A DNA stretch of 64,000 nucleotides from a virus (lineage: Duplodnaviria > Heunggongvirae > Uroviricota > Caudoviricetes): IMG/VR virus record IMGVR_UViG_3300022173_000112, positions 2,916 to 66,915 of that record. One strand, given 5' to 3'. How positions within the stretch are numbered: position 1 is the stretch's first letter; each line of letters begins with the position of its first letter. The translations under genes were made by a program, and so were the position numbers. The notes under the pieces are model-generated. The model was not told the origin of the DNA. It did not search any database and saw only the letters and a program-made list of their open reading frames with translations. Positions 1-64,000 of the stretch are shown here, piece by piece.

Positions 1-1
1 A

Positions 2-109
2 AAGGAGGAAGACGGCACTCGTGAAGTCAAGAACGATACCTACACGCTCGTCATCGAACGCCCCGTGCGTCACATGACCAGCATCGACTTGATGAATCCG
101 TATCAGTAA
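2..109 (+). CDS. 3' end of a plus-strand gene entering from upstream (partial)
   Basis: Open frame from the window edge to TAA at 107-109, followed by the first hairpin-leader element. Confidence 0.25.
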   Translation, partial: KEEDGTREVKNDTYTLVIERPVRHMTSIDLMNPYQ

Positions 110-121
110 AGCAACCGGGCA

Positions 122-165
122 CGATCCAGCGGGTTATACTGGGTCGTCGGAATCGCCGTACACTC
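122..165 (+). promoter_or_regulatory. Early-region hairpin+leader element R1
   Basis: Hairpin cgatccag-N6-ctgggtcg, then conserved tcGGAAtCGCCGTACAC, then RBS and ATG at 185. Confidence 0.5.
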
Positions 166-184
166 TTACCTCAAGGAGAAAGCC

Positions 185-466
185 ATGAGAATCATCTGGC
201 AACGGCCCGATGAGAAAGACCCGACTCGCAAGATTACGAAGATGTCCAAGGTTCTCACCGAGGACCAGGCTCAAGAGTTCGAGAAGAAACTCGATGACTT
301 GAAGCTGGTCCACAAGAGAATCAAGGACAAGGTTCCGTCGGTCAAGACTCTGGCCAAGTACATGGACGATTCCATCTGCCCCACGCCGGACGGCTGCAAG
401 GTCGAACCTGATGGGACATGCCAGCATGGGTGGAATGCTTGGCTGCTGATTTTGCATGTGATCTGA
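185..466 (+). CDS. Hypothetical early protein (93 aa)
   Basis: ORF preceded by element R1 and RBS aaggag. Confidence 0.5.
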   Translation: MRIIWQRPDEKDPTRKITKMSKVLTEDQAQEFEKKLDDLKLVHKRIKDKVPSVKTLAKYMDDSICPTPDGCKVEPDGTCQHGWNAWLLILHVI

Positions 467-545
467 CGTTCCCCAGCGTATGATTCGGCCCACGTTACGG
501 ACCGAACGGAAGCGCCGTAACCTCAACTTTCATGGAGAATCAGTC

Positions 546-743
546 ATGGCTGAATCGAAACCGCATCAGGTCATCGTCGATGACAACTTCAAGACCGAGA
601 TTCGCCTGTACGAATCGGAAAAGGACAACAAAGTCCTGCTGGTTCGTCTCACCCTCAAGGTGACGGATTTCGTGGTCGTCAAGGACGGCTTGCGTCAAGT
701 GTTCACGAATCTCGCGGCAGCGGTCAAGAAGTACAACGGATAG
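546..743 (+). CDS. Hypothetical early protein (alternative start at 480)
   Basis: ORF 480-743. The internal ATG at 546 has a ggag RBS 8 nt upstream. Confidence 0.4.
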   Translation: MAESKPHQVIVDDNFKTEIRLYESEKDNKVLLVRLTLKVTDFVVVKDGLRQVFTNLAAAVKKYNG

Positions 744-790
744 AATCAACTCTGGGTTCCAGCCTGCGGCCCGGATGTTTGCGTCTGTTA

Positions 791-836
791 GGGGACTTTC
801 GTCCTCAAGTAGGCTCGGAAACGCCGTACACTAACC
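791..836 (+). promoter_or_regulatory. Early-region hairpin+leader element R2 (variant hairpin)
   Basis: ggac-tttc-gtcc hairpin, then conserved cGGAAaCGCCGTACAC, RBS ggagg, ATG at 848. Confidence 0.4.
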
Positions 837-847
837 CGGAGGAACCA

Positions 848-1216
848 ATGTCAAACCAAGGTCAGAAGTGCAACCGCACCGCATGTAATAATCAGGATGC
901 TCAGTGGTACAACCACAGCACTCGGGCTTTTTACTGCGAAGCGTGTGCCGTGAGTCTGAACAAGATTCACAAGGTCGAAGCTCATAAGCTCTATGGGCAC
1001 GATCTCTGTACTCTCAGTCCGCAAGACGGCGATCTGTGTGTTGTGATTACGGATAAAGCCGTCGTGAGTCAGGGTGAATGCGATGTCATCATCGACACTG
1101 GCGATCGAGGCCAGACCGTGATGATTCCTGGCAATGCGATCGAGGCTTTCTTGGAGAAGCTCAACAAGCTCGATCTCAAACAAATTGCCAAGCACTACCA
1201 CGAGATTCACAAGTAA
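848..1216 (+). CDS. Hypothetical Cys-rich early protein (122 aa)
   Basis: ATG at 848 follows R2 and RBS ggagg (ORF track 779..1216). Confidence 0.5.
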   Translation: MSNQGQKCNRTACNNQDAQWYNHSTRAFYCEACAVSLNKIHKVEAHKLYGHDLCTLSPQDGDLCVVITDKAVVSQGECDVIIDTGDRGQTVMIPGNAIEAFLEKLNKLDLKQIAKHYHEIHK

Positions 1217-1220
1217 TCGG

Positions 1221-1260
1221 GGGCTACCCAGCGAATACTGGGTAGACGGAAGCGCCGTCC
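1221..1260 (+). promoter_or_regulatory. Early-region hairpin+leader element R3
   Basis: ctacccag-cgaata-ctgggtag hairpin, then ACGGAAGCGCCGTCC, RBS ggagg, ATG at 1278. Confidence 0.5.
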
Positions 1261-1277
1261 CTTTTCTGGAGGAATCC

Positions 1278-1493
1278 ATGTTCATTGTCACGAGAGTGGA
1301 AGACGGTCTAACAACCGTTGTTCCAGCACGGACATGGGCGGATGTCATCCCGCTTCTCAAAGTGAAAGATTGCATCCGTCGCTTGTCCGTCAAAGAAGAC
1401 GGCAAGTTCATCTTGCTCGTCAGGAGATACCATGTGGCTCATCATCCTCTTCATGATCTACCTTCTGGGCGTTGCGACGAACAGAAAACGTAG
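1278..1493 (+). CDS. Hypothetical early protein (71 aa)
   Basis: ATG 11 nt after RBS ggagg following R3. In frame with ORF 1134..1493. Confidence 0.45.
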   Translation: MFIVTRVEDGLTTVVPARTWADVIPLLKVKDCIRRLSVKEDGKFILLVRRYHVAHHPLHDLPSGRCDEQKT

Positions 1494-1503
1494 ATAGCCC
1501 GTA

Positions 1504-1543
1504 GGTCCAGCGGACAAACTGGACCAACGGAATCGCCGTACAC
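1504..1543 (+). promoter_or_regulatory. Early-region hairpin+leader element R4
   Basis: gtccag-cggacaaa-ctggac hairpin, then aACGGAAtCGCCGTACAC, RBS aggagag, ATG at 1560. Confidence 0.5.
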
Positions 1544-1559
1544 TAACCAGGAGAGAGCT

Positions 1560-2003
1560 ATGCAACTCTTTGACAACTACCATATTGATGATCGTATTGC
1601 TGATGCAGTTTGGGAAGCTCATCTTGAGTCGATTGCCAAACTGCGAAAGGAAGCGGTCATCGAAGAGACCGACTCGGAAGAAACGAAGCAATCGAAACGC
1701 AAGAAACGCATGGACGCGGCGGTGAAATCGATTCAGTCGAAACTCGCCGTGGTCATGGCGGACATGCAAGTTCTGTTGCAATTCTGGGTCGATCGTCGGC
1801 TTGTCTTTGTTGACAAGAATGAAGGAATGTTCCGCGAAGAACATGGTTGTCCTTTCGTGGAACGATTCCAGCGAGTGGCTACTTTCATGGAGGAGATTGA
1901 TGAGGAAGCCAAGTTCAATGCTGCGAAACGTCTCGTTCAATGTGGCACGGAGGAAGAAGCCCGAGACGCGATGGAACAACTCAAGCTAGATTGTGAAATC
2001 TGA
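1560..2003 (+). CDS. Hypothetical early protein (147 aa)
   Basis: ORF directly after R4. Confidence 0.55.
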   Translation: MQLFDNYHIDDRIADAVWEAHLESIAKLRKEAVIEETDSEETKQSKRKKRMDAAVKSIQSKLAVVMADMQVLLQFWVDRRLVFVDKNEGMFREEHGCPFVERFQRVATFMEEIDEEAKFNAAKRLVQCGTEEEARDAMEQLKLDCEI

Positions 2004-2008
2004 CCAGG

Positions 2009-2050
2009 GGCTACCCAGTGGTATATCTGGGTAGACGGAAGTGCCGTACC
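2009..2050 (+). promoter_or_regulatory. Early-region hairpin+leader element R5
   Basis: ctacccag-tggtatat-ctgggtag hairpin, then ACGGAAGtGCCGTACC, RBS, ATG at 2067. Confidence 0.5.
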
Positions 2051-2066
2051 CTTACAGGAGAGAACC

Positions 2067-2333
2067 ATGCCGTTGAAATTCCGACTGATTGAGGAAGTGA
2101 ATGACTTCGGTTCTACTCTTACCACGGAGTATGAAGGCTTCACTCACCAGATTACCAAGGCAAACATCAGAGACTACATCTTTGTGATTGCCTGGTTGGA
2201 CGGTGAGCAAGACTATTGGATTGTAGACGGTGAAGCTGGCATTGCCGAGCTAAGCCGACACTACATGGACATGGTAGGAATCGTTCCCGAGTTCATGAGG
2301 ATGAGATATGAAGACCCTACAACAAGTTCGTGA
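2067..2333 (+). CDS. Hypothetical early protein (88 aa)
   Basis: ORF after R5. Confidence 0.5.
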   Translation: MPLKFRLIEEVNDFGSTLTTEYEGFTHQITKANIRDYIFVIAWLDGEQDYWIVDGEAGIAELSRHYMDMVGIVPEFMRMRYEDPTTSS

Positions 2334-2583
2334 CTTCGTCGAGAACAGCAAGGGTCGAATCTTTTCCGTTCGATTCGTCAAGCGGGGCACAATTCAACTG
2401 CGTCAAATGCGTTGCAAAACGTATGTCAAGGATGCCTTGAAAGGTGGCGAGCAATCGTACAACCCCAAGGACTACTTGCTTGTCAACGTCTATGACATGG
2501 ACGCAAAGCATTACAAGTGTTTCCCGCTCGATGGGTTGAAAGAGATTCTGCTCGATGGTGAGTGGCACGAAGTCAAAGGCTAA
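2308..2583 (+). CDS. Hypothetical early protein (91 aa), overlaps the preceding gene by 26 nt
   Basis: ORF track. No hairpin element of its own. Confidence 0.4.
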   Translation: MKTLQQVRDFVENSKGRIFSVRFVKRGTIQLRQMRCKTYVKDALKGGEQSYNPKDYLLVNVYDMDAKHYKCFPLDGLKEILLDGEWHEVKG

Positions 2584-2588
2584 CCAGG

Positions 2589-2631
2589 GGCTTCCCAGTG
2601 GTATAACTGGGAAGACGGAAGCGCCCTATAC
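2589..2631 (+). promoter_or_regulatory. Early-region hairpin+leader element R6
   Basis: cttcccag-tggtataa-ctgggaag hairpin. The stem differs from R5 by compensatory changes. Then ACGGAAGCGCCCTATAC, RBS aaggagg, ATG at 2655. Confidence 0.5.
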
Positions 2632-2654
2632 TCAACCAAAGGAGGAATCGGAAA

Positions 2655-3211
2655 TGAACAAGCAACAACTCGAAGCCAAGCTGCAACTCCTTGAAACGGA
2701 GATGATCTTGGCCAAAGGTGGCACTCAGAAGGAAGTCCGCGAGAAGTTCGGCGACACGTTGGGCCAAAAGCTCTACGGCATCACCCAACTGAACAAGCGA
2801 TTTCCGAACGTCAAGCTGGTTCACCGCATGACGGAACTGGACCCAACCGATCGGGATTGGATCAAATTCAAAGATATTTCAGGGAGTCATCTCCCGAATC
2901 TTTTGATGCGTTCCAACTCGGACGAATTGAAGGCTCAGAATCAGAAACGTCGGGCGTTGAGCCAAGAAGAATACTCCCCTCTCACGGAAGAGAAGTTTCA
3001 GGAGTTCATCACGAGTTGCACCGTCAAGGTGAACTGTGCCAAAATCATGAACAGGTCGAACATGGAACACGCTGCTTCGACCTATCCCATCGGAATCGTC
3101 CGCGACGTATTCAACGCCATCTTGTCGAACAACATGGACGTTCTGAAAAAGTACGCGGAACGTGCCGCCGTAATCGACGGCGTGGTCGAAGCGATTATGA
3201 AAACTTACTAA
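2655..3211 (+). CDS. Hypothetical early protein (185 aa)
   Basis: ATG after strong RBS following R6. ORF track lists 2555..3211 in the same frame. Confidence 0.55.
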
Positions 3212-3216
3212 ACGGG

Positions 3217-3256
3217 GGCTACCCAGCGTCAAACTGGGTAGACGGAAGCGCCGTCC
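3217..3256 (+). promoter_or_regulatory. Early-region hairpin+leader element R7
   Basis: ctacccag-cgtcaaa-ctgggtag hairpin, then ACGGAAGCGCCGTCC, RBS aaggag, ATG at 3278. Confidence 0.5.
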
Positions 3257-3277
3257 TCTTACAAAAGGAGTCCCTCA

Positions 3278-3684
3278 TGTTTGAAGTCCATGACCATGAT
3301 GGCAAAAAGGTCGATGGGAAATCGCCCATCATTGCCAGACTGGACACGGAGAAAGAGTGCATTGATTACATCAAGAAAGTCCATCGTGGTCAGAAGATCA
3401 CGTTGGATGCCCCTCCCTTTGGACCGGGCAAAATGGTGTCAATTGATGGTGAGTACCGCTACTTTGTTGGGGATGATAAGCCATATATCCCCGACAAAGA
3501 TGCGGGAATCACTCTCCATGTCCAGTGTACCAAATGCACGAAGCTCACGGGCGTCGTAATGACGCAGGAGCAAGCGATTGCGTATGGCAACCCTGAACGG
3601 GGCACAGTCGCGAGCATCTTTCCCAACCAGAGCATCGAGACTCAACGATTGTTGAGTTGCGGTATCTGCCCGGAGTGCTGGTGA
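3278..3684 (+). CDS. Hypothetical early protein (135 aa) with C-terminal CxxC pairs
   Basis: ATG after R7. Same frame as ORF 2857..3684. Confidence 0.5.
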
Positions 3685-3929
3685 TGAAAAGTGACAAAGC
3701 CATGATTCTGAATCCGGACCTATGGCCACGCTGGCCCTGGCTTCCGGTGAAAAAGAGCAGCACGACGTTACTCACTGGCCTTCTCTGTTGTTCGGAAGAA
3801 CACCTGGAAGGCAAGATGATTATCTATCATGCTTACCTCTACAACATGCCTCCAACGATGGAAGGCGTCAAGACCACAGAGTATCCGAATGTCGATGCAA
3901 TGCTTGCTGATGGATGGGTCATCGATTGA
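3684..3929 (+). CDS. Hypothetical protein (82 aa)
   Basis: ATG overlaps the previous stop (gtgATGa). Frame of ORF 3657..3929. Confidence 0.35.
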   Translation: MKSDKAMILNPDLWPRWPWLPVKKSSTTLLTGLLCCSEEHLEGKMIIYHAYLYNMPPTMEGVKTTEYPNVDAMLADGWVID

Positions 3930-3935
3930 GCCGGT

Positions 3936-3974
3936 TGCCGGTTCCCGACTGAACCGGACGGAATCGCCGTACAC
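3936..3974 (+). promoter_or_regulatory. Early-region hairpin+leader element R8 (different stem sequence)
   Basis: ccggttc-ccgact-gaaccgg hairpin, then ACGGAAtCGCCGTACAC, RBS aaggagg, GTG at 3994. Confidence 0.5.
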
Positions 3975-3993
3975 TCTAACCAAAGGAGGAAAC

Positions 3994-4335
3994 GTGATTA
4001 CATCTGAATTCGAGTATTACTTGGTTCAGGAGTTGATCGGGATGCCGGATCGTGAACTCGCCCAAAAGATCGAGTTGCATATCTGGTATCGTTGTGCAAC
4101 TCCACAGCCAAAGATACTCGCGAGATACTTGAAGTTGCTCAAGGAATCGGAAGACTCCGAAGGCTTCATCGAGGAAGCTCGCAAGTATCTCGACGAGAGC
4201 GGCTTGGAATTCGTTCAGCATGAAAATGGCGAATACATCTGCCGCACGCCGAACTTCAATCCACCTGATTACATCGAGATTCCCGCTCAAACGGTTCTCG
4301 ATGCCGAGAAGCAGGAGCCACAATGGCCGGACTAA
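3994..4335 (+). CDS. Hypothetical early protein (113 aa), GTG start
   Basis: GTG 7 nt after RBS aaggagg. Frame of ORF 3829..4335. Confidence 0.45.
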   Translation: MITSEFEYYLVQELIGMPDRELAQKIELHIWYRCATPQPKILARYLKLLKESEDSEGFIEEARKYLDESGLEFVQHENGEYICRTPNFNPPDYIEIPAQTVLDAEKQEPQWPD

Positions 4336-4433
4336 TAATCCTCATTGTGCTGGGTGCAATTTACATCTGGCTAACACGCCCAATCGACATTGTTGTCTAT
4401 GACATTGTCGATGAAGACGATGATTAAAACGGT

Positions 4434-4470
4434 TGCCGGTTCCCGCCTGAACCGGACGGAAGCGCCGTCC
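4434..4470 (+). promoter_or_regulatory. Early-region hairpin+leader element R9
   Basis: ccggttc-ccgcct-gaaccgg hairpin, then ACGGAAGCGCCGTCC, RBS aaggag, ATG at 4493. Confidence 0.5.
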
Positions 4471-4492
4471 CTTTCTTTCTCAAGGAGACTCT

Positions 4493-4765
4493 ATGTCCAA
4501 GACCGAGCAGATTCGTCAAGCCCTCATGCAGCATCCGAATGCTTCCGTGAGCAAACTCGCCACCAAATTCAAGGTGTCAACGGGTTTGATCTACGGCATT
4601 CGGGGTGCGATGAAGGATGCACGAAACCCGATTGTCCAGCCAAGGCCGATCGTCAAGGTCGATGGGGTCAAGCACACCATCGACACGATCATCAACATGA
4701 AGAAGCTCGCCGAATCGGTGGGCGGCTTCGACCGTTTGATCGAACTGGCGGACGCCTTGCGGTGA
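4493..4765 (+). CDS. Hypothetical early protein (90 aa), possible HTH
   Basis: ORF after R9. Confidence 0.5.
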   Translation: MSKTEQIRQALMQHPNASVSKLATKFKVSTGLIYGIRGAMKDARNPIVQPRPIVKVDGVKHTIDTIINMKKLAESVGGFDRLIELADALR

Positions 4766-4778
4766 AGAAAGAAACCGG

Positions 4779-4823
4779 GGGCTTCCCAGCGGTATATCTG
4801 GGGAGACGGAATCGTCGTACACT
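4779..4823 (+). promoter_or_regulatory. Early-region hairpin+leader element R10 (no ORF follows it)
   Basis: cttcccag-cggtatat-ctggggag hairpin, then ACGGAAtCGtCGTACAC. The next ATG hits a stop after 2 codons. This may be a decayed copy or a non-coding leader. Confidence 0.35.
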
Positions 4824-4931
4824 TGATAATCAACTCTGAACGTGAGAGCTATCGACTATGGGTTAGCGATTGCTAAAGCGTACCTTTGGGGTAAGCAGTC
4901 TAGCCTAACGTCTCGGAGTTGTAACACCGGG

Positions 4932-4973
4932 CACGATCCAGCGGTATATCTGGGTCGTCGGAAGCGCCTTACC
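4932..4973 (+). promoter_or_regulatory. Early-region hairpin+leader element R11
   Basis: cgatccag-cggtatat-ctgggtcg hairpin, then tCGGAAGCGCCttACC, RBS ggagg, ATG at 4990. Confidence 0.5.
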
Positions 4974-4989
4974 TAACTGGAGGATTTCC

Positions 4990-5769
4990 ATGCAAACCGT
5001 AGCTAAGACCTACGCCGAACTGGATGCCCTCGTCAAGGTTTTCAACCAAGGAAAGTTGGAAATCATGATCGTTGAGGGAACAGCCGGTGTTGGCAAGTCA
5101 AGCATTGTCAAGAAGAATCTGCCGAGCGATGGGCACTTGTGGCTGGAAGGCCGCGTCAGTGCTTTCATGTTCTACAAGGCTCTTCAAGAGAAAGCTGATT
5201 TGCCTGTGTACTTGGATGATGTTGACGGATTGCTGTCCAACAAGGACAACATCAACATCTTGAAGTGTGTCTGTCAGACCGAAACGCATAAAACTGTTTC
5301 GTGGCACACCAACGCAAACAAGGAAGAAGAGAAGTCGTTTGTTACGACTTCCAAAGTCCTCGTGATTACCAACGATTGGCGGACGCTGAACAAGCACGTC
5401 GATGCGGTGGATGATCGAGGATTGCTCGTGCGTTTCAAGCCAAGTGCGACTGAGGTTCACAATCATATCAAGGGCTTCTTCGACCAGGAAGTGTATAACT
5501 TCATCGGAGATCACCTGAGTCTGATTCGTGAGCCGTCGATGCGGCTGTATCGCACAGCTTCGCAGTTGAAAAACCTGGATTGGAAAGCGATGCTTCTCGA
5601 TTCGTTCAAGATCAAGAAGGCGTCGTGGATTTGCGTCCTTAAGTTACGCGCCGTACAAGCCTCTGATAATCAGAAGTCACTGTTGTTCGCACAAGAAACG
5701 GGATTGGACCCGCGAACGTATTGGCGGATTAAAAAGGAATTGAAGAAACTCGCGATTACGTTTCCTTGA
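4990..5769 (+). CDS. P-loop NTPase (AAA-like ATPase)
   Basis: Walker A GTAGVGKSS near the N-terminus. 259 aa. Last gene of the plus-strand block. Confidence 0.55.
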   Translation: MQTVAKTYAELDALVKVFNQGKLEIMIVEGTAGVGKSSIVKKNLPSDGHLWLEGRVSAFMFYKALQEKADLPVYLDDVDGLLSNKDNINILKCVCQTETHKTVSWHTNANKEEEKSFVTTSKVLVITNDWRTLNKHVDAVDDRGLLVRFKPSATEVHNHIKGFFDQEVYNFIGDHLSLIREPSMRLYRTASQLKNLDWKAMLLDSFKIKKASWICVLKLRAVQASDNQKSLLFAQETGLDPRTYWRIKKELKKLAITFP

Positions 5770-6155
5770 TAATCGAATCGACCGATTTGATTACATAGTG
5801 AACAACCGTATACTGACAAACTGGCATTGAATTTTCAATGTCAATTTGTCAGTGGTCAATTGTCTACTGACAAATTGACATTGAATTTAAGGCGCGACGC
5901 GGGGAGTGGCAAGATGCCGCTTCCCGCGTCTTTTCGCTTTGAATTCAACGGAAGCGAGCGTAAATTTTCTTTTTCAAAATTTCCAGAAACGCGGCACCAT
6001 TATTGCCATTGTTTCCACGAAAAGGTAGCACCATTGCGCTTACATTTTCGGTAATCAATTGCTTAAAGTGCGATTCCAAAGGGATCATTTGAGAATTCGA
6101 TTTGGTTTTTCGATTTGAACTTGACGTGTATTACTGAACGTAGAAAAGTCGATTA

Positions 6156-6182
6156 GAAAAGGTGTCACAGAATCACCTTTTC
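6156..6182. terminator. Perfect 9-bp hairpin gaaaaggtg-N9-caccttttc in the zone where the two gene blocks meet
   Basis: Inverted repeat flanked by A/T runs between the plus and minus gene blocks. Candidate bidirectional intrinsic terminator. Confidence 0.35.
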
Positions 6183-6642
6183 AAATCAAAATAGTTTCAC
6201 CGATTTGTCCCAAAAAATTCACGCGGCCCAAAATTGACCCTACTATTTTCTTTTAATTCTCTATATTCATATCCGAGAAAGAAAGAAAGAAAGAGTTCTA
6301 ATAAAAGAGAAGAGAATTGAAAAAATTAGTAGGCGAGTTCGCCGCGCCGCTCGCAGCATTTGAAATGCCTCTAGGATGCCGTTTCCCGTTGCCAGTTTCG
6401 ACGGGGCCGCGTCCGAAACGTGAAAAGGTAAACTCACCCATTGACCCATCGCAACGCCCTGGCGCGGCATTGTGGAAGTTTCAAAAATTCCCACAAGAAT
6501 TTTTTGGGCGCAAATCGTGAAAGAAAATTGAAAAGAAATGCCGATTACTTGACCACTGACCCATGACGAATGAATCAACGCTCAAGTAATCGGTGTTTGG
6601 AAGTGTGTTTAGACATGACCCATGACTCATGAGTCAACTAAT

Positions 6643-7089
6643 CTACTTCAAATGTTCAGGCGTCACGGTTACAGAATTGTATTTCTTCAATCCGTTCACA
6701 CAACTCACGTACAATTGCAACGCCCGTCTGACTACCTCCGATTCCTTTACTCCCTGCTCAATGGCCATCCGAACCAGTGCATCGTAGGTCGCTTCGGAAA
6801 AGCCGAACTTAACACGAATCAGGTACGCTTCCCGATTGAAACGCTTAGCCGCCTGCACCCTGGCGTCAATCATCTGGCCACGTGTGATCGTGTTCAAGTC
6901 TTCCCACGTAATCCCTACCTCCCGAAGAGCATGAAGGGAATCGACGCTCATATCAACGAGTCGCGGGTTGTCAGGAATCAAGGCCATGATTCTCTTTATC
7001 AGTTCTTCCACGTTCACTCCTAAAAATCTTGACTGTGTTCCTAAAAAAATTCGGGAACGGCTGACTCGCCTCCGGCGGAACGCAGTCAA
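6643..7089 (-). CDS. Hypothetical protein, possible ribbon-helix-helix DNA-binding C-terminus
   Basis: 148 aa. C-terminal segment ...SEVVRRALQLYV... resembles Arc/MetJ/CopG-type RHH. Confidence 0.4.
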   Translation of the reverse strand: MTAFRRRRVSRSRIFLGTQSRFLGVNVEELIKRIMALIPDNPRLVDMSVDSLHALREVGITWEDLNTITRGQMIDARVQAAKRFNREAYLIRVKFGFSEATYDALVRMAIEQGVKESEVVRRALQLYVSCVNGLKKYNSVTVTPEHLK

Positions 7090-7334
7090 GGCAGCGAGTC
7101 CAACTTGGGTGAGACCTTAATCAGTTCGTGTGTATCTTTGACTCTTTGCAACCTTCGACACTCGTCAATGTGTAATCGAATGTCATTGTCCACGTGTCCC
7201 CATGCTTGCATTGGTGGGAATCTCTTGCCGCAGAAGTGGCACCGTGGAATCCACATCTTTTCCTCCGGTGCAGAAGCACACCCACCAAGGAAGGCCACAA
7301 TGAGGGCAACGCAAATCAGGAATCGTGTTGTCAT
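7086..7334 (-). CDS. Putative lipoprotein
   Basis: N-terminal hydrophobic segment ending in a LGGC lipobox. Confidence 0.45.
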   Translation of the reverse strand: MTTRFLICVALIVAFLGGCASAPEEKMWIPRCHFCGKRFPPMQAWGHVDNDIRLHIDECRRLQRVKDTHELIKVSPKLDSLP

Positions 7335-7379
7335 AGCAGTAACACTCCGTTTCCGTACACTTAGGTTGATGCCACCACT

Positions 7380-7616
7380 TCATGAATCTATGAAACCTTT
7401 GACACGTTCGTATGCGTATGGTGGGAATCCCTCAGCTTCATTAAGTACAGCAAGAATCTCTTTTTGACTGACCCATGAACCCTGACGCAAACGTGCGGCA
7501 TCAAGACACTCTTGTTCACCCTTGGACAAAGGTTTCATAGCCTCAAGGTCTTTGATGATCTGCTCAAGTTCGTTGTCCTTGGCACCAGCGGTAATCGCAA
7601 CACATAGTGGGTTCAT
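7380..7616 (-). CDS. Hypothetical protein (78 aa)
   Basis: ORF track. Contains the recurring 12-mer, which encodes GSWVSQ here. Confidence 0.4.
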   Translation of the reverse strand: MNPLCVAITAGAKDNELEQIIKDLEAMKPLSKGEQECLDAARLRQGSWVSQKEILAVLNEAEGFPPYAYERVKGFIDS

Positions 7617-7981
7617 CGAGTTCTCCTGTACTCTGCCGATTCAACGTGTTTACCGTCGACATCGTAACCCCAACTAGGTCGCCTAGGTCCACGTAGAATC
7701 AAGGTCCATGCACCATTGGTTCTGACAACGCGGTGATACTTCTCAGCGGTCCTAAATGTAATCGAACCGCTTTGTCTTTCGTTTAACCTATCACCCACTT
7801 GTTCCAGATATGATCCCCAAAGAATCAGGGACCAGAAGGACCAGGGATGATTATGTTGATGCAGGTCGCCATCAGGTAATAGAATCCTGTGAATGTACAA
7901 CCCGAACCAAGGTAGTTCGATCAGTCGCCAGCGTGTAAAGTGCAGGTTTCCGTTTCGATCACGGATATCGAATCGTTTCAT
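7613..7981 (-). CDS. Hypothetical protein, paralog of 56003..56392
   Basis: Shares LH(Q/D)HNHPW(S/N)F(W/Y)SLILWG(S/G)Y with the second copy. Confidence 0.5.
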   Translation of the reverse strand: MKRFDIRDRNGNLHFTRWRLIELPWFGLYIHRILLPDGDLHQHNHPWSFWSLILWGSYLEQVGDRLNERQSGSITFRTAEKYHRVVRTNGAWTLILRGPRRPSWGYDVDGKHVESAEYRRTR

Positions 7982-8226
7982 GTGTACTCCGCCAACATGA
8001 CGCGAACCTTACGCTTGACAAGGTACTCTTCGCCACTCGACTCAAGTTCTTCGAGCCACACTTCGTCATCGTGTAATTGTAATCGAAGAATTTCGACGTG
8101 TTCGCCGCCAGCGAACGGACCAAATGAACGCTCGAACTGGGCGGCTTCGACACAGATGAATGTCTCATCATCCTGGTCCAGAACGTCACCGTAGATGGTG
8201 ACAATTGTTTCAAGAATCTTTTGCAT
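7978..8226 (-). CDS. Hypothetical acidic protein (82 aa)
   Basis: ORF track. Start overlaps the upstream stop. Confidence 0.4.
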   Translation of the reverse strand: MQKILETIVTIYGDVLDQDDETFICVEAAQFERSFGPFAGGEHVEILRLQLHDDEVWLEELESSGEEYLVKRKVRVMLAEYT

Positions 8227-8229
8227 GTT

Positions 8230-8427
8230 TCACCCTGGGGCAATGACACCACGAGCCACTTCGTCAGGCGTCCGCGACGCCATCATCCTTCGCCAGCATT
8301 CGTCTCTTTCTTCTTGGTGTGCCCGTTCAAATTCGAGCATATCAAGAAGCTCATTCTCTTCCTTGAGACTACGCTCCTTCGCTTGCAGAGCATACCGATC
8401 CTTGTACCAGCTAATCGGTAATGACAT
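8230..8427 (-). CDS. Hypothetical protein (65 aa)
   Basis: ORF track. Confidence 0.3.
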   Translation of the reverse strand: MSLPISWYKDRYALQAKERSLKEENELLDMLEFERAHQEERDECWRRMMASRTPDEVARGVIAPG

Positions 8428-9106
8428 TTTCTTTCCTCAGTTGTTCACAGTAGAACTCCGATTGCTCTATGCCTGTGACCCTTAAAGAAGGATTCAAAAG
8501 GCCAGCACGAAAGCAAGTTCCAGTGCCTGCGAAGTAATCAACAAAAGACCCACCTTCGGGACAACTGTACTTCATGACACGATCATACAAGACGACCGGG
8601 TGTTGCGTCGGGTGCCATGAACGACGCTCAGCAGCATTGCCCACCACTCGGGGGAAGTTCCATACATCTGATGGAATCTTTGGGCCGGCGGCTCGTTCGT
8701 CTCCCATCCGCATCCTTTCGGACTCTTCACGGATTTGATCGGGGAACCCTGACCCCTGACGCTTGATAAGGAGAATAGGACGGTAGCCATGTGACAAATC
8801 CTTCTGGTTGTACTGGCAGAAAGTGTAGAACCAAATGATAGTTCTAATCTCTCTGTCACTATGCCAAATGGCATAATCGTTGGCCCATGCCTTAATGGGT
8901 AAATCCCAAAGGGCATTGTAGCTACACCAGACAATAGGAGCAAGTTCCGTGGCGTGGTTAATCAACCGACAAAGCCACGGAATGTAATCGCTCCGTTTGT
9001 CCGTGTATCCACTGTACTTGAAGCCGATGTTGTCAGGTGGGTCCATGAAGATGCAGTCGGCCTTTTCGTTCCAGTCGTCACACTTGCCGTGAATTAGTTT
9101 GTTCAT
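8411..9106 (-). CDS. DNA methyltransferase (N6-adenine/N4-cytosine, beta-class order)
   Basis: Motif IV-like FMDPPD comes before a FAGTGT (FxGxG) AdoMet motif. 231 aa. Confidence 0.7.
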   Translation of the reverse strand: MNKLIHGKCDDWNEKADCIFMDPPDNIGFKYSGYTDKRSDYIPWLCRLINHATELAPIVWCSYNALWDLPIKAWANDYAIWHSDREIRTIIWFYTFCQYNQKDLSHGYRPILLIKRQGSGFPDQIREESERMRMGDERAAGPKIPSDVWNFPRVVGNAAERRSWHPTQHPVVLYDRVMKYSCPEGGSFVDYFAGTGTCFRAGLLNPSLRVTGIEQSEFYCEQLRKENVITD

Positions 9107-9341
9107 GTTCAGGTATCCAATTCGGTAAGAGTTTGAACTGCACCGACTTCAAGACCTGCATTTCCTGAGCCTGGAAAGCACGGAAATCTTTTTCCCGATT
9201 CGCTTCGGCCCAGGTTGACATTTCATGCTCAGTCTTGAATGTCTTGGCGAGTTCTTCGCCGTGTGCATCTTTCCAAATGACGATGTTCATTTCGGCCTCG
9301 CGTTCTTCAAGATGAAATCCAACACTTGGCCTTCGGCCCAC
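9078..9341 (-). CDS. Hypothetical protein (87 aa)
   Basis: ORF track. Confidence 0.35.
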   Translation of the reverse strand: MGRRPSVGFHLEEREAEMNIVIWKDAHGEELAKTFKTEHEMSTWAEANREKDFRAFQAQEMQVLKSVQFKLLPNWIPEHEQTNSRQV

Positions 9342-9544
9342 TCTTCGGCGTCCCTGACCCCTGACAGGCTGCCCCAGGAATCGCCGTTCCAGTAGGCAGA
9401 GGTAGACCTCTTGTCTCTACGGGCACGTTCCTTCGTTTCCTCGATTCCTTTGAGCAGCTTCTTAGCCCACTCTTTGGGATCAGTTTCTTTTGGCTGGCTC
9501 ACGGTGTAGACCCTCTTGGCGTGATACGCTGCTCTCTGATTCAT
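9287..9544 (-). CDS. Hypothetical protein (85 aa)
   Basis: ORF track. Confidence 0.35.
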   Translation of the reverse strand: MNQRAAYHAKRVYTVSQPKETDPKEWAKKLLKGIEETKERARRDKRSTSAYWNGDSWGSLSGVRDAEEWAEGQVLDFILKNARPK

Positions 9545-9941
9545 TGAGCTTCCCCCGAATCCAGTCAGGTGTCTGGTTGATCTTCTCAGCCAACACTTCG
9601 ATCGACATGCTTTTCAATAGTCGTTTCAAAGCGGTGGCGTACTCAACCGGGGTTGTTGTTATCTTGTGAGCGCAAACAAGAAGTTGCATCTCTTCGATTT
9701 CGACATCACTCATCGACTTGATTTCCGCTGGAATTGTTTTCTTTCCACAGTCAAGCGAAGCGTGATACCGAACCAAACCTGTCACCAGTTGAAACTTCTC
9801 ACCCTTAGGTGCAAGAATCACTGGTGACAGGACACCGAGTTCCTTGACAGATTCAACAAAGGCTTTGTACTCTTTGCTGTTCTTGTCAACGAACTCGGAG
9901 GGTGGTTTCAGGATGTCTTTCAACTTAACCAGCGTGACCAA
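9480..9941 (-). CDS. ParB N-terminal-like (ParB/Srx fold) domain protein
   Basis: LKPPSEF...LSPVILAP...LVTGLVRYHA pattern typical of ParB-like nuclease domains. Lies next to the MTase. Confidence 0.45.
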   Translation of the reverse strand: MVTLVKLKDILKPPSEFVDKNSKEYKAFVESVKELGVLSPVILAPKGEKFQLVTGLVRYHASLDCGKKTIPAEIKSMSDVEIEEMQLLVCAHKITTTPVEYATALKRLLKSMSIEVLAEKINQTPDWIRGKLNESESSVSRQEGLHREPAKRN

Positions 9942-10155
9942 AGCTCACCACCGCAGCGATTGCTGACGTAATAAACCCAGGGACACTCAGGTAAAGCGAC
10001 ATGATCGGTGGGTCCATCAGCACCCATGGCGAAACATGTCCATGGGTCCGGTAGTATTCATCCGGTAGATGACACTCACTGACCCATGACACAAGACAAA
10101 CGCCAGCAAGGAACACGAATCCCAAGCCGACGGGAATGAACCATTTCTTGTTCAT
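9925..10155 (-). CDS. Small membrane protein
   Basis: Two hydrophobic helices. Contains 12-mer copy (VSWVSE). Confidence 0.4.
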   Translation of the reverse strand: MNKKWFIPVGLGFVFLAGVCLVSWVSECHLPDEYYRTHGHVSPWVLMDPPIMSLYLSVPGFITSAIAAVVSFGHAG

Positions 10156-10694
10156 GCTTCACCAATCCCGTCCAAATGGTGGTCTTCGACGAAGGCATCA
10201 CCTTCCCAGGCGTCACCGCGTCGAAGAATCTCTTGGCCGCGGTCCGATTCCGCGAATTCCATCATCTTGGTCATCGGCCCTTGAAGGGCGTTTGGAATCG
10301 CACGGTCGACTTCACCGTAGGAATCCTTGATCGCACGACAGATGCCGATATGCCGGTTGTAGCTATCGGCGGGGTTCACCTTGCTGAACCCGACTCGAAG
10401 CCCTTCTTCATCGTAGAAGACGATGATGGTGCCGATCGGTCGGACCTTGCACAGTTGCTTGGCGTTCTCCACCAAGGTACGGGCTTCGGTGGTCATGACA
10501 ACGCGATCGGTTTGGTCACCGTAATCGCCGTCCTTGACCCGGTCGAACAGGTACTTGGCACGGGCCAGCCAGATCAGGGCCACCTTGGGATAGGTTTCCT
10601 TCTTGACATGCCGCATCAGGTACTTGTGATTCTCAGCGAAGTCACGGAACTCCGCTTTGCACTTTGAAATGTGCAGGTCTCTTGCCTTATTCAT
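10152..10694 (-). CDS. Hypothetical protein (180 aa)
   Basis: ORF track. No recognisable motif. Confidence 0.45.
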   Translation of the reverse strand: MNKARDLHISKCKAEFRDFAENHKYLMRHVKKETYPKVALIWLARAKYLFDRVKDGDYGDQTDRVVMTTEARTLVENAKQLCKVRPIGTIIVFYDEEGLRVGFSKVNPADSYNRHIGICRAIKDSYGEVDRAIPNALQGPMTKMMEFAESDRGQEILRRGDAWEGDAFVEDHHLDGIGEA

Positions 10695-10894
10695 GTCATG
10701 TTCTCCAGTTTGCGTTTGTTGATGTTATGGTCCACCTGGAACATAACCAGCTGCAAGAACTGCGTCACCAGTCCCGGTGTCGCGATTCCTACCATTTGTT
10801 TTATGGTATGGAGGTTATCTTCTGCTCCCGCCCACATCTGATCGAGCGAGGCTTGGTTCGCATTCAGCATCTTCTCGAACTGTTCTTTGTTCAT
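10691..10894 (-). CDS. Hypothetical protein (67 aa)
   Basis: ORF track. Confidence 0.35.
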   Translation of the reverse strand: MNKEQFEKMLNANQASLDQMWAGAEDNLHTIKQMVGIATPGLVTQFLQLVMFQVDHNINKRKLENMT

Positions 10895-11124
10895 TTCATC
10901 AACCTAACTGCGTCGTCCATCTCACAGATTCGCCCGCAGCGTGGACAGATGTAATAGGAATCGGTGTTGTCGTTTTCCAACTGCAACACCTGATGCACGG
11001 TGTACCGGCGACACGGCATACACCAAGGTCGGTACCACCAAATCTTGATCTGTTCCCAGAAGGTCCAAGTCAAGATGCACACCGTGCCAACAAGAATCAC
11101 AATCGCTTGCTTGTCAGTAACCAT
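10891..11124 (-). CDS. Small membrane/zinc-ribbon protein
   Basis: TM helix plus a CxxC...CxxC cluster. Confidence 0.4.
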   Translation of the reverse strand: MVTDKQAIVILVGTVCILTWTFWEQIKIWWYRPWCMPCRRYTVHQVLQLENDNTDSYYICPRCGRICEMDDAVRLMK

Positions 11125-11560
11125 CCCTAATCCCTTTCTTCATCATGTGATCTTGAACCAGACGGGACACCTGACGCCCGACATCATGCTCCACGTAGTT
11201 CAGAATCTTGCACAAAGCCATCGGCTCTTTCCGTGCAGCCCTGAACATACCGAACTCCAGCGATCTCAAATCGATCTGCATGTTGAAGTTCAAGATGTCG
11301 CAAGCGTGGCTCTGGAATGGATGGGCCGAACTAACAGCCGATCTAAAACACTCCAGTTCCTTGTACTTTGAAGTCTCGGACTTGTGGTCTTGGAGCATTC
11401 GGTTGCTCTCGAATTTTGCGGCCGAAAGCTTGGATTCCAAGTCCTTGACTTGTCGTTGCAAGGATTCGATCTCCGAGTTCTTGGAAGCGTTTGAACGCTC
11501 CGAAGTGACTTTGGAGAAACGTAGCCTCTTGCGTAAATTCTTGAGCTTTTTGTTCGGCAT
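11114..11560 (-). CDS. Hypothetical coiled-coil protein (internal start of ORF 11114..11767)
   Basis: Only the C-terminal ~150 aa of the 217-aa ORF look protein-like (ESLQRQVKDLESKLSAAKFE...). Confidence 0.3.
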   Translation of the reverse strand: MPNKKLKNLRKRLRFSKVTSERSNASKNSEIESLQRQVKDLESKLSAAKFESNRMLQDHKSETSKYKELECFRSAVSSAHPFQSHACDILNFNMQIDLRSLEFGMFRAARKEPMALCKILNYVEHDVGRQVSRLVQDHMMKKGIRDGY

Positions 11561-11777
11561 TGGGCACCACCGGGTAATCCAAGAAGTCTTCCATCTGGAA
11601 CGGTGACCAGATTCCAAAAGCCTTCTTCTTGAGTTTGTGCATGATGAAGTATGCCTCCATAGCACACTCACTATCTTTGCCGTACATGGCACCGAACAAT
11701 CGGTCCTTGGCCCGCTTGTACATTTCCATCGCGTTGCACTTCGGGCCGACGGTTGCAAGGAAAGCAAGACTATTCAT
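11343..11777 (-). CDS. Hypothetical protein; frame conflict with 11114..11560
   Basis: The N-terminal ~75 aa look protein-like. The remainder overlaps a better coiled-coil frame. Confidence 0.3.
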   Translation of the reverse strand: MNSLAFLATVGPKCNAMEMYKRAKDRLFGAMYGKDSECAMEAYFIMHKLKKKAFGIWSPFQMEDFLDYPVVPNAEQKAQEFTQEATFLQSHFGAFKRFQELGDRILATTSQGLGIQAFGRKIREQPNAPRPQVRDFKVQGTGVF

Positions 11778-12157
11778 TGTGTGTCCGCTTTCTTGAGCTT
11801 ACCACCGCGGTGGAATTCCAGGCTGGCAATCATCCGACCACAGTGGCCTTGGATGATGATGTGCGAGGTACCGTTTACATGTGGTTGTGGCACTTGAATC
11901 TTGACTTGCGGTACAAGTTTGCAAAGCTCTCGAAGGTGTTCGAGAATCTTATGCTGCTCAGACACAATGGGTCTGACCACTGACACCAGACTCCCGACAT
12001 CGAGACTCGGCTCGACAAGTACCGGGTAGTATGTGTCGGTGTTCCAAACCATATCTCCGATGAGTACATTGCCGTTCTCGACAACCATGTACCCATCGGG
12101 AGTAATCGGTTTCTTCTTAACCATGGAAGCGACCCGCTGGTGTGTACTGATCCGCAC
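11774..12157 (-). CDS. Hypothetical protein (127 aa)
   Basis: ORF track. Confidence 0.45.
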   Translation of the reverse strand: MRISTHQRVASMVKKKPITPDGYMVVENGNVLIGDMVWNTDTYYPVLVEPSLDVGSLVSVVRPIVSEQHKILEHLRELCKLVPQVKIQVPQPHVNGTSHIIIQGHCGRMIASLEFHRGGKLKKADTQ

Positions 12158-12440
12158 GGAAGTGCAACCGAGTCACTTCCTCAAACTGCCGTGGTTCCAT
12201 TTGGATCGCACGGTCAAGGTACTGTTCCTGTTCGTCAGCCGGCAGGCGTGCCAGGTTGTAGCAGTTGACTGCGGGTGCAGCTTCGACCATCTGTTCTTCC
12301 TGGGTCAGGCGACTCAGATTCAGAATCGAAGCAATCGTGTGAGCCGGCACAGCGAGTCGGATACCGATCTCGGCACAGGTATCATTACCTGCGATTCGGA
12401 GGATTTCATCAACGGCGTTCATTCTTAATTTCCTTTTCAA
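12117..12440 (-). CDS. Small ParB-like HTH protein
   Basis: NLSRLTQEEQ...LARLPADEQEQYLDRA matches the LSRLPEEEQLKFLDKA segment of the ParB-like protein at 17991..18899. Confidence 0.4.
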   Translation of the reverse strand: MKRKLRMNAVDEILRIAGNDTCAEIGIRLAVPAHTIASILNLSRLTQEEQMVEAAPAVNCYNLARLPADEQEQYLDRAIQMEPRQFEEVTRLHFRADQYTPAGRFHG

Positions 12441-12949
12441 GTTGTTGAATCTTGGCTTCGCTAGAAAGCACAGCCAAGATCAGGAGGATGATCCAGAACC
12501 AGAGCCAGAATCTTGATCGTTTCTTTTTTGACACAGGTTCCCCACGGAAATAGGCAACCCAAGTGACTTGGCCGCTAATCGTACCGCTGTTGTCAGCTTC
12601 CGATCAGGCGGGCAAATACACTTCGGGTTATTGCAGAACGTCTTGTCTTTGTAGCTAATCATGTTACCCCACCAGGTGTTGGTCTGATTTCCACTCTGTG
12701 AGTAGACTCCAGATCAGAGTGAATGGGTTGGAGCAACAGTGCATCCAACAACCGTAACTGGCTACCCAGCATGGCCCATGACTAATGACGCCAGCTTTCT
12801 CACGCCGGATTCTCACTTCTTCTGCTCCAATTTTTCCAGCCGCAGTTGAAGCTGTCGGCGTTCCTTCGCTTCATCAGCGATACAGCCACCGACAAAATTG
12901 CCGATGAGCAAGCCGACGAAAACGAGAGCGGTGTTAATTGCGATGTTCT

Positions 12950-13342
12950 TCATTCGCTGATTCCTTGTGTTTGAAACAAAGCGTCATAGTACGCCTTGTA
13001 GTCGCTGTGAAGGAACTCGGTGTAGTGGTGGACACCCACCTTACCCGAGCCGAAGTCGCTGCCCAAGACGCCAGCCAATTGATTCGGGTTCACCATACGG
13101 GCATCGTAGGTGTAGCAGTAGCTCTGGTCCGTGCTGAACCCATGAAAGATCAACTTCGCATGGACAGGATGGATCACGATTCCTGCTTCTTCGGAACACT
13201 CACGAATGGCGGCTTGTCGGAAAGTCTCGCCGGGATCAACCTTGCCGCCCGGCAGGATGACACCGCGACCCTTGGAACATTGAAGACCAAGAATCTTGCC
13301 ACCTTCAAGCCGGATCAACATTGCGGTTCCGATGATAATCAT
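12950..13342 (-). CDS. Nudix hydrolase
   Basis: Nudix box GGKVDPGETFRQAAIRECSEEAGI. Start taken at internal MIIIG, since the upstream part of the ORF overlaps the next gene. Confidence 0.7.
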   Translation of the reverse strand: MIIIGTAMLIRLEGGKILGLQCSKGRGVILPGGKVDPGETFRQAAIRECSEEAGIVIHPVHAKLIFHGFSTDQSYCYTYDARMVNPNQLAGVLGSDFGSGKVGVHHYTEFLHSDYKAYYDALFQTQGISE

Positions 13343-13593
13343 TTGCCTACCAGGTAAAGAGAAACGATGTTGTACGTCATGACCGCAAGGATCAGGACAC
13401 AGATGATTGTTGCACAGCACATGTAGAAAACCGATTCCGAACTTGCCCGTAGATTGGGTAAACCCACGGCAGGACGTACAGCACACGGACCTTCGTGGCC
13501 TTCTTTACGGGAGCAAATCCAACCAGCAGGCGGCTTGTCACAACTCATCCTGGCACCCTCGTATCGTCGTAAGGAATGTTGGGATAGAGACAC
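13339..13593 (-). CDS. Small protein with C-terminal TM helix
   Basis: ORF track. Stop and start overlap the Nudix gene. Confidence 0.35.
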   Translation of the reverse strand: MSLSQHSLRRYEGARMSCDKPPAGWICSRKEGHEGPCAVRPAVGLPNLRASSESVFYMCCATIICVLILAVMTYNIVSLYLVGK

Positions 13594-13898
13594 GCTGCAA
13601 ACTCAAGCTTGATCGGTTCATAACCAAGCATGAGCAAGTGACACTTGAAATCTTCCCAAGTCGATTCCGGGTGTGCACGTTTCCAATCTTCTTGGGTCTT
13701 GACCATCGGTTCTTCCGTGCCAAACCAAGCTTCGCCGTTCACGATATGAATCATGCCCGGCTTCTTCAAACCCATGTACCATCTGGTCCACTTGCCATCA
13801 ATGAAGACATCGTAGCCACCATTCTTTGGTTTCAAATGCACGCAGCATGGTCCACGATTCTCTTTGACGAGACGTTGATAATCGTGCCAGTTGTTCAT
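13545..13898 (-). CDS. Hypothetical protein (117 aa)
   Basis: ORF track. Confidence 0.45.
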   Translation of the reverse strand: MNNWHDYQRLVKENRGPCCVHLKPKNGGYDVFIDGKWTRWYMGLKKPGMIHIVNGEAWFGTEEPMVKTQEDWKRAHPESTWEDFKCHLLMLGYEPIKLEFAACLYPNIPYDDTRVPG

Positions 13899-14110
13899 TG
13901 GAGCGTGACCTCATGTGTGAACTTAATCACATCACCGTTGAGCGGGGCACCAGCTTGAATGAAGCCGAGCCGTTCAATCGAACCGACACACATCAGTTCC
14001 GTATTGTTGTGGCATGGGTGGTAATCTTGTTTCTTACCACGTACTTCAAGCTCTGCGACACCTTTGAGGCTTTCACCTTGGTGAGGGCAATCGCTGCACT
14101 TGGGTCTCAT
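13895..14110 (-). CDS. Hypothetical Cys/His-rich protein (71 aa)
   Basis: ORF track. Confidence 0.4.
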   Translation of the reverse strand: MRPKCSDCPHQGESLKGVAELEVRGKKQDYHPCHNNTELMCVGSIERLGFIQAGAPLNGDVIKFTHEVTLQ

Positions 14111-14415
14111 CGAAGCACTCCTTGAATTTCATTGCCGGTTTTCAATCCACGTTGACGATTCACTTCAATGAATCGAGCAATGTCTTGTGGAGCCATCTTA
14201 CGAGTCTCTTCGATCATCTTGCTAACCGCAAGAATCGTGCCTTCGAGACCTGGACCTTGAGCCGATGCGACAATCTTTCGGCTTCGCAGTCCACCTTTGA
14301 ATCGGTGAACAGCTACGTAGTACAGTTCCTTACTGGCCAGATAGCTGACCATGACGCCCGGAGCGATACGATCGCCTCGGTATATCCTGGCGATTTGTGC
14401 GAGTAGCTCTCTCAT
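14107..14415 (-). CDS. Hypothetical protein (102 aa)
   Basis: ORF track. Confidence 0.45.
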   Translation of the reverse strand: MRELLAQIARIYRGDRIAPGVMVSYLASKELYYVAVHRFKGGLRSRKIVASAQGPGLEGTILAVSKMIEETRKMAPQDIARFIEVNRQRGLKTGNEIQGVLR

Positions 14416-14982
14416 AATGTACCTTGTGTATACAGGCCGTGGAAACCGAAGCTGTCCTTGTACGGTTCATTCTCAACCGAGAATCGCCGAGCAAGTTCAA
14501 TGGGTGCGAACTTCACACCGTGACTCTCTAGCTCTTCACGGTAGTTGACACAGATTCGCCAGTCTTCCGGGTGTGGATTGCCTGGGTTTATCTTTGTCAA
14601 TGCGTGCAATAGCCGCTGACCCCCTGAGACTAAACCCACCATTCCCGACACCTGCACCGTGACACCAAGGTGCCCCGATGTAATCGTATTTCAGAAACTC
14701 ACCAGTCCATGCTCTCGGGTTCACAATGTAACCATCGTGTTGTACTGTGAGGATATGATCCTCAAACATTACTCGATAGTTAGGGAGGTCGAGGATCATG
14801 AACTCGGAGTATTCCTCCATGCTCTTGATCTGAGGAATCGTGATGCAAGTGACGCCTTTGATGTTCTGGCGTTCGTGCGTGAACAAGTATGCATCGCGAA
14901 AGGCAAACTTGTTCATGCAATCTTTCATCACCTTGATCGTTGCTTCAACATACAAGCAGTCAACGGCTACGAGACTGATCAT
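14412..14982 (-). CDS. DUF5672-like (glycosyltransferase-like) protein, interrupted by a -1 frameshift at a G5 run near 14620-14624
   Basis: Frame 1 ends ...DYIGAPWCHGAGVGNGGFSLR. Frame 2 continues QRLLHALTKINPGNPHPEDW... Read together they give the GNGGFSLR-(S/G)-R-L-L arrangement I recall for this family. The two frames meet at GGGGG. Confidence 0.4.
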
Positions 14983-15683
14983 CCTTGCCTCACGATCGGG
15001 TGACCCAAGCAGCTATAATGTAGCCGCTTGTAGCTTGAGTTATGGATCATGCAATTCTGGAACATCGTGTAGTTGAAACCCAAGTCAACTATGTCCACGA
15101 ACCTATGAGGGTGTTGACTCTTGATGTTCACAATCGCTTTGGTGTAAGCAATCGGACCACACAATCTCAACACACCAATCTTGCCAACACCCATGTAAGG
15201 TTGGTAGTCTTTGATGTTCCGAATGACACTACCGATTACTTCTTTCAAGAATGGATGTCCTTGACGCGTGACAATATGCCACTGTTGAAACTCTTGGTAT
15301 GGTTCCAACTCTTCAAAGAACCCTGCACCAGGATTCCGATGTTGGTTCCAGTACGAAAGGATGTACTCGTCATCATCCCTTAGTACACTGTCCAGCGGTA
15401 CGTCAACCGTGGACTTGATATCCAAATAGACCCCACCCGTATGGTACATCAGAAGATACCGAAAGAAGTCGGCTCTCGCAGGACCATAAGCTGGGTCAAG
15501 TGATTCGTAGACCGGGAGCAGGTCGTTGTAATGATGATCGATAAAAGTTTGAATATCGTGGTCATCATATAACCTGTAGCTCCAACCGGGATTTAACCTC
15601 TTTAACTTCTGTGCGTTTTCTACGAACGCAGGGTTGATCTCACTCTTACTTGGCAGAGTTTGGTGAATGATCTTGGGAATCAT
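14979..15683 (-). CDS. Glycosyltransferase, GT32-like (DXD sugar-binding family)
   Basis: N-terminal IPKIIHQTL and ADFFRYLLMYHTGGVYLDI, typical of the Och1/capsule GT sugar-binding region. Confidence 0.6.
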   Translation of the reverse strand: MIPKIIHQTLPSKSEINPAFVENAQKLKRLNPGWSYRLYDDHDIQTFIDHHYNDLLPVYESLDPAYGPARADFFRYLLMYHTGGVYLDIKSTVDVPLDSVLRDDDEYILSYWNQHRNPGAGFFEELEPYQEFQQWHIVTRQGHPFLKEVIGSVIRNIKDYQPYMGVGKIGVLRLCGPIAYTKAIVNIKSQHPHRFVDIVDLGFNYTMFQNCMIHNSSYKRLHYSCLGHPIVRQG

Positions 15684-15737
15684 GGAACCCTATAGTTAAT
15701 GTGGCCCAGTCTTTCGACTGGGCCACGGACACACGTA

Positions 15738-17084
15738 TCACGATCCAGGTGGAAGGACAACGGGAGGCTGAGGCGGCGGAATCACAGGTGCCGGACATGC
15801 AGCCAGCACTCGGGAAAACGCCTGCATCGCTTGCTTGTACTCGTTGTTGTAACGAGTCATGACCGGACCAGCATCAGTGCCAGCCAACGCCGTCTGTGCC
15901 GAGTTCATCGGAGTTGCCGGGTTGTCCAGCATTCCAACGATTCGGGCAACATCACGCTGAGCATTCGCCGGGGTAATTGCCCCGGTGTAAAGCTGCTGTT
16001 GCATGGTGCGGAAGTACCGCTCCATCATGTCCATGCCTTCGCCGGTGCGTTCGTTGATTGCACGACCGATCGAAGTCGGTCCCAACCAAGTCTCGCCACG
16101 GGCTGCACGCAACGCTTCGATCAGACGGTCGATCGCGACAACGTAGAACAGCGTGCAAGGATTTGCCATCGCTGCCATACGGCCACGAGTCTCGAACTGG
16201 AAGCAGTCCTGAATGAGGCGTCGTTCCGCACGGGCACGAGCTTCAATCAGCGGATCGAAAATCCGGTCCAGTTCTCGCTGACCAGCAGGACCAATGACAC
16301 CGCGTCGATTCGGCAGCAGTTCACGGTAGCGTCGTTCAAGGGCTTGAATTGCGGCGAACATCGCCTGGATTTCAGCCTTGAGCAACTGGCAGATGCCAGC
16401 ACCGTCAACACGCATTGTGCGAATCGCTTCGCAACGTGCGAGCAAAGCAGACGCAGCACGCTCGATGTCGTTCATGCTCGTCAACTGAGAGATGCTCTCA
16501 ATCAACTGAACACCAACGGCCACGATCATCACCGAGACACCCGCAGTACGGATGACTCGTGACACCGCACTCACGCCGGCTGCCCGATTTGCGGCGGCAG
16601 CTTCACCCTCAAGCTGAGCAGCAAGCCGCTCAGTCTGTTGTTCAAGAGCTTGCATCTCTTGAACGAGACGTTGATATTCGGCCGGCGTCAACCGTTGCGT
16701 TTCAACGATTCGTGTGGCTTGTTCAGCCGTCTCACCGAATCGTTGCATACGCGTTCGGACTTGAGCCTCGAACGTCGGAGCCTCAGCATCGGGGATGCGA
16801 ATCGGTCGGCCATTCACGATACCAGGTCCTTCCGGGTTCAATGGTCCGCGAATCGCAGGTTGGGCATTGGCCAGGTCAGCCGCAGCTTGACGAGCAGCGA
16901 ATGCCTCAATGTCTCTGACGTATTGCGTCATGTCATTGAGACGATCGATTGCTCGACCATACGCACCGGCCATTTCCGCTGCCAAAGCAGCGTCACCACC
17001 GGCGTTCACTTGGGCAGCACCCGTACCGGCCATTCCAGGTCCAGTAGGGATGCTGTCTTGTGGAGGTCTGATAGGATCAGGCAT
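15738..17084 (-). CDS. Hypothetical Ala/Gln/Arg/Pro-rich protein with one TM segment (448 aa)
   Basis: Long ORF in a markedly GC-rich stretch. Coiled-coil-like composition. No catalytic motif seen. Confidence 0.5.
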   Translation of the reverse strand: MPDPIRPPQDSIPTGPGMAGTGAAQVNAGGDAALAAEMAGAYGRAIDRLNDMTQYVRDIEAFAARQAAADLANAQPAIRGPLNPEGPGIVNGRPIRIPDAEAPTFEAQVRTRMQRFGETAEQATRIVETQRLTPAEYQRLVQEMQALEQQTERLAAQLEGEAAAANRAAGVSAVSRVIRTAGVSVMIVAVGVQLIESISQLTSMNDIERAASALLARCEAIRTMRVDGAGICQLLKAEIQAMFAAIQALERRYRELLPNRRGVIGPAGQRELDRIFDPLIEARARAERRLIQDCFQFETRGRMAAMANPCTLFYVVAIDRLIEALRAARGETWLGPTSIGRAINERTGEGMDMMERYFRTMQQQLYTGAITPANAQRDVARIVGMLDNPATPMNSAQTALAGTDAGPVMTRYNNEYKQAMQAFSRVLAACPAPVIPPPQPPVVLPPGS

Positions 17085-17096
17085 GAAGAAGTTTCC

Positions 17097-17954
17097 TTAC
17101 AGGTTGTTGAAAGAGACGTTGTACGACACGGTGAGATCGACTTCGCCGACGATCGAATCGAGCTTGACGGTCAAGGCAACGGCTTGGCCGTTCGTGCCCT
17201 TGACTTGGCTGCCGTTCGCGTCGATCTTTCCGTTGTTCACGGCGTAGACCTTCATCGCCTGAGCGTAGGTCTTGACGCCGGAGATTGCGGCCAAAGGATG
17301 ACCCAAGAACAACGAACCGCTGGCTCCGCCGCAAGCACAGCCATCATCGCCGGTCGTAACAGCGAAGTTGGCACGGGCGTCACCCTTGACGACCGATTCG
17401 ATCGAGTTGATCCAAACCTTGATATAGCCGTTGAGGCCAGCAAGGCTCGCATTCGAGATGCCGATGACCGCGGAATCTTCGACCTTGTCGTCGCTGACGT
17501 TCAGCAGGACCGAAGCGTTGCCGCTAACCGGGTTGCTGTTCGATGGCGTGAGGTCGATGAAGTCGCTGACCGTATAGTTCAACGTCGCCTGACGAATCGC
17601 GGCGTCGTTCTCGAACGGCAGACTGAGGCTCAGAACCAGCAAGTCCCAGGTGCCATCGGGGTTCACACGCACGGACGGTCCCGGCACGCCGTTGTTCACG
17701 GCGACGTAGACTTTCTTGTCCACGGTGTAGCTGCCTTCATCGGAATCCAACACGCTCACCAACACATCGTTGTTGAGAGAGTTGTGATTCGGCACGCGAA
17801 CTTCAACGTCGCTGCCGTAGCCGGCGATGACGTAACCGGCCACCAAGATTTCGATGATGCCAGTCTTGTTTGCGAATTGACTGGCAGGCACACGAACAGC
17901 TTGGCGATCCACGCGATCCTTACTGCCAAGCACACGAGTCGTAATCGAAGCCAT
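17097..17954 (-). CDS. Hypothetical Val/Ser/Asn/Gly-rich protein (structural-like composition)
   Basis: 285 aa in beta-rich composition. GC-rich. Confidence 0.5.
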   Translation of the reverse strand: MASITTRVLGSKDRVDRQAVRVPASQFANKTGIIEILVAGYVIAGYGSDVEVRVPNHNSLNNDVLVSVLDSDEGSYTVDKKVYVAVNNGVPGPSVRVNPDGTWDLLVLSLSLPFENDAAIRQATLNYTVSDFIDLTPSNSNPVSGNASVLLNVSDDKVEDSAVIGISNASLAGLNGYIKVWINSIESVVKGDARANFAVTTGDDGCACGGASGSLFLGHPLAAISGVKTYAQAMKVYAVNNGKIDANGSQVKGTNGQAVALTVKLDSIVGEVDLTVSYNVSFNNL

Positions 17955-17990
17955 GAATCAATCTCCAAAACGGTTTCAACACAACACGGG

Positions 17991-18899
17991 TCAGACAATG
18001 ACCCGATCCTTCAATTGGACCTGGGTGACGACCCAGTAGTAATCGACCTTCGGTGGCTCCTGAACCACGACTCGAACTTCGTCCATCGTGGTACAGCCCT
18101 TCAACGATTCCGCGATCGAGTCACCTTCGTAGATGTACTCGGTTTCAGTTCCGTCAGATTTCCCATCCTGGAAGAACTCGCGTGACACATGAGCCACGCA
18201 TACTCGCTGGGCATTTGCTTGACCTGCGAATCTGCCTCGCTTCTCGTCCCTGATTTCTTTCGCACGAGCTTGCACGGTCGGTGCGAACTCGGAATGGTGC
18301 ATGACCTGAGCCTTGTCCAGGAACTTCAACTGTTCCTCTTCCGGCAACCTTGAAAGCAGGTAGCCGTTGGTCAAGTTGATTCGACCCAGGTCCACAAGGA
18401 ACTTGGAGTCCTTGTGCAATCGACGCGGTAGGCCAAGAATCTCTCGGACCCACTTGGGACTCTTGTGTAGCTTCTTGGCCATCTCGATCAAGGTGATGGT
18501 CGGGCTGTAGGCACACAGCTTTAGCACCGCATTGGCGTATTCCATCGGCTTCACTTCATAGGTGTGGCTCGATGCAATCGCCTGAATCTCCAGTACCTCG
18601 GAGTCGGTCGCCGAAATAACATTGGCCGGAATATCCGTGTGTCCGGCGTCCCTTGCGGCCTGATAACGGTGCTGACCTTTGATGATCTCGTAACCGCGTT
18701 CACTCGGACGCACGAGAATCGGCATCAAGACACCGCGATCCTTGACCGATAAGGCCAAGAACTCGTAGTCGTATGTGGACCGATTCACACCACGTAGTGC
18801 ATTCGGACTCTCGTGGATTTCGTCGAGCTTAAGTCTCAAGAGCATGGTAGTAATCCGTGGGCAATGCGATACGCATGAAACTTCTCTGAGTCGGCACAC
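17991..18899 (-). CDS. ParB-like protein (N-terminal nuclease/NTPase fold plus C-terminal HTH)
   Basis: IIKGQHRYQAARDAGHTDIP matches the ParB GxxR box. C-terminal LSRLPEEEQLKFLDKA. Confidence 0.6.
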   Translation of the reverse strand: MCRLREVSCVSHCPRITTMLLRLKLDEIHESPNALRGVNRSTYDYEFLALSVKDRGVLMPILVRPSERGYEIIKGQHRYQAARDAGHTDIPANVISATDSEVLEIQAIASSHTYEVKPMEYANAVLKLCAYSPTITLIEMAKKLHKSPKWVREILGLPRRLHKDSKFLVDLGRINLTNGYLLSRLPEEEQLKFLDKAQVMHHSEFAPTVQARAKEIRDEKRGRFAGQANAQRVCVAHVSREFFQDGKSDGTETEYIYEGDSIAESLKGCTTMDEVRVVVQEPPKVDYYWVVTQVQLKDRVIV

Positions 18900-19464
18900 T
18901 CACCCGCATCGACTCATGGATGCAATCGGGTGAGAACAAGTAGCCCAAGTTTGCTGGCAGAATTTCGCCAGGTCCAAGGTTGACATGGCTCAGGTCGCCG
19001 TCAGGAATCGTTGGGTGGTCCACCGTCGGTTTGGCATCAAACAAGCCACCCCACGCTTTGCACAGTGCCACATCGCTTGCGACGATGACCGGCATTCGCT
19101 TGAACGGCACGGCATTGCAACTGTGATTCCAGCCGGAACCACCGCCACCTGACCAGCCGCCACCACCTGACCAACCAGGGGAACCACCACCCCAGTAGTT
19201 CATGTGTTCAAGGAAACACCCATCCACATGGGGACCGGGCTTTCTCTGACTCATGCCAGCGGGAATGATTTTCTCATCCACCGTCAAGAACGCCTTGCCT
19301 ACAAAGGCTTTGGCTGCTGTGCACAAGTCCTTGACGATTTGAAGGTAGTCTTCAAACCCTGTGGGTACTGTCGGTGCTGCCAAATCAAAGCCGTGCATGT
19401 AGTGTTGACGGTTTGCAAATGGCAACGTAACAGGGACCAACTTTTTGTACCACGAAATTAACAT
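18829..19464 (-). CDS. Hypothetical protein with Gly/Trp-rich linker; possible 2OG-Fe(II) oxygenase-like HxD...H
   Basis: GPHVDGCF...HVNLG could be a HxD...H facial triad. GGGSPGWSGGGGWSGGGGSGW is low-complexity. Confidence 0.4.
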   Translation of the reverse strand: MLISWYKKLVPVTLPFANRQHYMHGFDLAAPTVPTGFEDYLQIVKDLCTAAKAFVGKAFLTVDEKIIPAGMSQRKPGPHVDGCFLEHMNYWGGGSPGWSGGGGWSGGGGSGWNHSCNAVPFKRMPVIVASDVALCKAWGGLFDAKPTVDHPTIPDGDLSHVNLGPGEILPANLGYLFSPDCIHESMRVSVPTQRSFMRIALPTDYYHALET

Positions 19465-19605
19465 TCAAATCCTCTTTCCTTAAAGCCGCCCTGAGGCGTT
19501 TGCTGGAGTTCCTCTTCGCTCGCCGAATCTTACCACGGCGACTGGTGATGCACCCTGCATCGTTACTTTGCGTAATGGTTCTTGCAACCATTTCTTTTCG
19601 ACGCA

Positions 19606-19944
19606 TCATTTCTCCGCGTAAATGTGCCAGACATATTCGCCTTCAATGACCGTGCCAATGAAGCGACAGTCTTTTGGAATCTCACCGCATCCCGTCCCGA
19701 CGGAATACAGGATCATCGTTTCACCGAGTTCGTCAGGGTCAACCTCGAACCAGACCATCACGGTGTCAACGCCTTTGACTTTTTGAAGTCCGACGCTCAG
19801 AGCCTTTGCACCACGACGAGCGGGAATCTTGAGCTTCCAAGTCGTGCCGTGTTCCGCGTCGGGTCGAATCGGTGCCTTCCAAATCGTCTTCATGCTACGA
19901 CTCCCAGAGTAATTTGTGCCTTCTTCACACAAAGAGCGGCACAA
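19606..19944 (-). CDS. Hypothetical protein (112 aa)
   Basis: ORF track. Confidence 0.4.
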   Translation of the reverse strand: MCRSLCEEGTNYSGSRSMKTIWKAPIRPDAEHGTTWKLKIPARRGAKALSVGLQKVKGVDTVMVWFEVDPDELGETMILYSVGTGCGEIPKDCRFIGTVIEGEYVWHIYAEK

Positions 19945-20294
19945 TATTCCTCAAGCCAGATGGTCCCGTTCTTAAGTACGATGATTTCCAGGACTTCACA
20001 ACGCTGACCCTTACGCCAGGTGCCGAAGTCTTCTTTGAACACAGCGTTGACCACTGTGAATTCATTGAAGACTTTTTCAAAGGTCACAATCTGACGCAAG
20101 AAACTGATCATGAAACTCTCCTGCTCCTGCATCCATTGCAGACCTTTGATTGCGTAGACCTCACCAAGCGAGCAAGGTCTGTCGCGACCACCAAGGACAG
20201 AGACGGCGTATGCCAAAGCATCAGTTTGAGACTTCGGCTTGTCGATTGTTGGACCCCACCGTTGTTCTTTGGCTTGCTCGTTGAGACTACTCAT
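19890..20294 (-). CDS. Hypothetical protein (134 aa)
   Basis: ORF track. Confidence 0.4.
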   Translation of the reverse strand: MSSLNEQAKEQRWGPTIDKPKSQTDALAYAVSVLGGRDRPCSLGEVYAIKGLQWMQEQESFMISFLRQIVTFEKVFNEFTVVNAVFKEDFGTWRKGQRCEVLEIIVLKNGTIWLEEYCAALCVKKAQITLGVVA

Positions 20295-20754
20295 TGATGA
20301 AGTCCACGGTGTTTTCGAAAATCTTGATCAGCATTTTCGGCAGACCAAACTTCTTGGCATTGACTTCGATGCTCTTTCGGATGTTGCCGGTATTATGGCG
20401 TTCACTCGACGCCTTCCAATCGCAATACATCTCGATGATGTCAACCAGGTCCATGTCTTCGCAACCATTCTTGAAGTGTTGCGGATGGTGCCGATTGTTG
20501 GCATAGTGATGCTGCAAACATGGGTCCATTTCCTTTTTGATTCGTTCGCCTTCATCGCTACCGAACACAGTCGTCGCCAGCATCGGCGTGTACTGTGTGA
20601 AGACTTCGACCTCAGGCGATTCGAGTTTCGATTCGTCGTGGACTTCGCCTCGCTTGAGCAAGGCGATCGCGAACCGATTCAACAACTGCTGCACACGAGC
20701 AATGTGCTTTCGCGTATCGTTGTTGCAAGCCTGTTGTTCAAGAGTCAGTGACAT
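20287..20754 (-). CDS. Putative HD-domain phosphohydrolase
   Basis: H...HD spacing (RKHIARV...VHDESK), then a later His cluster and DMDLVD. Start set at MSLTLEQ, because the upstream ORF sequence is read through the tRNA-like gene. Confidence 0.4.
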   Translation of the reverse strand: MSLTLEQQACNNDTRKHIARVQQLLNRFAIALLKRGEVHDESKLESPEVEVFTQYTPMLATTVFGSDEGERIKKEMDPCLQHHYANNRHHPQHFKNGCEDMDLVDIIEMYCDWKASSERHNTGNIRKSIEVNAKKFGLPKMLIKIFENTVDFINE

Positions 20755-20783
20755 TGTCTTTCCTTTCAGGGTTAGGGCGAAAG

Positions 20784-20850
20784 AAGTGGCGACGGGATTC
20801 GAACCCGCAACTGACATGCCTGCCCGCTCTACCGTTGAGCGTACGCCACT
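20784..20850 (-). tRNA. tRNA-like gene with canonical acceptor, D- and T-arms but a non-canonical (short or 9-nt loop) anticodon region
   Basis: Minus-strand read: AGTGGCG-TA-CGCTC-AACGGTA-GAGCG-...-GCGGG-TTCGAAT-CCCGT-CGCCACT. Only 16 nt remain for anticodon arm plus variable loop. Confidence 0.35.
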
Positions 20851-20860
20851 TACCATATCG

Positions 20861-21193
20861 TTACGAGTTCAGCCGATCTTCTTCGGCCGCGTCGTCGAAA
20901 TCACCGATGGCATGACCACCACGCATGGGCGGGTCGATGTCGTCATCCGCATCGGGCGGAAGACCGTCTTCGTCGTCCAGGTCGTCATCGTCATCGAAAT
21001 CGTCATCGAGATCGCCTTCGTCGTAGTCTTCGTCGTCGTCATCGTCGATGTCGTCATCGTCGAGATCGTCATCGTCGATGTCATCGTCGTCGAGATCATC
21101 GTCATCGTCGAAGTCGTCGTCATCGCGAACATCGTCGTCGAGTTCGCCGAAATCGTTCAACTCGTCGTCGAAATCATCGTCTTCATCGGCCAT
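20861..21193 (-). CDS. Hyper-acidic poly-Asp protein (110 aa, ~60% D/E)
   Basis: MADEDDDFDDELNDFGELDDD...DDDD(L/I/F)DDDD repeats. Clean ORF with start and stop. Confidence 0.6.
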   Translation of the reverse strand: MADEDDDFDDELNDFGELDDDVRDDDDFDDDDDLDDDDIDDDDLDDDDIDDDDDEDYDEGDLDDDFDDDDDLDDEDGLPPDADDDIDPPMRGGHAIGDFDDAAEEDRLNS

Positions 21194-21195
21194 GA

Positions 21196-21390
21196 TTAAC
21201 CTCCAACTAAGTAGTTGTCGAAACAGGTTCGTCCTTCACGTTCGCAGATTTGCTCTGCCAGGTCATCCAGTTCGTCGCCCAGTTCCTTATCGGTCAGAAC
21301 TTGGGACAAGCCGAACAATCTTTCTTTGAATGATTCACGAAGGGCTAAGGCTTCCGCCCTCGTAAGCGTAGTTGTGGACTTGACGCCCAT
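21196..21390 (-). CDS. Hypothetical protein (65 aa)
   Basis: Start trimmed to MGVKST, since the longer ORF would run into tRNA-Lys. Confidence 0.35.
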   Translation of the reverse strand: MGVKSTTTLTRAEALALRESFKERLFGLSQVLTDKELGDELDDLAEQICEREGRTCFDNYLVGG

Positions 21391-21406
21391 GACAATCTCC
21401 TTTAAT

Positions 21407-21479
21407 AGGACCGGTGGGATTCGAACCCACAACCCTGGTATTAAAAGTACCATGCTCTACCAATTGGAGCTACGATCCC
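21407..21479 (-). tRNA. tRNA-Lys (anticodon UUU)
   Basis: Cloverleaf: GGGATCG/CGGTCCT acceptor (2 G-U pairs), GCTC-CAATTGGTA-GAGC D-arm, TGGTA-CTTTTAA-TACCA anticodon arm, GTGGG-TTCGAAT-CCCAC T-arm. Confidence 0.7.
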
Positions 21480-21482
21480 ACG

Positions 21483-21557
21483 TAGGCACGGTAGGATTCG
21501 AACCTACAACCAACCGCTTAGAACGCGGTTGCTCTAGTCCAGTTGAGCTACGCACCC
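21483..21557 (-). tRNA. tRNA-Arg (anticodon UCU)
   Basis: GCTC-AACTGGAC-TAGAGC D-arm, ACCGC-GTTCTAA-GCGGT anticodon arm, GTAGG-TTCGAAT-CCTAC T-arm. The acceptor stem has 3 G-U pairs. Confidence 0.65.
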
Positions 21558-21845
21558 CTACTCCGCGTAAATACGCGGAAACGGACCCTTCTTTTTCTTC
21601 TTCCGAAACAGCTTGTCGAAGGCGGTCAGAATGCCCATCGCCAACAGCACGATGGCAATGATTCCAAACACCACAGCGAATGGAATCCACAGCGGAGCCA
21701 TGACCCACCACCACGACCAGTCGATCACGTTACCGAGTTTCAGACCGATGAACAGGAGTGTGAGCAATCCGAGAAAGCCCACCCCGCCACCGTGAACCTT
21801 AACTTTTACTTCGCTGCTCATTGTCCATCCTTTCAAGGAATTCAT
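21558..21845 (-). CDS. Small membrane protein (2-3 TM helices)
   Basis: Hydrophobic helices and a Trp-rich segment. Confidence 0.45.
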   Translation of the reverse strand: MNSLKGWTMSSEVKVKVHGGGVGFLGLLTLLFIGLKLGNVIDWSWWWVMAPLWIPFAVVFGIIAIVLLAMGILTAFDKLFRKKKKKGPFPRIYAE

Positions 21846-22086
21846 CCAAGTCTTGGTACATCAGTTGGGCGGAGAACTCTGGAATCCCAGCAGTACCTCG
21901 TTCCTTCTGAACGGCTTCCAACAAGTTGATTGCTTCTTGGAGCTTACAACTTGTCGATTGCGTGAACTTTCTGGTGCCCGCACCGATCCAACTGCCACAC
22001 TCCCACGACGAATACAAGCTGCTGTTTGTTTCCAGCTTGCATCGTGGGCACAATCGACTCGGCGGACAAGGAGTTTCAATTTCCAT
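21799..22086 (-). CDS. Hypothetical Cys-rich protein (95 aa)
   Basis: N-terminal CPPSRLCPRC... Confidence 0.4.
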   Translation of the reverse strand: MEIETPCPPSRLCPRCKLETNSSLYSSWECGSWIGAGTRKFTQSTSCKLQEAINLLEAVQKERGTAGIPEFSAQLMYQDLDEFLERMDNEQRSKS

Positions 22087-23083
22087 AAAGAACCCATGTT
22101 AGAAACTTCTTGGCCCGTGACGCAGCGGTGTACGTCCACTTATTATGAGGCCAAAGATCAGTCTGCTTTTCCTCGAACACAATCGTGTTGTCGAACTCGT
22201 CACCTTGAGCCTTGTGACACGTGACGCAGTATGCGTAGTCAATTGGGACAACGACGCCCCACTTGTCCGTATCGGTCATCGTGTACTTGAACTCTTGACC
22301 AGTGTCAAGTCGCAATCGCTTTGCATCACACCAAACAACCGTACCTTGCTGACCGTTGTACACGGCGTAGTCACGGTTGTTCTTGAGGATGATGATTCTA
22401 TCACCCTCAACCAAATGATCCGGCCGTTGCAAGTGCTTCCTGATTCTGCGGTTCAAGCCCTTTCGGGTCGTGTTGAACGACGCAATGATCTGGTCAGCAG
22501 CAACCAATTCATCGATCGTGATTTCGTGAGGGTGTATAACCCTGACCCCTGCACCACGCCACTCAGATGCAGACTCTCCTTCTCGGAGCATCTCGGCGAA
22601 CTGAGCAATCGGTCCGGCGTTCCTGTGAATCTTTTCCAGCTTGAAGTCTGGGTTCAACATCAGGCTACCGAAGTCACCGACTGGCGGGAGTTGACCGTGG
22701 TCCCCGACTGCAATGATCGGTACTCGATAGCTCTGCAAGTCAGCCAAGATATTCCCACCAACCATGCTGGCTTCATCGATTGCAAAGCCTTGTGCTTCTA
22801 CGTCCTTTCGACTTTTCAGTTCCCACGCAATGGGTGGGTTCCCAATCGGACGATAGATCGTGGAATGAATGGTGTTTGCACGGACACCTTTCTTCCGGAG
22901 ATTCGATGCTGCCTTACCAGTGAAGGCTACAAACTTCCAGCCGTGCAGTTCATCTTGCAAGTGGCTGAGAATCGTAGTCTTACCAGTACCAGCATAGCCA
23001 CCAAGAGAAGCGATACCGTTCTCTATGGCGTAGTTGACAACTGCATCAGCAGCTTGACGCTGCTCAAGAGTTAGGTCAATCAA
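22076..23083 (-). CDS. SF1B DNA helicase (Dda/RecD/PIF1-like)
   Basis: Walker A GYAGTGKTT, Walker B AIDEASMV, and TCHKAQGDEFD (motif V/VI-like). Confidence 0.75.
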   Translation of the reverse strand: MIDLTLEQRQAADAVVNYAIENGIASLGGYAGTGKTTILSHLQDELHGWKFVAFTGKAASNLRKKGVRANTIHSTIYRPIGNPPIAWELKSRKDVEAQGFAIDEASMVGGNILADLQSYRVPIIAVGDHGQLPPVGDFGSLMLNPDFKLEKIHRNAGPIAQFAEMLREGESASEWRGAGVRVIHPHEITIDELVAADQIIASFNTTRKGLNRRIRKHLQRPDHLVEGDRIIILKNNRDYAVYNGQQGTVVWCDAKRLRLDTGQEFKYTMTDTDKWGVVVPIDYAYCVTCHKAQGDEFDNTIVFEEKQTDLWPHNKWTYTAASRAKKFLTWVLYGN

Positions 23084-23316
23084 AGGATAACATCCTTACG
23101 GACGCCACGCACGATTCGGAAGAAACTACTTGCCATCGCAACAGCAGCTTCCGCATCCATCTGGTCATGAATCGTGGTCCAGTAGTTCCACTTGCCATTG
23201 TAGTGTTTCTCCACAATGTCACCGACCGCGAACGAATGAACGCCAACTCTGAACACGCCTGCCTCCGATCGACCAGTCAGGGTTCCGACAACATTGAACT
23301 TGGGATGAATGACCAT
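23080..23316 (-). CDS. Hypothetical protein (78 aa)
   Basis: ORF track. Confidence 0.4.
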   Translation of the reverse strand: MVIHPKFNVVGTLTGRSEAGVFRVGVHSFAVGDIVEKHYNGKWNYWTTIHDQMDAEAAVAMASSFFRIVRGVRKDVIL

Positions 23317-23371
23317 GAAAAAGATTCCTTAAAAAGAAGAAGACCGGGATGGCCACGGTCTTCGGCCTTCG

Positions 23372-23644
23372 CTACCGGCCGCGGAGGTTGCGGAAGAACT
23401 GGCGAATCGGACCAGTGCGTTGCACCGGAGCGGCCGACACCTGACTTCCGCAGCACGAACCGCTGACACCGCGAACCACAGCCGCCGGAACGGCGACCAC
23501 AGCCTTCGCAACGGTCTGCACCGGAGCGACAACGATTCCATCGAACAGTTGGTTCTTGCACTTGTCGCCGGTGCAAGGCTTTTCAGCCGCGTTCGCACCG
23601 ATGGCCAGAGCAAAACAAACCAGCAGACTCAATCCATAGCGCAT
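23372..23644 (-). CDS. Secreted small protein (signal peptide, Ala/Val-rich)
   Basis: Internal start MRYGLSLLVCFALAIGANA followed by a mature part. GC-rich. Confidence 0.4.
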   Translation of the reverse strand: MRYGLSLLVCFALAIGANAAEKPCTGDKCKNQLFDGIVVAPVQTVAKAVVAVPAAVVRGVSGSCCGSQVSAAPVQRTGPIRQFFRNLRGR

Positions 23645-23664
23645 GACTTTCTCCTGAAAAGGGG

Positions 23665-23871
23665 TTAATGAAAATCCGGGTCGTAATACATACTGTCGTA
23701 TGAATCCCAATCCGGCTCGGGTGTGAAATCCCCTTCAAGTTCACACTCGCACTCACTACACAGCCAAACAAGCTGTACATCATTGTGTGGTATGCCCCAG
23801 GCTTCGGTGTAACCGATTCCTACATCTTCTTGATAGGGCGTGCATTCCTCGCCACATTCTGGGCAAATCAT
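23665..23871 (-). CDS. Zinc-ribbon protein (68 aa)
   Basis: CPECGEEC...CSECEC. Confidence 0.4.
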   Translation of the reverse strand: MICPECGEECTPYQEDVGIGYTEAWGIPHNDVQLVWLCSECECELEGDFTPEPDWDSYDSMYYDPDFH

Positions 23872-23872
23872 T

Positions 23873-24085
23873 TCACTTCCTCGTGAGGACAGCGATCACT
23901 TCGTTGTAAACGCTCCGCCAACACTTCTGACAAAACTCAAACTTCCGAGTGTCGCCGCCACGATTCCACCAAGCATTGTTTACAGCTACAGTGATCTCTG
24001 TGGCAGCCACACCGTAGCGTTCAACTTCGACCTCTTCGCCGCACTTGTCGCAGAGGCACTTAGCTTTGGTGGCTGGAATCCTCAC
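23873..24085 (-). CDS. Zinc-ribbon protein (70 aa)
   Basis: CLCDKCG...CQKCW. Confidence 0.4.
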   Translation of the reverse strand: MRIPATKAKCLCDKCGEEVEVERYGVAATEITVAVNNAWWNRGGDTRKFEFCQKCWRSVYNEVIAVLTRK

Positions 24086-24522
24086 TTGTCCGTACTCCCG
24101 AATCCGGCCGCACCACGCACCGAAGTGGGAAGTACGTCAACGACCTGGAAAGGACCGCTGCCGCACATCACGAACACGGCTTGACAGATTGCCTTGGCAT
24201 TCGGGTTGTCAAGCACGCCTTCGAGTTCCATCGGTGTGTTGCTGGTGTTGTAGAGTTTCACCAGCCATTCACCGCGGTAGTTGGAATCGATGACGCCGGC
24301 TTGCTTCATCAAACCCTTCCAACCCCAACCGCTCCGGTCCAGTACAAGACCGACCCAATCGGGATCATAAGCGGTTGCGATTCCAGTTTTGAAAATGCAC
24401 GTGCCCTGACTGGGTACGATACCTGTGTGCAATGCCCAGATATCGTACCCAGCGTCACCGTCTTTGGCCTGCGTGAAGACCTTGGCACCGGGGACAAGAA
24501 TCTTCGCAAGAGGCTTGAACAT
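24082..24522 (-). CDS. dut: dUTP diphosphatase (dUTPase)
   Basis: AGYDI, GVIDSNYRGE and C-terminal RGAAGFGSTD motifs of trimeric dUTPases. Confidence 0.8.
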   Translation of the reverse strand: MFKPLAKILVPGAKVFTQAKDGDAGYDIWALHTGIVPSQGTCIFKTGIATAYDPDWVGLVLDRSGWGWKGLMKQAGVIDSNYRGEWLVKLYNTSNTPMELEGVLDNPNAKAICQAVFVMCGSGPFQVVDVLPTSVRGAAGFGSTDK

Positions 24523-24682
24523 GATTACTCCTTGTGAGTGTTGAACTTGAGACGTCTGCGTTCCTGTTTCCGTTTCGTCTTTGCAATCTTCTCTTGTTCA
24601 CACTTCCAGCAATACTTGAAGTAGAGTGTGACGAAGAAGTTACTTTCAGATTTGCATTTCGGACAACACATCTTCCTTCTCC

Positions 24683-24865
24683 TTAAGGACGTTTTTCGGG
24701 ACGTTCGCCGTTCTTGAGAAGTTCGGTTCGCCAGATTTCCACTTCACGTGGAGCGTCGAACACTAACTTCACTTTGCCCTTTTCGAGCGAGGCCAAGATT
24801 TCGAAGGAGACATCTCCGACGAAAATCTTGACCTTTTCCTGGTCTTTGCGGTCGATTACCAACAT
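24683..24865 (-). CDS. csrA: CsrA/RsmA-family RNA-binding regulator homolog
   Basis: MLVIDRKDQEKVKIFVGDVSFEIL...KVKLVFDAPREVEIWRTEL aligns with CsrA [23 protein letters not shown]...QVRIGVNAPKEVSVHREEI. Confidence 0.55.
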   Translation of the reverse strand: MLVIDRKDQEKVKIFVGDVSFEILASLEKGKVKLVFDAPREVEIWRTELLKNGERPEKRP

Positions 24866-24873
24866 GTATCACC

Positions 24874-25092
24874 TTACATTTCATCGAGTTGCCGAGCAAG
24901 TCGATTGAGTCGTAGTTGCAAAATGACCAGAGTTAGTACAGCTTTTAGCGTTGTCTCTGGCAACGATTCCAACAGCATATTGATGGCGTCAATATGTTCC
25001 TCCGCGTTACGCCACATTTGATCTAGTTCAGATCGCGTTTTCACTTCGTAGCTTCGTAGCTCTTTCAGGTCACGATAAAACTTCTGGTCCAT
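24874..25092 (-). CDS. Hypothetical protein (72 aa)
   Basis: ORF track. Confidence 0.4.
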   Translation of the reverse strand: MDQKFYRDLKELRSYEVKTRSELDQMWRNAEEHIDAINMLLESLPETTLKAVLTLVILQLRLNRLARQLDEM

Positions 25093-25890
25093 TTAACACT
25101 CCCAGTAAGCCTTCCGAAGTTGGAACCATCCTTCAAATGGTCCTGACCGATACTTCGGATTCTCTTGACCTTGAGCCACATGCTCAAAGGGACTACGATG
25201 ACCCAAGTCGCCCGAGCCTTTAATCAGGTCATGGGCAAGGAGAACATCATCCTTGATGGACTTGAACTGTGACCCATGACGCTTGTAGGCAACACGGGCA
25301 CAACGGGCGACAGACGCCAGGTTCAAATCATCAATGCAGTTGTTGGCACGGTCATCGTCCTCGATGTATGGCTGATGCCACAAGGTTGTCTTCGGTTCCG
25401 ATTTTGCCAGTGCATCCCGCATCATCCCAGCAATCTTCTGGAAATGAATTTCCGCGTCGGGGTGGCAGCGTTGGTCGAAGAAATTCTTCCATGTCGTGGC
25501 AGTCATGACGACTTTAATCCACATCCACGGTTCAGTAATTCGATTCACCAACGACTTATGAATGCCGAGTTTGTTCAATTTCTCTGCCGCAGCGACACAT
25601 GCATCACGGGCTTCGAGCCAAATCTGCTCGGCTTTGATTCGTTCGGTCAGCCCGATCTGATCTCCAGTCTGCATCCCTTTCTGATTCGCACCCCAGTAGA
25701 TGGGAATCACAGGGTTACTGACGATGTCAGCTAACATCGTCGAGGAAGGAATTGCTCTCGATGAGCCGCTGTTCCTTGCTCTGTCACGATGGGTCATGAT
25801 CTCTGAGTGGATGAACCTTGGATAGCTGAGTTCCAAGGTTGTAATCCGCGTCGAGTAGAAGCTGTCAGCTACAACTCTGCATCCAAACAT
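25093..25890 (-). CDS. thyX: Flavin-dependent thymidylate synthase (ThyX)-like
   Basis: MTHRDRARNSGSSRA resembles the ThyX RHRx7S signature. Sits beside dUTPase in a nucleotide-metabolism cluster. Confidence 0.5.
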   Translation of the reverse strand: MFGCRVVADSFYSTRITTLELSYPRFIHSEIMTHRDRARNSGSSRAIPSSTMLADIVSNPVIPIYWGANQKGMQTGDQIGLTERIKAEQIWLEARDACVAAAEKLNKLGIHKSLVNRITEPWMWIKVVMTATTWKNFFDQRCHPDAEIHFQKIAGMMRDALAKSEPKTTLWHQPYIEDDDRANNCIDDLNLASVARCARVAYKRHGSQFKSIKDDVLLAHDLIKGSGDLGHRSPFEHVAQGQENPKYRSGPFEGWFQLRKAYWEC

Positions 25891-26060
25891 TGAACACCTT
25901 TAATGTTATTACCTGAGAATCTCTTATCACCAAAGAGCATTTCCCACCCGATTCCAGCACCTTTGTACTCAAGACCAGTATAATTCCCTTCGAATACTGC
26001 ACCTTGAGCGGTGATAACTCGGTACTTTTTCCCAATTTCCATCACAATTGTGACAAACAT
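25869..26060 (-). CDS. Hypothetical protein (63 aa)
   Basis: ORF track. Confidence 0.35.
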   Translation of the reverse strand: MFVTIVMEIGKKYRVITAQGAVFEGNYTGLEYKGAGIGWEMLFGDKRFSGNNIKGVQCLDAEL

Positions 26061-26344
26061 TAAAGATTTTCCTCATTCAATGCCGTCATCTCCGTAGTCA
26101 AAACAGAGGCGACGTTCCTTCGTGTTCTGTCATAGGCAACACGCACCATGAGAGTTTTCTCCGGGGTTTCCAATTCGACATCCCAGAGAGAAATTCGATT
26201 CGTAGACTTCACATGCAGCGTGGCCTTTCCACTGTGAATCTTGTGCAATAGCTGATCCTTGATGAACTGGGTGTAGACCATACCGAAGCGTTCCTGGAAA
26301 CGCTTTGCGGTATGTTCTACTTGGCAACGCTTTTTACTCTTCAT
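26060..26344 (-). CDS. Hypothetical protein (94 aa)
   Basis: ORF track. Confidence 0.4.
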   Translation of the reverse strand: MKSKKRCQVEHTAKRFQERFGMVYTQFIKDQLLHKIHSGKATLHVKSTNRISLWDVELETPEKTLMVRVAYDRTRRNVASVLTTEMTALNEENL

Positions 26345-26347
26345 GGG

Positions 26348-26683
26348 TTAACCCAGTTTGAGAGCGGCCTTCTCACCGGCCGAAGCGACCTGGACCACGC
26401 CACGTTCTTTGTCGTACTCCGATTTGAGCTTCCCGAGGATGCTCTGAATCGTGAGTTGAGCGTCGTGCACGCTGTTGGCAAGTTTGATCGGGTACGTATC
26501 CGCACCGATCTTGCCGAACACGCAAAGCTGCAACACGGGTGCCGCTTTGCCTTCCGGGTCAGCCTGTTCGAACATCGGCTTTCCTTCGGAATCGTGCTTC
26601 TGCACTTGGCCCATGACCAAGGCATCGATTTTCATCATGTCAATGGACGATCCGTCCATACAGCCAGCCCAGAGAAACGGCAT
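26348..26683 (-). CDS. Hypothetical protein (111 aa)
   Basis: ORF track. Confidence 0.4.
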   Translation of the reverse strand: MPFLWAGCMDGSSIDMMKIDALVMGQVQKHDSEGKPMFEQADPEGKAAPVLQLCVFGKIGADTYPIKLANSVHDAQLTIQSILGKLKSEYDKERGVVQVASAGEKAALKLG

Positions 26684-26789
26684 CTTCTATCTCCTGAAAC
26701 GAGAGTGGTGACGAAACGAAGAACGAGTATTCGCATTGTAGTTACACAAGCGAATACAAAGCAACGGTGGTTTGTAGCCGACAATCGGC

Positions 26790-27176
26790 TTAGGTCTTAA
26801 TCTCTGCGAGAGCTTCTGACACCGGCGTGTAACTACGCCAGCGGGGAATCTTGACGCCCATCTTGAATACGGTCTTGACATTGAAGAACCCTATTGCCAA
26901 GTCGAACATCTTGATTAGTTGTTCGTGCGTGCCGTTGTCGTTCAAGTCAGTGATACTGCGGAAGCCCATTTGCTTCGCGGCAAGTGCGAGTTCTTTCCGA
27001 CAGAAATCGCGGTCTCGAACGAACAAGTTACAGGCGGAAAGGGCACACCATCGAACAGCAGTCGGGTCAGAAGCTAGAACTTCTTTGCCGTCCTTATCGA
27101 CTGAGTAGTGGCCCTTGTTCCAATTCTGGGGGTCTCGCAGGAGTTTTCGGGTACGGATGTAATCATTCTTCCGCAT
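26790..27176 (-). CDS. Hypothetical protein (128 aa)
   Basis: ORF track. Confidence 0.45.
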   Translation of the reverse strand: MRKNDYIRTRKLLRDPQNWNKGHYSVDKDGKEVLASDPTAVRWCALSACNLFVRDRDFCRKELALAAKQMGFRSITDLNDNGTHEQLIKMFDLAIGFFNVKTVFKMGVKIPRWRSYTPVSEALAEIKT

Positions 27177-27600
27177 CGATCAAGCTCCACGTCTCGGTGT
27201 TGACTTGACCATTGCCGGGATTACTGACCCATGACGCCTGACCCTTGCCGTCTTTGAACCGGATGGTCGAGACGCCAGTCTGTGCGTCTTGAGTCCAGCC
27301 GATTACGAAGCGGTCCTGGTCCATGTAGCCGATGCCCTTGAGGGTAGTCGGACCAGTGTACTGGTAGACGACAAACACTTTGGAGTTCGGCGGCTGGACA
27401 ATCAGTGCCGTACTTTTGTAGCCTGCGGCCACAACAAGATACCGGCCGGGAATCGCCTGAGTATTGACCTTGAGCAATGGCGGCTCCGGTCCCTCAGGAA
27501 GACGCTGTGGGATTCTTACATCGGCCATAGCGATTGTGCCGATCGTGAAGAACACCATCGAAAATAGGATGCGATCAAAGAGTGTCATTTGCATTTGCAT
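27163..27600 (-). CDS. Secreted protein (signal peptide)
   Basis: N-terminal hydrophobic signal segment. Contains 12-mer copy (ASWVSN). Confidence 0.45.
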   Translation of the reverse strand: MQMQMTLFDRILFSMVFFTIGTIAMADVRIPQRLPEGPEPPLLKVNTQAIPGRYLVVAAGYKSTALIVQPPNSKVFVVYQYTGPTTLKGIGYMDQDRFVIGWTQDAQTGVSTIRFKDGKGQASWVSNPGNGQVNTETWSLIDAEE

Positions 27601-27691
27601 GGGTTACACATGCACTCCGGTTTGAAGCGATTCCATGCTAGGCAGGCAGCACAAACCGCACCTATGAACAGCACAGCAATGAGCAGGTCTT

Positions 27692-27892
27692 TCATGTAAC
27701 TCTGAACTCCTTGTTGCCCCAAGCGGTTTTGATTATGACGATGTTTTCTTCCGTCTTACCAACCGTCAGGAAGTTGTAAACCGCAAGAGCCTTGGTGATC
27801 AGATGCAAGTCTCCGCGACTCTTGCTTCTGCGAACAAGATCATCGAATCGTTTCTCAGCTTCGTCGTCCAACTCAATGGTGATTGTTCGCAA
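27692..27892 (-). CDS. Ribbon-helix-helix-like small protein
   Basis: MRTITIELDDEAEKRFDDLVRR has the RHH beta-strand plus helix pattern. Confidence 0.4.
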   Translation of the reverse strand: MRTITIELDDEAEKRFDDLVRRSKSRGDLHLITKALAVYNFLTVGKTEENIVIIKTAWGNKEFRVT

Positions 27893-28415
27893 AATAATAC
27901 TCCAGTTGTTCTTTCACATGGGGTAAGGTTGGCAACTTGTGCCAACGATTCGAGAGTAATGGCACCTGAACCGCGACACCGCCGGCTTTGACCCATTTGT
28001 CCACGTTGTCGTCATGGTCATCAACGAGCAACTTTCCAGGACCAGCAATCGGTTCTTTCCGCATACCGATTAAGTAATTGAACCCTGGCATATCTTTCTT
28101 GATCCAGAGTTCTTTCCCTTCGGTGCAATGCGGAAAGCCGGTGGGCTTTGAAAGTATTGTTACCTGTTCAGGCTTGACATACTTCAAAATCTCGGCAAGG
28201 ATTGCACGACCATCTGGCATCCACTCAAGATCGAGCCAGAAGTCCTGGTCCAACACGCCCCAGAACTCTTGCGGTGACATGCCGACAAGGTGTCGCACAT
28301 CGTACCGCCCATGATTCTCTGGGTTGTCGTAGGGATTCTTGATCTTGTGGTAGCGAAGAAGGCCACCAAGAAGATCAACTAAAACCCCGTCAAGATCAAG
28401 GAACACTTGAATCAT
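27873..28415 (-). CDS. HAD-superfamily 5'(3')-deoxyribonucleotidase-like phosphatase
   Basis: N-terminal DLDGVL nucleophile motif and a C-terminal DD motif. Confidence 0.6.
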   Translation of the reverse strand: MIQVFLDLDGVLVDLLGGLLRYHKIKNPYDNPENHGRYDVRHLVGMSPQEFWGVLDQDFWLDLEWMPDGRAILAEILKYVKPEQVTILSKPTGFPHCTEGKELWIKKDMPGFNYLIGMRKEPIAGPGKLLVDDHDDNVDKWVKAGGVAVQVPLLSNRWHKLPTLPHVKEQLEYYFANNHH

Positions 28416-28668
28416 GCTTCACCTTGTCGATGTACTGGACGATGTCCTGCACAGTGAATGCGTCGAATGCCGCCGCACCCCTGGGGAACATTTCGTCGGT
28501 TGTGATCTTGATGTTGAACTCCCGTTCAAGACGGAAGACCATGTCAAGAACGTCGATCGATTCCGCACCAAGGTCGTCCTTGAGTGTGCTGCTCGGGCGA
28601 ATTTCACCCGGCTCGACATTCAGGGCTTCGGTCAGAATCGTTACGACTTTTGGGTAGATGTCCTTCAT
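28396..28668 (-). CDS. Acyl carrier protein
   Basis: LKDDLGAESIDVLDMVFRLEREFNIKI aligns with E. coli ACP [26 protein letters not shown], including the phosphopantetheine-attachment Ser. Confidence 0.7.
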   Translation of the reverse strand: MKDIYPKVVTILTEALNVEPGEIRPSSTLKDDLGAESIDVLDMVFRLEREFNIKITTDEMFPRGAAAFDAFTVQDIVQYIDKVKHDSSVP

Positions 28669-28831
28669 CGATCAAATCCTCAAAGTAGTGATCCCAATTC
28701 CATTTCTTTTGTCCCCAGTATTCACGCCTGAGGACAAGAGCTACACATTCCGTAATCAGTTGCCGGTGTTGCTCACCGTGCTTCGCGACGTACTTTTCAA
28801 CGATTTCCTGGGACATCGACTTTGTCTCCAA
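28604..28831 (-). CDS. Hypothetical protein (75 aa), overlaps the ACP start
   Basis: ORF track. Confidence 0.3.
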   Translation of the reverse strand: METKSMSQEIVEKYVAKHGEQHRQLITECVALVLRREYWGQKKWNWDHYFEDLIDEGHLPKSRNDSDRSPECRAG

Positions 28832-29017
28832 TCTGAACCTTGACTCCGCAACCGCTGAAACCGCAGCTTACGCAGCCACCCATCGCGAGCAGGAGTACAA
28901 GCAAAAGGATACAGCCGAAGTCACTATCGCCTCTTCGCTTCATGGATTTTCTCCTTCAAGAAGGCCAATTTCAATTTGAGGTTGCGAAGCTCCGCTTCCT
29001 TCAAAGCGATTTCGCGT

Positions 29018-29350
29018 TCAGTCCGGATAATCATCGATTGTACCTCGGACATAGTATGGCTCCGTAAAACTTGTCAAGTTAAACGGCGAGTCAACTTCAC
29101 GGAAGCCCAGACGACACCACCCCTTCCAGGGCAGCTTGATCTCGCCACAAGGATTCAATGGCCCGGTTTGTTTCGGGATAACCTTGTAGGATGCGTAGTT
29201 CCGAATCTCGAAAGGACTCCTGACCCATGACCCTGGGAACATATGATAGAAGATGTTATGACACTCTTCGATCGTCGGCATGGTCCATGTACCAGGAATC
29301 GTGACTTCCGATTTACCCAAGCTTGCAGCAAGTTTGCCAATGTCTTTCAT
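29018..29350 (-). CDS. Hypothetical protein (110 aa)
   Basis: ORF track. Contains 12-mer copy (GSWVRS). Confidence 0.4.
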   Translation of the reverse strand: MKDIGKLAASLGKSEVTIPGTWTMPTIEECHNIFYHMFPGSWVRSPFEIRNYASYKVIPKQTGPLNPCGEIKLPWKGWCRLGFREVDSPFNLTSFTEPYYVRGTIDDYPD

Positions 29351-29519
29351 TCGACTTTCTCGATTCTGACACCGACCATTTCCAGACCAAGTGTCAATTC
29401 AGTCTTCTCCGCAAGTTGCCTGAGAACATCAGGTAAGTTCGCGGCTTCGATTGGGTTGGGTTTGTTTGGAACCTCAACGATTCCGCCCGGTCCTTTGATT
29501 GTGAGAAAGAGTTTGAACT

Positions 29520-29780
29520 TCATGCTGAAAGACTTTCTTGAGGTTCGTTCTTGAGCTTGAGCAACTGAGCTTCAAACTCATTGATGTAAGGATTCATGGA
29601 CTTCCAGATTTTGTCCATGAACTCTTGGGCGTGAGACATATGCTCGAAGTCAGCAAGCACCACGCTAAAGTCAGACAACTTGGCCTGAATTTCAAGCTTG
29701 CCGTTAACATCGACAACGTCGATGATTTCGACATGTTCCAAGTTGATGATCTCGCCAGCTTTGCCTCGAATGAATTTCAT
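29520..29780 (-). CDS. Hypothetical protein (86 aa)
   Basis: ORF track. Confidence 0.4.
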   Translation of the reverse strand: MKFIRGKAGEIINLEHVEIIDVVDVNGKLEIQAKLSDFSVVLADFEHMSHAQEFMDKIWKSMNPYINEFEAQLLKLKNEPQESLSA

Positions 29781-30262
29781 GGTTCAAGCTCCACATACTT
29801 GACCCCTGCCTCAAGAAGAATGCCTCTTGAGTAGTTGAGGTCAGCAAGCCAACGCTCGGGGATTCCCTTCGGCACTGGCACGCGAACTTCCGCGATGCCA
29901 GCTTGAATCATTTCGACAGCACAACGTGTGCAGGGTGGTCCGCCCCATGTTTGCTTGGTCTTGGCGTCAATCGCCCAGATATACATGGTGCAACCTTTAA
30001 CCGGAATCCCGACACGGGCCGCAGCAAGCACGGCGTTCATCTCAGCGTGAACGACCAATTTGATTTTGGTGTCACGATCGTTCAAACGCTCCGGTGTATC
30101 TTCGACACCGCGAGGAAAGCCGTTGTAGCCTGTACCACGAACCTCGTTATCCGGGCCAACGATTACCGCACCAACTTTTGTCGATGGGTCTTTACTCTTC
30201 GCCGCGACGAAGAGACACATGCAAACGAAATGCGAGTCCCAACTATTCATTGCTTGACCCAT
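29777..30262 (-). CDS. dCMP/cytidine deaminase-family zinc enzyme (probable dCMP deaminase)
   Basis: VHAEMNAV and PPCTRC zinc-ligand motifs. Confidence 0.7.
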   Translation of the reverse strand: MGQAMNSWDSHFVCMCLFVAAKSKDPSTKVGAVIVGPDNEVRGTGYNGFPRGVEDTPERLNDRDTKIKLVVHAEMNAVLAAARVGIPVKGCTMYIWAIDAKTKQTWGGPPCTRCAVEMIQAGIAEVRVPVPKGIPERWLADLNYSRGILLEAGVKYVELEP

Positions 30263-30612
30263 GACTCACCAACCTTGTTGTACGTGTAGATGTCCCCGTT
30301 GTAAAACCCGATGACGATTTTCTGGTCGGTTGCGTTAATAACGAAGACATAATCACGCATCGTGACAAGCTCGATACCTTTCGGTAAGGTCTTGTACAAT
30401 TCCTTTGCCGCCTTCTTCATGTCGGTGTCCCAATCTTTGGGCCACATTTCAGGTAAGGCAAAGTACCGCGAAATCAGATTCGGAAGGTGCGGATCAGTTT
30501 GAATCGGCTTGTTGTTTTTGATTTGGTCAGCGAACTGATCCAAAGCCGATTGATAAGCTCCGCCAAAAACGGAATCGTTGTCTTTCGCCATCAGTCGAAC
30601 TCCTTCCCACAT
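30247..30612 (-). CDS. Hypothetical protein (121 aa)
   Basis: ORF track. 12-mer copy at its 3' end (ESWVKQ). Confidence 0.4.
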   Translation of the reverse strand: MWEGVRLMAKDNDSVFGGAYQSALDQFADQIKNNKPIQTDPHLPNLISRYFALPEMWPKDWDTDMKKAAKELYKTLPKGIELVTMRDYVFVINATDQKIVIGFYNGDIYTYNKVGESWVKQ

Positions 30613-30785
30613 GCCGCACAGTATTGTCTGCGTTCTTCATCGCGTACAATATCATGTGGACAGTGGCGTTGCAGGTCACGCAGGGTTTTGTCAAGATGTC
30701 GTTGTTGATTCAGGTAATTCCGTTTGATCTTCCGCTGTTGAAGCAAGAGTTTCCTGCCCTTGACCCGTGCCTCATAGATCGTCAT
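30591..30785 (-). CDS. Small zinc-ribbon protein
   Basis: CPHD...CAACGKEFD. Confidence 0.35.
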   Translation of the reverse strand: MTIYEARVKGRKLLLQQRKIKRNYLNQQRHLDKTLRDLQRHCPHDIVRDEERRQYCAACGKEFD

Positions 30786-31034
30786 TTAATTACCCCACAT
30801 TCGAATACGAATCCGTTGTAGTGGCGTACTGTTGGTGACTCGAAGATTCTGCTTCCGGTCCCGGAACGCTCTGATCTTAGGTATGAAGCGTGTCCAGTCA
30901 CAAGCAAAGATCGTCCCTGGAATCTTCATGTCATTCTCCTTTTGTAGCGGCTGAGTTCCAGGGTGTCACGGCAGACCCTATCACTCATTTAAGGCAACTC
31001 CGATCCGTGTTCACAGAGAAGACACACCGCATAG

Positions 31035-31108
31035 TGGGGCCGGGTGGATTTGAACCACCGACCAAGGAATTATGAGTTCCCTGCTCTACCAGCCTGAGCT
31101 ACGTCCCC
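31035..31108 (-). tRNA. tRNA-Met (anticodon CAU; could be the lysidine-modified Ile2 type)
   Basis: GGGGACG/CGGCCCC acceptor with 1 mismatch, GCTC-AGGCTGGTA-GAGC, GGGAA-CTCATAA-TTCCT, GGTGG-TTCAAAT-CCACC. Confidence 0.7.
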
Positions 31109-31391
31109 AGAGTTGAGTGGGCTTGGCAGACCCACTCATTAAGATTCATGCCACCACTTGAATAGCCGGGTGTAGAATCAACCTTGACCTGTTGAGGTCG
31201 GCGCCGAAGAGAAAGATTTAGAGACAACGGTTGATGAGGCGTTTCATGGGACACCATCCTTTCTTTAATAAGGGTGAATGGAAACTTGTTGTAGAACGAG
31301 CCACTCAAACATCGTGCAATCAAGCACTTCCATTGCCTTAAGCCCACTAGCCCAATTAAGGACTAGCGGGCTAAGGCAAGCAACGCCGGGA

Positions 31392-32531
31392 CTACTTCTT
31401 TTCCGGGAACGGGAAGATCGGAATGCCCGGAATGATGGTACTCGGAACACCACCAGTCCAGCGGGATCGCCATTGCGATTCCATTTCCAGCGTCTTCAAG
31501 CCGATGATGAAGTCCTTCGATTTCTCAAGGACTTGGTACTTGTAGGCTTCGGCATCAGCCTCGGTCTTAATCGCCAGAGCTTTGGCTTTGGCGACTTCGA
31601 TCTCGACGTTGACCGCTGCCAACCGAGCCTTGGCTTCACCTTCGGCTTCGGCGATTGCAGCAGCGGCTTTACCGTCAGCCTTGAGCAAGAGAGTCTTGTT
31701 GTCGATCTCTTGGTTCAACAGCTTCGTTTGCTGCTGAACCTTTTCTTGCTCTTGCTTGGCCTGAGCGGTAATCTTCAACTGCTGAGCGGTGATGGCCGAG
31801 TTGATCGACTTCTGAATCTCATCATCCTCGGGATGGAAGCCACCCACCATACCGAGTTTCGTGATGATGATACCGCGGTTCTTGAAGAACGGAATCACGT
31901 CTTCACGAACCGCTTCGACCAAGTCATGTTGAGTACCGCGAAGGTCTTCGAACTTGAACTTGGACGCGAAGTCCGTCGTAATCGCCTGAACACGTGCCCG
32001 CACTTCGTTGTCCATCACATGGGTGAGAGCATCACCCCGGTAATAGTACAGGAAGTGTTCGGTGCCATCCTCTTCTTCGGGGATGTACGCGGTGCAGACG
32101 TAGTTGCAGCTAAAGGCCATGCCGTCTTTGCTCTGGGCCTTGATCTGGTCACGTTCCTTGTCTTCGCTGCTCCAATCGGTCTTGACCGTGGCACGAACGA
32201 CCTTGACCAGACGCTTCTCTTCCTGGAAATAGCCGGTGGTGTAGAGCCACCCCGACCGAATCCATCGCTTCGGAATCTGGATACGTTGAACGCTGACCTT
32301 GCCAGCCTTCAAAATATCCAGAGAGTCCTTGATCTTCTTGCGGCCGTCTTCCGCGCCGGTGTCGTCGTTCAGCGGCAGAAGGAATCCGGTTTCATTGTTC
32401 TCCAGGTCAACGAACTTCGGTACGTTGTACGGAGGAATGAAACAGAACCAGATGATCAGAAGCAGGACCAGAAGTCCCACAGCGGTGGCACCGAGACGAA
32501 TCAGCTTGTCCATTTGAGGCTTTCCTTTCAT
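31392..32531 (-). CDS. SPFH/band-7 (stomatin/prohibitin/flotillin-like) membrane protein
   Basis: N-terminal TM helix, SPFH-like core, and a long Ala/Glu/Lys coiled-coil tail. Confidence 0.65.
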   Translation of the reverse strand: MKGKPQMDKLIRLGATAVGLLVLLLIIWFCFIPPYNVPKFVDLENNETGFLLPLNDDTGAEDGRKKIKDSLDILKAGKVSVQRIQIPKRWIRSGWLYTTGYFQEEKRLVKVVRATVKTDWSSEDKERDQIKAQSKDGMAFSCNYVCTAYIPEEEDGTEHFLYYYRGDALTHVMDNEVRARVQAITTDFASKFKFEDLRGTQHDLVEAVREDVIPFFKNRGIIITKLGMVGGFHPEDDEIQKSINSAITAQQLKITAQAKQEQEKVQQQTKLLNQEIDNKTLLLKADGKAAAAIAEAEGEAKARLAAVNVEIEVAKAKALAIKTEADAEAYKYQVLEKSKDFIIGLKTLEMESQWRSRWTGGVPSTIIPGIPIFPFPEKK

Positions 32532-32881
32532 AGTGGAGAAATCTCCTTCGATTCTACAAGACCAGCAAGAAAAGAAACAAGGTACGTTATCATGTCCTGT
32601 TCTTGCTCAGGACCGAAAACGTATCGACCGCCTTCAACTCGTATCTCGATCGAGGTTTTATCCTTGATGTTGACACGAATTAAATACCAGTCCCAATCTT
32701 TGTAGCCACGAATGTGGCCGACCTTCAAGACCCCATCTTCGGAGTCCGTCGAGATGATTCGTTTGTTACTCCGAATCTTCGTCAGAAGCTTATACAGTTC
32801 CCGGAAGGCATTTTCCGCCCATCGAGCACTGTCCGCTTTCAGGACTTTCGCTCGAATCGCTTTCAGAATCGTCTTTTCCAT
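32528..32881 (-). CDS. Hypothetical protein (117 aa)
   Basis: ORF track. Confidence 0.4.
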   Translation of the reverse strand: MEKTILKAIRAKVLKADSARWAENAFRELYKLLTKIRSNKRIISTDSEDGVLKVGHIRGYKDWDWYLIRVNIKDKTSIEIRVEGGRYVFGPEQEQDMITYLVSFLAGLVESKEISPL

Positions 32882-33212
32882 TTTCGCTCCTACACGCGAT
32901 GCTCACGACACTTTCAATTGTGATGCAGACCGCCACAACACAAATGACGGTTGCAACACAGACCCAGAAGATTGCGAAGTCGGTCATGCTCTTCCTTTCA
33001 AAGGATGTTGATTTGACCAGTACACTCAAACGCGGTTATAAGAACCTTAACGTCTAGCTCACTTGCTTTCTTACCAGCAAGGGCCAAATCTCTTCTCGCA
33101 CCCGCACACTCCTGTGAAGGCTGCATGTGGCAAAGATGTGCATGTTTCGCAATCGATGCACCCAACGCAACACCGCCTTCACTTGCACGACGATGTGGGC
33201 ATTCAATGCACA

Positions 33213-34289
33213 TTATGCCTTCCTCCAGTACCGCGCTTCCTTGGGGATTCCGTCATCCGTGAGTTCACGGTAACGGAACGTGACCTGGCTCCCACGAGGG
33301 AACAACGGGTTGAAAATCCAATGAGGGACTTCCTTTTCAGGGTTCGCTCTTGCCCATTCTTGGGCATTCAGTTGTGTATCGACCGAAGCGAGGGTACGCT
33401 CCGATTCTTTGAACCCTGACAACTCCAACCTTTTCCCGTTGTAGTTGGTAATCAGGGCACCCATCATGCCGAGCAATTTGCTGCCCTTGTCGGTCTCTCG
33501 GCCAGTCGTATAACCCGTGACGATTGCTTCCGCATCATTGAAGTCTTTGACTTTCAAGATGTTGTAGCTTCGTCTTGGTTCCCAACTTGCCGAAGGCTTG
33601 CGAAGCATGATTCCTTCGCCGCCCTTATCAAGAACCTCATTGAGCATACGCTCCAACTCGGCGACTGCACCCGGCGTACTGAATGGCATACGCCACTGAG
33701 TATGCACTTGAAGATTCTCGGTGATCTTCAAATTGCTGCACAGGTAGTTGTGAATCGCCTCGTAAGAGGACAACGGTGGCATGATGCCCTTGAAGTTCTC
33801 TTTCCACCAAGGGAAGCAACCTCGGAGAAAGACCTTGTAGGCTTGGACAGAGACATCACCATCCTGAAACAAGCTGGCAGGCCAAGGCATGTCGAAGACC
33901 ATGTACTTGACATTCCGCCAACCCGGACCAGGGTTGTGATCCTTGACCGTGGCCTGATTCGTCTGGAAGTTTCCACGACCAGACCACAGTTCACCGTCCA
34001 AACAGTAGTTCGGAAGTTGGTCAAGGAACCAATCCGGAGCGTAGATCACGTTGCCATAACGTGACCACAGACCCGTGGCAATCACTTCGTTGACACGAAT
34101 GTGATCCTTTTCGGTATTGGCATAAGGCACCTGAGATGCAGATTTGCCACGGCTTGCTCCGCCGTCCCACCACGCTCGTTGGCCGTCAAGTTTTTCACTT
34201 GCGTACCAACCAGCGGGTGAGTGCTTCTTGGCGTCATAAACGTGAGCAAGTTGCACATACTCACGTTTCAAAAGATTGCGACTTGCCAT
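33213..34289 (-). CDS. ATP-dependent DNA ligase
   Basis: Motif I EKLDGQR (KxDG) and EGIMLRK (motif IV/V). 358 aa. Confidence 0.75.
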   Translation of the reverse strand: MASRNLLKREYVQLAHVYDAKKHSPAGWYASEKLDGQRAWWDGGASRGKSASQVPYANTEKDHIRVNEVIATGLWSRYGNVIYAPDWFLDQLPNYCLDGELWSGRGNFQTNQATVKDHNPGPGWRNVKYMVFDMPWPASLFQDGDVSVQAYKVFLRGCFPWWKENFKGIMPPLSSYEAIHNYLCSNLKITENLQVHTQWRMPFSTPGAVAELERMLNEVLDKGGEGIMLRKPSASWEPRRSYNILKVKDFNDAEAIVTGYTTGRETDKGSKLLGMMGALITNYNGKRLELSGFKESERTLASVDTQLNAQEWARANPEKEVPHWIFNPLFPRGSQVTFRYRELTDDGIPKEARYWRKA

Positions 34290-34495
34290 TAGTTTGGCCC
34301 TTGTTGTTTTTCAGGATGGTTATACGTGAAGCGTTCGCCGTCACCAATGACAAGGTCACGCTCCATGCGTTTACTCATCGTTTCGATTTTGACCCTTGAC
34401 TCTTTGACTGGCGGCTCAGTGCAGCCAGCAGCATGGGCCAGACGCATTTGACGAATCCGTTCGTACTTGGTCATTTGTCGCTCTCCATGTGCCAC
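34289..34495 (-). CDS. Hypothetical protein (68 aa)
   Basis: ORF track. Confidence 0.35.
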   Translation of the reverse strand: MAHGERQMTKYERIRQMRLAHAAGCTEPPVKESRVKIETMSKRMERDLVIGDGERFTYNHPEKQQGPN

Positions 34496-35316
34496 GGTGC
34501 AGAGAACGATCCGGCGTGTTTGTGGCCACCACCGCCGAATCGGGTACAGATTTCGCTAACGTCCATGCCGTTGGGGTCAGAACGTAACGAGTAGCAGAAA
34601 CGCTTCTCTTTGTCCTTGTTCCACCAGATGATCGCGAAAGGTTTGCCCTTCGCAAGTTCGCCGCCGATTTCCGATTGCAGAACGGTGGAGTTCACAATCG
34701 GAATACCATCGACATTGTCGAACTTAATCGTTGACGCCTGACTCACGGCTTTCTGAATCAGTTTCTCTTGGTACCGAAGAATCGGATTACCTTGAGCCAC
34801 GCACTCAGCATAGCCGAGCTTGGTCAGCATCTCGCAGTTCTCCATCGAGAATGCGAACGACTGGATGCAAGCGTCAACGGCCTTGGAACCGGGGAGTTCC
34901 CACTTCCAAAGATCGCGGTCTTGGATGTAGGGAAGAATCCACGGTCGGGCACACATGGGATTGTAGTACGACCATGTGATTGCCGCCCCGCACGCATTGA
35001 TGTCGTAGACATACTCGAATGGGTACGAAGGCTTGAAACCTTCCATTTTGATTTTGGAAGATTTGTGATGGTCGAGGATTTTGAGGGATTTGTATTTGGC
35101 AGATTCCAAGGTCTCGCGTTCAGGACAATAGTCCACGCAAATAACATCCCAACCATCGAGGTCAGGAATCTTGGTTTGGTAATAGACGGGAACCAACTCT
35201 GCCGACAGATTGTGGAGATGCGCGTAGTATGCCGCGAAGATTCCGTCGGCACAGTTAGCGTGGTAAAGAATGGCTTTCATTTCTTTGTCCTTAAGAAAGA
35301 GGCTTGCTGAGGTCAA
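34471..35316 (-). CDS. DHH/DHHA1 phosphoesterase (NrnA/RecJ-like)
   Basis: HANCADG (motif I), LDHH (DHH motif), and GGGHKHAGS (DHHA1 GGGH). Confidence 0.7.
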   Translation of the reverse strand: MTSASLFLKDKEMKAILYHANCADGIFAAYYAHLHNLSAELVPVYYQTKIPDLDGWDVICVDYCPERETLESAKYKSLKILDHHKSSKIKMEGFKPSYPFEYVYDINACGAAITWSYYNPMCARPWILPYIQDRDLWKWELPGSKAVDACIQSFAFSMENCEMLTKLGYAECVAQGNPILRYQEKLIQKAVSQASTIKFDNVDGIPIVNSTVLQSEIGGELAKGKPFAIIWWNKDKEKRFCYSLRSDPNGMDVSEICTRFGGGGHKHAGSFSAPWHMESDK

Positions 35317-35710
35317 CGGTCACGATTCCCGACACTTGTGACAACGTGGCACCGAAGAACTGTTCGAGTTGCTCAGGCAACAATTTCTTGGTGAACTTGC
35401 TACACGCTACAAAGAAGGTCTTCCCAAACTTGGAAACCTTGTAGGCGGCGTCTTGTTCGGTAGCATTCCGTGGAGTTCGAAATCCAACCAAGTTCGCTTT
35501 CTGGTCAAACAGGACCAAGAGAGCAGACTTATGTTTGAAATCGAACGTCTCGCCAAACTTGGCGTTAAAGAACATTCCAGTGTGTTCAAAAGTGACACAC
35601 GGCTCGTCTTGATAACTGCCAAATTTGGATTTGAAAATCCGTTTTGCTTCTATCTCAAAAGCCATAATGCGTTCCTTAAAAAGAAGGGCTGCTCTTATAC
35701 CGCCGGCCAA
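35291..35710 (-). CDS. Hypothetical protein (139 aa)
   Basis: ORF track. Confidence 0.45.
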   Translation of the reverse strand: MAGGIRAALLFKERIMAFEIEAKRIFKSKFGSYQDEPCVTFEHTGMFFNAKFGETFDFKHKSALLVLFDQKANLVGFRTPRNATEQDAAYKVSKFGKTFFVACSKFTKKLLPEQLEQFFGATLSQVSGIVTVDLSKPLS

Positions 35711-35736
35711 ACTGGACGGCGGTCAAAGGGAAGTCC

Positions 35737-37188
35737 TTACTCTTCGAATGAGTATTCACGCGACCGAATGAAGTCGATGATTGCCTCGCTCCATCCACTG
35801 ATGTGGACGAACTTGTTGTACCCGATTCCATTCTCATTGCAACTGATGTTGATGAGGTAGTTGGAATCACCGAAGGCGTTCGCCTGCGACGGATCGAGCT
35901 TGCTGCCAGGGGTCTGGCAATCTTGCTCGTCCGTGATGACGATGACGCGGTCAGCCGTCCGCTCTTCCTGATACACATGGTCCATGACCTGTTTCAGGAA
36001 GATACCACCCTGGCCGATTTTGTGGCGAAGTTGTAACTCGCTGAAGATTCGCGACAACTCGAAACCGCGTCGAGCCGGAACTTGCATCGTCGCGTGGCGA
36101 CATGCTGTATCGTTACCGGCCGTCGCATAGATGACCGGGTTCTCGGCGATCTCTTTGACGAGAATCGCCAGGGCACCGGCAGCATCCAACCGCGACAGGT
36201 CGCTCTTGGCCGAGACTTTGCCCTGAGTCATGGACCCTGACGAGTCCACAATCAGAACCGTCTTGCCGGGGAGCTTCGGCATCTTCTCCAAGCAGCGTAG
36301 CATCATCTCTTCGATCATGTTCTGCCAGGCCGGAACAGCACGGTAGGCCGCGATGAATCGGAATGGCAACACACGATCGAGGTTGACACGCTTGGCGTAA
36401 TCAACAACGAGTTCCTTGGCCACGCCGCTCTGTTCCATATTGCGAAGATTCCGCAGGAACGCGAGGGCACCGAGCTTGTCCTGCTCCATCAGACGCGTGA
36501 ATGTCTCGCACTTGTCGGCTCCCGCAGAAAGCTCAACTTCCCAAGTATCGGGAGTTTTGAGAGTGCCTTCCGCCAGCTTGTGGTAGAGGGAATCGGTGTG
36601 TCGAAGCAAGGACTTGGCATGTCCATCTTTATAGGTGCGGTGTTTGATAACCGCAGGACCCACGTCAGCCGGCTTGGGGTGACAGAGGAACATGGCGTCC
36701 CGGAGCTTGACGGCCCCGTCACGATTGTACTTAGCCAAGGCGTACTCATTGAAGTTCCCGAAGGCTTTCGCCAGTCCTTTCTTGACTTGGGCGGAAATCG
36801 GGCACTTGCCATCTTTCCAATAAATGGCAAGGAATTCCGCCAACTCGTCAGCACGCTGAATGATTTCCGGGAGCAGGTCTTTGACCAGACCCTTGTGGCT
36901 ATCCAGCCGAGCCATTTCACGAGCGATGAGCAGCGGCACATGGCGCAGCTTCTGATTCGTGCGGGCGTCGATGGCCATGTTCGCCACCTTCTGCGGGTCC
37001 ACCTGTTTGATCAGGTTACAAATCCGCTTCGCGATCGTCTCGCCGGATTCATAGAAGGTGTCTTCCCACAACATGCACGCCATCACGGATCGCCGAAGTT
37101 GTTCTTCGGGATTCACGTTGCTGGCGATTGCTCCGCCGTGGGTGCGCTTGACAAGCTTCGGAACCTTGGTCTTCACATTCGTCTTCAT
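35737..37188 (-). CDS. rsr: Ro60/Rsr-like RNA-binding protein (TROVE domain plus C-terminal vWA with MIDAS)
   Basis: N-terminal HGGAIASNV...LWEDTFYESGE...RHVPLLIAREMAR resembles the TROVE consensus. C-terminal LIVDSSGSM (MIDAS DxSxS), GQGGI and VIVITDEQD parallel the Ro60 vWA segment. Confidence 0.55.
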   Translation of the reverse strand: MKTNVKTKVPKLVKRTHGGAIASNVNPEEQLRRSVMACMLWEDTFYESGETIAKRICNLIKQVDPQKVANMAIDARTNQKLRHVPLLIAREMARLDSHKGLVKDLLPEIIQRADELAEFLAIYWKDGKCPISAQVKKGLAKAFGNFNEYALAKYNRDGAVKLRDAMFLCHPKPADVGPAVIKHRTYKDGHAKSLLRHTDSLYHKLAEGTLKTPDTWEVELSAGADKCETFTRLMEQDKLGALAFLRNLRNMEQSGVAKELVVDYAKRVNLDRVLPFRFIAAYRAVPAWQNMIEEMMLRCLEKMPKLPGKTVLIVDSSGSMTQGKVSAKSDLSRLDAAGALAILVKEIAENPVIYATAGNDTACRHATMQVPARRGFELSRIFSELQLRHKIGQGGIFLKQVMDHVYQEERTADRVIVITDEQDCQTPGSKLDPSQANAFGDSNYLINISCNENGIGYNKFVHISGWSEAIIDFIRSREYSFEE

Positions 37189-37395
37189 GATGCATTCCTT
37201 AAAAAGGGATTAACCACTCATCGCTGCTTCCACTGTCGGCGTCGCACTTCACCTGGGGTGATTGCAAGACGGCGACTTTTGTTGTTCATTGAGGTTATCT
37301 CAATCTTCGGCTTGGGTCCACCGATGTAGAACCCAACGCCGAAGATTGCAAAGGCACCTGTCACATACGGAGGAATCGGTGCTTCCGGATGCATG

Positions 37396-37935
37396 TTATC
37401 TCCGTGGCAAATGCCAGACTGGGATGTTCGGTGGCATCCTACCGCTGTAGAAAGCCTCTGCTCCGATTAGCTCACGAAGCAGACCTAACGCTTGACGCCT
37501 GACTGTGACATAGTAGTAGTCACACCGGGCATCACGAACCGTGTCCCACACTTGGTACAACTGGTCCGTATCGACGATTGCATCTCGGATGACATCCGCG
37601 TGGATCAAGTCTATCTCTAACCTCTTGTTCAAATCGTTTCGATACGACCGATTCAAGGCTAGGAAGTCGTTGATCAATTTTCTTTCAGGATACCGAGAGC
37701 ATTCTCCCAAATAAGGCAGACCCTTGAAATCTTCATTACGACCTTGCAACATCGCGAGATCACCAACGGAATCTTGCGTGAGCAGGAAGGCACGTTCCCT
37801 CGGATCAAGAATCTCACCATCAATAGCGAGAGCCAAAATCGAGGGTCGTAATACTTCGATCCAAGCTACATCTACCGGAACGTCTTTCGGCCCAGCTAAC
37901 AAAGCAGCCGCTAAGACGATCTCACAGGTGAACAT
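37396..37935 (-). CDS. Hypothetical protein (180 aa)
   Basis: Start trimmed to MFTCEIV, because the longer ORF would read through tRNA-His. Confidence 0.4.
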   Translation of the reverse strand: MFTCEIVLAAALLAGPKDVPVDVAWIEVLRPSILALAIDGEILDPRERAFLLTQDSVGDLAMLQGRNEDFKGLPYLGECSRYPERKLINDFLALNRSYRNDLNKRLEIDLIHADVIRDAIVDTDQLYQVWDTVRDARCDYYYVTVRRQALGLLRELIGAEAFYSGRMPPNIPVWHLPRR

Positions 37936-37961
37936 GACATAGACACCCTCCAAGAGAGGAA

Positions 37962-38035
37962 GGTGGCCGACGGGGGTCGAACCCGCAACCTCCGGAATCA
38001 CAATCCGGTGCTCTGCCAATTGAGCTACGACCAAC
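37962..38035 (-). tRNA. tRNA-His (anticodon GUG) with an extra 5' G opposite the discriminator C
   Basis: GCTC-AATTGGCA-GAGC D-arm, CCGGA-TTGTGAT-TCCGG anticodon arm, GCGGG-TTCGACC-CCCGT T-arm. The 8-nt 5' acceptor strand is typical of tRNA-His. Confidence 0.6.
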
Positions 38036-38045
38036 ATGAATTTGC

Positions 38046-38119
38046 GGGAACAAGCGGAACGGCTGCTGCCCTTTCGGGCGATCAAACCATCTTTGAAGTA
38101 ACCGTTTCCTAACGCCACG
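38046..38119 (-). repeat. Structured repeat unit 1 (GAAGTAACCG-N-CGCCAC family); immediately 5' of tRNA-His on the minus strand
   Basis: Core gaagtaaccgtttcctaacgccac (38095-38118). The variable helix GGAAACGG pairs with CCGTTCC 30 nt away. Almost identical to unit 6. Confidence 0.4.
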
Positions 38120-38132
38120 CAAACAAGGTTGT

Positions 38133-38220
38133 GGGGAACAATCGCTGTAGTTAGCCGGTATCGAGCCGGCAACCCTTTCGGGCCATCAAACCAAGAAGTA
38201 GCTACAACTATCACCACCAC
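38133..38220 (-). repeat. Degenerate copy of the structured repeat (unit 1b)
   Basis: ggggaacaatcg...ccctttcgggccatcaaacca-gaagtagctacaactatcaccac parallels unit 1. Confidence 0.3.
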
Positions 38221-38349
38221 AAAAGGGTGACCCCGGCGGACTTGCACCGCATTACCGCCTCGCGGCGGCGTGTTACCTATAGCATCCCACATTATAGGAT
38301 GCAGCCGGTGATTACACTACCTGGGTCGTAAAAGTATTAGAGGGATAAT

Positions 38350-38456
38350 AATCGGCAACAGGGGTTGGTCTTTTGCTCTGCCAGTTGAGCTACGTCCCGA
38401 AGAACGATGGGATTCGAACCCATAACCCAAAGAAGTAACTGTTACCTACGCCACTC
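38350..38456 (-). ncRNA. Composite tRNA-like module: repeat unit 2, then a T-arm, then a UUCG hairpin, then a tRNA 5' half (acceptor plus D-arm)
   Basis: Minus strand: GAGTGGCGTAGGTAACAGTTACTTC.. ATGGG-TTCGAAT-CCCAT, then CGTTC-TTCG-GGACG, then GTAGCTCAACTGGCAGAGC. No anticodon or T-arm follows the 5' half. Confidence 0.35.
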
Positions 38457-38689
38457 TAATTCGGAGCCGATGGCGGGGTTTACGAAAGACTTATCGACTT
38501 ACCCGCGAAACAGGATCGTATCATGCTTTTGGTCTCGATTCCTCATCCAAAGCGGACGAGGACCACTAAGCATTGCCACCACGCTAAGGCCCAGTGCACT
38601 GGGATGTCCGCGTTCATCGGCGATATTTTGGTCCAGAGCCTTCACGGTAACACACCGTGGCCTGCCCAGCAAAAGCACTCTGGACCAAA

Positions 38690-38760
38690 TCGGGATCGGG
38701 GATTAAAAGTCAGGGCGGCACTTTTAACAGAAGTAACCCATGACAATCGCCACCGAAAGT
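38690..38760 (-). repeat. Structured repeat unit 3
   Basis: Core 38730-38753. Inner helix GTCA(T)GGG/CCCTGAC crossing with TTAAAAG/CTTTTAA. Ends CTTTCGGTGGCG ... AATCCCCGAT. Confidence 0.4.
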
Positions 38761-38763
38761 TTG

Positions 38764-39024
38764 TTACTTGGGCTTCCACTCTTCGGGAATCTTTTCAACA
38801 TCGTTGAAGATGTTGCCCATCCGAATCTTCCAGTCTTCACCTTCCGGGCGACCGGCATGGTGATACATGGTCTCTCCCACCTGACGCCAGACTCCTTGCT
38901 GGGATTCCGGCGGCACGTAGGCCGCTCGTTTCATCAGTTGTTCCAAGTCGTTGGCCAACGCGACTTCCGTCGGCGGCAGAACTTCTTGAATGATGAACTT
39001 CACCAATCGATCCAGGTCTCGCAT
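38764..39024 (-). CDS. Hypothetical protein (86 aa)
   Basis: ORF track. Repeat unit 3 lies just past its stop. Confidence 0.45.
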   Translation of the reverse strand: MRDLDRLVKFIIQEVLPPTEVALANDLEQLMKRAAYVPPESQQGVWRQVGETMYHHAGRPEGEDWKIRMGNIFNDVEKIPEEWKPK

Positions 39025-39040
39025 GATTCTTTCCTTAAAA

Positions 39041-39247
39041 TTAACGATTCATTTCTTCCGCGAACTTCTTCCAGGCGTTGCATGTACGGACGCACCGATC
39101 ATGAACGGCTCTTGCTGCTTCAAAGGCTGTTGGCCAGAATCGTTCACCGTCAGGCCACATACCGTAGCTGGGACCATCAGCCAAAATATCAGCTAGAATC
39201 TCTTCATAGCTGGTTGGCTCATGAACAATGACGGTCAGCATCACCAA
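39041..39247 (-). CDS. Hypothetical protein (68 aa)
   Basis: ORF track. Confidence 0.4.
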   Translation of the reverse strand: MVMLTVIVHEPTSYEEILADILADGPSYGMWPDGERFWPTAFEAARAVHDRCVRTCNAWKKFAEEMNR

Positions 39248-39924
39248 CCCTCCATCGGAAATTCAAGGTACACTTGAACCTGACGACGGATTTCATTGGT
39301 CATGGTCTTCGTCCGGTCAGTGTTCGTACTGATTCGGCCGAACCAACGCCAACCATTCTTCACGGCCTTGACGCCGGTATGGAAGGCTTGCCAGTCGAAG
39401 GCAACCAAGTGGTTGTCAAGGCAGTCCTGCACTTGAACCTTACCAGCTTTGATTAACGCTTCGACTTCTTCGTGCCACTGACGGTAGACAAGCTGACCCG
39501 GTGGCACATCTTTCATCTCACATTTGCCGAACACGAACTTGGTCGGACAAATGACGCCATTCACCAGACCCATGATGTGCCGCGACTTGTATCGCGGGTT
39601 CTCATAATCTGGTTGGCCAGCAGTCAGAAAGTGCTGACCCGGAGGAATCACGGCTCGCGGCACATCGTCATGGTGCCAACCAGGGATGGCGGGATACCAT
39701 CCGGGCATCAACATGTGACACCGCGAATCGAAGACACCACCATGATAGTCCTCAGGCAATGCCTGGAGGAAGCTCTTCGTAATCGGTCCGCCATGTTCCC
39801 AAGCGTAGGAGACGGACGAGTTGAAGAACATCGGTTCGTTCTTGATGGCGTCCTGACTGAACTGATTCGGCAGAGCGAAAGGACGAACAATGAATGCTTG
39901 CGAGTCGAACACTTTCATTTTCAA
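39241..39924 (-). CDS. Hypothetical protein (227 aa)
   Basis: ORF track. His/Trp-rich. No motif recognised. Confidence 0.5.
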   Translation of the reverse strand: MKMKVFDSQAFIVRPFALPNQFSQDAIKNEPMFFNSSVSYAWEHGGPITKSFLQALPEDYHGGVFDSRCHMLMPGWYPAIPGWHHDDVPRAVIPPGQHFLTAGQPDYENPRYKSRHIMGLVNGVICPTKFVFGKCEMKDVPPGQLVYRQWHEEVEALIKAGKVQVQDCLDNHLVAFDWQAFHTGVKAVKNGWRWFGRISTNTDRTKTMTNEIRRQVQVYLEFPMEGW

Positions 39925-39974
39925 TTTCCTTAATTAAAACGGGGATTAACTGAACACGGTGGTAATCCCTGAGG

Positions 39975-40050
39975 GGCGGTTTACAGCCGCTCTCTCGGGA
40001 CTTCTCCGGACATGGTGGGGAAGTAACCGTATTCAAACGCCACCGCAAAA
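39975..40050 (-). repeat. Structured repeat unit 4
   Basis: Core 40020-40043. Here ACTTCC pairs with GGAGAAGT downstream. Confidence 0.35.
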
Positions 40051-40192
40051 AGATAACTTGGGAGTTCAGAAGGCACGGGCCATCACCTTCTACCTTAATC
40101 CTTTCTGAGGGATTAACAGGAATACCACGCTCCTGCCTACTGCCAGATTCTTGCCTCTGGCTTGCATTCTGGGGTCCGTTCAAGTTATTAGG

Positions 40193-40262
40193 TATCGGGG
40201 ATTAAAAGCTTAGGGTTGGCACTTTTAACAGAAGTATCCCTTAGCATACGCCACCGAAAAGC
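40193..40262 (-). repeat. Structured repeat unit 5
   Basis: Core 40231-40253. Inner helix GCTAAGGG/CCCTAAGC (8 bp) crossing TTAAAAG/CTTTTAA. Closing helix TCGG(T)GG/CCCCGA. Confidence 0.4.
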
Positions 40263-40357
40263 ACACGCCAGTATCCAGCATTTATTGAATGCCCCGTCTG
40301 GCCACGGTGCATCGGACTCAAACTTCCCTATGCTAGACTGTAGGGAATCTTAAAACT

Positions 40358-40432
40358 CGGGAACAAGCGGAACGGCTATTGCCATTTAAGGCATCCACTT
40401 TTCAATTGAAGTAACCGTTTCCTAACGCCACG
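40358..40432 (-). repeat. Structured repeat unit 6 (near-duplicate of unit 1)
   Basis: gggaacaagcggaacggctattgcc...gaagtaaccgtttcctaacgccac. Core 40408-40431. Confidence 0.4.
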
Positions 40433-40503
40433 AGAGTGTTGGGTTTTGCTAACCATAAGTGACCACACCAACAGGCCACCCTTCGATTCCTCCAAAAACG
40501 GGT

Positions 40504-40752
40504 TTAGAGTTGGTCCGCGAGGTAGAGCAGAGCAGCCTTGAAAGCCGCTTTGGTTTTTGCAGGGGACGCGGGGACTTCTTCCATCTTGGCCGTCATCTCG
40601 TCGAAAAGACGATTCTGTTCGGCTTCCATTTCTTCCTGCGTCGAGTTCGGTTTCGATTCGTACAACCGAAAAAACGTGACAATCGCACTGAGCGTACGAA
40701 GTGTCGTAGCCATCTTCATGGACAGAGTCAGCAGCAAAAGTTCCTTGAGCAT
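40504..40752 (-). CDS. Hypothetical helical protein (82 aa from MLKELL)
   Basis: Longer ORF 40504..40830. Only the C-terminal part looks protein-like. Confidence 0.4.
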   Translation of the reverse strand: MLKELLLLTLSMKMATTLRTLSAIVTFFRLYESKPNSTQEEMEAEQNRLFDEMTAKMEEVPASPAKTKAAFKAALLYLADQL

Positions 40753-40844
40753 CGAACGATTCCTTAAAAGAGTGTGGAAGAAACAGGGGCGAGTAACCAG
40801 CGTCAGAACCCCGATGACCCAATTACCCACCCCTGTGATTCAAA

Positions 40845-40915
40845 AATCGGGGATTGTTCGCTACGGCTTTTCGTGCAAAGGTAGAAGTAACCGTAGCAAT
40901 CGCCACCGAAAGAGC
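40845..40915 (-). repeat. Structured repeat unit 7
   Basis: Core 40884-40906. Inner helix GCTACGG/CCGTAGC (7 bp) encloses TTACTTC. Confidence 0.4.
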
Positions 40916-41069
40916 ATGTACTCACGTTATCTGTTATTCTCTTCAATCTTCGGCATCGTGCCTACTTTCGAGGCAGACCACGCCGTGAGTACGACCCATG
41001 TAGGTTACGTCCACTTAAGGACGATTGCTACCAGGGCGGGCCAGATGGGGACGGAACCCTACTCCAGCG

Positions 41070-41294
41070 TCAGGCCGGCTTTGCAGCCAGCTTATCCAGA
41101 TACTTGGCCTTGTTCACGATGCCTCGACGAATCGAGGCGATCACAGCGTTGGCACGTTTGACATGCCGCTCCGTGTACGTCTTGCCGATGAACTTCTCGG
41201 CAATCGTGCCCGCATCGAGCAGGGCACCGTCTTTGTCTCGACCTAACTTGCTGACATTGGCTTTCGTGATGTTAGTCATGGTTAGTGACTCCAA
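41070..41294 (-). CDS. Small basic protein (74 aa), possibly DNA-binding
   Basis: ORF track. Lys/Arg-rich. Confidence 0.4.
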   Translation of the reverse strand: MESLTMTNITKANVSKLGRDKDGALLDAGTIAEKFIGKTYTERHVKRANAVIASIRRGIVNKAKYLDKLAAKPA

Positions 41295-41312
41295 TGAGAA
41301 GAGGGAACGGGT

Positions 41313-41591
41313 TTAGGACGCCAGGAGATACACGCCGCGAGGTTTGTCGAAGACAATCGTGGCGATGACCACTGACTCTTCGACCTCGACTTCTTTCGGT
41401 TTGCCTTCGACGATTTCGGTCTTCTTGACCATCTGCATTTCCTTCACTTCTTGGCGGTCGCCAAAGAGCTTCTTGGCATTGGCCCGAATCTTCGTGGGCA
41501 ATGCCCCGCGACCCGGCCAGAGTTCACGCAGCGACACTTGACCGCCATTCCGTTTGCGGCATCGGTCAATGATCTTCTGAACTTCGCTCAT
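41313..41591 (-). CDS. Hypothetical protein (92 aa)
   Basis: ORF track. Repeat unit 8 lies in its 5' leader. Confidence 0.45.
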   Translation of the reverse strand: MSEVQKIIDRCRKRNGGQVSLRELWPGRGALPTKIRANAKKLFGDRQEVKEMQMVKKTEIVEGKPKEVEVEESVVIATIVFDKPRGVYLLAS

Positions 41592-41609
41592 GATGCACCT
41601 TTTCCTTAG

Positions 41610-41686
41610 GGTTGAAAATCGGGGAACAAACGATTACAGCGTCACATCACCAAAAGAAGTAGCCGTAATCAAACGCCACCGAAAGC
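41610..41686 (-). repeat. Structured repeat unit 8 (between tRNA-Trp and the gene at 41591)
   Basis: Core 41656-41679. Then ...TTCCCCGAT, RBS, ATG. Confidence 0.4.
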
Positions 41687-41758
41687 ACGACCGGGTGGGT
41701 TCGAACCACCAACCTACGGATTTGGAATCCGTCGCTCTGCCAGTTGAGCTACTAGCCG
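41686..41758 (-). tRNA. tRNA-Trp (anticodon CCA), acceptor stem imperfect
   Basis: GCTC-AACTGGCA-GAGC, ACGGA-TTCCAAA-TCCGT, GGTGG-TTCGAAC-CCACC. Several acceptor mismatches as drawn. Confidence 0.5.
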
Positions 41759-41825
41759 TGTTGTGTCCGGGAATAAGTCGAATCAGTATAGCATCCTACC
41801 ATTAGACGACAAGCCCCGAAGGACT

Positions 41826-41890
41826 CGGTGGGATTCGAACCCACATCTCTTCTTTGACATAGAAGTAACCGATTCTAAACGCCACGGAAC
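41826..41890 (-). ncRNA. Repeat unit 9 fused to a T-arm (tRNA-like module with GUC in a 7-nt loop)
   Basis: Minus strand: GTGGCGTTTAGAATCGGTTA-CTTCT-ATGTCAA-AGAAG-AGAT-GTGGG-TTCGAAT-CCCAC. No matching acceptor stem. Confidence 0.35.
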
Positions 41891-41957
41891 TAAGAACCAG
41901 GGATCAGTGAAACCGGGTTGCGCTCTGCCATGCCTGCGCTCGCACCCCTTGCGGAGT

Positions 41958-42015
41958 GAGTTAGGATTCGAACCTAAAATCACCTTGATGAAGTATCCGA
42001 TCTCGTCGCCACTGG
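41958..42015 (-). ncRNA. Repeat unit 10 fused to a T-arm-like hairpin
   Basis: TTAGG-TTCGAAT-CCTAA adjacent to core 41990-42012. Confidence 0.3.
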
Positions 42016-42019
42016 TAAG

Positions 42020-42092
42020 TTGTGTCGGGGATTATACGGTAACGGGGTTACAACGCCTAATGAAGTACCCGCTACCTTACGCCACCGAACGT
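42020..42092 (-). repeat. Structured repeat unit 11
   Basis: Core gaagtacccgctaccttacgccac 42062-42085. Confidence 0.35.
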
Positions 42093-42095
42093 CAC

Positions 42096-42299
42096 TTAGA
42101 CGATCACCACGAGCAGGCCGAGCAGGAACGCGATGTAATCCGGCGATTCGCGAACCGAGATGGCTTCCAGGTCCGAATCGATGTCGATACGAGTGCGGTT
42201 GTCGCTCTCGTTCTCGCCGAGGATCGGCACCATACACAGAATCATTTCCGGCCGAATCCAGATCGAGTGGCCCGTTTCGTAGCAAGTGAGACGAATCAT
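42096..42299 (-). CDS. Hypothetical protein (67 aa)
   Basis: ORF track. Confidence 0.35.
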   Translation of the reverse strand: MIRLTCYETGHSIWIRPEMILCMVPILGENESDNRTRIDIDSDLEAISVRESPDYIAFLLGLLVVIV

Positions 42300-42321
42300 G
42301 CTGCATTCCTTAAATGGAGGT

Positions 42322-42648
42322 TCAGATCAGTTCCAGGAGGAAATCAACAGTGAGTTCCAACCGACCGATCCATTCACGTGCTTCCGCAAGCTGCTGGCAC
42401 TTTCGTGTCAGTTCCGAATCGTACCCTTCGGGTCGATCCGCAAGTGCCTTCTTGAGTTCTTCGTGCAATTGCTTATTTGTCTTTGACAAATCACTAAGCA
42501 ATTGGTCACGGCGAGCAATCATCTGCTCCATCCGATCGATCATCTTTTGACGATCGGTGAGCTTCATCATGTGACTCCTGAGCCGCTGACGCATGCCCTC
42601 AAGAGCCTTGGCTTGGTTCAAAATCACGAGGTCATCGGCTGCACTCAT
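42322..42648 (-). CDS. Coiled-coil protein (108 aa)
   Basis: ORF track. Heptad-like. Confidence 0.45.
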   Translation of the reverse strand: MSAADDLVILNQAKALEGMRQRLRSHMMKLTDRQKMIDRMEQMIARRDQLLSDLSKTNKQLHEELKKALADRPEGYDSELTRKCQQLAEAREWIGRLELTVDFLLELI

Positions 42649-42854
42649 TTCAGCATCTCGTAGGTGTCACCCGCCACAGCTACGGGTATGTGTCGAAGAA
42701 CCTCGTTTGGGTCCATGTCGTTGGCTGCACAACGATTCACGGCTTCGTCGAGGTTGGTCATGATTCCCCAAGGGGTCACAATCCAAACTGCGAACGAGGT
42801 AATTGGTATCGGCCGTCCAGTGAGCGTGACGGTCTTTGCAACGAGGTCGATCAT
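42645..42854 (-). CDS. Hypothetical protein (69 aa)
   Basis: ORF track. Confidence 0.4.
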   Translation of the reverse strand: MIDLVAKTVTLTGRPIPITSFAVWIVTPWGIMTNLDEAVNRCAANDMDPNEVLRHIPVAVAGDTYEMLK

Positions 42855-43225
42855 AGGATCAGTTGTCCTGTTCGGTTGTTGATGGCAATCTTGACTTCGC
42901 CATCAAGTTTGGGTGTACCAAGTGGAGCATACGACTGGTCCCCTGCGTCGTGCAGTTGGGCACCAGTGACGGAATCTTTTCCGATAACGTCACTGAGATC
43001 GAACGATGTCTTTTTACCCGGCAGATACTTGTCGGGTCCACCCTTCTTCATGATTCCGCCGAAGCAGGACATGCACACATCAAAGGGGAAACCTTTGGGT
43101 CCACGTTGCAGAATCTTGAATGGGCCTTTCAGGGACTTGTTGCACATTCGATTCGAGCAACGTCCCTTACTTTTTGGCGGCTTTAGACTGATCAGCAAGG
43201 CGGTCCCTCCGTTTTTGTATTCCAC
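42851..43225 (-). CDS. Hypothetical Cys-rich protein (124 aa)
   Basis: ORF track. CxxC...CxxC. Confidence 0.4.
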   Translation of the reverse strand: MEYKNGGTALLISLKPPKSKGRCSNRMCNKSLKGPFKILQRGPKGFPFDVCMSCFGGIMKKGGPDKYLPGKKTSFDLSDVIGKDSVTGAQLHDAGDQSYAPLGTPKLDGEVKIAINNRTGQLIL

Positions 43226-43432
43226 GCATCATGGCCCAATAGCCCGGCACCCAAGGCGTCGGAACTTTGGCAAGAACTTTTTCCGCGTCCTTCACATCTT
43301 TGCATCGCATGGTTAGCGTCCCTTAATGTTCATGATCAAGACAACGATTCCTACAAGGAGGAATGAGATGCCCAAGATAATCGCGACAGGCAAACTCATG
43401 GTCGGGTTGAGCATCATAACAAATCTCCAAAT

Positions 43433-43506
43433 TGCGGGAGCAGGATTCGAACCTGCGTCGTATGGCTTATGAGACCATGCTGGAAACCGCTCCAGTCCAT
43501 CCCGCA
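43433..43506 (-). tRNA. tRNA with CAU anticodon (second Met/Ile2-type)
   Basis: TGCGGGA/TCCCGCA acceptor, CTGG-AGCGGTTT-CCAG D-arm, ATGGT-CTCATAA-GCCAT, GCAGG-TTCGAAT-CCTGC. Confidence 0.55.
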
Positions 43507-43511
43507 TCAAA

Positions 43512-43584
43512 GTTGCCGGGGTGGGATTCGAACCCACGCATACCCCTCCGGAAGGGGCGACTTTGCCGCTAGTCTACCCGGCGA
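43512..43584 (-). tRNA. tRNA-Arg (anticodon CCG)
   Basis: GACT-AGCGGCAA-AGTC D-arm, GCCCC-TTCCGGA-GGGGT, GTGGG-TTCGAAT-CCCAC. Acceptor CGCCGGG/CCCGGCA with a terminal mismatch. Confidence 0.55.
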
Positions 43585-43589
43585 TAAAA

Positions 43590-43647
43590 CAGTAAAAGAT
43601 TAGCGATCCATTGACCGAGCGGCACTAGGCTTGCTAATCTTTTACTG
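43590..43647. other. Long hairpin (15-bp stem CAGTAAAAGATTAGC / GCTAATCTTTTACTG, 28-nt loop) just past the tRNA pair
   Basis: Perfect inverted repeat. Candidate transcription terminator or processing signal. Confidence 0.35.
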
Positions 43648-43879
43648 GTCGATACCTCATTAAACCGTGAATCTAATGAGCCTGGAAATTAGGAGCTTTA
43701 ACTACCATACAACACCAATGGGTAGTTACGCGATATGGCCTTACGCCGATTCTTGCTCTGCCGAGAAACTACAATCCGGGGCTTCACGGGCCTTACGGAC
43801 GTCGGCAGGCTCAAGGCGTCGTTTGGTGCAATCATCAAAATGATTAGGACACCGATCAAATGGATCAAAGGGCGACTCC

Positions 43880-44953
43880 TTACTTGGCCAGGAGCAGTTT
43901 CGTACCACGCGGCAAGATGCGATTCACGCTCTTGCTCTGGATGAAGATGTCGTAGTTACCGTGGTTGCCCGGCACGATCTTAGCGTGTTGGTCACGCGGC
44001 AGACCGATCAGGTCGCGGGCTTCGGGGCCACCGTAAATCTTCTTGGTGCGGCCGGTGTTCTTCTCTTGGATGAGAACCTCTTTTGAGGGCTGAACCTTTT
44101 CCGGCTTCACCAGTTGATAGAAGGCCGTACCGGGGATGTAATCCTTGCCGGTCTGCTCTTCAACGAAACCGCGGATGATCGATTCGTTGGCGACCGTGAA
44201 CAGACGGAAGCTCGCCGCCAAATCGTCGAGTTGCTTCTTGACGTTGACCTTCGAGAGGTCCGGCGTCGCCTTGAAGAAACCCTTCGTCTGAGTGACACCG
44301 CGGGCACGGTTGTCCATGTAGTTGGACACCGCGTTCGAGGTCTCGTCGCTCATCTTCCGCGTGCCGATCTCGGTCAGTTCCCATTCGTTGACGTTGTCGA
44401 TCGCGATTCCGAACTGACGACAGAAGACTTCGCGGCGACCGACGGGAAGCTGGAACGCGAACGTCCAGTTGCCCTTGTCTTCGCGGTTGACGATCATCCG
44501 TTTCAGGTCCGAAGCCGTGGTGAAGACCGAGTTGAGTTCTTCACCGTCCGTAATCGGATGGATCAGGAAGCTCGTGTTCTCGTCGGTCGGCACGTTGTCG
44601 AACAACGCGATGGCCGAAGCGACGGCATCGAACAGGGCCGTCCCACCGCCGGGGTTGTAGTTCGTGTGATCCAGGTCGGGAATCATGTTCACGTTGGCGT
44701 GCTTGAAGAGCGGTTCATTCACGCGGTCGTTGAACGTAATCAGGGACACGTAGACATCCTGATTCTTGAGAGCCGACTTGCGTTGCAGCGTCGCCTTGAT
44801 GTTGTTGAACGTCTGCCGAACCGAGGCGGTCAGTCGGCTGTGACCAATCGAACTGGACGAATCCAGCACGATGGCGATGTAGGTCTTCTGACGGGGCTTG
44901 GTGACGCGGCGGCGAGTGGTGGGAGTGCGAGCCATGATTTTGGTGTCCTTCAT
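43880..44953 (-). CDS. von Willebrand factor A (vWA) domain protein
   Basis: MIDAS VLDSSSSIG near the N-terminus. 357 aa. Confidence 0.6.
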   Translation of the reverse strand: MKDTKIMARTPTTRRRVTKPRQKTYIAIVLDSSSSIGHSRLTASVRQTFNNIKATLQRKSALKNQDVYVSLITFNDRVNEPLFKHANVNMIPDLDHTNYNPGGGTALFDAVASAIALFDNVPTDENTSFLIHPITDGEELNSVFTTASDLKRMIVNREDKGNWTFAFQLPVGRREVFCRQFGIAIDNVNEWELTEIGTRKMSDETSNAVSNYMDNRARGVTQTKGFFKATPDLSKVNVKKQLDDLAASFRLFTVANESIIRGFVEEQTGKDYIPGTAFYQLVKPEKVQPSKEVLIQEKNTGRTKKIYGGPEARDLIGLPRDQHAKIVPGNHGNYDIFIQSKSVNRILPRGTKLLLAK

Positions 44954-45103
44954 GTTGAGAATTTTGTGGAAAGAAATTCGGCGATGGCCTGCTCTAAAGC
45001 AGCCATTCGTGATTCGTTGCTAACGTGGCTGGCGGTGACTTCTTCACCATTGTCATGGATGAAGATTCCCACCGCCGCCCATTTCCGTATGACCGCTTCC
45101 ATG

Positions 45104-45346
45104 TTACTCCTTCGGAGGAAGTTGAGCGGCAATCAAGGCTTCCTTGTTGCCGGCAATCGCGTTGCGGAGACCAGCGGCAGCGGCAGCGGCGAGCAAGCTT
45201 TGGAAAGCCTGATCGTACTGTTGCTGGCTGAACTGGTAAATCGCCAGACCGACGAGGCCGGCCACAGCGATATAGGTCTTGAGTCCAGTGAGTGTCCAGG
45301 TCATGTTCATCTCCCGTTTGGACGGGGGTCGCCACAATGCTCCCAC
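45104..45346 (-). CDS. Small membrane protein (80 aa)
   Basis: Central TM helix AVAGLVGLAIY. Confidence 0.4.
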   Translation of the reverse strand: MGALWRPPSKREMNMTWTLTGLKTYIAVAGLVGLAIYQFSQQQYDQAFQSLLAAAAAAGLRNAIAGNKEALIAAQLPPKE

Positions 45347-45831
45347 CGTTCGATTCGTTCCCCATTCACTTCTTCAACCACAAGGTATTCGAAGAAGTAG
45401 GAGAATTGTCCCGGCCCTTCAATCTTAATGCCATACGTCTTATGACGCAGGTCGAGAAGATTCTTACCCTGCCAAACCGTTTTATATTTCGGTTTCGGGT
45501 CGAACCGACTTGTCGGCTCATAACCTTCCCGGACTTGCAATCGGTACGTGTGCATCAAGCCTTGAAGTTCTTCGGCTTTGCGCTTCGTTTCGGCCTTGGC
45601 CCACAATCGGGCTTTCGGTCCCTTTGCCATCTCTTCGATGGCGATGACGATTACCTCGTCACCGACTTTCGGTTCTTCCTGCCAGTCCCCATTGTGATAG
45701 ATGCGAGCATCCAAATCACAATAGAACTCTCGCTGTTGCGAGTTGTGGAAGAATATGTTTCGCGGGCTTTCAGGACTCTGGATGAATCCGAACTTCCCCT
45801 TCTTGTCGTAATGACAAACGGTGCCTGTCAT
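45307..45831 (-). CDS. Cold-shock-domain protein
   Basis: MTGTVCHYDKKGKFGFIQSP resembles the CspA N-terminus MTGIVKWFNADKGFGFI. The start is trimmed from the longer ORF. Confidence 0.5.
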   Translation of the reverse strand: MTGTVCHYDKKGKFGFIQSPESPRNIFFHNSQQREFYCDLDARIYHNGDWQEEPKVGDEVIVIAIEEMAKGPKARLWAKAETKRKAEELQGLMHTYRLQVREGYEPTSRFDPKPKYKTVWQGKNLLDLRHKTYGIKIEGPGQFSYFFEYLVVEEVNGERIERWEHCGDPRPNGR

Positions 45832-46315
45832 AGTCGTCCTCGATTTTGAAGTAGGTCGAAAATTTCGACCCTTTGCTTTCCAAGAGTTCGGCCAGTTCGT
45901 TTTCCTCAATGCAACGTCGAATCTCCGACGCTTTCGTCTTGAGATAGTCTTCGTAGTCCTTGACAAACTCTGGCCGATTCTGCTTCGTCAGCTTGAACTT
46001 GAACAAGTGAAAGAGTTCCAGAACGGTGGAAGCTTTCAGTCGTTCGTAGTAAGGCGACAAAGGATTTTCGCTTGGCAAGCTCTGTGCCCAAGGGCCACAG
46101 TTGTCAAGGACTTCCATATCAAGCGTTGCACACCCCGTCGATTCCATTCGGAACCTGACCAATGCCGCGTGAACCCGTTTTAATGAGTCACGTTTCTCTT
46201 TGATGCAGAGTAGCTCGAAGAGAACTCGATCGCGATTCTTACCGCAAACCTTGCAAGGAACGGACGTTGACTTGTTGTCGCACTTCTTGCAAATCGGCAG
46301 GTCTTTGATTCTCAT
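45770..46315 (-). CDS. Hypothetical protein with N-terminal zinc ribbon (181 aa)
   Basis: CKKCDN...CKVCG. Confidence 0.45.
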   Translation of the reverse strand: MRIKDLPICKKCDNKSTSVPCKVCGKNRDRVLFELLCIKEKRDSLKRVHAALVRFRMESTGCATLDMEVLDNCGPWAQSLPSENPLSPYYERLKASTVLELFHLFKFKLTKQNRPEFVKDYEDYLKTKASEIRRCIEENELAELLESKGSKFSTYFKIEDDYDRHRLSLRQEGEVRIHPES

Positions 46316-46476
46316 GTGGTTCCTCGATTTATGCGCAGATTTATTTACAGCGCAGAGTGGTTCTGTGCAATTCCATCAGAACGAATTTAAGTGGGTTTGG
46401 AGTCACAAAGAAGTGACATCCCTTGACTCTTTCATAGAGTCATGATCCAAATGCATCCCGCTTTGTCATTGGAATG

Positions 46477-46698
46477 TTAAGAGACAAGCTCACAATTCCA
46501 ATCCGGTCGAATCTTGTGAATCAGCCCGTTGCTCTTCGCCGAGTCCTCAGTAATCTTCTCGAAGATTTGTGAGCCGGGAATAGCTGCTTTCATCACACTG
46601 TTGACCATTTGAAACTTTTGCCCAATGGCCAGTTCGTTGAAGGGTTGCTGCAATCGCTTACGAGCCGGTGAATCCATTGATTCTCTCCCCCAGGACAC
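46477..46698 (-). CDS. Hypothetical protein (73 aa)
   Basis: ORF track. Confidence 0.35.
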   Translation of the reverse strand: MSWGRESMDSPARKRLQQPFNELAIGQKFQMVNSVMKAAIPGSQIFEKITEDSAKSNGLIHKIRPDWNCELVS

Positions 46699-46873
46699 CT
46701 GAGTATTGACTCATGGCGATATGCTGGCGAACCAGGCGATCGCGTTCGAGTTCAGAAAGTTTGTCGAATCCACTCGTCATCATGAAGCGGTGGAGTTTCT
46801 CGATTTTGACATCGAGTTCGGTCTTTTCTTCGACCACACGTTCTTGGTACGGTTCCATTAGTAGCTCCTGCAA
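46658..46873 (-). CDS. Hypothetical protein (71 aa)
   Basis: ORF track. Confidence 0.35.
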   Translation of the reverse strand: MQELLMEPYQERVVEEKTELDVKIEKLHRFMMTSGFDKLSELERDRLVRQHIAMSQYSGVLGERINGFTGS

Positions 46874-47829
46874 ATGGCTTCGAATTCCTCGTCACGCATT
46901 CCGACCGATTGCTGGTCGAGAGTCTTGCAGCGGGCTTGCGACTGCTCCAGCGTCATGTTTCGGAAGATGTGGTCACTGTTGACAACATCCCAAATATGTT
47001 GAGCCAGAGAGAACGTATGCCACTGGAAGGTCTCACTGATTCGCAACCGATGTTCAGCAATCCGAATACTCGGTTTGATGCCACCCGGTTTGCAAACCAA
47101 CTGGTCAATCGCAGTCACAAAGTCACTTCCGACTTCGTTACCGCACAGCCATCCGTAGATGGCCAACTGGACAGCCCAGCTTTCGTTCAGTTCTTCGAGA
47201 CGTTGGTCTCGGTTAATCAGAATCCCGTGGTGCGGGGCGATGATGCAGTTCTTGTGTGGGCCGCTGAAATCGGCACCACGAATCCGCAAGTAACCCGGCA
47301 TCGGGCTGATTCCCGACTTGCTACAGTAGCCATTCACCTTGAAGTCCAAGGTGACATTGATTCCACTTTTGTGGTTGAAGGACACGTCCGGTTTTCCCAG
47401 GAACGTGACCCCTGACAAACTCTTCGTGACGCCTTCTTTTTGTCCGTTGACCACGCCACGAACTTCGATTTCAAACCGCGGTGTACCAACCGCTTGTTCC
47501 AGGTCCGACATCAGGTCAGCCAAGGCTCCCGAGTGCTTGTAGCAATCGAAAGCGTGACGGCCGTTGTCCCATGCCCAGTCCCAATGGTGTCGTTCGACTT
47601 GAGCTTCAAAGAGCGTTCTCAAATCGAACCGTGGGTCATTGCCTTTACCGAACAATGCTTCGTGCATCCAACTCTTCACGTAAGCATCGAAGGCGGACCC
47701 AATCGACATTGGCTGAGTTTGTTTGTCTCGCGTCGGACGATTCTCAGAAAGATATCTGAGATAGTAGCTCTCAACATTCTCTTTGAAAGCTGCGATGCTC
47801 GTCGGGCTGAGGTACTCAAGCTTCCTCAT
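46858..47829 (-). CDS. PD-(D/E)xK-family nuclease (RecB/Cas4-like exonuclease)
   Basis: N-terminal LSPTSIAAF...YLRYL, a D...DFKV core, and a C-terminal Cys cluster. Confidence 0.45.
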   Translation of the reverse strand: MRKLEYLSPTSIAAFKENVESYYLRYLSENRPTRDKQTQPMSIGSAFDAYVKSWMHEALFGKGNDPRFDLRTLFEAQVERHHWDWAWDNGRHAFDCYKHSGALADLMSDLEQAVGTPRFEIEVRGVVNGQKEGVTKSLSGVTFLGKPDVSFNHKSGINVTLDFKVNGYCSKSGISPMPGYLRIRGADFSGPHKNCIIAPHHGILINRDQRLEELNESWAVQLAIYGWLCGNEVGSDFVTAIDQLVCKPGGIKPSIRIAEHRLRISETFQWHTFSLAQHIWDVVNSDHIFRNMTLEQSQARCKTLDQQSVGMRDEEFEAICRSY

Positions 47830-48463
47830 TGTTGCTCCTTAAGAATCGGTTCTTGATGACATCGAAGATGCGACTAGCAGTCACGTAGTTAATACCCGTC
47901 AGTTCCTGAATTTCCCTAAAGGTATAACCCTGACACTTCAAGTCGAAAATCTTTCGTTCCTCTTCCGTCAATACGGCAAGCTGAATCTCTTCATCAAGAA
48001 TCATCTTACGGAGCGGACTGATCTCTCTGCCAGCAACTTCCCGGTTAGGCAGAATCTTTTTGTCTTTTTGTCCAATCTCATACCTCGCATGGGTTGACAG
48101 CGGAATCAACCGATCTCGATGTATGAACCGACCACACGCTTCATGTATCTTGTAGGACACAAACTTCCCGAAGGAATCAGTGTTCATCTTGTGGATGTCG
48201 TGACAGGCTTGAACCAAAGCGAGAGCACCCTCACTTACGAGGTCTTTCGATTTCTTAGGTTCCAAAGCTCCGTAGCATCCAGCGATGTACACGACCAGTT
48301 TCAAGTGACCGGCCACAATCTCTTCGATGACACTCTTATCCCCAGCCTTGAGCTTGACTACCAGTTCGGCTAATCGCTCATCAGTAATCCGAGGCGAAGG
48401 ACTTTTCCCAAACGGATAGTGAATCGAACACGGCCTTGCTTTCTTACCGAGTAGGAACATCAA
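47816..48463 (-). CDS. Sigma-70-family sigma factor
   Basis: Region 2-like DLVSEGALALVQA and region 4 HTH LTEEERKIFDLKCQGYTFREIQELTGINYVTASRI. Confidence 0.65.
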   Translation of the reverse strand: MMFLLGKKARPCSIHYPFGKSPSPRITDERLAELVVKLKAGDKSVIEEIVAGHLKLVVYIAGCYGALEPKKSKDLVSEGALALVQACHDIHKMNTDSFGKFVSYKIHEACGRFIHRDRLIPLSTHARYEIGQKDKKILPNREVAGREISPLRKMILDEEIQLAVLTEEERKIFDLKCQGYTFREIQELTGINYVTASRIFDVIKNRFLRSNNEEA

Positions 48464-48539
48464 CCTCCTTTTTAGCGTTCCTTAGCTGGGCTTTCCATAA
48501 TCCGTTTTATTCCTATTCCTAAGTCTCCGATTCGGAATC

Positions 48540-48905
48540 TGGCAGGAATCAAATCGCCGATTTGATTCTTGCGAATTTCGCCTAGCTCGCAAGAGGCGAG
48601 CGGCGCGCCGCCCGTTCACCGGGCGAAACCCTTTCGAGATGTCAAGCGAACCGAAACGCATTAGACCACGAAACGGGGAAACCATGCAAGAGGAAAAGGC
48701 GCGAACGTGCGCATTTTCTGAAAAATAATGCGCAACCGTGCGCAAGTCTATGCGCTTTAACGGTTTACGTTCGTTGTCTAGTTGCGCACTGGCGAGCAAC
48801 GCGCCGCCCTCTCTTATTGGCGCGAAAAACTACCTAAGAAGTTTCCCCTATTAGGTAGTTTTCCACCGAATCAAATCGGAGGATAACTCCATTTCGATTT
48901 GATTC
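48540..48905. promoter_or_regulatory. Control region upstream of the sigma-factor gene, with a palindrome, split inverted repeats and TGCGCA iterons
   Basis: 23-bp palindrome gaatcaaatcg-c-cgatttgattc (48552-48574). The same arms recur split by a spacer (48866-48905). At least 5 TGCGCA(A/T) copies lie in 48704-48792. Two gcgagcRRcgcgccgcc repeats. Confidence 0.45.
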
Positions 48906-49329
48906 GATAGTACGTTTGGATTTGGAAGTCATCCAGGGTGGTAATCTTCCCACCGCTTGGGTCCAAAACCTTACCGTTCATCCAGGCGATTGCATGGCGT
49001 TGATTATTTATTTCACCTGTCAACACTCCGTTGCTTCCTTCAAGTATCTTGACGAAAGGCAAGTGAATCTCAACAGGCCCACCTATGCCACCGGGACTCT
49101 CAAGCATTGCAATCGGTTCGAACGTCGTAGTCACAAAGCCTAACCTATCCCCAAGGTAGATTAGTTCTTGTGGATGGAATCCTCTTCGGCAATTTGGTTC
49201 GGTAAGGTTGGGCCACCTTATCTCGCTACCATCATGACCGATAGCTTTGATTACCGCCCAGACTGGCCAACTGATTACATACGACCAAGCGGTCGGTAAG
49301 CAGGACCAGCGGTTAGGTTGGTACGTCAT
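48871..49329 (-). CDS. Possible papain-like cysteine peptidase
   Basis: N-terminal WSCLPTAWSYV (Cys nucleophile context) with a downstream His. Confidence 0.3.
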   Translation of the reverse strand: MTYQPNRWSCLPTAWSYVISWPVWAVIKAIGHDGSEIRWPNLTEPNCRRGFHPQELIYLGDRLGFVTTTFEPIAMLESPGGIGGPVEIHLPFVKILEGSNGVLTGEINNQRHAIAWMNGKVLDPSGGKITTLDDFQIQTYYRIKSKWSYPPI

Positions 49330-49525
49330 TTGGTCTCACAGTTTCTTGGTGAACACAACAACGACATTCTTTACATTCCCAGTCTGGGCAATCGTCACAC
49401 CAGAATACTGGAACATCTTTGTTGCAGTTTGAACACCAGCCGATTAGTTCGTCTTGCACATTGGTGTTCCTGGAGGCGGTGGTGTTGGCTGAATGAACAA
49501 CGGCGTCGGTGTCTTGATTCCACAA
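49313..49525 (-). CDS. Cys-rich zinc-finger protein (70 aa)
   Basis: CSNCN...CDDC...CKECRCC. Confidence 0.35.
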   Translation of the reverse strand: MWNQDTDAVVHSANTTASRNTNVQDELIGWCSNCNKDVPVFWCDDCPDWECKECRCCVHQETVRPNDVPT

Positions 49526-49755
49526 CGAATACGGTTGTGAACGCCCATATGTACCGTGACAGGTCCATCGTTGGCTTCCCAGTAGAAAACAGTGAATGTC
49601 AGACCTTCATGACTGAGCGAGATGAATCGATCCTTGCCAAGTACAGTCAAAAAGTCTGCAACATCCTGTTTGGTCTTCGCTTCATTAGCCGCAGATGTAA
49701 CTACAGCATCTGGGTAGTCAACCTTGATTTCAAAGTCTTTGAAAGCTGCTTTCAT
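49444..49755 (-). CDS. Hypothetical protein (103 aa)
   Basis: ORF track. Confidence 0.35.
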   Translation of the reverse strand: MKAAFKDFEIKVDYPDAVVTSAANEAKTKQDVADFLTVLGKDRFISLSHEGLTFTVFYWEANDGPVTVHMGVHNRIRCGIKTPTPLFIQPTPPPPGTPMCKTN

Positions 49756-49833
49756 CTTCGCTTATCCTTGTGTTGGTCAGAACGTGGACGGCGTCCACGA
49801 TTCTCTTTGTCGTGAGCGGGACAGAAAGAACAC

Positions 49834-50319
49834 TTACCGCTTTTTGGAGCGCGATGGCCGTACGTCTTTTGGTTTGCGTTTTCGTTTCTTCTTCCCATAC
49901 GTTCCCCAAATCTTCTCGTTGATTTCCTGGTAGGTCTCGATGGGCAAAGGTTTGCCACCGAAGACGAACCGTGTGTTCAAGATTCCAAACGGTGGACACT
50001 TGACCCATGAACCATCTTTCCAGACGATGGCTTGCGGTGGCCAACCGTAACAGATTGCTACGGTTTGTTTGGTCGCTCTGTGCAGTTCTTCACAGAGGGC
50101 ACGTTCATGATCCGTCGGGTAGATACCCTTGACTTCAATCCACAGGTTCAGATTACTGAGGAAGAAGTCAGGCAGATAACTACCAGATGGTAGCGGAAAT
50201 CGTCGTGGTTCATAGGTCCAAGGAACATCAAACATGTTGAACAACATGCAGTATTTGGCTTCCGTCCGTGAGCGGAATTGGACGCCGCAATACAGTGTTG
50301 GTTTTGCTTTGATGTTCAT
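49834..50319 (-). CDS. Putative PD-(D/E)xK nuclease with a basic tail
   Basis: SRTEAKYCMLF...WTYEP...YLPDF...WIEVKG resembles small phage nuclease/resolvase families. Confidence 0.4.
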   Translation of the reverse strand: MNIKAKPTLYCGVQFRSRTEAKYCMLFNMFDVPWTYEPRRFPLPSGSYLPDFFLSNLNLWIEVKGIYPTDHERALCEELHRATKQTVAICYGWPPQAIVWKDGSWVKCPPFGILNTRFVFGGKPLPIETYQEINEKIWGTYGKKKRKRKPKDVRPSRSKKR

Positions 50320-50627
50320 TCTCGCCCATCCAGTGCGTTGTGGACCACGATCACCGGAATCCTATCCCCAATGTACTGCGGATATCCATTCTCATCTTGA
50401 AGCTGCGGGTAGCACCAACAGCCTCGGACCTGGTGGTGTTCCACAGTGTCACGAAGCGGGATTACGTGGATATCGTCAAGGCACCACTTGGGCACATTGC
50501 GACTTGGTCTTTGATTTCGTCCGCTGTTGCACCCTGGATGTTGACCCAGGGTTTCGCGGAGAGATTGAAAACACTCGGTAATCCAGTGATACAGTTGCCG
50601 CAATGTGAACATTTTTCGGAGTCCCAA
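50316..50627 (-). CDS. Hypothetical protein; overlaps the ferredoxin gene in another frame
   Basis: ORF track. Confidence 0.25.
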   Translation of the reverse strand: MGLRKMFTLRQLYHWITECFQSLRETLGQHPGCNSGRNQRPSRNVPKWCLDDIHVIPLRDTVEHHQVRGCWCYPQLQDENGYPQYIGDRIPVIVVHNALDGRE

Positions 50628-50755
50628 TGAACAGTGAGTTCAGTCCGTTTGTAATCACGTAACATGGTTGTACCCACAATCGTCACACGCTTCATGCCGA
50701 TCAGAACCGCCGCCGTAATCAGAACTCGTCCAGCTTCGTTTGTTTGGATGTTCAC
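50462..50755 (-). CDS. 4Fe-4S single-cluster ferredoxin-like protein
   Basis: CSHCGNC...MCP (CxxCxxC...CP). Confidence 0.5.
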   Translation of the reverse strand: MNIQTNEAGRVLITAAVLIGMKRVTIVGTTMLRDYKRTELTVHWDSEKCSHCGNCITGLPSVFNLSAKPWVNIQGATADEIKDQVAMCPSGALTIST

Positions 50756-50876
50756 AAACGCTTTGAAGAAAGACTTGCTCAGCCTTGAGCATCTGTGCGT
50801 CTCTTTTCAAAAGCTTCTCTCGAAGCTCCAGTTCCTTTCGTTTTGTTTTGATTTCTTCAACGGTCATGTTATGCAC
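50655..50876 (-). CDS. Hypothetical protein (73 aa)
   Basis: ORF track. Confidence 0.35.
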   Translation of the reverse strand: MHNMTVEEIKTKRKELELREKLLKRDAQMLKAEQVFLQSVCEHPNKRSWTSSDYGGGSDRHEACDDCGYNHVT

Positions 50877-51279
50877 TCAATGTGTAGGTGTTTCTGAGTG
50901 TGTCACCAGAGACACACGAAACATAGGAACAATAATTGTTCCTGACAATCTCAATCCCGTTAGGATCGAGAATGCCTAGACCCTGAACAGTCACTGTCCG
51001 TTTGATGTTCAGAGGCGGTACTGTGAAAACACAAACCAGTTTCTCAAGATCGCGTTTCACTTCCCGTAATCGGGCACAAGGAAGCGTGAAATCGTTACCA
51101 AAGACAAATGCACTGTATTTCAACAGTTCACTTTCTTTGCAGTTGAAGACTCGATGACAGTCATTCAAGAACTTCAACTTCTTGGATTGATTCTGTTCAA
51201 CAATCTCATTGCCAAATGAGATTTGAGTTGCACCTAAGAAACCAACCAAGCTGCCTAAGAAGCCTCTGCGATTATCCAT
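50869..51279 (-). CDS. Hypothetical protein (137 aa from MDNRRG)
   Basis: The longer ORF would read through tRNA-Gln, so the start is trimmed. Confidence 0.4.
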   Translation of the reverse strand: MDNRRGFLGSLVGFLGATQISFGNEIVEQNQSKKLKFLNDCHRVFNCKESELLKYSAFVFGNDFTLPCARLREVKRDLEKLVCVFTVPPLNIKRTVTVQGLGILDPNGIEIVRNNYCSYVSCVSGDTLRNTYTLSA

Positions 51280-51355
51280 GATGCACCTTTGTATGGCGGT
51301 CTCCAGGCCATTCTCCCTCGCACGGGAGAATTTGTGCGAAGACCCAGAGACCATT

Positions 51356-51426
51356 AGACTCAGAAGGATTCGAACCCTCGCTAACGGGTCCAACGCCCGT
51401 TGTGCTACCGTTACACTATGAGTCAA
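51356..51426 (-). tRNA. tRNA-Gln (anticodon UUG), atypical anticodon loop
   Basis: GACTCA/TGAGTC acceptor, GTGT-AACGGTA-GCAC, ACGGG-CGTTGGA-CCCGT, GAGGG-TTCGAAT-CCTTC. Confidence 0.5.
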
Positions 51427-51427
51427 C

Positions 51428-51510
51428 GTACCCGCTTGGGTGGTCTGCTCTGCGTTCGCAGTCGTTCCACGCACCCTAGACGCTACGGCACTTTGCCAAG
51501 CGGGCTTACA
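51428..51510. other. Large stem-loop (CCCGCTTGG ... CCAAGCGGG, 56-nt loop) between tRNA-Gln and the upstream gene
   Basis: 9-bp inverted repeat. Confidence 0.3.
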
Positions 51511-51511
51511 A

Positions 51512-51775
51512 TCACTTCTTGATCAGAGCCAGGATGGCATTGATCACGGTTTGCAAATCCAACTTCTGACCCGAGAACAGACTCAGGACGAGCGGCAGGA
51601 GAACAGCCAGAATCGTCACAAGTCCAACGCCAGCAGCCTGTGCCTGCTTGACGGCGTCACCGAGCTTTGTCTCGGCGTCGCGACCATACTGGTACGCAAC
51701 GCTCTTCAAAAGCATTTTCAGTGTTCCCTGTTGATTCGCACCAACGACACCTGCAAGGTGTTGAGCTTCGATCAT
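51512..51775 (-). CDS. Small membrane protein (87 aa)
   Basis: C-terminal TM helix. Confidence 0.4.
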   Translation of the reverse strand: MIEAQHLAGVVGANQQGTLKMLLKSVAYQYGRDAETKLGDAVKQAQAAGVGLVTILAVLLPLVLSLFSGQKLDLQTVINAILALIKK

Positions 51776-52968
51776 TTATCCTTCTCCAAGTAAGTTGCCC
51801 CAACGCACTTGAGACACAAGCGTCCCAAGTGAATATCCGTTCGTTCGATGAGCGGCTTGACCACACAACCCTCACGATGGTGTTGTGCAATCATGGACTG
51901 CCCATCGCTCAAGTTCACAACCAGGTCGAAGTTGTAATCGTGAATACCGAGGAACGGTACCCACGGAACATTCGGTGCCGCATCGCGAGCTTCTTGAGCA
52001 TTCAGCCAACGGCCTTCGTCAAGAATGTCGAACACAGCAATCGAGACTGGCTTGTCTTGAGTGTGGCCGTACTTCAAGGTCTGTACGTTGCCGTAGACTT
52101 CACCGTACAAAATCTTGCCCGGATTATCACGGCACCACTTTTCAATTTCCGGTTCATGGCTCAACGCCGTCCACCACATGTTCCGCGACTTTGTCGGGGA
52201 ATGTAGGCGATCGTAAATCTGTTGACAGCGTTCTTCATCGGGGATGTTCGTGTCTTTGTTCAAGACCCGCTCACGCAACCAATCCATCGTGATATGGTCG
52301 TAAGACGGGAACTCCTTCTTCCATTCAGTTCGAGACCCACAGTGCATCGCACCGTCTTGATAGACGTACCGTGCGTTAGCTCCGTGAATCTTCTCGGTGA
52401 TCCAAACCTTCTCGCCAGGAATCAGCAAGTTGTGATACTTGCGGAAGGCATCGAGATCATACTTCGGACTGTTCAAGCTAGGAGCCTTGGCGACTTCGCC
52501 ACCAAGTACCAAGCCGTTGGAAGCTCGTTGCTCACCGGGCAGCGGCGGTTCGTAGTGAGTGACACCCAACTGTGCCGCAACGTCTTGACCCACGACGCTA
52601 CCTTCCGGTGCCGGAATCATCAGACCGAACGAGACGACACCACGCAGCTTCATGGCCTTGACGCGGTGCGTACCATCAGCCTTGGCTTTCGGCAAGAGGA
52701 AGTCAAACTCTTTCCGGTTTGTGTCAACCACCGAATCAGGCGGAAGATACGCACCAAGAGCGACACCCTGCCAGTCTTGCGTTCGGACGATACAGGTGTA
52801 TCCTCCGAAGACCCGAACGATACTGAGCGAATCAGCGTTCGGGTGCTTTTCCATCACGATCGGAACAACTTCAACTTGATGCGTGCTGTTTGACATTGTA
52901 TGCTCGGTAGTTAAAGGGTAGTGCTTACCAGCGTCTCGGTTCCATCTCAACAAGACGTTGTAATTCAT
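51772..52968 (-). CDS. ATP-dependent RNA ligase (Rnl2-like) with an N-terminal OB/tRNA-binding-like region
   Basis: Nucleotidyltransferase motif I EKIHGANA (KxHG, as in T4 Rnl2 EKIHGTN) and EGCVVKP (motif IV/V). Confidence 0.55.
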   Translation of the reverse strand: MNYNVLLRWNRDAGKHYPLTTEHTMSNSTHQVEVVPIVMEKHPNADSLSIVRVFGGYTCIVRTQDWQGVALGAYLPPDSVVDTNRKEFDFLLPKAKADGTHRVKAMKLRGVVSFGLMIPAPEGSVVGQDVAAQLGVTHYEPPLPGEQRASNGLVLGGEVAKAPSLNSPKYDLDAFRKYHNLLIPGEKVWITEKIHGANARYVYQDGAMHCGSRTEWKKEFPSYDHITMDWLRERVLNKDTNIPDEERCQQIYDRLHSPTKSRNMWWTALSHEPEIEKWCRDNPGKILYGEVYGNVQTLKYGHTQDKPVSIAVFDILDEGRWLNAQEARDAAPNVPWVPFLGIHDYNFDLVVNLSDGQSMIAQHHREGCVVKPLIERTDIHLGRLCLKCVGATYLEKDK

Positions 52969-53353
52969 GCAACCAAATCATGATTTCAGGAGTGATAGTA
53001 CACTTCCGGTAGGTAGGACCGTAAGGTCTATCAGGTCTTTCCTGAACCCAAGTGGCTCGATCCGTGAGCCACTTGATTCGGTCGGTGATCTTTTCATTGG
53101 TGCTGTCATGGACCTCAACTACTTTGACTCTGACATTGCAGATTTCAAAGTAGCAGAGATAACCCTGACGCATTGGATCATAGGTGATTAGGAAATCACC
53201 CATGCCTAACAACACATTGCGGTCCTTCGCAATATCGTTCGTCGATACCATCTGATCCACGTAGTTTGGACCAGTCAATGGGTTTGATTCGGAGCAGACG
53301 GTCGTTGTACTCATCCTCAGTGATCCCTTCTTCGGGCATCTGTGCATACACAC
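52925..53353 (-). CDS. Hypothetical protein (142 aa)
   Basis: ORF track. Confidence 0.4.
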   Translation of the reverse strand: MCMHRCPKKGSLRMSTTTVCSESNPLTGPNYVDQMVSTNDIAKDRNVLLGMGDFLITYDPMRQGYLCYFEICNVRVKVVEVHDSTNEKITDRIKWLTDRATWVQERPDRPYGPTYRKCTITPEIMIWLHELQRLVEMEPRRW

Positions 53354-55478
53354 CCTTCGGTGTAATCGGCAACATTGCCACGCTCTTCGTCAATGGTGCA
53401 ATGCTCGACAAGACCGGCTCGATATCATCTTCCTCATGGTTCTCGTCGTACTCGTAGATTTTCACTTCGACATTCTCAGAGAACTCGAACGTGGCTTTGA
53501 ACTCACGGAACGAGTTAATGCTGGGAAGCTTCTTGTTGAAAACCTCAATACGCTCGGCGAGACTCATGTACTGGTCGAGTACCGAATCAGCTTGCAGGAA
53601 GTTCTGCACAGTCGGCCACAGGTGATATTTCAGATTCCACTTCGGACGGAAGTTCAACGTGTTACTCACAGCGTTGTCCGACCATTCCCGTTGCAGCAAG
53701 CACAACATGCTTGCCTGTTCCCACAGACTGACTTTCTTGAAGCCAGTCTTATGAACAGGGAACTCGAAAATTTCTGTGCCCTTCGGGTCCGTGACATCCG
53801 GTTCGTGAGGCACGCCAGCATCAAGAAGAATCTGATACACTGGCGAGTTTCTCGACAACCGTACCCGACGAATCATGAACTCGAAGTTCGGACGATTGAA
53901 CCCTGAGTTCTGACCTGGGAGATTCGGAGTCGTACCACCGGGCTTGATGGTGGTGTGACGAATCGGGTCAGGGATACCAGCTTCCGAGTTGCACCAGTGA
54001 CCGACGTTGCGAACCTTCTCGTAACCCTTACGCAGATTCGCAATCAGCTTGTGGGTTCCGATCTTGTCGGACCATTCGGCCACGTTGATGATGCTACCGC
54101 CGATGCGTCGATTACGGTACATCACACTATTGGTTTCAGGGCGATGCGTCGGAAGCAAGGTTACAGTCGTCGCATACACCGTAGCGTATTCGACGGCTCG
54201 GAGCCATGCCTCGTCGGTCTTGCATCGCATCGGAATCGTTTCGACAAGAGTACAAAGCTCTTTGTCTTCGAGTGGTTGCTCTCCGCACGGATTAAAAGCG
54301 ATAGCTTTATCCAGACGAAGCCCATCCATCGACTTACCGATACGACCGAATGGCAAGTTAACCTTATTGATGTATCCAGGCTCGCCATTGAGAATCACCC
54401 TTTTTGCAATCTCGCCAAGACGTTCGAAGTCTTCGCTGGTTTCCAGGAACACCGAGTTGTTCGACATGTAGCCCCAGTCCTTGCGGTAGGGATACTTGTC
54501 GTACTGTTTCAGGTCCATCACTTCATCGATTGTTCCCGCACAGAGTTCGGCTGATCGTCGGACATTGCCCGCCACCACGCAACAGCCAGTACAATTGGCA
54601 AGGTCAGTCTTAAGAAGAACCGAGTCATACCATTCCTCACAGGCATACTGTTCCATCAGCATTTCAATGCGTTGATGGAACTTGATCAGGGGAGCCGGAC
54701 CAGAACAGACGCCACCGAATCCACGAATCGGGGCACCCTCTTCACGAATCTCGTCGTAGATGAATCTCGGCTTCGGGGAACCTTTTTCCCGGAAACTCGT
54801 AATCAGGGCTTTGGTGGAATCACACCAACCTTCACGACTGTCAGGGATGACATAGTCGTAAGTTCCCTTCGGATTGTAGACCGTCAATTCATCTTGACGT
54901 TCGGGTAGGAATCCTACACCAACGCCGCACATGAGCATATCCATCATCCAATGGATATCGTTCTCAAGTGTTTCACCGATGATTGTGAATCCACAATTTT
55001 GAAGAGCAGCCGAACCGCGTTCGTAAACGAAGTCCGAACCCATCGCCCAGAGTCCACGACCCGGAGGCAGCCATTCCATCTTGTACATCGACACCGCGAA
55101 GTGGCGAGCGTACACCTGCCAGAATGATTCGTCCCACGGAATATGGTTCTTGATGTACCAGTCCTTGCGGATCGAGAACGTACCTTGAACCGCACGGATG
55201 ATTGTGTCCGGCCACCACTCTTGACAAGTCTCCAAATCGTTTGGAAGAAAGATGTCATTCGAGTTGGCAACCTGACCCCTGCCGCAAGAACCACAATACT
55301 CCTTGCCCGTAATCGGGTTGAGTTTGATAGACGGCTGGCGACAATTTTTGCAGATGTTTCGCGAGTACGTCCTGAAATACAGGAACTCTCCGAAACCGTT
55401 ATAGCCGAAGTCTGGAATCATCGAGCGGATTTCTTCCAGCGTCGACTCTACGAGTTTGAATCGTTCTTTAACAAACAT
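53196..55478 (-). CDS. Ribonucleotide reductase, class II-like
   Basis: NPCGEQPL active-site motif. 760 aa. N-terminal CxxC...CxxC zinc ribbon. Confidence 0.55.
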   Translation of the reverse strand: MFVKERFKLVESTLEEIRSMIPDFGYNGFGEFLYFRTYSRNICKNCRQPSIKLNPITGKEYCGSCGRGQVANSNDIFLPNDLETCQEWWPDTIIRAVQGTFSIRKDWYIKNHIPWDESFWQVYARHFAVSMYKMEWLPPGRGLWAMGSDFVYERGSAALQNCGFTIIGETLENDIHWMMDMLMCGVGVGFLPERQDELTVYNPKGTYDYVIPDSREGWCDSTKALITSFREKGSPKPRFIYDEIREEGAPIRGFGGVCSGPAPLIKFHQRIEMLMEQYACEEWYDSVLLKTDLANCTGCCVVAGNVRRSAELCAGTIDEVMDLKQYDKYPYRKDWGYMSNNSVFLETSEDFERLGEIAKRVILNGEPGYINKVNLPFGRIGKSMDGLRLDKAIAFNPCGEQPLEDKELCTLVETIPMRCKTDEAWLRAVEYATVYATTVTLLPTHRPETNSVMYRNRRIGGSIINVAEWSDKIGTHKLIANLRKGYEKVRNVGHWCNSEAGIPDPIRHTTIKPGGTTPNLPGQNSGFNRPNFEFMIRRVRLSRNSPVYQILLDAGVPHEPDVTDPKGTEIFEFPVHKTGFKKVSLWEQASMLCLLQREWSDNAVSNTLNFRPKWNLKYHLWPTVQNFLQADSVLDQYMSLAERIEVFNKKLPSINSFREFKATFEFSENVEVKIYEYDENHEEDDIEPVLSSIAPLTKSVAMLPITPKGVYAQMPEEGITEDEYNDRLLRIKPIDWSKLRGSDGIDERYCEGPQCVVRHG

Positions 55479-55864
55479 TCAGGTTCCCTTGGTATAGGTC
55501 CGAAAGAGCAGTAAACGGGAGCGTCTTTGATCCCGGTCAACTTGCCACCGTTGTAGGTGATGGTAAAGCGGTAGCCATTTTCAGTTGTCAGAACCCAGAC
55601 ACCCGGTTTGTCTGGCAATCCTTTGACCCACCTTGGCGGTGGCATGTATTCTGTACCTTCACTCTGACAAGTGAGATACTGTTTGCAGTTTTCCAGTTGG
55701 ATTGGAATATCTTGCTTAGGCGGAGTGTACCCTTCCGGCAGCATAGCAAAGAGAGCGTTCCAATCTTTCCAGCACTTGTCGTCACCGAAGTTGTCTCGAA
55801 CTTTCCTTATTTGATCGAAGAGCTTGTCTTCTCTTTCCTCATAAATGTCACCGATGATGGACAT
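55448..55864 (-). CDS. Hypothetical protein (138 aa)
   Basis: ORF track. Confidence 0.4.
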   Translation of the reverse strand: MSIIGDIYEEREDKLFDQIRKVRDNFGDDKCWKDWNALFAMLPEGYTPPKQDIPIQLENCKQYLTCQSEGTEYMPPPRWVKGLPDKPGVWVLTTENGYRFTITYNGGKLTGIKDAPVYCSFGPIPREPECLLKNDSNS

Positions 55865-56103
55865 GATTCATCCTCAATTTCTTTCCAAATTCTTCGGATG
55901 ATAGCATCGCGTCTATCAATCTCACCTTGGGCACAACACCACAAGATGGCGAGCGTAGCTACCACTCCGAAGATAACCAGGCCGTAAAACGCCAAGAAGA
56001 TTTCAGTCGGCACAATGCACATTCTTCTCGTACTTCCGCCAGTGTATCCATTCACCAGCACGAGTCCAGAAGCCCCAGTTTCGAAGCTTGCCAGTCGTGA
56101 CAC
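55807..56103 (-). CDS. Small membrane protein (98 aa)
   Basis: Hydrophobic helices. Confidence 0.35.
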   Translation of the reverse strand: MSRLASFETGASGLVLVNGYTGGSTRRMCIVPTEIFLAFYGLVIFGVVATLAILWCCAQGEIDRRDAIIRRIWKEIEDESCPSSVTFMRKEKTSSSIK

Positions 56104-56392
56104 ACAAAGTGATTGCTCGCTTCTCGATTACCACTTGGTGTTTCCAACTAGCTGGACGGTAGAGCAATCGCCCTGGTCCGTACCATTTCTTTCCGGTTGG
56201 CGTGACTTCCCAGTATCCGCCCCACAAGATTAGTGAGTAGAAGTTCCACGGATGGTCGTGCAAACATTCGTCATCACTTGCAACGAAAATGTGGAGATAC
56301 ACTCGACACCATGAGAGGACTAAAATCTTTAGCCGCCACATGTAGTCGGTGTTATCTCCACGAGTGATTCGTTCCCATTGGAACATCTTCAT
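56003..56392 (-). CDS. Hypothetical protein, paralog of 7613..7981
   Basis: Shared LHDHPWNFYSLILWGGY core. Confidence 0.5.
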   Translation of the reverse strand: MKMFQWERITRGDNTDYMWRLKILVLSWCRVYLHIFVASDDECLHDHPWNFYSLILWGGYWEVTPTGKKWYGPGRLLYRPASWKHQVVIEKRAITLCVTTGKLRNWGFWTRAGEWIHWRKYEKNVHCAD

Positions 56393-56676
56393 GTTTGTTT
56401 TCCTAGTTGGTCAGAGAATCGTTTTTGAAGGTCTTGGTATTCTTGGTGGAGAGTGTTGAAAGATTGTTCAAGCTCTGCCTTGTCGCGGTACAGAGTTTGA
56501 AGTTCGTCGTCAAGACTTTCGAATCGCCGACGCCAATGTTCTTTGGCCTTCTTGAATTCGTTTTCGAGTTTGACGGCGTAGTTCCGTGCAACAGTCAGGA
56601 GTTCTAAATCGACGCTCATATGATCCCTTCCAAGATGAAGATTGAGACGACGGTTTGTGTTTCGCATTCCTCGCAA
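56389..56676 (-). CDS. Coiled-coil protein (95 aa)
   Basis: ORF track. Confidence 0.4.
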   Translation of the reverse strand: MRGMRNTNRRLNLHLGRDHMSVDLELLTVARNYAVKLENEFKKAKEHWRRRFESLDDELQTLYRDKAELEQSFNTLHQEYQDLQKRFSDQLGKQT

Positions 56677-56837
56677 TAACCACCACCTTGGTCAGGCTCA
56701 ACCTCAGTGGTGTAATCGCAATCCTCATTCGAACAGATGCCGGGAGCGACACTGTCCGACATGTACGCTTCAACCAAATCGAGCGGGTTGGCGTAGCCTT
56801 CAATCTCAGCAAGTTTGTCTGATTTGCTCATCGGCAA
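56616..56837 (-). CDS. Zinc-ribbon protein (73 aa)
   Basis: CSNEDC...CEEC. Confidence 0.35.
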   Translation of the reverse strand: MPMSKSDKLAEIEGYANPLDLVEAYMSDSVAPGICSNEDCDYTTEVEPDQGGGYCEECETQTVVSIFILEGII

Positions 56838-57187
56838 TACACCGAAAGGTAAAGGTACCAGTTGCTAGGACCGAACAGCTTTTTGATTTCGTCGTCCGAG
56901 TCACTCGTCAACACATAGATGCCCACACCTTCGGCAGCCATCTTTGTGAAGTCACGAATTTGAGCGTCCGTGAATTTGTATGACGCGGCATTCTTACACT
57001 CAATCCAGCGAGTCCCGTAACCACGGTGACATGCAAACAAGTCAGGAAATCCTGCTTGGTACATATTGCCGTGAGTTGATTTGACAAACCAGCCTTCGAG
57101 TGTAAGACGTTTGATGATCGCCTGTTGGATGTACCATTCAGGACCATGACCACCTTTAGGCTTGAATGGTTTCATCTCATTACCCAT
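56828..57187 (-). CDS. VRR-NUC-like PD-(D/E)xK nuclease
   Basis: AGFPDL...WIECK resembles the VRR-NUC core. Confidence 0.45.
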   Translation of the reverse strand: MGNEMKPFKPKGGHGPEWYIQQAIIKRLTLEGWFVKSTHGNMYQAGFPDLFACHRGYGTRWIECKNAASYKFTDAQIRDFTKMAAEGVGIYVLTSDSDDEIKKLFGPSNWYLYLSVYCR

Positions 57188-57479
57188 TGGTCTGGTTCGC
57201 CTTCACAAGAGCGAGAAGAGTAATCGCCTGGTCGATCTTGTCATCAGAGCCGCCAGTCAGAAGCTCATGAATCAGTTCGTTGGTTCGACGCAGCTTGTAC
57301 GTCATGTCCGCATCGACAACAATCTTGAACCAGTTGGTGTCGTGGTGTTTGTCGATGGAATCAGTCAGTGCCTTCTTGATCGCCTTGATCCCGATTTTTC
57401 TTTTTGCGGCCATAGTTGCGAATCTCCTTGTACTTGGTGCGAAGGCGTTTGAGTGCTTCTTTGAGGAGTAGTTGTTCAC
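57180..57479 (-). CDS. Hypothetical basic protein (99 aa)
   Basis: ORF track. Confidence 0.35.
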   Translation of the reverse strand: MNNYSSKKHSNAFAPSTRRFATMAAKRKIGIKAIKKALTDSIDKHHDTNWFKIVVDADMTYKLRRTNELIHELLTGGSDDKIDQAITLLALVKANQTNG

Positions 57480-57625
57480 GAAGGTCTTCGTACTCCATCA
57501 GGGCATAGTGTTCCCACTGTGCCTCTGGGAGTAGATTCCAAATCTCGACGACATCACGCAATTCGTGAACCGTGATGTCGGCGGTCAGCTTCTGAATGGC
57601 GTCGTTGAAATCCTCATCGCCCTTC

Positions 57626-58036
57626 TCAAGGCGGTGTGATTCTTTCGTCAGTTGCTTCTGCGAGACGCCGCTCATTCTCAAGAATTTTTCTAGCACGGAC
57701 TTCTCCAATTAAGACAAGCAACTGTTCTTTTACCATGCTGTTATATCCATAAATCCCCAGCGATCTTGCCAGATTCCGTAGAGCGGTAACAGTCATTGTT
57801 GCCGTATCCGAATCACGAATCTTATCCAACAAAGCAGAGAACAACTCTCGTTCGTTCTTTTCGAGAAGAATGAAGAGTTGTTCTCTTTCAATCGCAGTCG
57901 CCTTGTTGATAAGTTCTTGAACATCATCGCGATTGACGTAGTAATCCAAGCTCCTAGCTTGGAGATACTTCCGTCTCGCCATTGCCAGGAAGTCCGGGAG
58001 GGTCTTCATTCGATGATGCCTCAAGTCTCTTTTCAC
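57626..58036 (-). CDS. Hypothetical protein (136 aa)
   Basis: ORF track. Partly overlaps ORF 57361..57708. Confidence 0.4.
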   Translation of the reverse strand: MKRDLRHHRMKTLPDFLAMARRKYLQARSLDYYVNRDDVQELINKATAIEREQLFILLEKNERELFSALLDKIRDSDTATMTVTALRNLARSLGIYGYNSMVKEQLLVLIGEVRARKILENERRLAEATDERITPP

Positions 58037-58178
58037 ATTCCGACAGCACGCGATTCATGAATCGACACGCTGTCGTATGAAGAAGTTTTTCTTCTTTGTT
58101 CAATTCTCTGTCACATGCAATCCCGGACAGTTGCATCCGAGTTTCATGTGCAGCTTTCGGTGCGTCGAGTGGACTCAT
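57954..58178 (-). CDS. Hypothetical protein (74 aa)
   Basis: ORF track. Confidence 0.35.
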   Translation of the reverse strand: MSPLDAPKAAHETRMQLSGIACDRELNKEEKLLHTTACRFMNRVLSECEKRLEASSNEDPPGLPGNGETEVSPS

Positions 58179-58225
58179 ATTATGAACCCTCCCACTAGGA
58201 TACTACTGACGCCTTGATGTTTCAA

Positions 58226-60898
58226 TCATTTGTCGGCCCAAGATTTTAGCCCGATCATCCAATCCATCTTGATCAATGGGACCTTTGGACGGATGGATTC
58301 AACTGATTCATCAACGATACGCTTAACCTCTTGCGAATACTGCGGATCGGTGACACACATGATTTCGTCATGGATGTTCATACCGATTACACGCCATGGA
58401 TTCACACCATGAGGTTGAATGTTCCAGATATTGCGTTGCAACTTCTTAGTCGCCTGTGCCCCGCTGCTTTGAATCTGGTGGTTCGCAGCGGCACGCATTG
58501 AACTCGCTTGGATACTAAAGGCAGCACCAAACAATGCTGACCTTGTCGCACCTTCGGCCATTTGGAGTCTTGGATTCACCTTAGACCGAATGAGTCTGAT
58601 CTTGATATCCTTCCATGCTCGTGGCGGCTTCTCGCCAAGCATGAAGAGTGCCTTGCAGATTTTGTTCTCAAGAGTGAAGTAACGTGGGAACCCGAACAGC
58701 GATTCGATCTTGTCCGCAGGTTCGTGCCATTCTACCTTACTGCCGATTCCGCCCGGCTGTCGCATGGAACAGAACTGATCGACAATTCTTTGGCGAGCAA
58801 CGCCAACCTGTTTGAACTGTCGGCCAAACTCGGTGAAGGCTTTGTTTGCGGTTTCCAAATCGACGCCGAGACGATCTTGGAGAGTTGGTCCTTCTCCACC
58901 ATAGAACATAGCGAAAACAGCGGACTTCGCTTTGGTGTACAAATCCTTTCCATCGTTCATGCCCTTCGTTGCTTTCAACGATTTGTACGTGTGTTCGGGA
59001 TACACATGGATACCGAACAACGCATGAATCGCCTTACCGTCTTTGTCACAACTTGGACAGTACACTTCTTTGGTGGGACTCACCGCTTTGTTGAGCTTGC
59101 ACTTCTTGCAGACCTTATCCGAATTGCGTTCCCGTTGCGTACAGGCCGGACAATAGATGTCACCCGATTCGATGACCATTTGTCCGTCGCAGTATTCGCA
59201 AGTTAGAAGAGCCTTCCGTAAGTCTGGATCGTTGTAGCAAGCCTCAGCAAGTGTGACTTCAAATCCTGCAAAGTCGCCTCCGTCAAGAGAAAATCCTTCC
59301 CACGCCAGTGGAAAGCAGCTGCGTACTTCCTTTGTCTTGTTAATCCCTTGGGCGTTGAGACCGTCTGTTCCTGACATACGAGAGGACAAGGCCCCAATGA
59401 CTTTGAAACTTGCGTGAAATCTCCCAGCAAGAATAAGCTTGTCGTAGATTTCAATTTCTTTGGTGGCTTTTCGAGCATCCAAGACGTTCTTGGCTCGAAT
59501 CGCTGCGGGGTGTAAAACCTTTCCTTTTGATCCACAGTGTTCACACTCCACGTTTGACGGTGCGATAACCGTTTTGATGATTAACGATTTCTCACCTGTC
59601 AGTTCACCGACAAGTTCCGAGACAGCTTCACACGCTTCCGAGACTTCGATTTCATTGGCCGCTGACGCATTACACTTGGGGCAAGGCATCTCTTGCTTTG
59701 CCATTGCCTCAAGAAGCACTTTCTTCGTACTACCCTTGAGAACGAGCTTACTTGCAGGATCAAGCAACTCGTTGATGTAGTGCTTTACTTCGCGTGGGCC
59801 AGTAGGGATGACTTTCTTTTTGGCGATGGCCGAGGCTTTAAGGGCTTTGAGCTTGTCGATGTCGATTCGAAATCCCCGCCAACGAACGGCAGCCACCATA
59901 CAAGCCAACTCGGAATCATCATCACCGGGTTCAGGACGCCCGAAATTCTTCCAGATATCCCGAGTGTATGTAACGTCGTCGGTTGCATATTCCCTCGCCA
60001 ACGGGTTGTAAGCCCAATGACTGATGTGATGCCTGATTACTTCTGGCCATGCCTCACGAGCCATCTTTTTCTTGTTCGTCTTGCTACCGAACTTCTTCGC
60101 GAACGGTACGGCTTTTGCGAACGGAGCGTAACCGTACTCGGCAGGCCACCATCTTCGGTCAACTTCAACGTCAGTGAATCGAAGCACACGGCTTGGGTCA
60201 ATACCCAGAGCATCAACGGCCAGTGCTTTCAATGCACTACTCGGAGCGAACTTCAAGACGACATCTTTGAAATCGGGATTGATGACTTTCTCTTCATCCA
60301 CGATATCATAGATTTGCCACTTCTTGCCCTTCTCTTTCTTCCGGGCGAAGTAGATGTCTTTCAGGTCGATTCGTCTTTCCAACTCTGCCGCAAGCTGCCA
60401 AGCCAAAGCTGTAGGAACACGGCGGATACGAATGTCGCCGCGATCCATAGTAGACTGATAAGGCCCCTTACGGGCATGGAGCATGAGGTCACAAGCTGAG
60501 ACTGGCTTAAGGCAAGGTCCGTCACGACCCATAGGCTCAAGATCGGCAATTCGATCAATGATATCCTCTGGGTAATCATCGTGGTCGTGCCATAACGAAA
60601 GAATCGTATGGAGCTTGCACAAATGGAACCAGTCAAACGCGAGGTTAAACCCACACACGCCTCCTGGATGGTTAGCGAACTTCTCGATTAGTTCGAGCGT
60701 CTTACTAATCGGGTTCTTCCAAACATCATACAATTCAATCGGACCGTCGTCTTCGGCCCACTGGATCAGGACGCACATTCCGTGCAAGCCACATGTCTCT
60801 GTGTCGAAGAAGATCATTGATTGTCTCGTCAATGGTTTTGAAGAATTCTGTTTGTTGTTTGGTGTAGTTTGGAGTGATTGTAATTCCATCAGGCCCAC
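58226..60898 (-). CDS. Family A DNA polymerase with 3'-5' exonuclease domain and two zinc-finger-rich insertions
   Basis: Exo I FFDTETCGL. Motif A DGGDFAGFEVTLAEA. Motif B KAKSAVFAMFYGGEG. Motif C NIHDEIMCV. CxxC clusters at about aa 395-450 and 545-600. Confidence 0.8.
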   Translation of the reverse strand: MGLMELQSLQTTPNNKQNSSKPLTRQSMIFFDTETCGLHGMCVLIQWAEDDGPIELYDVWKNPISKTLELIEKFANHPGGVCGFNLAFDWFHLCKLHTILSLWHDHDDYPEDIIDRIADLEPMGRDGPCLKPVSACDLMLHARKGPYQSTMDRGDIRIRRVPTALAWQLAAELERRIDLKDIYFARKKEKGKKWQIYDIVDEEKVINPDFKDVVLKFAPSSALKALAVDALGIDPSRVLRFTDVEVDRRWWPAEYGYAPFAKAVPFAKKFGSKTNKKKMAREAWPEVIRHHISHWAYNPLAREYATDDVTYTRDIWKNFGRPEPGDDDSELACMVAAVRWRGFRIDIDKLKALKASAIAKKKVIPTGPREVKHYINELLDPASKLVLKGSTKKVLLEAMAKQEMPCPKCNASAANEIEVSEACEAVSELVGELTGEKSLIIKTVIAPSNVECEHCGSKGKVLHPAAIRAKNVLDARKATKEIEIYDKLILAGRFHASFKVIGALSSRMSGTDGLNAQGINKTKEVRSCFPLAWEGFSLDGGDFAGFEVTLAEACYNDPDLRKALLTCEYCDGQMVIESGDIYCPACTQRERNSDKVCKKCKLNKAVSPTKEVYCPSCDKDGKAIHALFGIHVYPEHTYKSLKATKGMNDGKDLYTKAKSAVFAMFYGGEGPTLQDRLGVDLETANKAFTEFGRQFKQVGVARQRIVDQFCSMRQPGGIGSKVEWHEPADKIESLFGFPRYFTLENKICKALFMLGEKPPRAWKDIKIRLIRSKVNPRLQMAEGATRSALFGAAFSIQASSMRAAANHQIQSSGAQATKKLQRNIWNIQPHGVNPWRVIGMNIHDEIMCVTDPQYSQEVKRIVDESVESIRPKVPLIKMDWMIGLKSWADK

Positions 60899-60990
60899 AT
60901 AAGATTGTTGATGTACAACACATCATTATGTGGGCCTTTTGGCGATAGAGCCAATCAATTGCTTGATTGATTCTTAAGTCTTGTGGAACT

Positions 60991-61362
60991 TCAATCCAAG
61001 GGTACATCGCCACCTGTTGCAAGGAGAGTTCGCAGATCGTCCCAAAGCATGGGACATAGAGCCTTCTCACCTGACGCACGACACTTGCAGCTAATCAGGT
61101 GCGGAGCGTACTGGCGAGTTGTCAGTACCATCGGAGTATTGCAGATTGTGCAAGTCCGGTACGGAACATCCTTGCCAGCCTCAAGTAAGGCTTTGGCGTA
61201 TTCGAAGCTAGGCTTCTTCACTGGCCCTTGTGAGATCGTCATTGTTTGGGTCTTCCTCAGTGATAGTGCTGACTCGCCGACGAATGGCGGAATCATGCGG
61301 ATCAGGTCGATGAATGATTTGTGTGTTGACGCCAAGTTCCCCACAAGTGGGGCACCTGGCAC
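60991..61362 (-). CDS. Hypothetical Cys-rich protein (123 aa)
   Basis: ORF track. Overlapping alternatives at 60735..61079 and 61208..61399. Confidence 0.35.
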   Translation of the reverse strand: MPGAPLVGNLASTHKSFIDLIRMIPPFVGESALSLRKTQTMTISQGPVKKPSFEYAKALLEAGKDVPYRTCTICNTPMVLTTRQYAPHLISCKCRASGEKALCPMLWDDLRTLLATGGDVPLD

Positions 61363-61385
61363 CAGCTAACACTTTACTGCAACCC

Positions 61386-61904
61386 TTACACCACTTCATC
61401 TGGCTTCACCTTGAGCTTCAAGGATTCATGGTCCGATTGCAGATTCGCATGAGTCAAGGTCAGTGCCTTGTGTTCACCTTGAATCTTGTCGAAAGCCGCT
61501 TGCCAGGTCTTCTGGTCCTTGTCAGCTTGTTCCTTGACAAGTTGTACTTGCAACTCGGCTTTCTCGCTGATCGACCGAAGATTCAGAATCTCGGTCTTGA
61601 GCTTCTCGTTTTCATCTTGAAGCTCTTTCAGCTTTGGAGTCGCAGTATCATCCAGACTACGCTTGGTCACTTCATCGACCAATACATCAGCAATGTCTTC
61701 ACAAAGCGAAGGGTCCATGATCTTCCGCTTGTGATTCGTGCGGGTCCAGATTCGAGCGGCAATGCCGCGTGCTTCATCCATTGTCAACATTGCGTTGTTC
61801 TCCGTTGAAGGAAGGGTAAGCCTCCTTAAGGGACTTGAAGTATTCTTCCGTGCTAATAACACCAGATGTCCAAGCCAACGTCCGTGTAGCAATGTTCGGA
61901 CCAA
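61386..61904 (-). CDS. Coiled-coil protein (172 aa)
   Basis: ORF track. Confidence 0.45.
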   Translation of the reverse strand: MVRTLLHGRWLGHLVLLARKNTSSPLRRLTLPSTENNAMLTMDEARGIAARIWTRTNHKRKIMDPSLCEDIADVLVDEVTKRSLDDTATPKLKELQDENEKLKTEILNLRSISEKAELQVQLVKEQADKDQKTWQAAFDKIQGEHKALTLTHANLQSDHESLKLKVKPDEVV

Positions 61905-62592
61905 CAGTGTCCGTAATCATGTCTTGGACTTCAAACATCTCTCGCATGTTGCGAACAACTTTGGCCTTCTGGTCAGAGGTTATGACGCTCTTCTTTGGTG
62001 TGATTGCGACATCAAGACTCTCGCCACGGAGCTTCGCCTGTTTGATCTTGACCACAGTGTCGATCCGGCCTTGACGAGATGGAATCTCATGCAAGGCTTT
62101 GATCTGGTCCTGTGTTAGGAACCCTGCTGCGATTTCCAATTGAATGTCAGGGTCGAGATCGAGGATCAAGTAGCGAGTTGAAATCCAGCCGGTGGACTGA
62201 CCCACACGCTTGGCAACTTCTCGCAACTGCAATCCTTTATCTCGGAACCACTTGACGGCCAGAGCTTCCTGGTACATGTTCAAGTCTTTGCGTTCCAGAT
62301 TCTCGATGAGATTCAAGGAACGAGCTTGATCTTCGGACAGGTCTTTGACCGTCCCAGGAATGTGGGTCCACTTCAACAGCTTGCACGAGTAGAGACGACG
62401 ATGACCCACAACCGTCATCCAATCGTAGCCGTCCTTATTGTAAGGACGGACTACGATAGGTTGCATGAGACCATTCTCGCGGATGGACTCAACAATCGTT
62501 TGCACATCAATCGGTGCAAGCTTTTGTTTTCGGCAATTCCAGTTTTCCTCGTCGGAAAAGATTTTCTTGATTTCAAGCTGTTGTACTTCCAC
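61774..62592 (-). CDS. ParB/Spo0J-like protein
   Basis: VVGHRRLYSCKLL (ParB GxxRxxA box) and IENLER (ParB ENxQR box). Confidence 0.65.
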   Translation of the reverse strand: MEVQQLEIKKIFSDEENWNCRKQKLAPIDVQTIVESIRENGLMQPIVVRPYNKDGYDWMTVVGHRRLYSCKLLKWTHIPGTVKDLSEDQARSLNLIENLERKDLNMYQEALAVKWFRDKGLQLREVAKRVGQSTGWISTRYLILDLDPDIQLEIAAGFLTQDQIKALHEIPSRQGRIDTVVKIKQAKLRGESLDVAITPKKSVITSDQKAKVVRNMREMFEVQDMITDTVGPNIATRTLAWTSGVISTEEYFKSLKEAYPSFNGEQRNVDNG

Positions 62593-62593
62593 G

Positions 62594-64000
62594 TTAGCCT
62601 TCCCACTTAATCTGGTTGTTCAACTCACCCATTGTCAGAGCTTGAAGTTTCTTTTTCTTCTTCAAGTTATTCAAGACGAGTTCGTCACTAGGCAAGTGAA
62701 TCAGGTCGATGATGGTTGCACCCCGATTGACATCCATACCCATACGATGGATACGGTCTTCGCTTTGAACTCGCGATTCAGCGTTGAAGTCATTCGAGTA
62801 GTATACGATTGTCGGGCTGGCCGTTAAGGTCAAACCCATACCAGCCGCACTGGGCTGGCCAATGAATACTAATCGACGCAGTTCTTTGTTGCCTTGGAAC
62901 TGGAGCAATAGCTGTTTGGCATCAAGCCCTTCCAAGCTACTTGCCCAACCACGGCCATCAACGCGAATCCAGTCCCACTGATTCTTCTTCGCTATCTCAA
63001 CGCAGCGATCAACAGAACCAGTGAACCCCGCATAGACAACGAGACGCCCAACGTCGTCGTGTTCGTCAAACAGGTCCGAAAGGACTTGTTCCTTCGCAGA
63101 TTCGACTTGCGTTGCAACGCGAGTATACGAAGTAACTTCGCCCGATCCGTCGCAATGCGGACACGCTTTCTCGCCAATTTGAAACGTGCCTTCCGGGATT
63201 TCAAGCCCTTCATATTGTCTCCGCATCATTTCGTCATATTGGTCGTCCGGACCAATGTAGATGAAATCGATCGCAGTACGCTCGCCCTTGCAGAGCGGAC
63301 ACGTTTCCGTGCCGATCGCCTGTTCGTCATACTGAAAGCCATCGGAGAGTTCTCTCAACAGAGTGAGAGTTTTGATTCCACTGTTGCCTTGAGCCACAAG
63401 CAGCTTGGCAGCGTTGACGATGTTCTGGCTCGGCTTGATGCGGATTTCGCGATACTGCTTCTCGGGCAGATCGAGACAATCTTTCTTGAGCTTGACCAAA
63501 ACCAAGCCGTTCATTCTCTTGTAGAGATATGCGACTTCGTTCTTGCTCGGCACGTACACATGAGCATCTTCCATGATTTCATCGTGTTGATTTTCATACT
63601 TGCCGCAGGTCTTGCACTTCTTCTCATCGTCGAGCCAAGATTCTAGTGCCGAGTACACACCCGCGACACCTTCCGCTTGTTTCATAATCGCAAGACGCGA
63701 TCTGAACTTCTCGGGGTTGCCCTCTTTCAAGAAGCCAGGGCAAGCGATGTTACACAATGACCACCAATCCACCGGACTCTTTGGAGCCGGCGAACCAGAC
63801 ATCAGAATGACATAGCCCTTCTCGCCCCAGTGTTCGCGGATGTAATCAGCCATCCACTTGGCAGCTTGTGTACGAGCCGCGGTATGCGTTTTGCATCGCG
63901 ATGCTTCGTCGAACACAATGCCTTGCGGCGGTTCCGCACCTTGCGGCCAGTTCTTGCAGAGTTCTCGGAACGCTTCGTAGGTGTGGAATCGAGGACGAAC
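62594..64000 (-). CDS. SNF2/DEAD-like helicase (partial; N-terminus lies beyond the window)
   Basis: Motif II FDEAS, helicase-C motifs, motif VI QSEDRIHRMG. The frame stays open upstream of the listed GTG start to the window edge. Confidence 0.6.
   Translation of the reverse strand, partial: VRPRFHTYEAFRELCKNWPQGAEPPQGIVFDEASRCKTHTAARTQAAKWMADYIREHWGEKGYVILMSGSPAPKSPVDWWSLCNIACPGFLKEGNPEKFRSRLAIMKQAEGVAGVYSALESWLDDEKKCKTCGKYENQHDEIMEDAHVYVPSKNEVAYLYKRMNGLVLVKLKKDCLDLPEKQYREIRIKPSQNIVNAAKLLVAQGNSGIKTLTLLRELSDGFQYDEQAIGTETCPLCKGERTAIDFIYIGPDDQYDEMMRRQYEGLEIPEGTFQIGEKACPHCDGSGEVTSYTRVATQVESAKEQVLSDLFDEHDDVGRLVVYAGFTGSVDRCVEIAKKNQWDWIRVDGRGWASSLEGLDAKQLLLQFQGNKELRRLVFIGQPSAAGMGLTLTASPTIVYYSNDFNAESRVQSEDRIHRMGMDVNRGATIIDLIHLPSDELVLNNLKKKKKLQALTMGELNNQIKWEG

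Follow-up and report, generated by a model that had tools for sequence, protein, structure and literature searches.

The window analysed here, a 64,000-nt stretch of DNA from a virus of the Caudoviricetes, carries on its minus strand a gene for a 483-aa Ro60/Rsr homologue and, at 38040-42088 on the 5' side of this gene, exactly 12 units of one structured RNA (Table 1). An earlier note on this DNA had counted about 12 copies, which proved correct, and had placed them downstream of the Ro60 gene in a mostly non-coding field at 38.0-42.1 kb. The units are in fact upstream on the minus strand, and only ~54% of 38040-42100 is free of protein-coding sequence, with six small ORFs occupying ~46%, the units ~26% and tRNA-Trp ~2%. 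The pattern GTGGYG-N6-16-YTACTTC has nine matches, which all lie between 38.0 and 41.9 kb on the minus strand, as compared with 0.06 expected, and looser matching combined with covariance models brought the total to 12. One of these models (R2), which was trained partly on the window units, matches 12/12 of them with E≤2.4e-9 and has no other match with E≤1 in the whole 64 kb.

Table 1. Ro60 gene, RNA units and neighbouring genes in the window, with scores against covariance model R2
Feature	Position	Strand	Length	R2 (bits)	Remarks
u1, minimal Y-RNA-like unit	42025-42088	-	64 nt	56.3	MFE fold gives P1 with bulged U and P2; in alignments A2 and A3
u2, YrlA-type	41896-42016	-	121 nt	40.6	T arm, GCAA-closed acceptor-like hairpin and D arm in apex
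u3, YrlA-type	41766-41888	-	123 nt	51.3	V hairpin, T arm, 7-bp UUCG-closed acceptor-like stem, D arm
tRNA-Trp(CCA)	41685-41759	-			ARAGORN; Rfam tRNA 49.7 bits; 6 nt after u3, 2 nt before u4
u4, minimal	41619-41682	-	64 nt	65.1	Fold computed
u5, minimal	40847-40909	-	63 nt	52.9	Fold computed
u6, two small apical hairpins	40356-40434	-	79 nt	56.8	Fold computed
u7, minimal	40195-40257	-	63 nt	56.6	Fold computed
u8, 67-nt apex, not tRNA-like	39939-40046	-	108 nt	48.7	Fold computed
u9, minimal	38696-38756	-	61 nt	48.3	From sequence
u10, YrlA-type	38336-38460	-	125 nt	53.6	T arm, UUCG-closed acceptor-like hairpin, D arm
u11, two apical hairpins	38129-38222	-	94 nt	50.6	From sequence; GGUG in place of GGCG
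u12, two apical hairpins	38040-38124	-	85 nt	55.1	4 nt after u11, 4 nt before tRNA-His
tRNA-His(GUG)	37961-38035	-			ARAGORN; Rfam tRNA 57 bits
Two small ORFs between tRNA-His and Ro60 gene	37396-37938; 37218-37394
Ro60/Rsr homologue	35737-37188	-	483 aa		TROVE ring domain; vWA domain with DSSGS MIDAS-type motif

The field was also said to be packed with tRNA genes, tRNA halves and T-arm hairpins. Transfer RNA genes are present, but ARAGORN finds only two canonical ones in or beside the field, those for Trp and His; the halves are internal tRNA-like domains of units, and the T-arm hairpins at about 38411, 41831 and 41965 exist not as separate elements but as parts of the inserts of u10, u3 and u2, respectively. 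Spacers between adjacent RNA genes measure only 2-8 nt, giving a tightly packed cluster u1-u2-u3-tRNA-Trp-u4 and a second one, u10-u11-u12, that is closed by tRNA-His.

By its sequence the 483-aa ORF is a Ro60/TROVE protein, in agreement with the TROVE-plus-vWA(MIDAS) architecture recognized previously. Pfam TROVE (PF05731) matches it with E 2.4e-14 and 53.8 bits (cut-off 23), and PHROG 850, 'RNA-binding protein', does so at 1e-38. Its best solved relative is the Ro60 of Thermus phage phiLo (9KOP/9L5Y; E 4e-28), in an alignment that spans residues 15-480 and includes the DSSGS motif. In phiLo Ro60, eight basic residues are reported whose mutation weakens binding of the RNA Yrl2 (PMC12135203); by our own residue mapping from the alignment, K or R occupies five of the eight corresponding positions.

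All units follow a common plan: a terminal helix (P1) with a bulged U, GGCG(A/U)(A/U), a second helix (P2), UACUUC with hardly any variation, an apex that differs between units and finally UURWU-CC, which closes P1. Only about one copy in three has UACUUC itself paired into a hairpin; u8 is an example, with ACUUC paired to GAAGU in a V-like hairpin. Three units (u2, u3 and u10) contain a permuted tRNA-like insert, consisting of a T arm, a closed acceptor-like hairpin and a D arm, which the other nine lack. The apex UGUUAAAAGUGCC is common to u7 and u9, and P2 and both junctions of u6 are near-identical to those of u12. A U run is found at the 3' end of several units (u4, u5, u6 and u8).

Covariation is strong in both helices, among the window units as well as among copies from other contigs. 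The within-window alignment has 82.6% of cells paired and a covariation score of 0.545, as compared with 32-52% and 0.05-0.08 when the partners are slid, and seven of the eight P2 pairs show double changes. The proposed terminal pairing of TCGG(T)GG with CCCCGA is real and covaries: P1 of u3 reads UCCG(U)GG/CCCGGA and differs by compensatory changes from UCGG(U)GG/CCCCGA, and the helices of u2 read from sequence as ACCAG(U)GG/CCCUGGU for P1 and GAGAUCGG/CCGGUUUC for P2. A cross-locus alignment (A3; 89 sequences, ~45 other contigs) gives 97.2% paired, compensatory changes in 14/14 pairs and a covariation score of 0.77 versus 0.07-0.12, with pair counts that are inflated because A3 was fitted to the model. 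The within-window alignment and a plain MAFFT alignment of 40 short copies were not model-fitted, and RNAalifold on the latter independently predicts the same two helices. Thus covariation across copies, which had been suggested as a test, revealed a conserved fold with abundant compensatory changes. G-U pairs are common and therefore the signal belongs to one RNA strand.

We examined whether the RNA accompanies Ro60 elsewhere by using a second covariance model (R1), for which only the window served as input. One set of 120 viral loci came from a DNA-pattern search blind to protein content, and 100 of these were scanned with R1; 20 had a match, and these included all 16 loci with a Ro60 homologue. 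A seventeenth locus belongs to Caulobacter phage CcrPW and covers the sequence immediately 5' of the Ro60 gene of that phage. Loci were also gathered through Ro60 homologues (46 viral and 11 genomic). Across the 46 viral loci R1 has 82 matches, every one on the Ro60 strand and 80 of them upstream within ~2.6 kb. The 162 matches of R2, again all on the Ro60 strand, fall in 45/46 seeded loci, the exception having no upstream sequence, and in 6/7 isolated-phage loci, the seventh of which (crAss001) matches once filters are off. Bacterial or MAG loci contain the RNA in 10 of 11 cases, and the family lies beside Ro60 in CcrColossus, in Xanthomonas, Rhizobium, Ralstonia and Brevundimonas phages and in crAss001. 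A same-strand position next to Ro60 genes is thus near-obligate for this RNA, and none of the protein genes around Ro60 is conserved with it among the loci compared. Arrays elsewhere usually hold 1-9 copies, making the 12 of the window the largest in the sample. In the window, the four units farthest from Ro60 are 4.4-4.9 kb away from its start, with several ORFs between, as against usually ≤1.5 kb for the RNAs of relatives. An RNA ligase gene at 51772-52968, which the earlier note had fitted to an RNA surveillance or repair theme, is genuine (PF09414), but a functional link to Ro60 is unsupported, as it lies 14.6 kb away and is unlinked in other loci.

The TROVE match, the conserved fold and the same-strand linkage in dozens of unrelated contigs, both viral and bacterial, support the earlier proposal of a phage Ro60 with a multi-copy Y-RNA-like repertoire. 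The locus is very probably a phage Ro60-Y RNA module in which the 12 upstream units are putative partner non-coding RNAs related to YrlA and YrlB. It is unlikely that the units are instead cis-acting parts of the transcript, such as processing or stability signals or Ro60-binding sites for autoregulation of the Ro60 operon together with the interleaved ORFs. That reading accommodates their position, on the same strand and immediately 5' of Ro60 in almost all loci, and in the window their abutting of ORF starts and stops with no promoters evident. However, position cannot discriminate between these possibilities because known bacterial Y RNAs are likewise co-transcribed upstream of rsr, with YrlA and YrlB cut from a common precursor (Chen et al. 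2014, PMC4201824). Tipping the balance away from cis-acting elements are the tRNA-like domains, the 2-8-nt spacers to tRNAs and the closed terminal helices, all of which resemble excised RNA genes, and copy numbers of up to 9-12, which are many for an autoregulatory leader.

Kinship with YrlA is visible in several features. GGCG-WW sits where GNCGAAN0-1G sits in YrlA, the conserved (Y)UAC corresponds to YUAY at the start of the YrlA V loop (Chen et al. 2014, PMC4201824), and u2, u3 and u10 share the YrlA order of T arm, closed acceptor-like stem and D arm. Long copies elsewhere have the T-loop motif in 51/64 cases, and T precedes D in 29 of the 30 carrying both motifs. A search with the Rfam YrlA model (RF02553), also suggested earlier, does match u10 (40.9 bits, E 9.6e-7) but below the gathering score of 69. 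Further sub-threshold matches are to u3 (20.5 bits, E 0.044 in a 276-nt search) and three CcrColossus units, or to tRNA-like domains inside them; scores range from 20 to 42 bits and never reach gathering on any copy. The units differ from YrlA in that none of the 12 has the strict motif GNCGAAN0-1G, their GGCG being followed by A/U instead of AA; nine of the 12 lack the tRNA-like domain that defines YrlA; the bulged U is invariant and UACUUC extended; and 12 genes stand in one window, whereas 355 YrlA RNAs were reported across 276 genomes (Chen et al. 2014, PMC4201824), an average of ~1.3 per genome.

The tRNA-like domains raise the prospect that the units serve another protein or act alone, for instance as decoys for host tRNA-modifying or -cleaving enzymes, with the Ro60 linkage reflecting a shared pathway. 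Enzymes that act on tRNA accept YrlA-type domains as substrates (Chen et al. 2014, PMC4201824), and units occur inside tRNA gene clusters in the window, in two further loci (L133 and L121) and in RHph_Y65. Nevertheless, we regard this as very improbable: what all copies conserve is the basal bulged stem with GGCG-WW, the counterpart of the module that Ro60 binds in known Y RNAs, 9/12 units have no tRNA-like part and no other protein gene co-occurs with the RNA. DNA-level repeats without RNA function (promoters, terminators, REP-like or recombination sites) or decayed tRNA genes, despite the U-run ends of u4, u5, u6 and u8 and the resemblance of T-arm and D-arm sequences to those of neighbouring tRNAs, are scarcely credible and largely refuted by covariation, since compensatory changes keep two helices through sequence drift, G-U pairs are frequent, every copy is on one strand, neither promoter-like (2 versus 5.4 expected, contrary to promoter DNA only) nor terminator-like sites (11 versus 8.3) are enriched, and there is no cloverleaf or tRNA call at the 12 units by ARAGORN or Rfam tRNA.

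For the Ro60-Y RNA module, we envisage that the RNAs arise from long rightward-to-leftward transcripts also carrying tRNA-Trp, tRNA-His, the small ORFs and probably Ro60, as the short spacers and lack of evident promoters suggest, and that host tRNA-processing and other endonucleases would excise the units. The basal module (P1 with bulged U, GGCG-WW opposite UURWU-CC, and P2) may dock on the outer surface of the Ro60 ring, as do the bulged stem and CGAA/GNCGAA motif of known Y RNAs. Differing apical modules, namely three tRNA mimics and nine short hairpins or loops starting UACUUC, could couple one Ro60 to different partners, and the particles might redirect host RNA decay or quality control, e.g. 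via PNPase, or blunt host defence during infection. The array probably grew by local duplication, as u6 and u12 share P2 and both junctions and u7 and u9 an apical loop.

The window is therefore best seen as a large example of a known partnership and not a new type of system. YrlA and YrlB adjoin rsr in Salmonella, Mycobacterium smegmatis, 254 bacteria and 22 phages (PMC4201824; Rfam RF02553), and the likeness extends to genes that share the strand of Ro60 and lie no more than a few kb from it, in most cases upstream, a basal stem with G-N-C-G near the 5' end, and at least one RNA per genome with a permuted tRNA-like domain plus a shorter partner (YrlB). Phage phiLo also has a Ro60 (PDB 9KOP, 9L5Y) with adjacent stem-bulge-stem RNAs, Yrl1 and Yrl2, in which a CGAA motif is needed for full affinity, and this Ro60 forms a ternary complex with host PNPase in vitro (PMC12135203); the phage differs in having two RNAs versus 12 and a protein of 27% identity. 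The published phiLo RNAs were chosen by eye upstream of the gene (PMC12135203), and R2 has only weak matches there (28 and 14 bits), downstream of Ro60. In the Deinococcus radiodurans Rsr-Yrn1-PNPase complex (RYPER) and metazoan Ro60-Y RNA particles a bulged conserved basal helix similarly binds the ring and the distal part recruits the effector, although these RNAs have no detectable sequence relation to the window units. Adjacent Y-like RNAs are also reported for the Ro60 of Listeria phage CKA15. Escherichia phage Bas63 has a Ro60-like gene, gp130, beside a run of tRNA-type genes; it counters the Ppl defence and a Y-RNA partnership was proposed, but compared by description the similarity is reported at fold level only and no Y RNAs are defined there (PMC11482910). 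Finally, CcrColossus (JX100810), named among Ro60/Y-RNA phages in the phiLo paper (PMC12135203), encodes a TROVE protein, gp139, 43% identical to that of the window; R1 and R2 both find the same RNA family in this phage, with eight units at locus positions 3751-4948 immediately 5' of gp139 that mix short and tRNA-like forms. These differ from the window units in being strictly tandem with no ORFs between and mostly tRNA-like. The GenBank record of CcrColossus leaves the units unannotated or labels them as tRNA-Gln and terminators.

We have characterized at this locus a protein of the Ro60 family, the fold of the RNAs encoded beside it, the motifs that these RNAs conserve and their genomic coupling with Ro60. 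It is well supported that the locus is a real phage Ro60–Y RNA module, an unusually large example of an already known partnership. In the 483-aa product of the Ro60 gene (coordinates of all window features are in the table), the HEAT-repeat ring domain TROVE (PF05731) scored 53.8 bits against a Pfam cut-off of 23 (E 2.4e-14), the ORF matched PHROG 850 'RNA-binding protein' (1e-38), and residues 15-480 aligned with the Ro60 chains of Thermus phage phiLo (9KOP and 9L5Y, crystal and cryo-EM; E 4e-28). A MIDAS motif (DxSxS) is present as DSSGS at residues ~314-318, opposite DVSGS of phiLo Ro60, and the Pfam profiles vWA_Ro60 and VWA_2 stayed sub-threshold at 17 bits. The TROVE-plus-vWA(MIDAS) architecture proposed in an earlier note was thus borne out by the TROVE profile and the MIDAS motif. 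The basic residues important for RNA affinity in phiLo Ro60 include K141, K142, R169, R178 and K193 (PMC12135203); with the numbering of that paper mapped by hand onto the alignment, these positions are K or R in the window protein and R137, R163 and R173 are replaced by residues other than K or R.

Features of the window: RNA units (u1-u12), protein genes, other foldable stretches and a rejected match
Feature	Position	Strand	Basis
u1	42088-42025	-	pattern + R2
u2	42016-41896	-	pattern + R2
u3	41888-41766	-	pattern + R2
u4	41682-41619	-	pattern + R2
u5	40909-40847	-	pattern + R2
u6	40434-40356	-	pattern + R2
u7	40257-40195	-	pattern + R2
u8	40046-39939	-	pattern + R2
u9	38756-38696	-	pattern + R2
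u10	38460-38336	-	pattern + R2
u11	38222-38129	-	pattern + R2
u12	38124-38040	-	pattern + R2
Ro60 gene	35737-37188	-	PF05731
DHH phosphoesterase gene	34471-35316	-	phrog_4771, 2e-64
ORF inside the RNA field	39241-39924	-	phrog_1843, E 1e-72
Separate vWA-domain protein gene	43880-44953	-	PF00092
RNA ligase gene	51772-52968		PF09414, phrog_968
Cloverleaf-like stretch	38229-38335	-	z -2.5
Long near-perfect hairpin	40780-40836	-	z -3.95
Intergenic stretch	38461-38695	-	z -1.9 to -2.2
Intergenic stretch	40051-40194	-	z -1.9 to -2.2
Intergenic stretch	40920-41069	-	z -1.9 to -2.2
Rejected match	57335-57399	+	R1, 20 bits

Nine copies of the pattern GTGGYG-N6-16-YTACTTC were found where chance predicts 0.06; all lie on the minus strand, from 38.1 to 41.9 kb. 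Admitting GGATACTTC, GGGTACTTC and GGTG variants raised the number of units to 12. R2, a covariance model whose training copies came mostly from other contigs, retrieved exactly these 12 from the 64-kb window, each at E<=2.4e-9, with no other match at E<=1. The opposite-strand match of R1, the model built from window units alone, is probably due to chance, because it lacks UACUUC, lies in coding-like sequence and was not found by R2. Units u1, u2 and u3, a tRNA-Trp gene and u4 form a tight RNA gene cluster with spacers of 2-8 nt; u11, u12 and a tRNA-His gene form a second with the same spacing, and u10 lies 113 nt upstream of u11-u12. The remaining single units are interspersed with small ORFs that have their own ribosome-binding sites, in one direction throughout. 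All 12 units are on the Ro60 strand, eight of them within 4 kb of its start codon and four at 4.4-4.9 kb. The array is upstream (5') of Ro60 rather than downstream, as it had been described. The description of the field as mostly non-coding also needs correction, since six ORFs occupy ~46% of 38040-42100, including a well-supported phage gene of the phrog_1843 family. Sigma-70-like promoters were not enriched in 35.5-43.7 kb (2 versus 5.4 expected), which speaks against the repeats being promoter DNA; nor were intrinsic-terminator-like sites in the same interval (11 versus 8.3 expected).

Read on the minus strand, each unit opens with the 5' strand of a terminal helix, P1 (4-7 nt, variable and ending in G), a bulged U, GG, and CG followed by two or three A/U. 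The 5' strand of a second helix, P2 (7-8 nt), one free nucleotide, UACUUC and a variable apex of 14-82 nt follow, and the unit closes with the P2 3' strand, a junction with final UU-R-W-U, CC and the P1 3' strand. When units were folded singly by minimum free energy, 10 of the 12 showed both P2 and the bulged P1; the remaining two had been folded with mis-set boundaries. The apices of u2, u3 and u10 are permuted tRNA-like domains, each made up of a T arm (GGUUCGAAUCC), a tetraloop hairpin and a D arm; the hairpin, which replaces the acceptor stem, is closed by UUCG or GCAA and has 7 bp in u3. The T-arm hairpins that had been seen beside units are thus present, but as internal inserts of these three. 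The other nine units have short apices without this domain.

Conservation of this fold was assessed in several alignments. Plain MAFFT on trimmed units (A1) misregistered the 3' halves and was replaced by a hand-registered, N-padded alignment (A2); later alignments were based on the covariance model (A3) or on MAFFT only (A4). In A2 (12 units), standard pairs fill 82.6% of cells, and sliding the 3' partners by 1-3 columns lowers this to 32-52%; the covariation score is 0.545, compared with 0.05-0.08 after sliding. All six pairs of the P1 core form in 12 of 12 units, with double changes at three, and seven of the eight P2 pairs show double changes. R1 retrieved 77 further copies from other contigs, and in the resulting 89-sequence A3, which is fitted to the model, 97.2% of cells are paired, compensatory changes occur at 14 of 14 pairs, and a score of 0.77 compares with 0.07-0.12 after sliding. 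Because of this fitting, 40 short copies from ~35 loci were also aligned with MAFFT and folded with RNAalifold without structural input; the prediction had the same two helices and the same bulge, again with compensatory changes at 14 of 14 pairs. The conserved unit fold suggested from the sequence therefore held for both helices in all three sets. G-U pairs are frequent in the helices and all copies lie on one strand, which argues that the constraint acts on RNA.

Coupling of these RNAs to Ro60 was examined from both directions. A protein-blind scan of IMG/VR for an exact 14-base DNA pattern gave 120 loci, mostly chance matches and informative only after filtering with the covariance model. 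R1 matched 20 of the first 100, and tblastn with the window Ro60 found a homologue (38-59% identity) in 16 of the 120, all 16 being among the 20 R1-positive loci; a 17th, L068, is a 1.4 kb piece of Caulobacter phage CcrPW directly upstream of its Ro60 gene. Conversely, 46 viral loci were fetched by protein, with 10 kb on each side. R1 gave 82 matches in these, every one on the Ro60 strand and 80 upstream within ~2.6 kb. The 162 matches of R2 likewise share the strand of Ro60 without exception and are spread over 45 of the 46 seeded loci and six of seven isolated-phage loci; the sole seeded locus without a match contains no upstream sequence, and the seventh isolated phage, crAss001, gave R2 matches with filters off. 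Two to four copies also adjoin Ro60 homologues in 10 of 11 bacterial or MAG contigs. These counts come from covariance models because a regex-plus-pairing unit finder produced 44 wrong-strand false positives, as well as misses, and was discarded.

No protein gene was generally conserved beside Ro60 across loci (DHH phosphoesterase, DNA ligase, RNA ligase and vWA protein were checked), and several neighbours are common only to the closest relative, L121. The Rnl2-like RNA ligase of the earlier note is a real gene, but it is without linkage to Ro60 in other loci, and an RNA-repair connection of this gene, at 51.8 kb, is therefore unsupported beyond its presence in the same phage. The DHH phosphoesterase gene lies ~420 nt downstream of the Ro60 stop, with one small ORF between, and has homologues near Ro60 in L121, L123, L124 and L147 and in none of the other 42 seeded loci. 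The separate vWA-domain protein is encoded 6.7 kb upstream of Ro60 and has homologues in L121, L123, L128 and L130.

The closest known RNAs are the bacterial YrlA RNAs, which lie on the Ro60 strand within 4 kb of the gene and have GNCGAAN0-1G close to the 5' end as a presumed Ro60 contact, a YUAY that opens the V loop, and a tRNA-like domain; 355 candidates were listed in 254 bacteria and 22 phages (Chen et al. 2014, PMC4201824). The window RNAs agree with YrlA in position, as do those of 45 of the 46 seeded viral loci. CGAA, each base of which contributes ~3-4-fold to affinity in the phiLo RNA (PMC12135203), is found in 0 of 12 units: 11 have GGCG followed by A or U, and one has GGUG. The family-wide consensus, GG-Y-G(89/89)-W-W, is a variant at the same position as the YrlA motif. 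YUAY too is present, with UUAC, CUAC or AUAC in 10 units and GUAC in u1 and u2, all extending to UACUUC, which is nearly invariant (U87 A78 C87 U82 U89 C86 in 89 sequences). The tRNA-like domain of YrlA (T arm, closed acceptor-like stem and D arm, carried by one or more RNAs of each genome) has its counterpart in u2, u3 and u10, whereas the nine units without it resemble YrlB. Of the 64 long copies at other loci, a T-loop motif is present in 51; 30 of these have a D-arm motif as well, and T precedes D in 29 of them. In the Rfam search proposed earlier, the YrlA model RF02553 picked out u10 (40.9 bits) and u3 (20.5 bits) and matched no other unit, but neither score reached its gathering threshold of 69 bits, nor did any in 22 related loci. 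At gathering thresholds, Rfam reported in the window and these 22 loci only tRNAs, one RNase P RNA and tmRNAs. On this comparison of features, we would place the window RNAs among the YrlA/YrlB-related Y RNAs, in a putative phage-centred subfamily missed by RF02553 at threshold.

By R2 count, the 12 copies in the window are the largest number among the loci examined, followed by L121 (nine; its Ro60 is 69% identical), CcrColossus (eight), L132, L147 and L150 (six each) and L128, L133, L158 and MET23-P3 (five each); the median per locus is ~3 by hand count of R2 matches. Units u6 and u12 have P2 and both junction sequences in common, and u7 and u9 an apical loop, likenesses which suggest that the array grew by duplication. 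Large phage Y-RNA arrays were not discussed in the main texts and literature searches covered here, although some may already be listed in the supplement of Chen 2014 or in a 2020 review of bacterial Ro60.

Tight clustering, 2-8-nt spacers, a single direction and the lack of evident promoters lead us to expect long transcripts across RNA genes and ORFs, which would be cut by tRNA-processing and other endonucleases; YrlA and YrlB of M. smegmatis are cut from a long transcript by endonucleases (Chen 2014, PMC4201824). The basal module is predicted to dock on the outside of the Ro60 ring and the apices to recruit partner molecules. The partner is PNPase in D. radiodurans and Salmonella, and, in vitro, for phiLo (PMC12135203). 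Phage Bas63 overcomes the Ppl defence with a Ro60-like protein (PMC11482910), and it is therefore plausible that the module serves counter-defence or alters the turnover of host RNA.

The 12-copy array raises the question of why one protein should have so many different RNA partners. One reading, which we consider rather unlikely, is that the array is a toolkit and not redundancy: the shared basal module would load all RNAs onto one Ro60, and the diverse apices, which comprise three distinct tRNA mimics and nine distinct short loops after the invariant UACUUC, would each reach a different host enzyme or target RNA, or serve as decoys for defence nucleases that attack tRNA or other RNA. If so, a single protein would let the phage adjust host RNA decay or evade several defences. 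The minimal units with UACUUC would then form a separate class of Ro60 partners, widespread though so far without a name, that extends from Caulobacter jumbo phages to crAss001.

Ro60–Y RNA particles have been studied in depth in animals and a few bacteria. For phages, to our knowledge, the record of their role consists of a single structural study, on phiLo, and a single genetic hint of a Ro60-like protein acting against a defence. This locus and its relatives provide a covariation-supported definition of the phage RNA partner (bulged-U stem, GGCG-WW, UACUUC, UURWU-CC), which current Rfam annotation misses and GenBank records leave blank or label as tRNA or terminator. Its presence in the cultivable phages CcrColossus, Xanthomonas MET23-P3, Rhizobium RHph_Y65, Ralstonia RsoM2USA and crAss001 makes binding and knock-out work feasible.

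Homologues of the window Ro60 (41-44% identical) occur in Ralstonia phage RsoM2USA, Brevundimonas phages, Caulobacter phages CcrColossus and CcrPW, Xanthomonas/Xylella phages MET23-P3, Usme, Alcala and Fontebon, and crAss001-like Bacteroides phages, and the RNA family adjoins the Ro60 gene in every isolated phage fetched. In CcrColossus (JX100810), named among phages with Y-RNA-like RNAs by a paper citing Chen 2014 (PMC12135203), the 1.2 kb before TROVE gene gp139 (locus L167, positions 3751-4948) comprises eight tandem units. Part of one unit is labelled tRNA-Gln in GenBank (4164-4231), and part of another is labelled as a rho-independent terminator (4091-4106); Rfam YrlA scores here are 42, 30 and 30 bits. 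Two UACUUC-family copies in crAss001 (NC_049977; locus L168, positions 5906-6227; 32.4 and 17.7 bits, filters off) sit in an unannotated 900-nt gap after gp96 ('RNA-binding protein', TROVE), followed by a tRNA-like sequence with an insert; no paper connecting crAss phages with Ro60 or Y RNAs was found. In phiLo, the RNA family is matched best at positions 5482-5549 of locus L171 (28 bits, with GUACUUC), a site that is downstream of phiRo60 and overlaps CDS phiLo_25, whereas the published Yrl1 and Yrl2 come from the region upstream of phiRo60 (PMC12135203).

Within the RNA field, phrog_1843 is a family of unknown function; the window gene has ~65% DNA identity to genes of T4-like Escherichia, Shigella and Aeromonas phages, one T4-like record annotating a 2OG-Fe(II) oxygenase there. 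In the DNA search for the nearest deposited phage, this gene alone gave a match, and the phage collection contains no close relative of the window. The 107 nt between u10 and u11 have a four-arm cloverleaf-like fold with a long extra arm and a T-arm-like hairpin (GCGGUGCAAGUCCGCC), without a tRNA call by ARAGORN or Rfam. Directly after u5, the strands of a long hairpin contain GGGGUGGG and GGUUACUCG, like a rearranged unit, with no R2 match. The three other intergenic stretches in the table fold slightly better than shuffles and match no family; they could contain further small RNAs.

A bacterial-type RNase P RNA in a viral contig (L133:3696-3971, also in L166; RF00010, 126.8 bits, above threshold) heads a run of ~25 tRNA genes with Y-like units between, all upstream of Ro60. 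An alpha-type tmRNA gene directly follows the Ro60 locus in a 3.8-Mb Dehalococcoidia MAG contig (L184:6633-6932, minus strand), a position that may reflect a prophage at ssrA, and Brevundimonas phage Papperlapapp (L172:8787-9042, plus strand) has a permuted tmRNA 2.4 kb downstream of Ro60.

Follow-up and report, generated by a model that had tools for sequence, protein, structure and literature searches.

A probable array of twelve Y-RNA-like non-coding RNAs upstream of a phage Ro60/Rsr gene

On the minus strand of the window (the whole stretch of phage DNA analysed, 64 kb), a gene at 35737..37188 encodes a 483-aa TROVE/Ro60 (Rsr-like) RNA-binding protein, which matched Pfam TROVE (53.8 bits, cutoff 23), PHROG 850 'RNA-binding protein' (E 1e-38) and, over residues 15-480, the Ro60 of Thermus phage phiLo (PDB 9L5Y and 9KOP, E 3.7e-28). 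Upstream of this gene, at 0.85-4.9 kb and on the same strand, twelve repeat units (Y1 to Y12) span 38038-42093, with the last unit 0.85 kb away; this is also the strand of the surrounding genes and tRNAs. A regex scan of the window found 12 copies of GTGG[C/T]G-N(11-14)-TACTTC, all on the minus strand within 38095-42085, and no copy in the rest of the 64 kb, which bears out the twelve-copy family described in the earlier note. Two tRNA genes identified by ARAGORN abut units with spacers of 2-7 nt: tRNA-Trp(CCA) (41685..41759, minus strand, Rfam tRNA 49.7 bits) is separated by 6 nt from the outer helix of Y3, which precedes it, and by 2 nt from that of Y4, which follows it, and tRNA-His(GUG) (37961..38035, minus strand, Rfam tRNA 57 bits) lies directly past Y12, 7 nt from its outer helix. 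No sigma-70-like promoters or terminators were prominent in the array region.

Each of the 12 units, when folded alone, gave one common architecture. The outer (lower) helix, nnnG[U]GG/CCCnnn, contains three G-C pairs and a bulged U, all of them invariant, and is followed by an asymmetric internal loop (5' YGWW(N), 3' GNUURUU), an upper variable helix (P2) of 7-9 bp with free sequence, and an apical loop that opens with an invariant UACUUC and continues into a variable insert. In 12/12 units, the variable sequence that separates the conserved blocks forms a helix with another variable segment, and since this partner is located 11-73 nt downstream but always about 7 nt ahead of a conserved (U)CCC, the pairs are positionally equivalent. 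The insert of nine units is short or contains one or two hairpins, with neither a T arm nor a D arm, while Y2, Y3 and Y10 carry a tRNA-like domain in which a closed acceptor-like hairpin stands between a T arm and a D arm.

All units are on the minus strand, and were scored with a covariance model built from the units themselves (R2, with a training set that left out Y2, Y3, Y10 and Y11). The short modules, with the bulged lower helix (P1), internal loop and UACUUC loop, are Y1 (42025..42088, 66.2 bits, lone-fold z = -2.58, P2 helix GGUAGCGGG/CCCGUUACC), Y4 (41619..41682, 76.6 bits, z = -3.05), Y5 (40847..40909, 49.0 bits, z = -2.93), Y7 (40195..40257, 60.4 bits, repeat family D2) and its paralogue Y9 (86% identical; 38696..38756, 50.4 bits, z = -2.59). 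The medium modules are Y6 (40356..40434, 52.9 bits, repeat family D11), which has one extra insert hairpin, Y8 (39939..40046, 52.2 bits, z = -3.27), with two extra hairpins and the ACUUC paired to GAAGU, Y11 (38130..38220, 35.9 bits), with two extra hairpins and GUGGUG replacing GUGGCG, and Y12 (38043..38121, 51.8 bits), with Y6 and Y12 being paralogues that share the P2 helix GGAAACGG/CCGUUCC; the folds of Y6, Y11 and Y12 agree with their assignment. In the long module Y2 (41897..42015, 23.8 bits, E 1e-5), the fold shows a closed acceptor-like and a D-arm-like hairpin besides the T arm UAGGUUCGAAUCCUA. The fold of the long module Y3 (41766..41888, 45.6 bits) has a T arm and the same two kinds of hairpin, the closed acceptor-like one with 7 bp and a UUCG loop, plus a hairpin that resembles an anticodon arm (CUUCU-AUGUCAA-AGAAG). 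The YrlA-type Y10 (38339..38457, 41.6 bits) combines the T arm AUGGGUUCGAAUCCCAU, the closed hairpin CGUUC-UUCG-GGACG, a UA and the D arm GCUCAACUGGCAGAGC.

Both the outer and the variable helix covary, in the window as well as across 136 distinct relatives. In the 12 window units, 90.4% of cells form standard pairs and 10/15 pairs show two-sided changes, with the caveat that these counts come from model-fitted alignments and so lean towards the structure. The covariation score of 0.629 compares with 0.163 ± 0.032 for shuffled alignments (0/500 shuffles reach 0.629) and ≤0.103 when partners were slid by 1-3 columns. The 136 distinct relatives were 94.8% paired, with a score of 0.831 versus 0.193 shuffled and ≤0.127 in the slid controls, and covariation was also strong in a set of 57 distinct sequences. 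The outer helix uses 8 different triplets among the 12 units, each complementary to its partner. The earlier note had taken compensatory changes in an internal helix as the mark of a functional structured RNA, as opposed to a coding region or a simple promoter, and the covariation in the window and in the relatives supports this. The core had been read on the plus strand, but the 114 G.U and U.G cells versus 22 A.C and C.A cells show that it is the minus strand that folds. The alternative of a DNA cruciform is disfavoured, because only one of the strands tolerates G.U pairs, and only on the gene strand are the sequences of the T arm and D arm correct. A DNA-level signal of another kind, either a two-block promoter (GTGGCG, TACTTC) recognised by a sigma factor or RNA polymerase of the phage, or a hairpin recombination site, would fit two conserved intergenic blocks with 11-14 variable bases between them, some just upstream of ORFs. 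It is nevertheless extremely improbable, as nothing in a promoter would require its spacer to covary with sequence 11-73 nt downstream, or the flanking triplets to covary with a distal CCCnnn, the outer helices of neighbouring units are only 5-8 nt apart, too close for separate transcription units, and the one-strand G.U tolerance points to RNA.

Other details of the interpretation first proposed, which was partly supported overall, fared less well. The pairing GCTAAGGG/CCCTAAGC given for unit 5 in the numbering of that note contains one A.A mismatch. The TTAAAAG/CTTTTAA pseudoknot is not supported: it was present only in two paralogues that are 86% identical, with a zero-length linker, and crossing helices were not enriched family-wide (4.63 vs 4.57 ± 0.09). 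The GG of the (C)GGTTAC sequence, which had been likened to a tRNA D-loop, is base-paired inside the variable helix and is therefore not a D-loop GG, with the genuine D-arm-like and T-arm-like elements located elsewhere, within three units. The outer helix and the neighbouring Ro60/Rsr gene had both gone unseen, and with them the Y-RNA-like identity of the units.

A scan with 4227 Rfam families (E <= 5) gave matches for Y10 (YrlA, 40.9 bits, E 1.6e-6) and Y3 (tRNA, 27.6 bits, threshold 29) only, with no match at this cut-off for the other ten units. Small ribozymes adjoin tRNAs in some phages, and the compact conserved folds with invariant unpaired nucleotides next to tRNAs could suggest a self-cleaving ribozyme cutting a polycistronic transcript, or an unrecognised cis-regulatory RNA such as a riboswitch. 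We consider this very improbable, since no Rfam family other than YrlA and tRNA was matched, twelve tandem copies with variable inserts are unlike riboswitches, and the architecture is that of Y RNAs, in which an internal loop separates two stems and a loop caps the second.

Animal Y RNAs (Rfam RF00019) have this overall plan too. As in the window units, their lower stem carries a bulge of one nucleotide and is followed by an internal loop, an upper stem and a loop rich in pyrimidines, but there is no detectable sequence similarity and the units gave no match to this Rfam family. The bulge is a C in animal Y RNAs (GGU[C]CGA) versus a U in the window (G[U]GG). Animal Ro60 recognises a bulged helix (PMC12135203), and it is the single-nucleotide bulge of the lower stem that it reads. 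Among bacterial and phage RNAs, a close counterpart is YrlA (Rfam RF02553), Y-RNA-like RNAs described in Salmonella, Mycobacterium and 22 phages (Chen et al. 2014, PMC4201824). None of the 12 units reached the YrlA gathering score of 69 (best 40.9 for Y10, with 20.5 bits for Y3), while relatives of the modules scored up to 51.4 bits. YrlA and the window units are both encoded on the strand of rsr, no more than a few kb from it, and share a stem of the 5′ and 3′ ends, an internal loop, a GNCG-type motif near the 5′ end, and a conserved YUAY after the stem, which is paralleled by UUAC in the window. The window motif GGCG-WW-N0-1-G likewise parallels the proposed Rsr site GNCGAAN0-1G, but the AA is replaced by A/U in 12/12 units. 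Further differences from YrlA are that the lower helix keeps both strands and its invariant bulged U, that only Y2, Y3 and Y10 contain the tRNA-like domain, and that there are twelve copies versus two to a few in the systems described.

The nine short and medium units, with their pyrimidine-rich UACUUCU loop, fit the description of the short hairpin Y RNAs (S. Typhimurium YrlB, M. smegmatis YrlB and D. radiodurans Yrn2). UUAC..CUUCU and UGGCGACUUC occur in the sequences of the probes used for M. smegmatis YrlA and YrlB (PMC4201824), the latter within the YrlB probe, and the sequence comparison with YrlB covered this probe. The YrlB RNAs known in 2014 were species-specific and lacked a family model, whereas the short form in the window belongs to a conserved family that a covariance model detects across many phage lineages. 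The Ro60 of Thermus phage phiLo, a sequence homologue of the window Rsr, binds two Yrl RNAs whose genes lie upstream of its own (PMC12135203), and Yrl1 and Yrl2 were shown to bind both Ro60 and host PNPase (PMC12135203; PDB 9L5Y). Compared by description, these two RNAs and the twelve window units are alike in being phage-encoded upstream of a Ro60 gene with a stem-internal loop-stem plan, but the phiLo RNAs were chosen by a CGAA internal-loop motif that is absent from the window units.

The canonical T-arm and D-arm sequences of Y2, Y3 and Y10 are those of tRNA (Rfam RF00005), and Y3 also retains an anticodon-like loop of 7 nt on a 5-bp stem; the parts are however permuted, with the T arm followed by the closed acceptor hairpin and then the D arm, a free CCA end is absent, and Y3 scores below the tRNA threshold. 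The units might be functionless debris of decayed tRNA genes in a tRNA-rich phage region, as may be suggested by the near-threshold score of Y3, the ARAGORN tRNA calls in 5/150 family members, the RefSeq annotation of one CcrColossus module as tRNA-Gln, and the proposed derivation of YrlA from dimeric tRNA transcripts (preprint 10.1101/312249). Such an origin without function is highly unlikely, given that two helices are maintained by compensatory change in 136 distinct sequences with invariant loop bases, unlike in pseudogenes, that 9/12 units have neither arm, and that a loop closes the acceptor end in the three units that have them.

The modules are linked to Rsr genes. Model R2 gave 178 matches (E <= 0.05) in 58 Rsr-containing sources (57 loci and the window), all 178 on the Rsr strand. 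Among the best 150 of these, 139 were upstream of the Rsr gene (median gap 199 nt), 11 were downstream within 478 nt, and none was inside the gene. A pattern scan of viral contigs, made without selection for Rsr, found 36 module loci, and in 18 of them the module was followed, after 30-580 nt and on its own strand, by an Rsr homologue. Modules were also found beside the Ro60 genes of the cultured phages CcrColossus (8), Xanthomonas phage Tenjo (5), crAss001 (3) and Microcystis phage Mvi-JY20 (2), while Ralstonia phage RsoM2USA, which has the closest cultured Rsr homologue, gave no module match.

Within the array, the 3′ ends of Y4 and Y8 precede the ribosome-binding sites of the ORF at 41313-41591 and of a 225-aa ORF by about 10 and 8 nt, respectively. 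In total, three units stand 8-10 nt ahead of such sites, and Y5 ends about 90 nt ahead of the next ORF's start. A role in cis on the mRNA is therefore possible. It is unlikely, though, that the modules are solely cis-acting processing or stability elements of a long transcript, independent of Rsr, such as end-protecting hairpins or nuclease entry sites that shape tRNA and mRNA products. This is compatible with the position of Y4, Y8 and Y5, the abutting tRNA-Trp and tRNA-His, the lack of standout promoters or terminators, and four loci with true module matches where at least the next 2.6 kb downstream contain no Rsr gene. It leaves unexplained the near-exclusive same-strand placement beside Rsr in very different phage groups, the invariant unpaired nucleotides and the YrlA-type tRNA-like domains, and the array of the closest relative (locus L001) is compact, without ORFs to serve.

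We thus propose, with a probability of roughly 80%, that the region is an array of twelve Y-RNA-like non-coding RNAs belonging to the adjacent phage Ro60/Rsr gene. The units have a modular RNA structure, and the array is best read as an expanded, interrupted set of Y-RNA-like RNAs, which probably bind Rsr. The system is of a known kind, with the twelve copies and the stripped-down form of most units being unusual. The array, flanking tRNAs and small ORFs may be transcribed as long precursors, from which RNase P at the tRNA 5′ ends and other host nucleases would release RNAs of about 65-125 nt; the link of the units to RNase P or RNase Z that was suggested earlier is plausible, and in D. radiodurans a single precursor has been documented to yield Y RNAs together with a tRNA. 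The lower helix, bulge and internal loop would form the binding site for the Rsr ring, and the distal part, either a pyrimidine-rich loop or a tRNA-like domain, may tether or gate an effector such as host PNPase, in the manner of the RYPER complex and of Thermus phage phiLo. If so, the phage could redirect host decay or quality control of structured RNA.

A further structured RNA element may be located just upstream of Y5 (40921..40995, minus strand), which we suggest tentatively, as the evidence comes from two sequences only. The element did not match the module covariance model, but is 84% identical over 70 nt to positions 7062-7129 of L001, inside the array of that locus, and a two-sequence fold showed compensatory changes in its closing stem (CUCACG/CGUGAG).

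A search of the whole 64 kb window with the regular expression GTGG[C/T]G-N-TACTTC found 12 copies. Every copy is on the minus strand within 38095-42085, the remainder of the window has none, and a repeat finder recovered the identical set of 12 units (Y1-Y12, 38038-42093, minus strand). Because this strand also carries every credible ORF and each of the window's eight tRNA genes, the units were read on it; their numbers follow transcription, Y1 being at 42.09 kb and Y12 at 38.04 kb. The 5′ part of every unit has three variable bases, G, U, GG, (C/U)G and 2-4 A/U-rich bases, followed by a variable stretch of 7-9 nt, (U)UACUUC and an insert of 11-73 nt, while the 3′ part consists of the complement of the variable stretch, approximately 7 U-rich bases (usually GNUURUU), CCC and the complement of the first triplet. 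This triplet occurs in eight kinds among the 12 units (UCG, CCA, UCC, CUC, GCG, AGA, GUG and UGC), each complemented after the CCC, and core lengths are 61-123 nt.

When folded separately with RNAfold, all 12 units adopted the same plan of an outer helix (P1, nnnG[U]GG/CCCnnn) with a bulged U, an internal loop and an inner variable helix (P2, 7-9 bp). Compared to dinucleotide shuffles, their fold z-scores ranged from −0.2 to −3.3; fold stability on its own is unremarkable, and the case therefore rests on the common architecture and covariation. As MAFFT misplaced the 3′ strand of units carrying inserts, a covariance model (R1) was built from the five shortest units with the structure set by hand, and the units were realigned with Infernal. 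With filters off, R1 found units only inside the array. A second model (R2), built from 64 matches in the window and related loci, recovered 12/12 units (E 6e-21 to 1e-5), including Y2, Y3, Y10 and Y11 from outside its training set, with a sole other match in the window of 17 bits (E 0.013).

Covariation was scored in three alignments which were fitted to the model, so that the scores are biased towards the structure: in the window-only alignment (A5, 12 distinct sequences) 90.4% of cells were paired and 10/15 pairs changed on both sides, with a score of 0.629 versus 0.163 ± 0.032 for shuffled alignments (0/500 reaching 0.629) and 0.103 for the best slid control, while all 15 pairs changed on both sides in both A3 (57 distinct sequences, 95.9% paired, score 0.738, shuffled 0.163, best slid control 0.107) and A4 (136 distinct sequences, 94.8% paired, score 0.831, shuffled 0.193, best slid control 0.127). 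Both the slid controls and the folds obtained independently for single sequences speak against this covariation being an artefact. Paired cells included 114 G.U or U.G versus 22 A.C or C.A combinations, hence the folded molecule corresponds to the gene strand, pointing to RNA. A two-block promoter, the reading considered first, was rejected because of the covariation and the outer helix; sites of the σ70 type (−35/−10, spacer 16-18) numbered 2 in 8.5 kb versus 5.9 expected by chance, neither of them at a unit.

The earlier note had proposed the inner covarying helix, which these results bear out for P2 in all 12 units, and had overlooked P1. Its suggestion that a second helix crosses the first as a pseudoknot did not hold: this helix was confined to Y7 and Y9, which are duplicates of each other, the linker crossing a 7-8 bp helix would have to be of zero length, and across the family the crossing helix was no commoner than when 3′ junctions were swapped between units. 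The likeness to a tRNA D-loop also fell away, since the GG of CGGUUAC is paired within P2. The proposed pairing of ACUUC with GAAGU is real in Y8, as is one of CUUCU with AGAAG in Y3; in both units the pairing adds a hairpin where the insert begins.

The gene 0.85 kb beyond Y12 on the same strand (Rsr, 35737-37188, minus strand) encodes a 483-aa TROVE-domain protein, with a Pfam TROVE match of 53.8 bits (cutoff 23), a weak match to the Ro60-type vWA domain, a match to PHROG 850 ('RNA-binding protein', E 1e-38), and a nearly full-length match to the solved Ro60 of Thermus phage phiLo (9KOP, 9L5Y; E 3.7e-28). The window also encodes a family A DNA polymerase, class II ribonucleotide reductase, RNA ligase, DNA ligase, RecD-like helicase and ParB, and is derived from a large uncultured phage.

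Relatives of Rsr were fetched as 46 loci from viral contigs and 11 from bacterial genome contigs. In the viral loci R1 had 77 matches at E ≤ 1, of which 76 were on the Rsr strand; at E ≤ 0.05 R2 had 178 matches across the 57 loci and the window, every one on the Rsr strand. Among the best 150 of these 178 matches, 139 were upstream of Rsr (median gap 199 nt) and 11 downstream (≤478 nt), with none inside the gene. Because the 57 loci had been selected for Rsr, viral contigs were also scanned with the bare sequence pattern, giving 36 loci, half of which (18/36) were followed on the same strand, at a distance of 30-580 nt, by an Rsr homologue. Of the other 18, eight were unmatched by R2 and are probably chance matches, six were true matches followed by <1.5 kb of DNA, too short to judge Rsr, and four (L061, L074, L085 and L092) were true matches (single modules, 59-69 bits) without Rsr for at least 2.6 kb. 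In these four, either Rsr is elsewhere in the phage, or the module works with a host Rsr or without Rsr. The association of the module with Rsr is strong, not absolute. One of these four modules is flanked by genes for a large terminase and a tail-sheath-like protein.

Modules were present but unannotated in cultured phages, with eight in the 1.2 kb upstream of the Ro60 gene of Caulobacter phage CcrColossus, five in Xanthomonas phage Tenjo, three directly after the TROVE gene of crAss001, and two in Microcystis phage Mvi-JY20; Ralstonia phage RsoM2USA, which has the closest cultured Rsr homologue, gave no module match. Unannotated tandem arrays of modules occur in phages from crAss-like viruses to jumbo Caulobacter phages, with a few mis-called as tRNAs, and such regions are now left blank in annotation or filled with spurious ORFs and tRNA calls. 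The RefSeq 'tRNA-Gln' D866_gt024 (CcrColossus NC_019406.1, 109217-109284, equivalent to 3164-3231 of the fetched locus L058) is the 5′ part of a 171-nt module (GGUGGCG..UUACUUC..T arm) rather than a tRNA gene. ARAGORN called 5 of the 150 best family matches as tRNAs, each starting at the 5′ end of the module.

Other identities weighed by eye were ribozymes of the HDV-like and hammerhead types, tRNA genes that are circularly permuted or split, and a tRNA containing a group I intron. No ribozyme or intron was matched in the first Rfam scan, which indicated YrlA. Rfam covers only this tRNA-like type of bacterial and phage Y RNA. None of the units reached the YrlA (RF02553) gathering score of 69 bits in the Rfam scan, the best being Y10 (40.9 bits, E 1.6e-6); Y3 scored 20.5 bits in a small search, the ten other units had no YrlA match at E ≤ 5, and relatives of the units scored up to 51.4 bits. 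YrlA is defined by a permuted tRNA-like domain of T arm, closed acceptor-like stem-loop and D arm (PMC4201824). A canonical T arm, closed acceptor-like hairpin and D arm were present in that order in Y2, Y3 and Y10, and absent from the other nine units.

Other features of Y RNAs were compared across the whole set. Taking as Y RNA shape a long end-paired stem, a bulged helix and an internal loop at a size of about 70-150 nt, folding and covariation placed paired 5′ and 3′ ends, a bulged helix and an internal loop in 12/12 units. The location used for YrlA by Chen et al. 2014 is approximately 4 kb or less from the Ro60/Rsr gene on the same strand, and the units lie 0.85-4.9 kb upstream of Rsr on its strand, only Y1-Y3 being slightly >4 kb away. 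The conserved YUAY that follows the 5′ stem strand of YrlA is mirrored by UUAC, with UAC invariant in the 12 units and the base before it U or C in nine units and G or A in three; across the family its bases are conserved at 100% (U), 86% (A) and 100% (C). The proposed Rsr site GNCGAAN0-1G was found in none of the 12 units, which have GGCG followed by UA, UU, AU or AC, never AA, and then N0-1 G. The family consensus at this position, GG(C/U)G-W-W-(N)-G, mirrors that site and looks like a related, degenerate version of it. For comparison, the published M. smegmatis probes, when reverse-complemented, read UUACCACUUCU for YrlA and UGGCGACUUC for YrlB.

The units were not tRNAs by the available models: Y3 scored 27.6 bits with three acceptor pairs mismatched, below the tRNA (RF00005) threshold of 29 bits, and ARAGORN called no unit a tRNA at default settings and gave only unreliable calls at relaxed settings. 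Y3 (41766-41888, minus strand) does have a complete anticodon-arm-like hairpin ahead of the T arm (5-bp stem; 7-nt loop AUGUCAA in which position 33 is U and position 37 a purine), and thus reads as a near-whole tRNA plus the 5′ half of a second tRNA. This layout agrees with a published proposal (preprint 10.1101/312249) that derives YrlA from dimeric tRNA transcripts.

The units form a modular covarying RNA fold of defined strand which is genomically coupled to Rsr, and we consider it likely (probability roughly 0.8) that they are Y RNAs. The family of structured RNAs to which they belong is of the Y RNA kind and not categorically new; the window carries a divergent, many-copy form of it that is missed by current family libraries and genome annotations. 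For animal Ro60 the recognised feature is a bulged helix; the phiLo protein binds two RNAs whose genes are upstream of its own and complexes with host PNPase (PMC12135203). In D. radiodurans, Y RNAs and a tRNA are cut from a single precursor. The nine short or medium units fit published accounts of short hairpin Y RNAs, and a shared precursor fits the tRNA-Trp and tRNA-His abutting the units. We infer that the array would be co-transcribed with tRNAs and ORFs, with RNase P and other nucleases releasing the RNAs; Rsr would bind the module of P1, bulge and internal loop, and the distal module may tether or gate an effector. The roles of Ro60 and Y RNAs in bacteria and phages are still largely open, with only a handful of such Y RNAs studied. 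This locus and its >170 relatives provide a testable, covariation-backed consensus for the binding module (bulged-U helix, invariant loop bases and UACUUC loop), and with twelve modules of differing distal parts, this one phage lends itself naturally to asking whether different Y RNAs recruit different partners.

The 3′ ends of Y4 and Y8 are 8-10 nt before ribosome-binding sites, and that of Y5 is approximately 90 nt before the next ORF start, which leaves room for a role in cis. It is conceivable, though improbable, that the nine minimal modules are not free Y RNAs and instead serve as landing pads for Rsr within polycistronic transcripts, in pre-tRNA spacers and in mRNA leaders 8-10 nt from ribosome-binding sites, where Rsr with tethered PNPase or another nuclease would control the neighbouring tRNAs and inserted accessory genes at the level of maturation, stability or translation. 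If true, this would amount to cis regulation based on Ro60, a kind of system so far undescribed.

Sampled loci contained 1-8 modules, usually head to tail right beside the gene, compared to 12 over 4 kb in the window, where Y6/Y12 and Y7/Y9 are recent duplicates. In the closest relative (L001, Rsr 69% identical) the flanking VWA gene, the array and Rsr are also present, and the six ORFs interrupting the window's array have no counterpart; these ORFs therefore look like lineage-specific insertions. Searches of Pfam, PHROGs, NCBIfam and PDB gave no function for these six ORFs. A 225-aa ORF in the array (39241-39918, minus strand) had phrog_1843, of unknown function, as its sole match (E 1e-72), with none in Pfam, NCBIfam or PDB; it has approximately 65% DNA identity to hypothetical genes in T4-like phages of Escherichia, Shigella and Aeromonas.

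The spacers of the array, all read on the minus strand, also contained possible structures. Directly upstream of Y5, 70 nt at 40921-40995 are 84% identical to 7062-7129 inside the L001 array, with a compensatory C-G to U-A change in the closing stem and no match to the module model, and this may be a different small RNA. The 228-nt Y9-Y10 spacer (38463-38690) forms long stable hairpins (−92 kcal/mol, z about −3.4), with no convincing ORF and no relatives among the fetched loci. The Y10-Y11 spacer (38226-38333) had no Rfam or tRNA call and nothing similar among the fetched loci, and folds as a four-way junction (z about −3.2 versus mononucleotide shuffles) with a GACCC/GGGUC closing stem and a hairpin resembling a T arm, GCGGUGCAAGUCCGC.

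The VWA-domain protein gene (43880-44953, minus strand) is 1.8 kb upstream of the array and syntenic in L001, and the RNA ligase gene (Pfam RNA_ligase, 51772-52968, minus strand) is 10 kb upstream; either could form an RNA repair or RNA handling set with Rsr. Large tRNA clusters often adjoin Rsr loci in viral contigs, with ARAGORN detecting 22 tRNAs in the fetched flanks of L008, 26 in those of L013 and L046 and 7 in those of L001, compared to 8 in this window.
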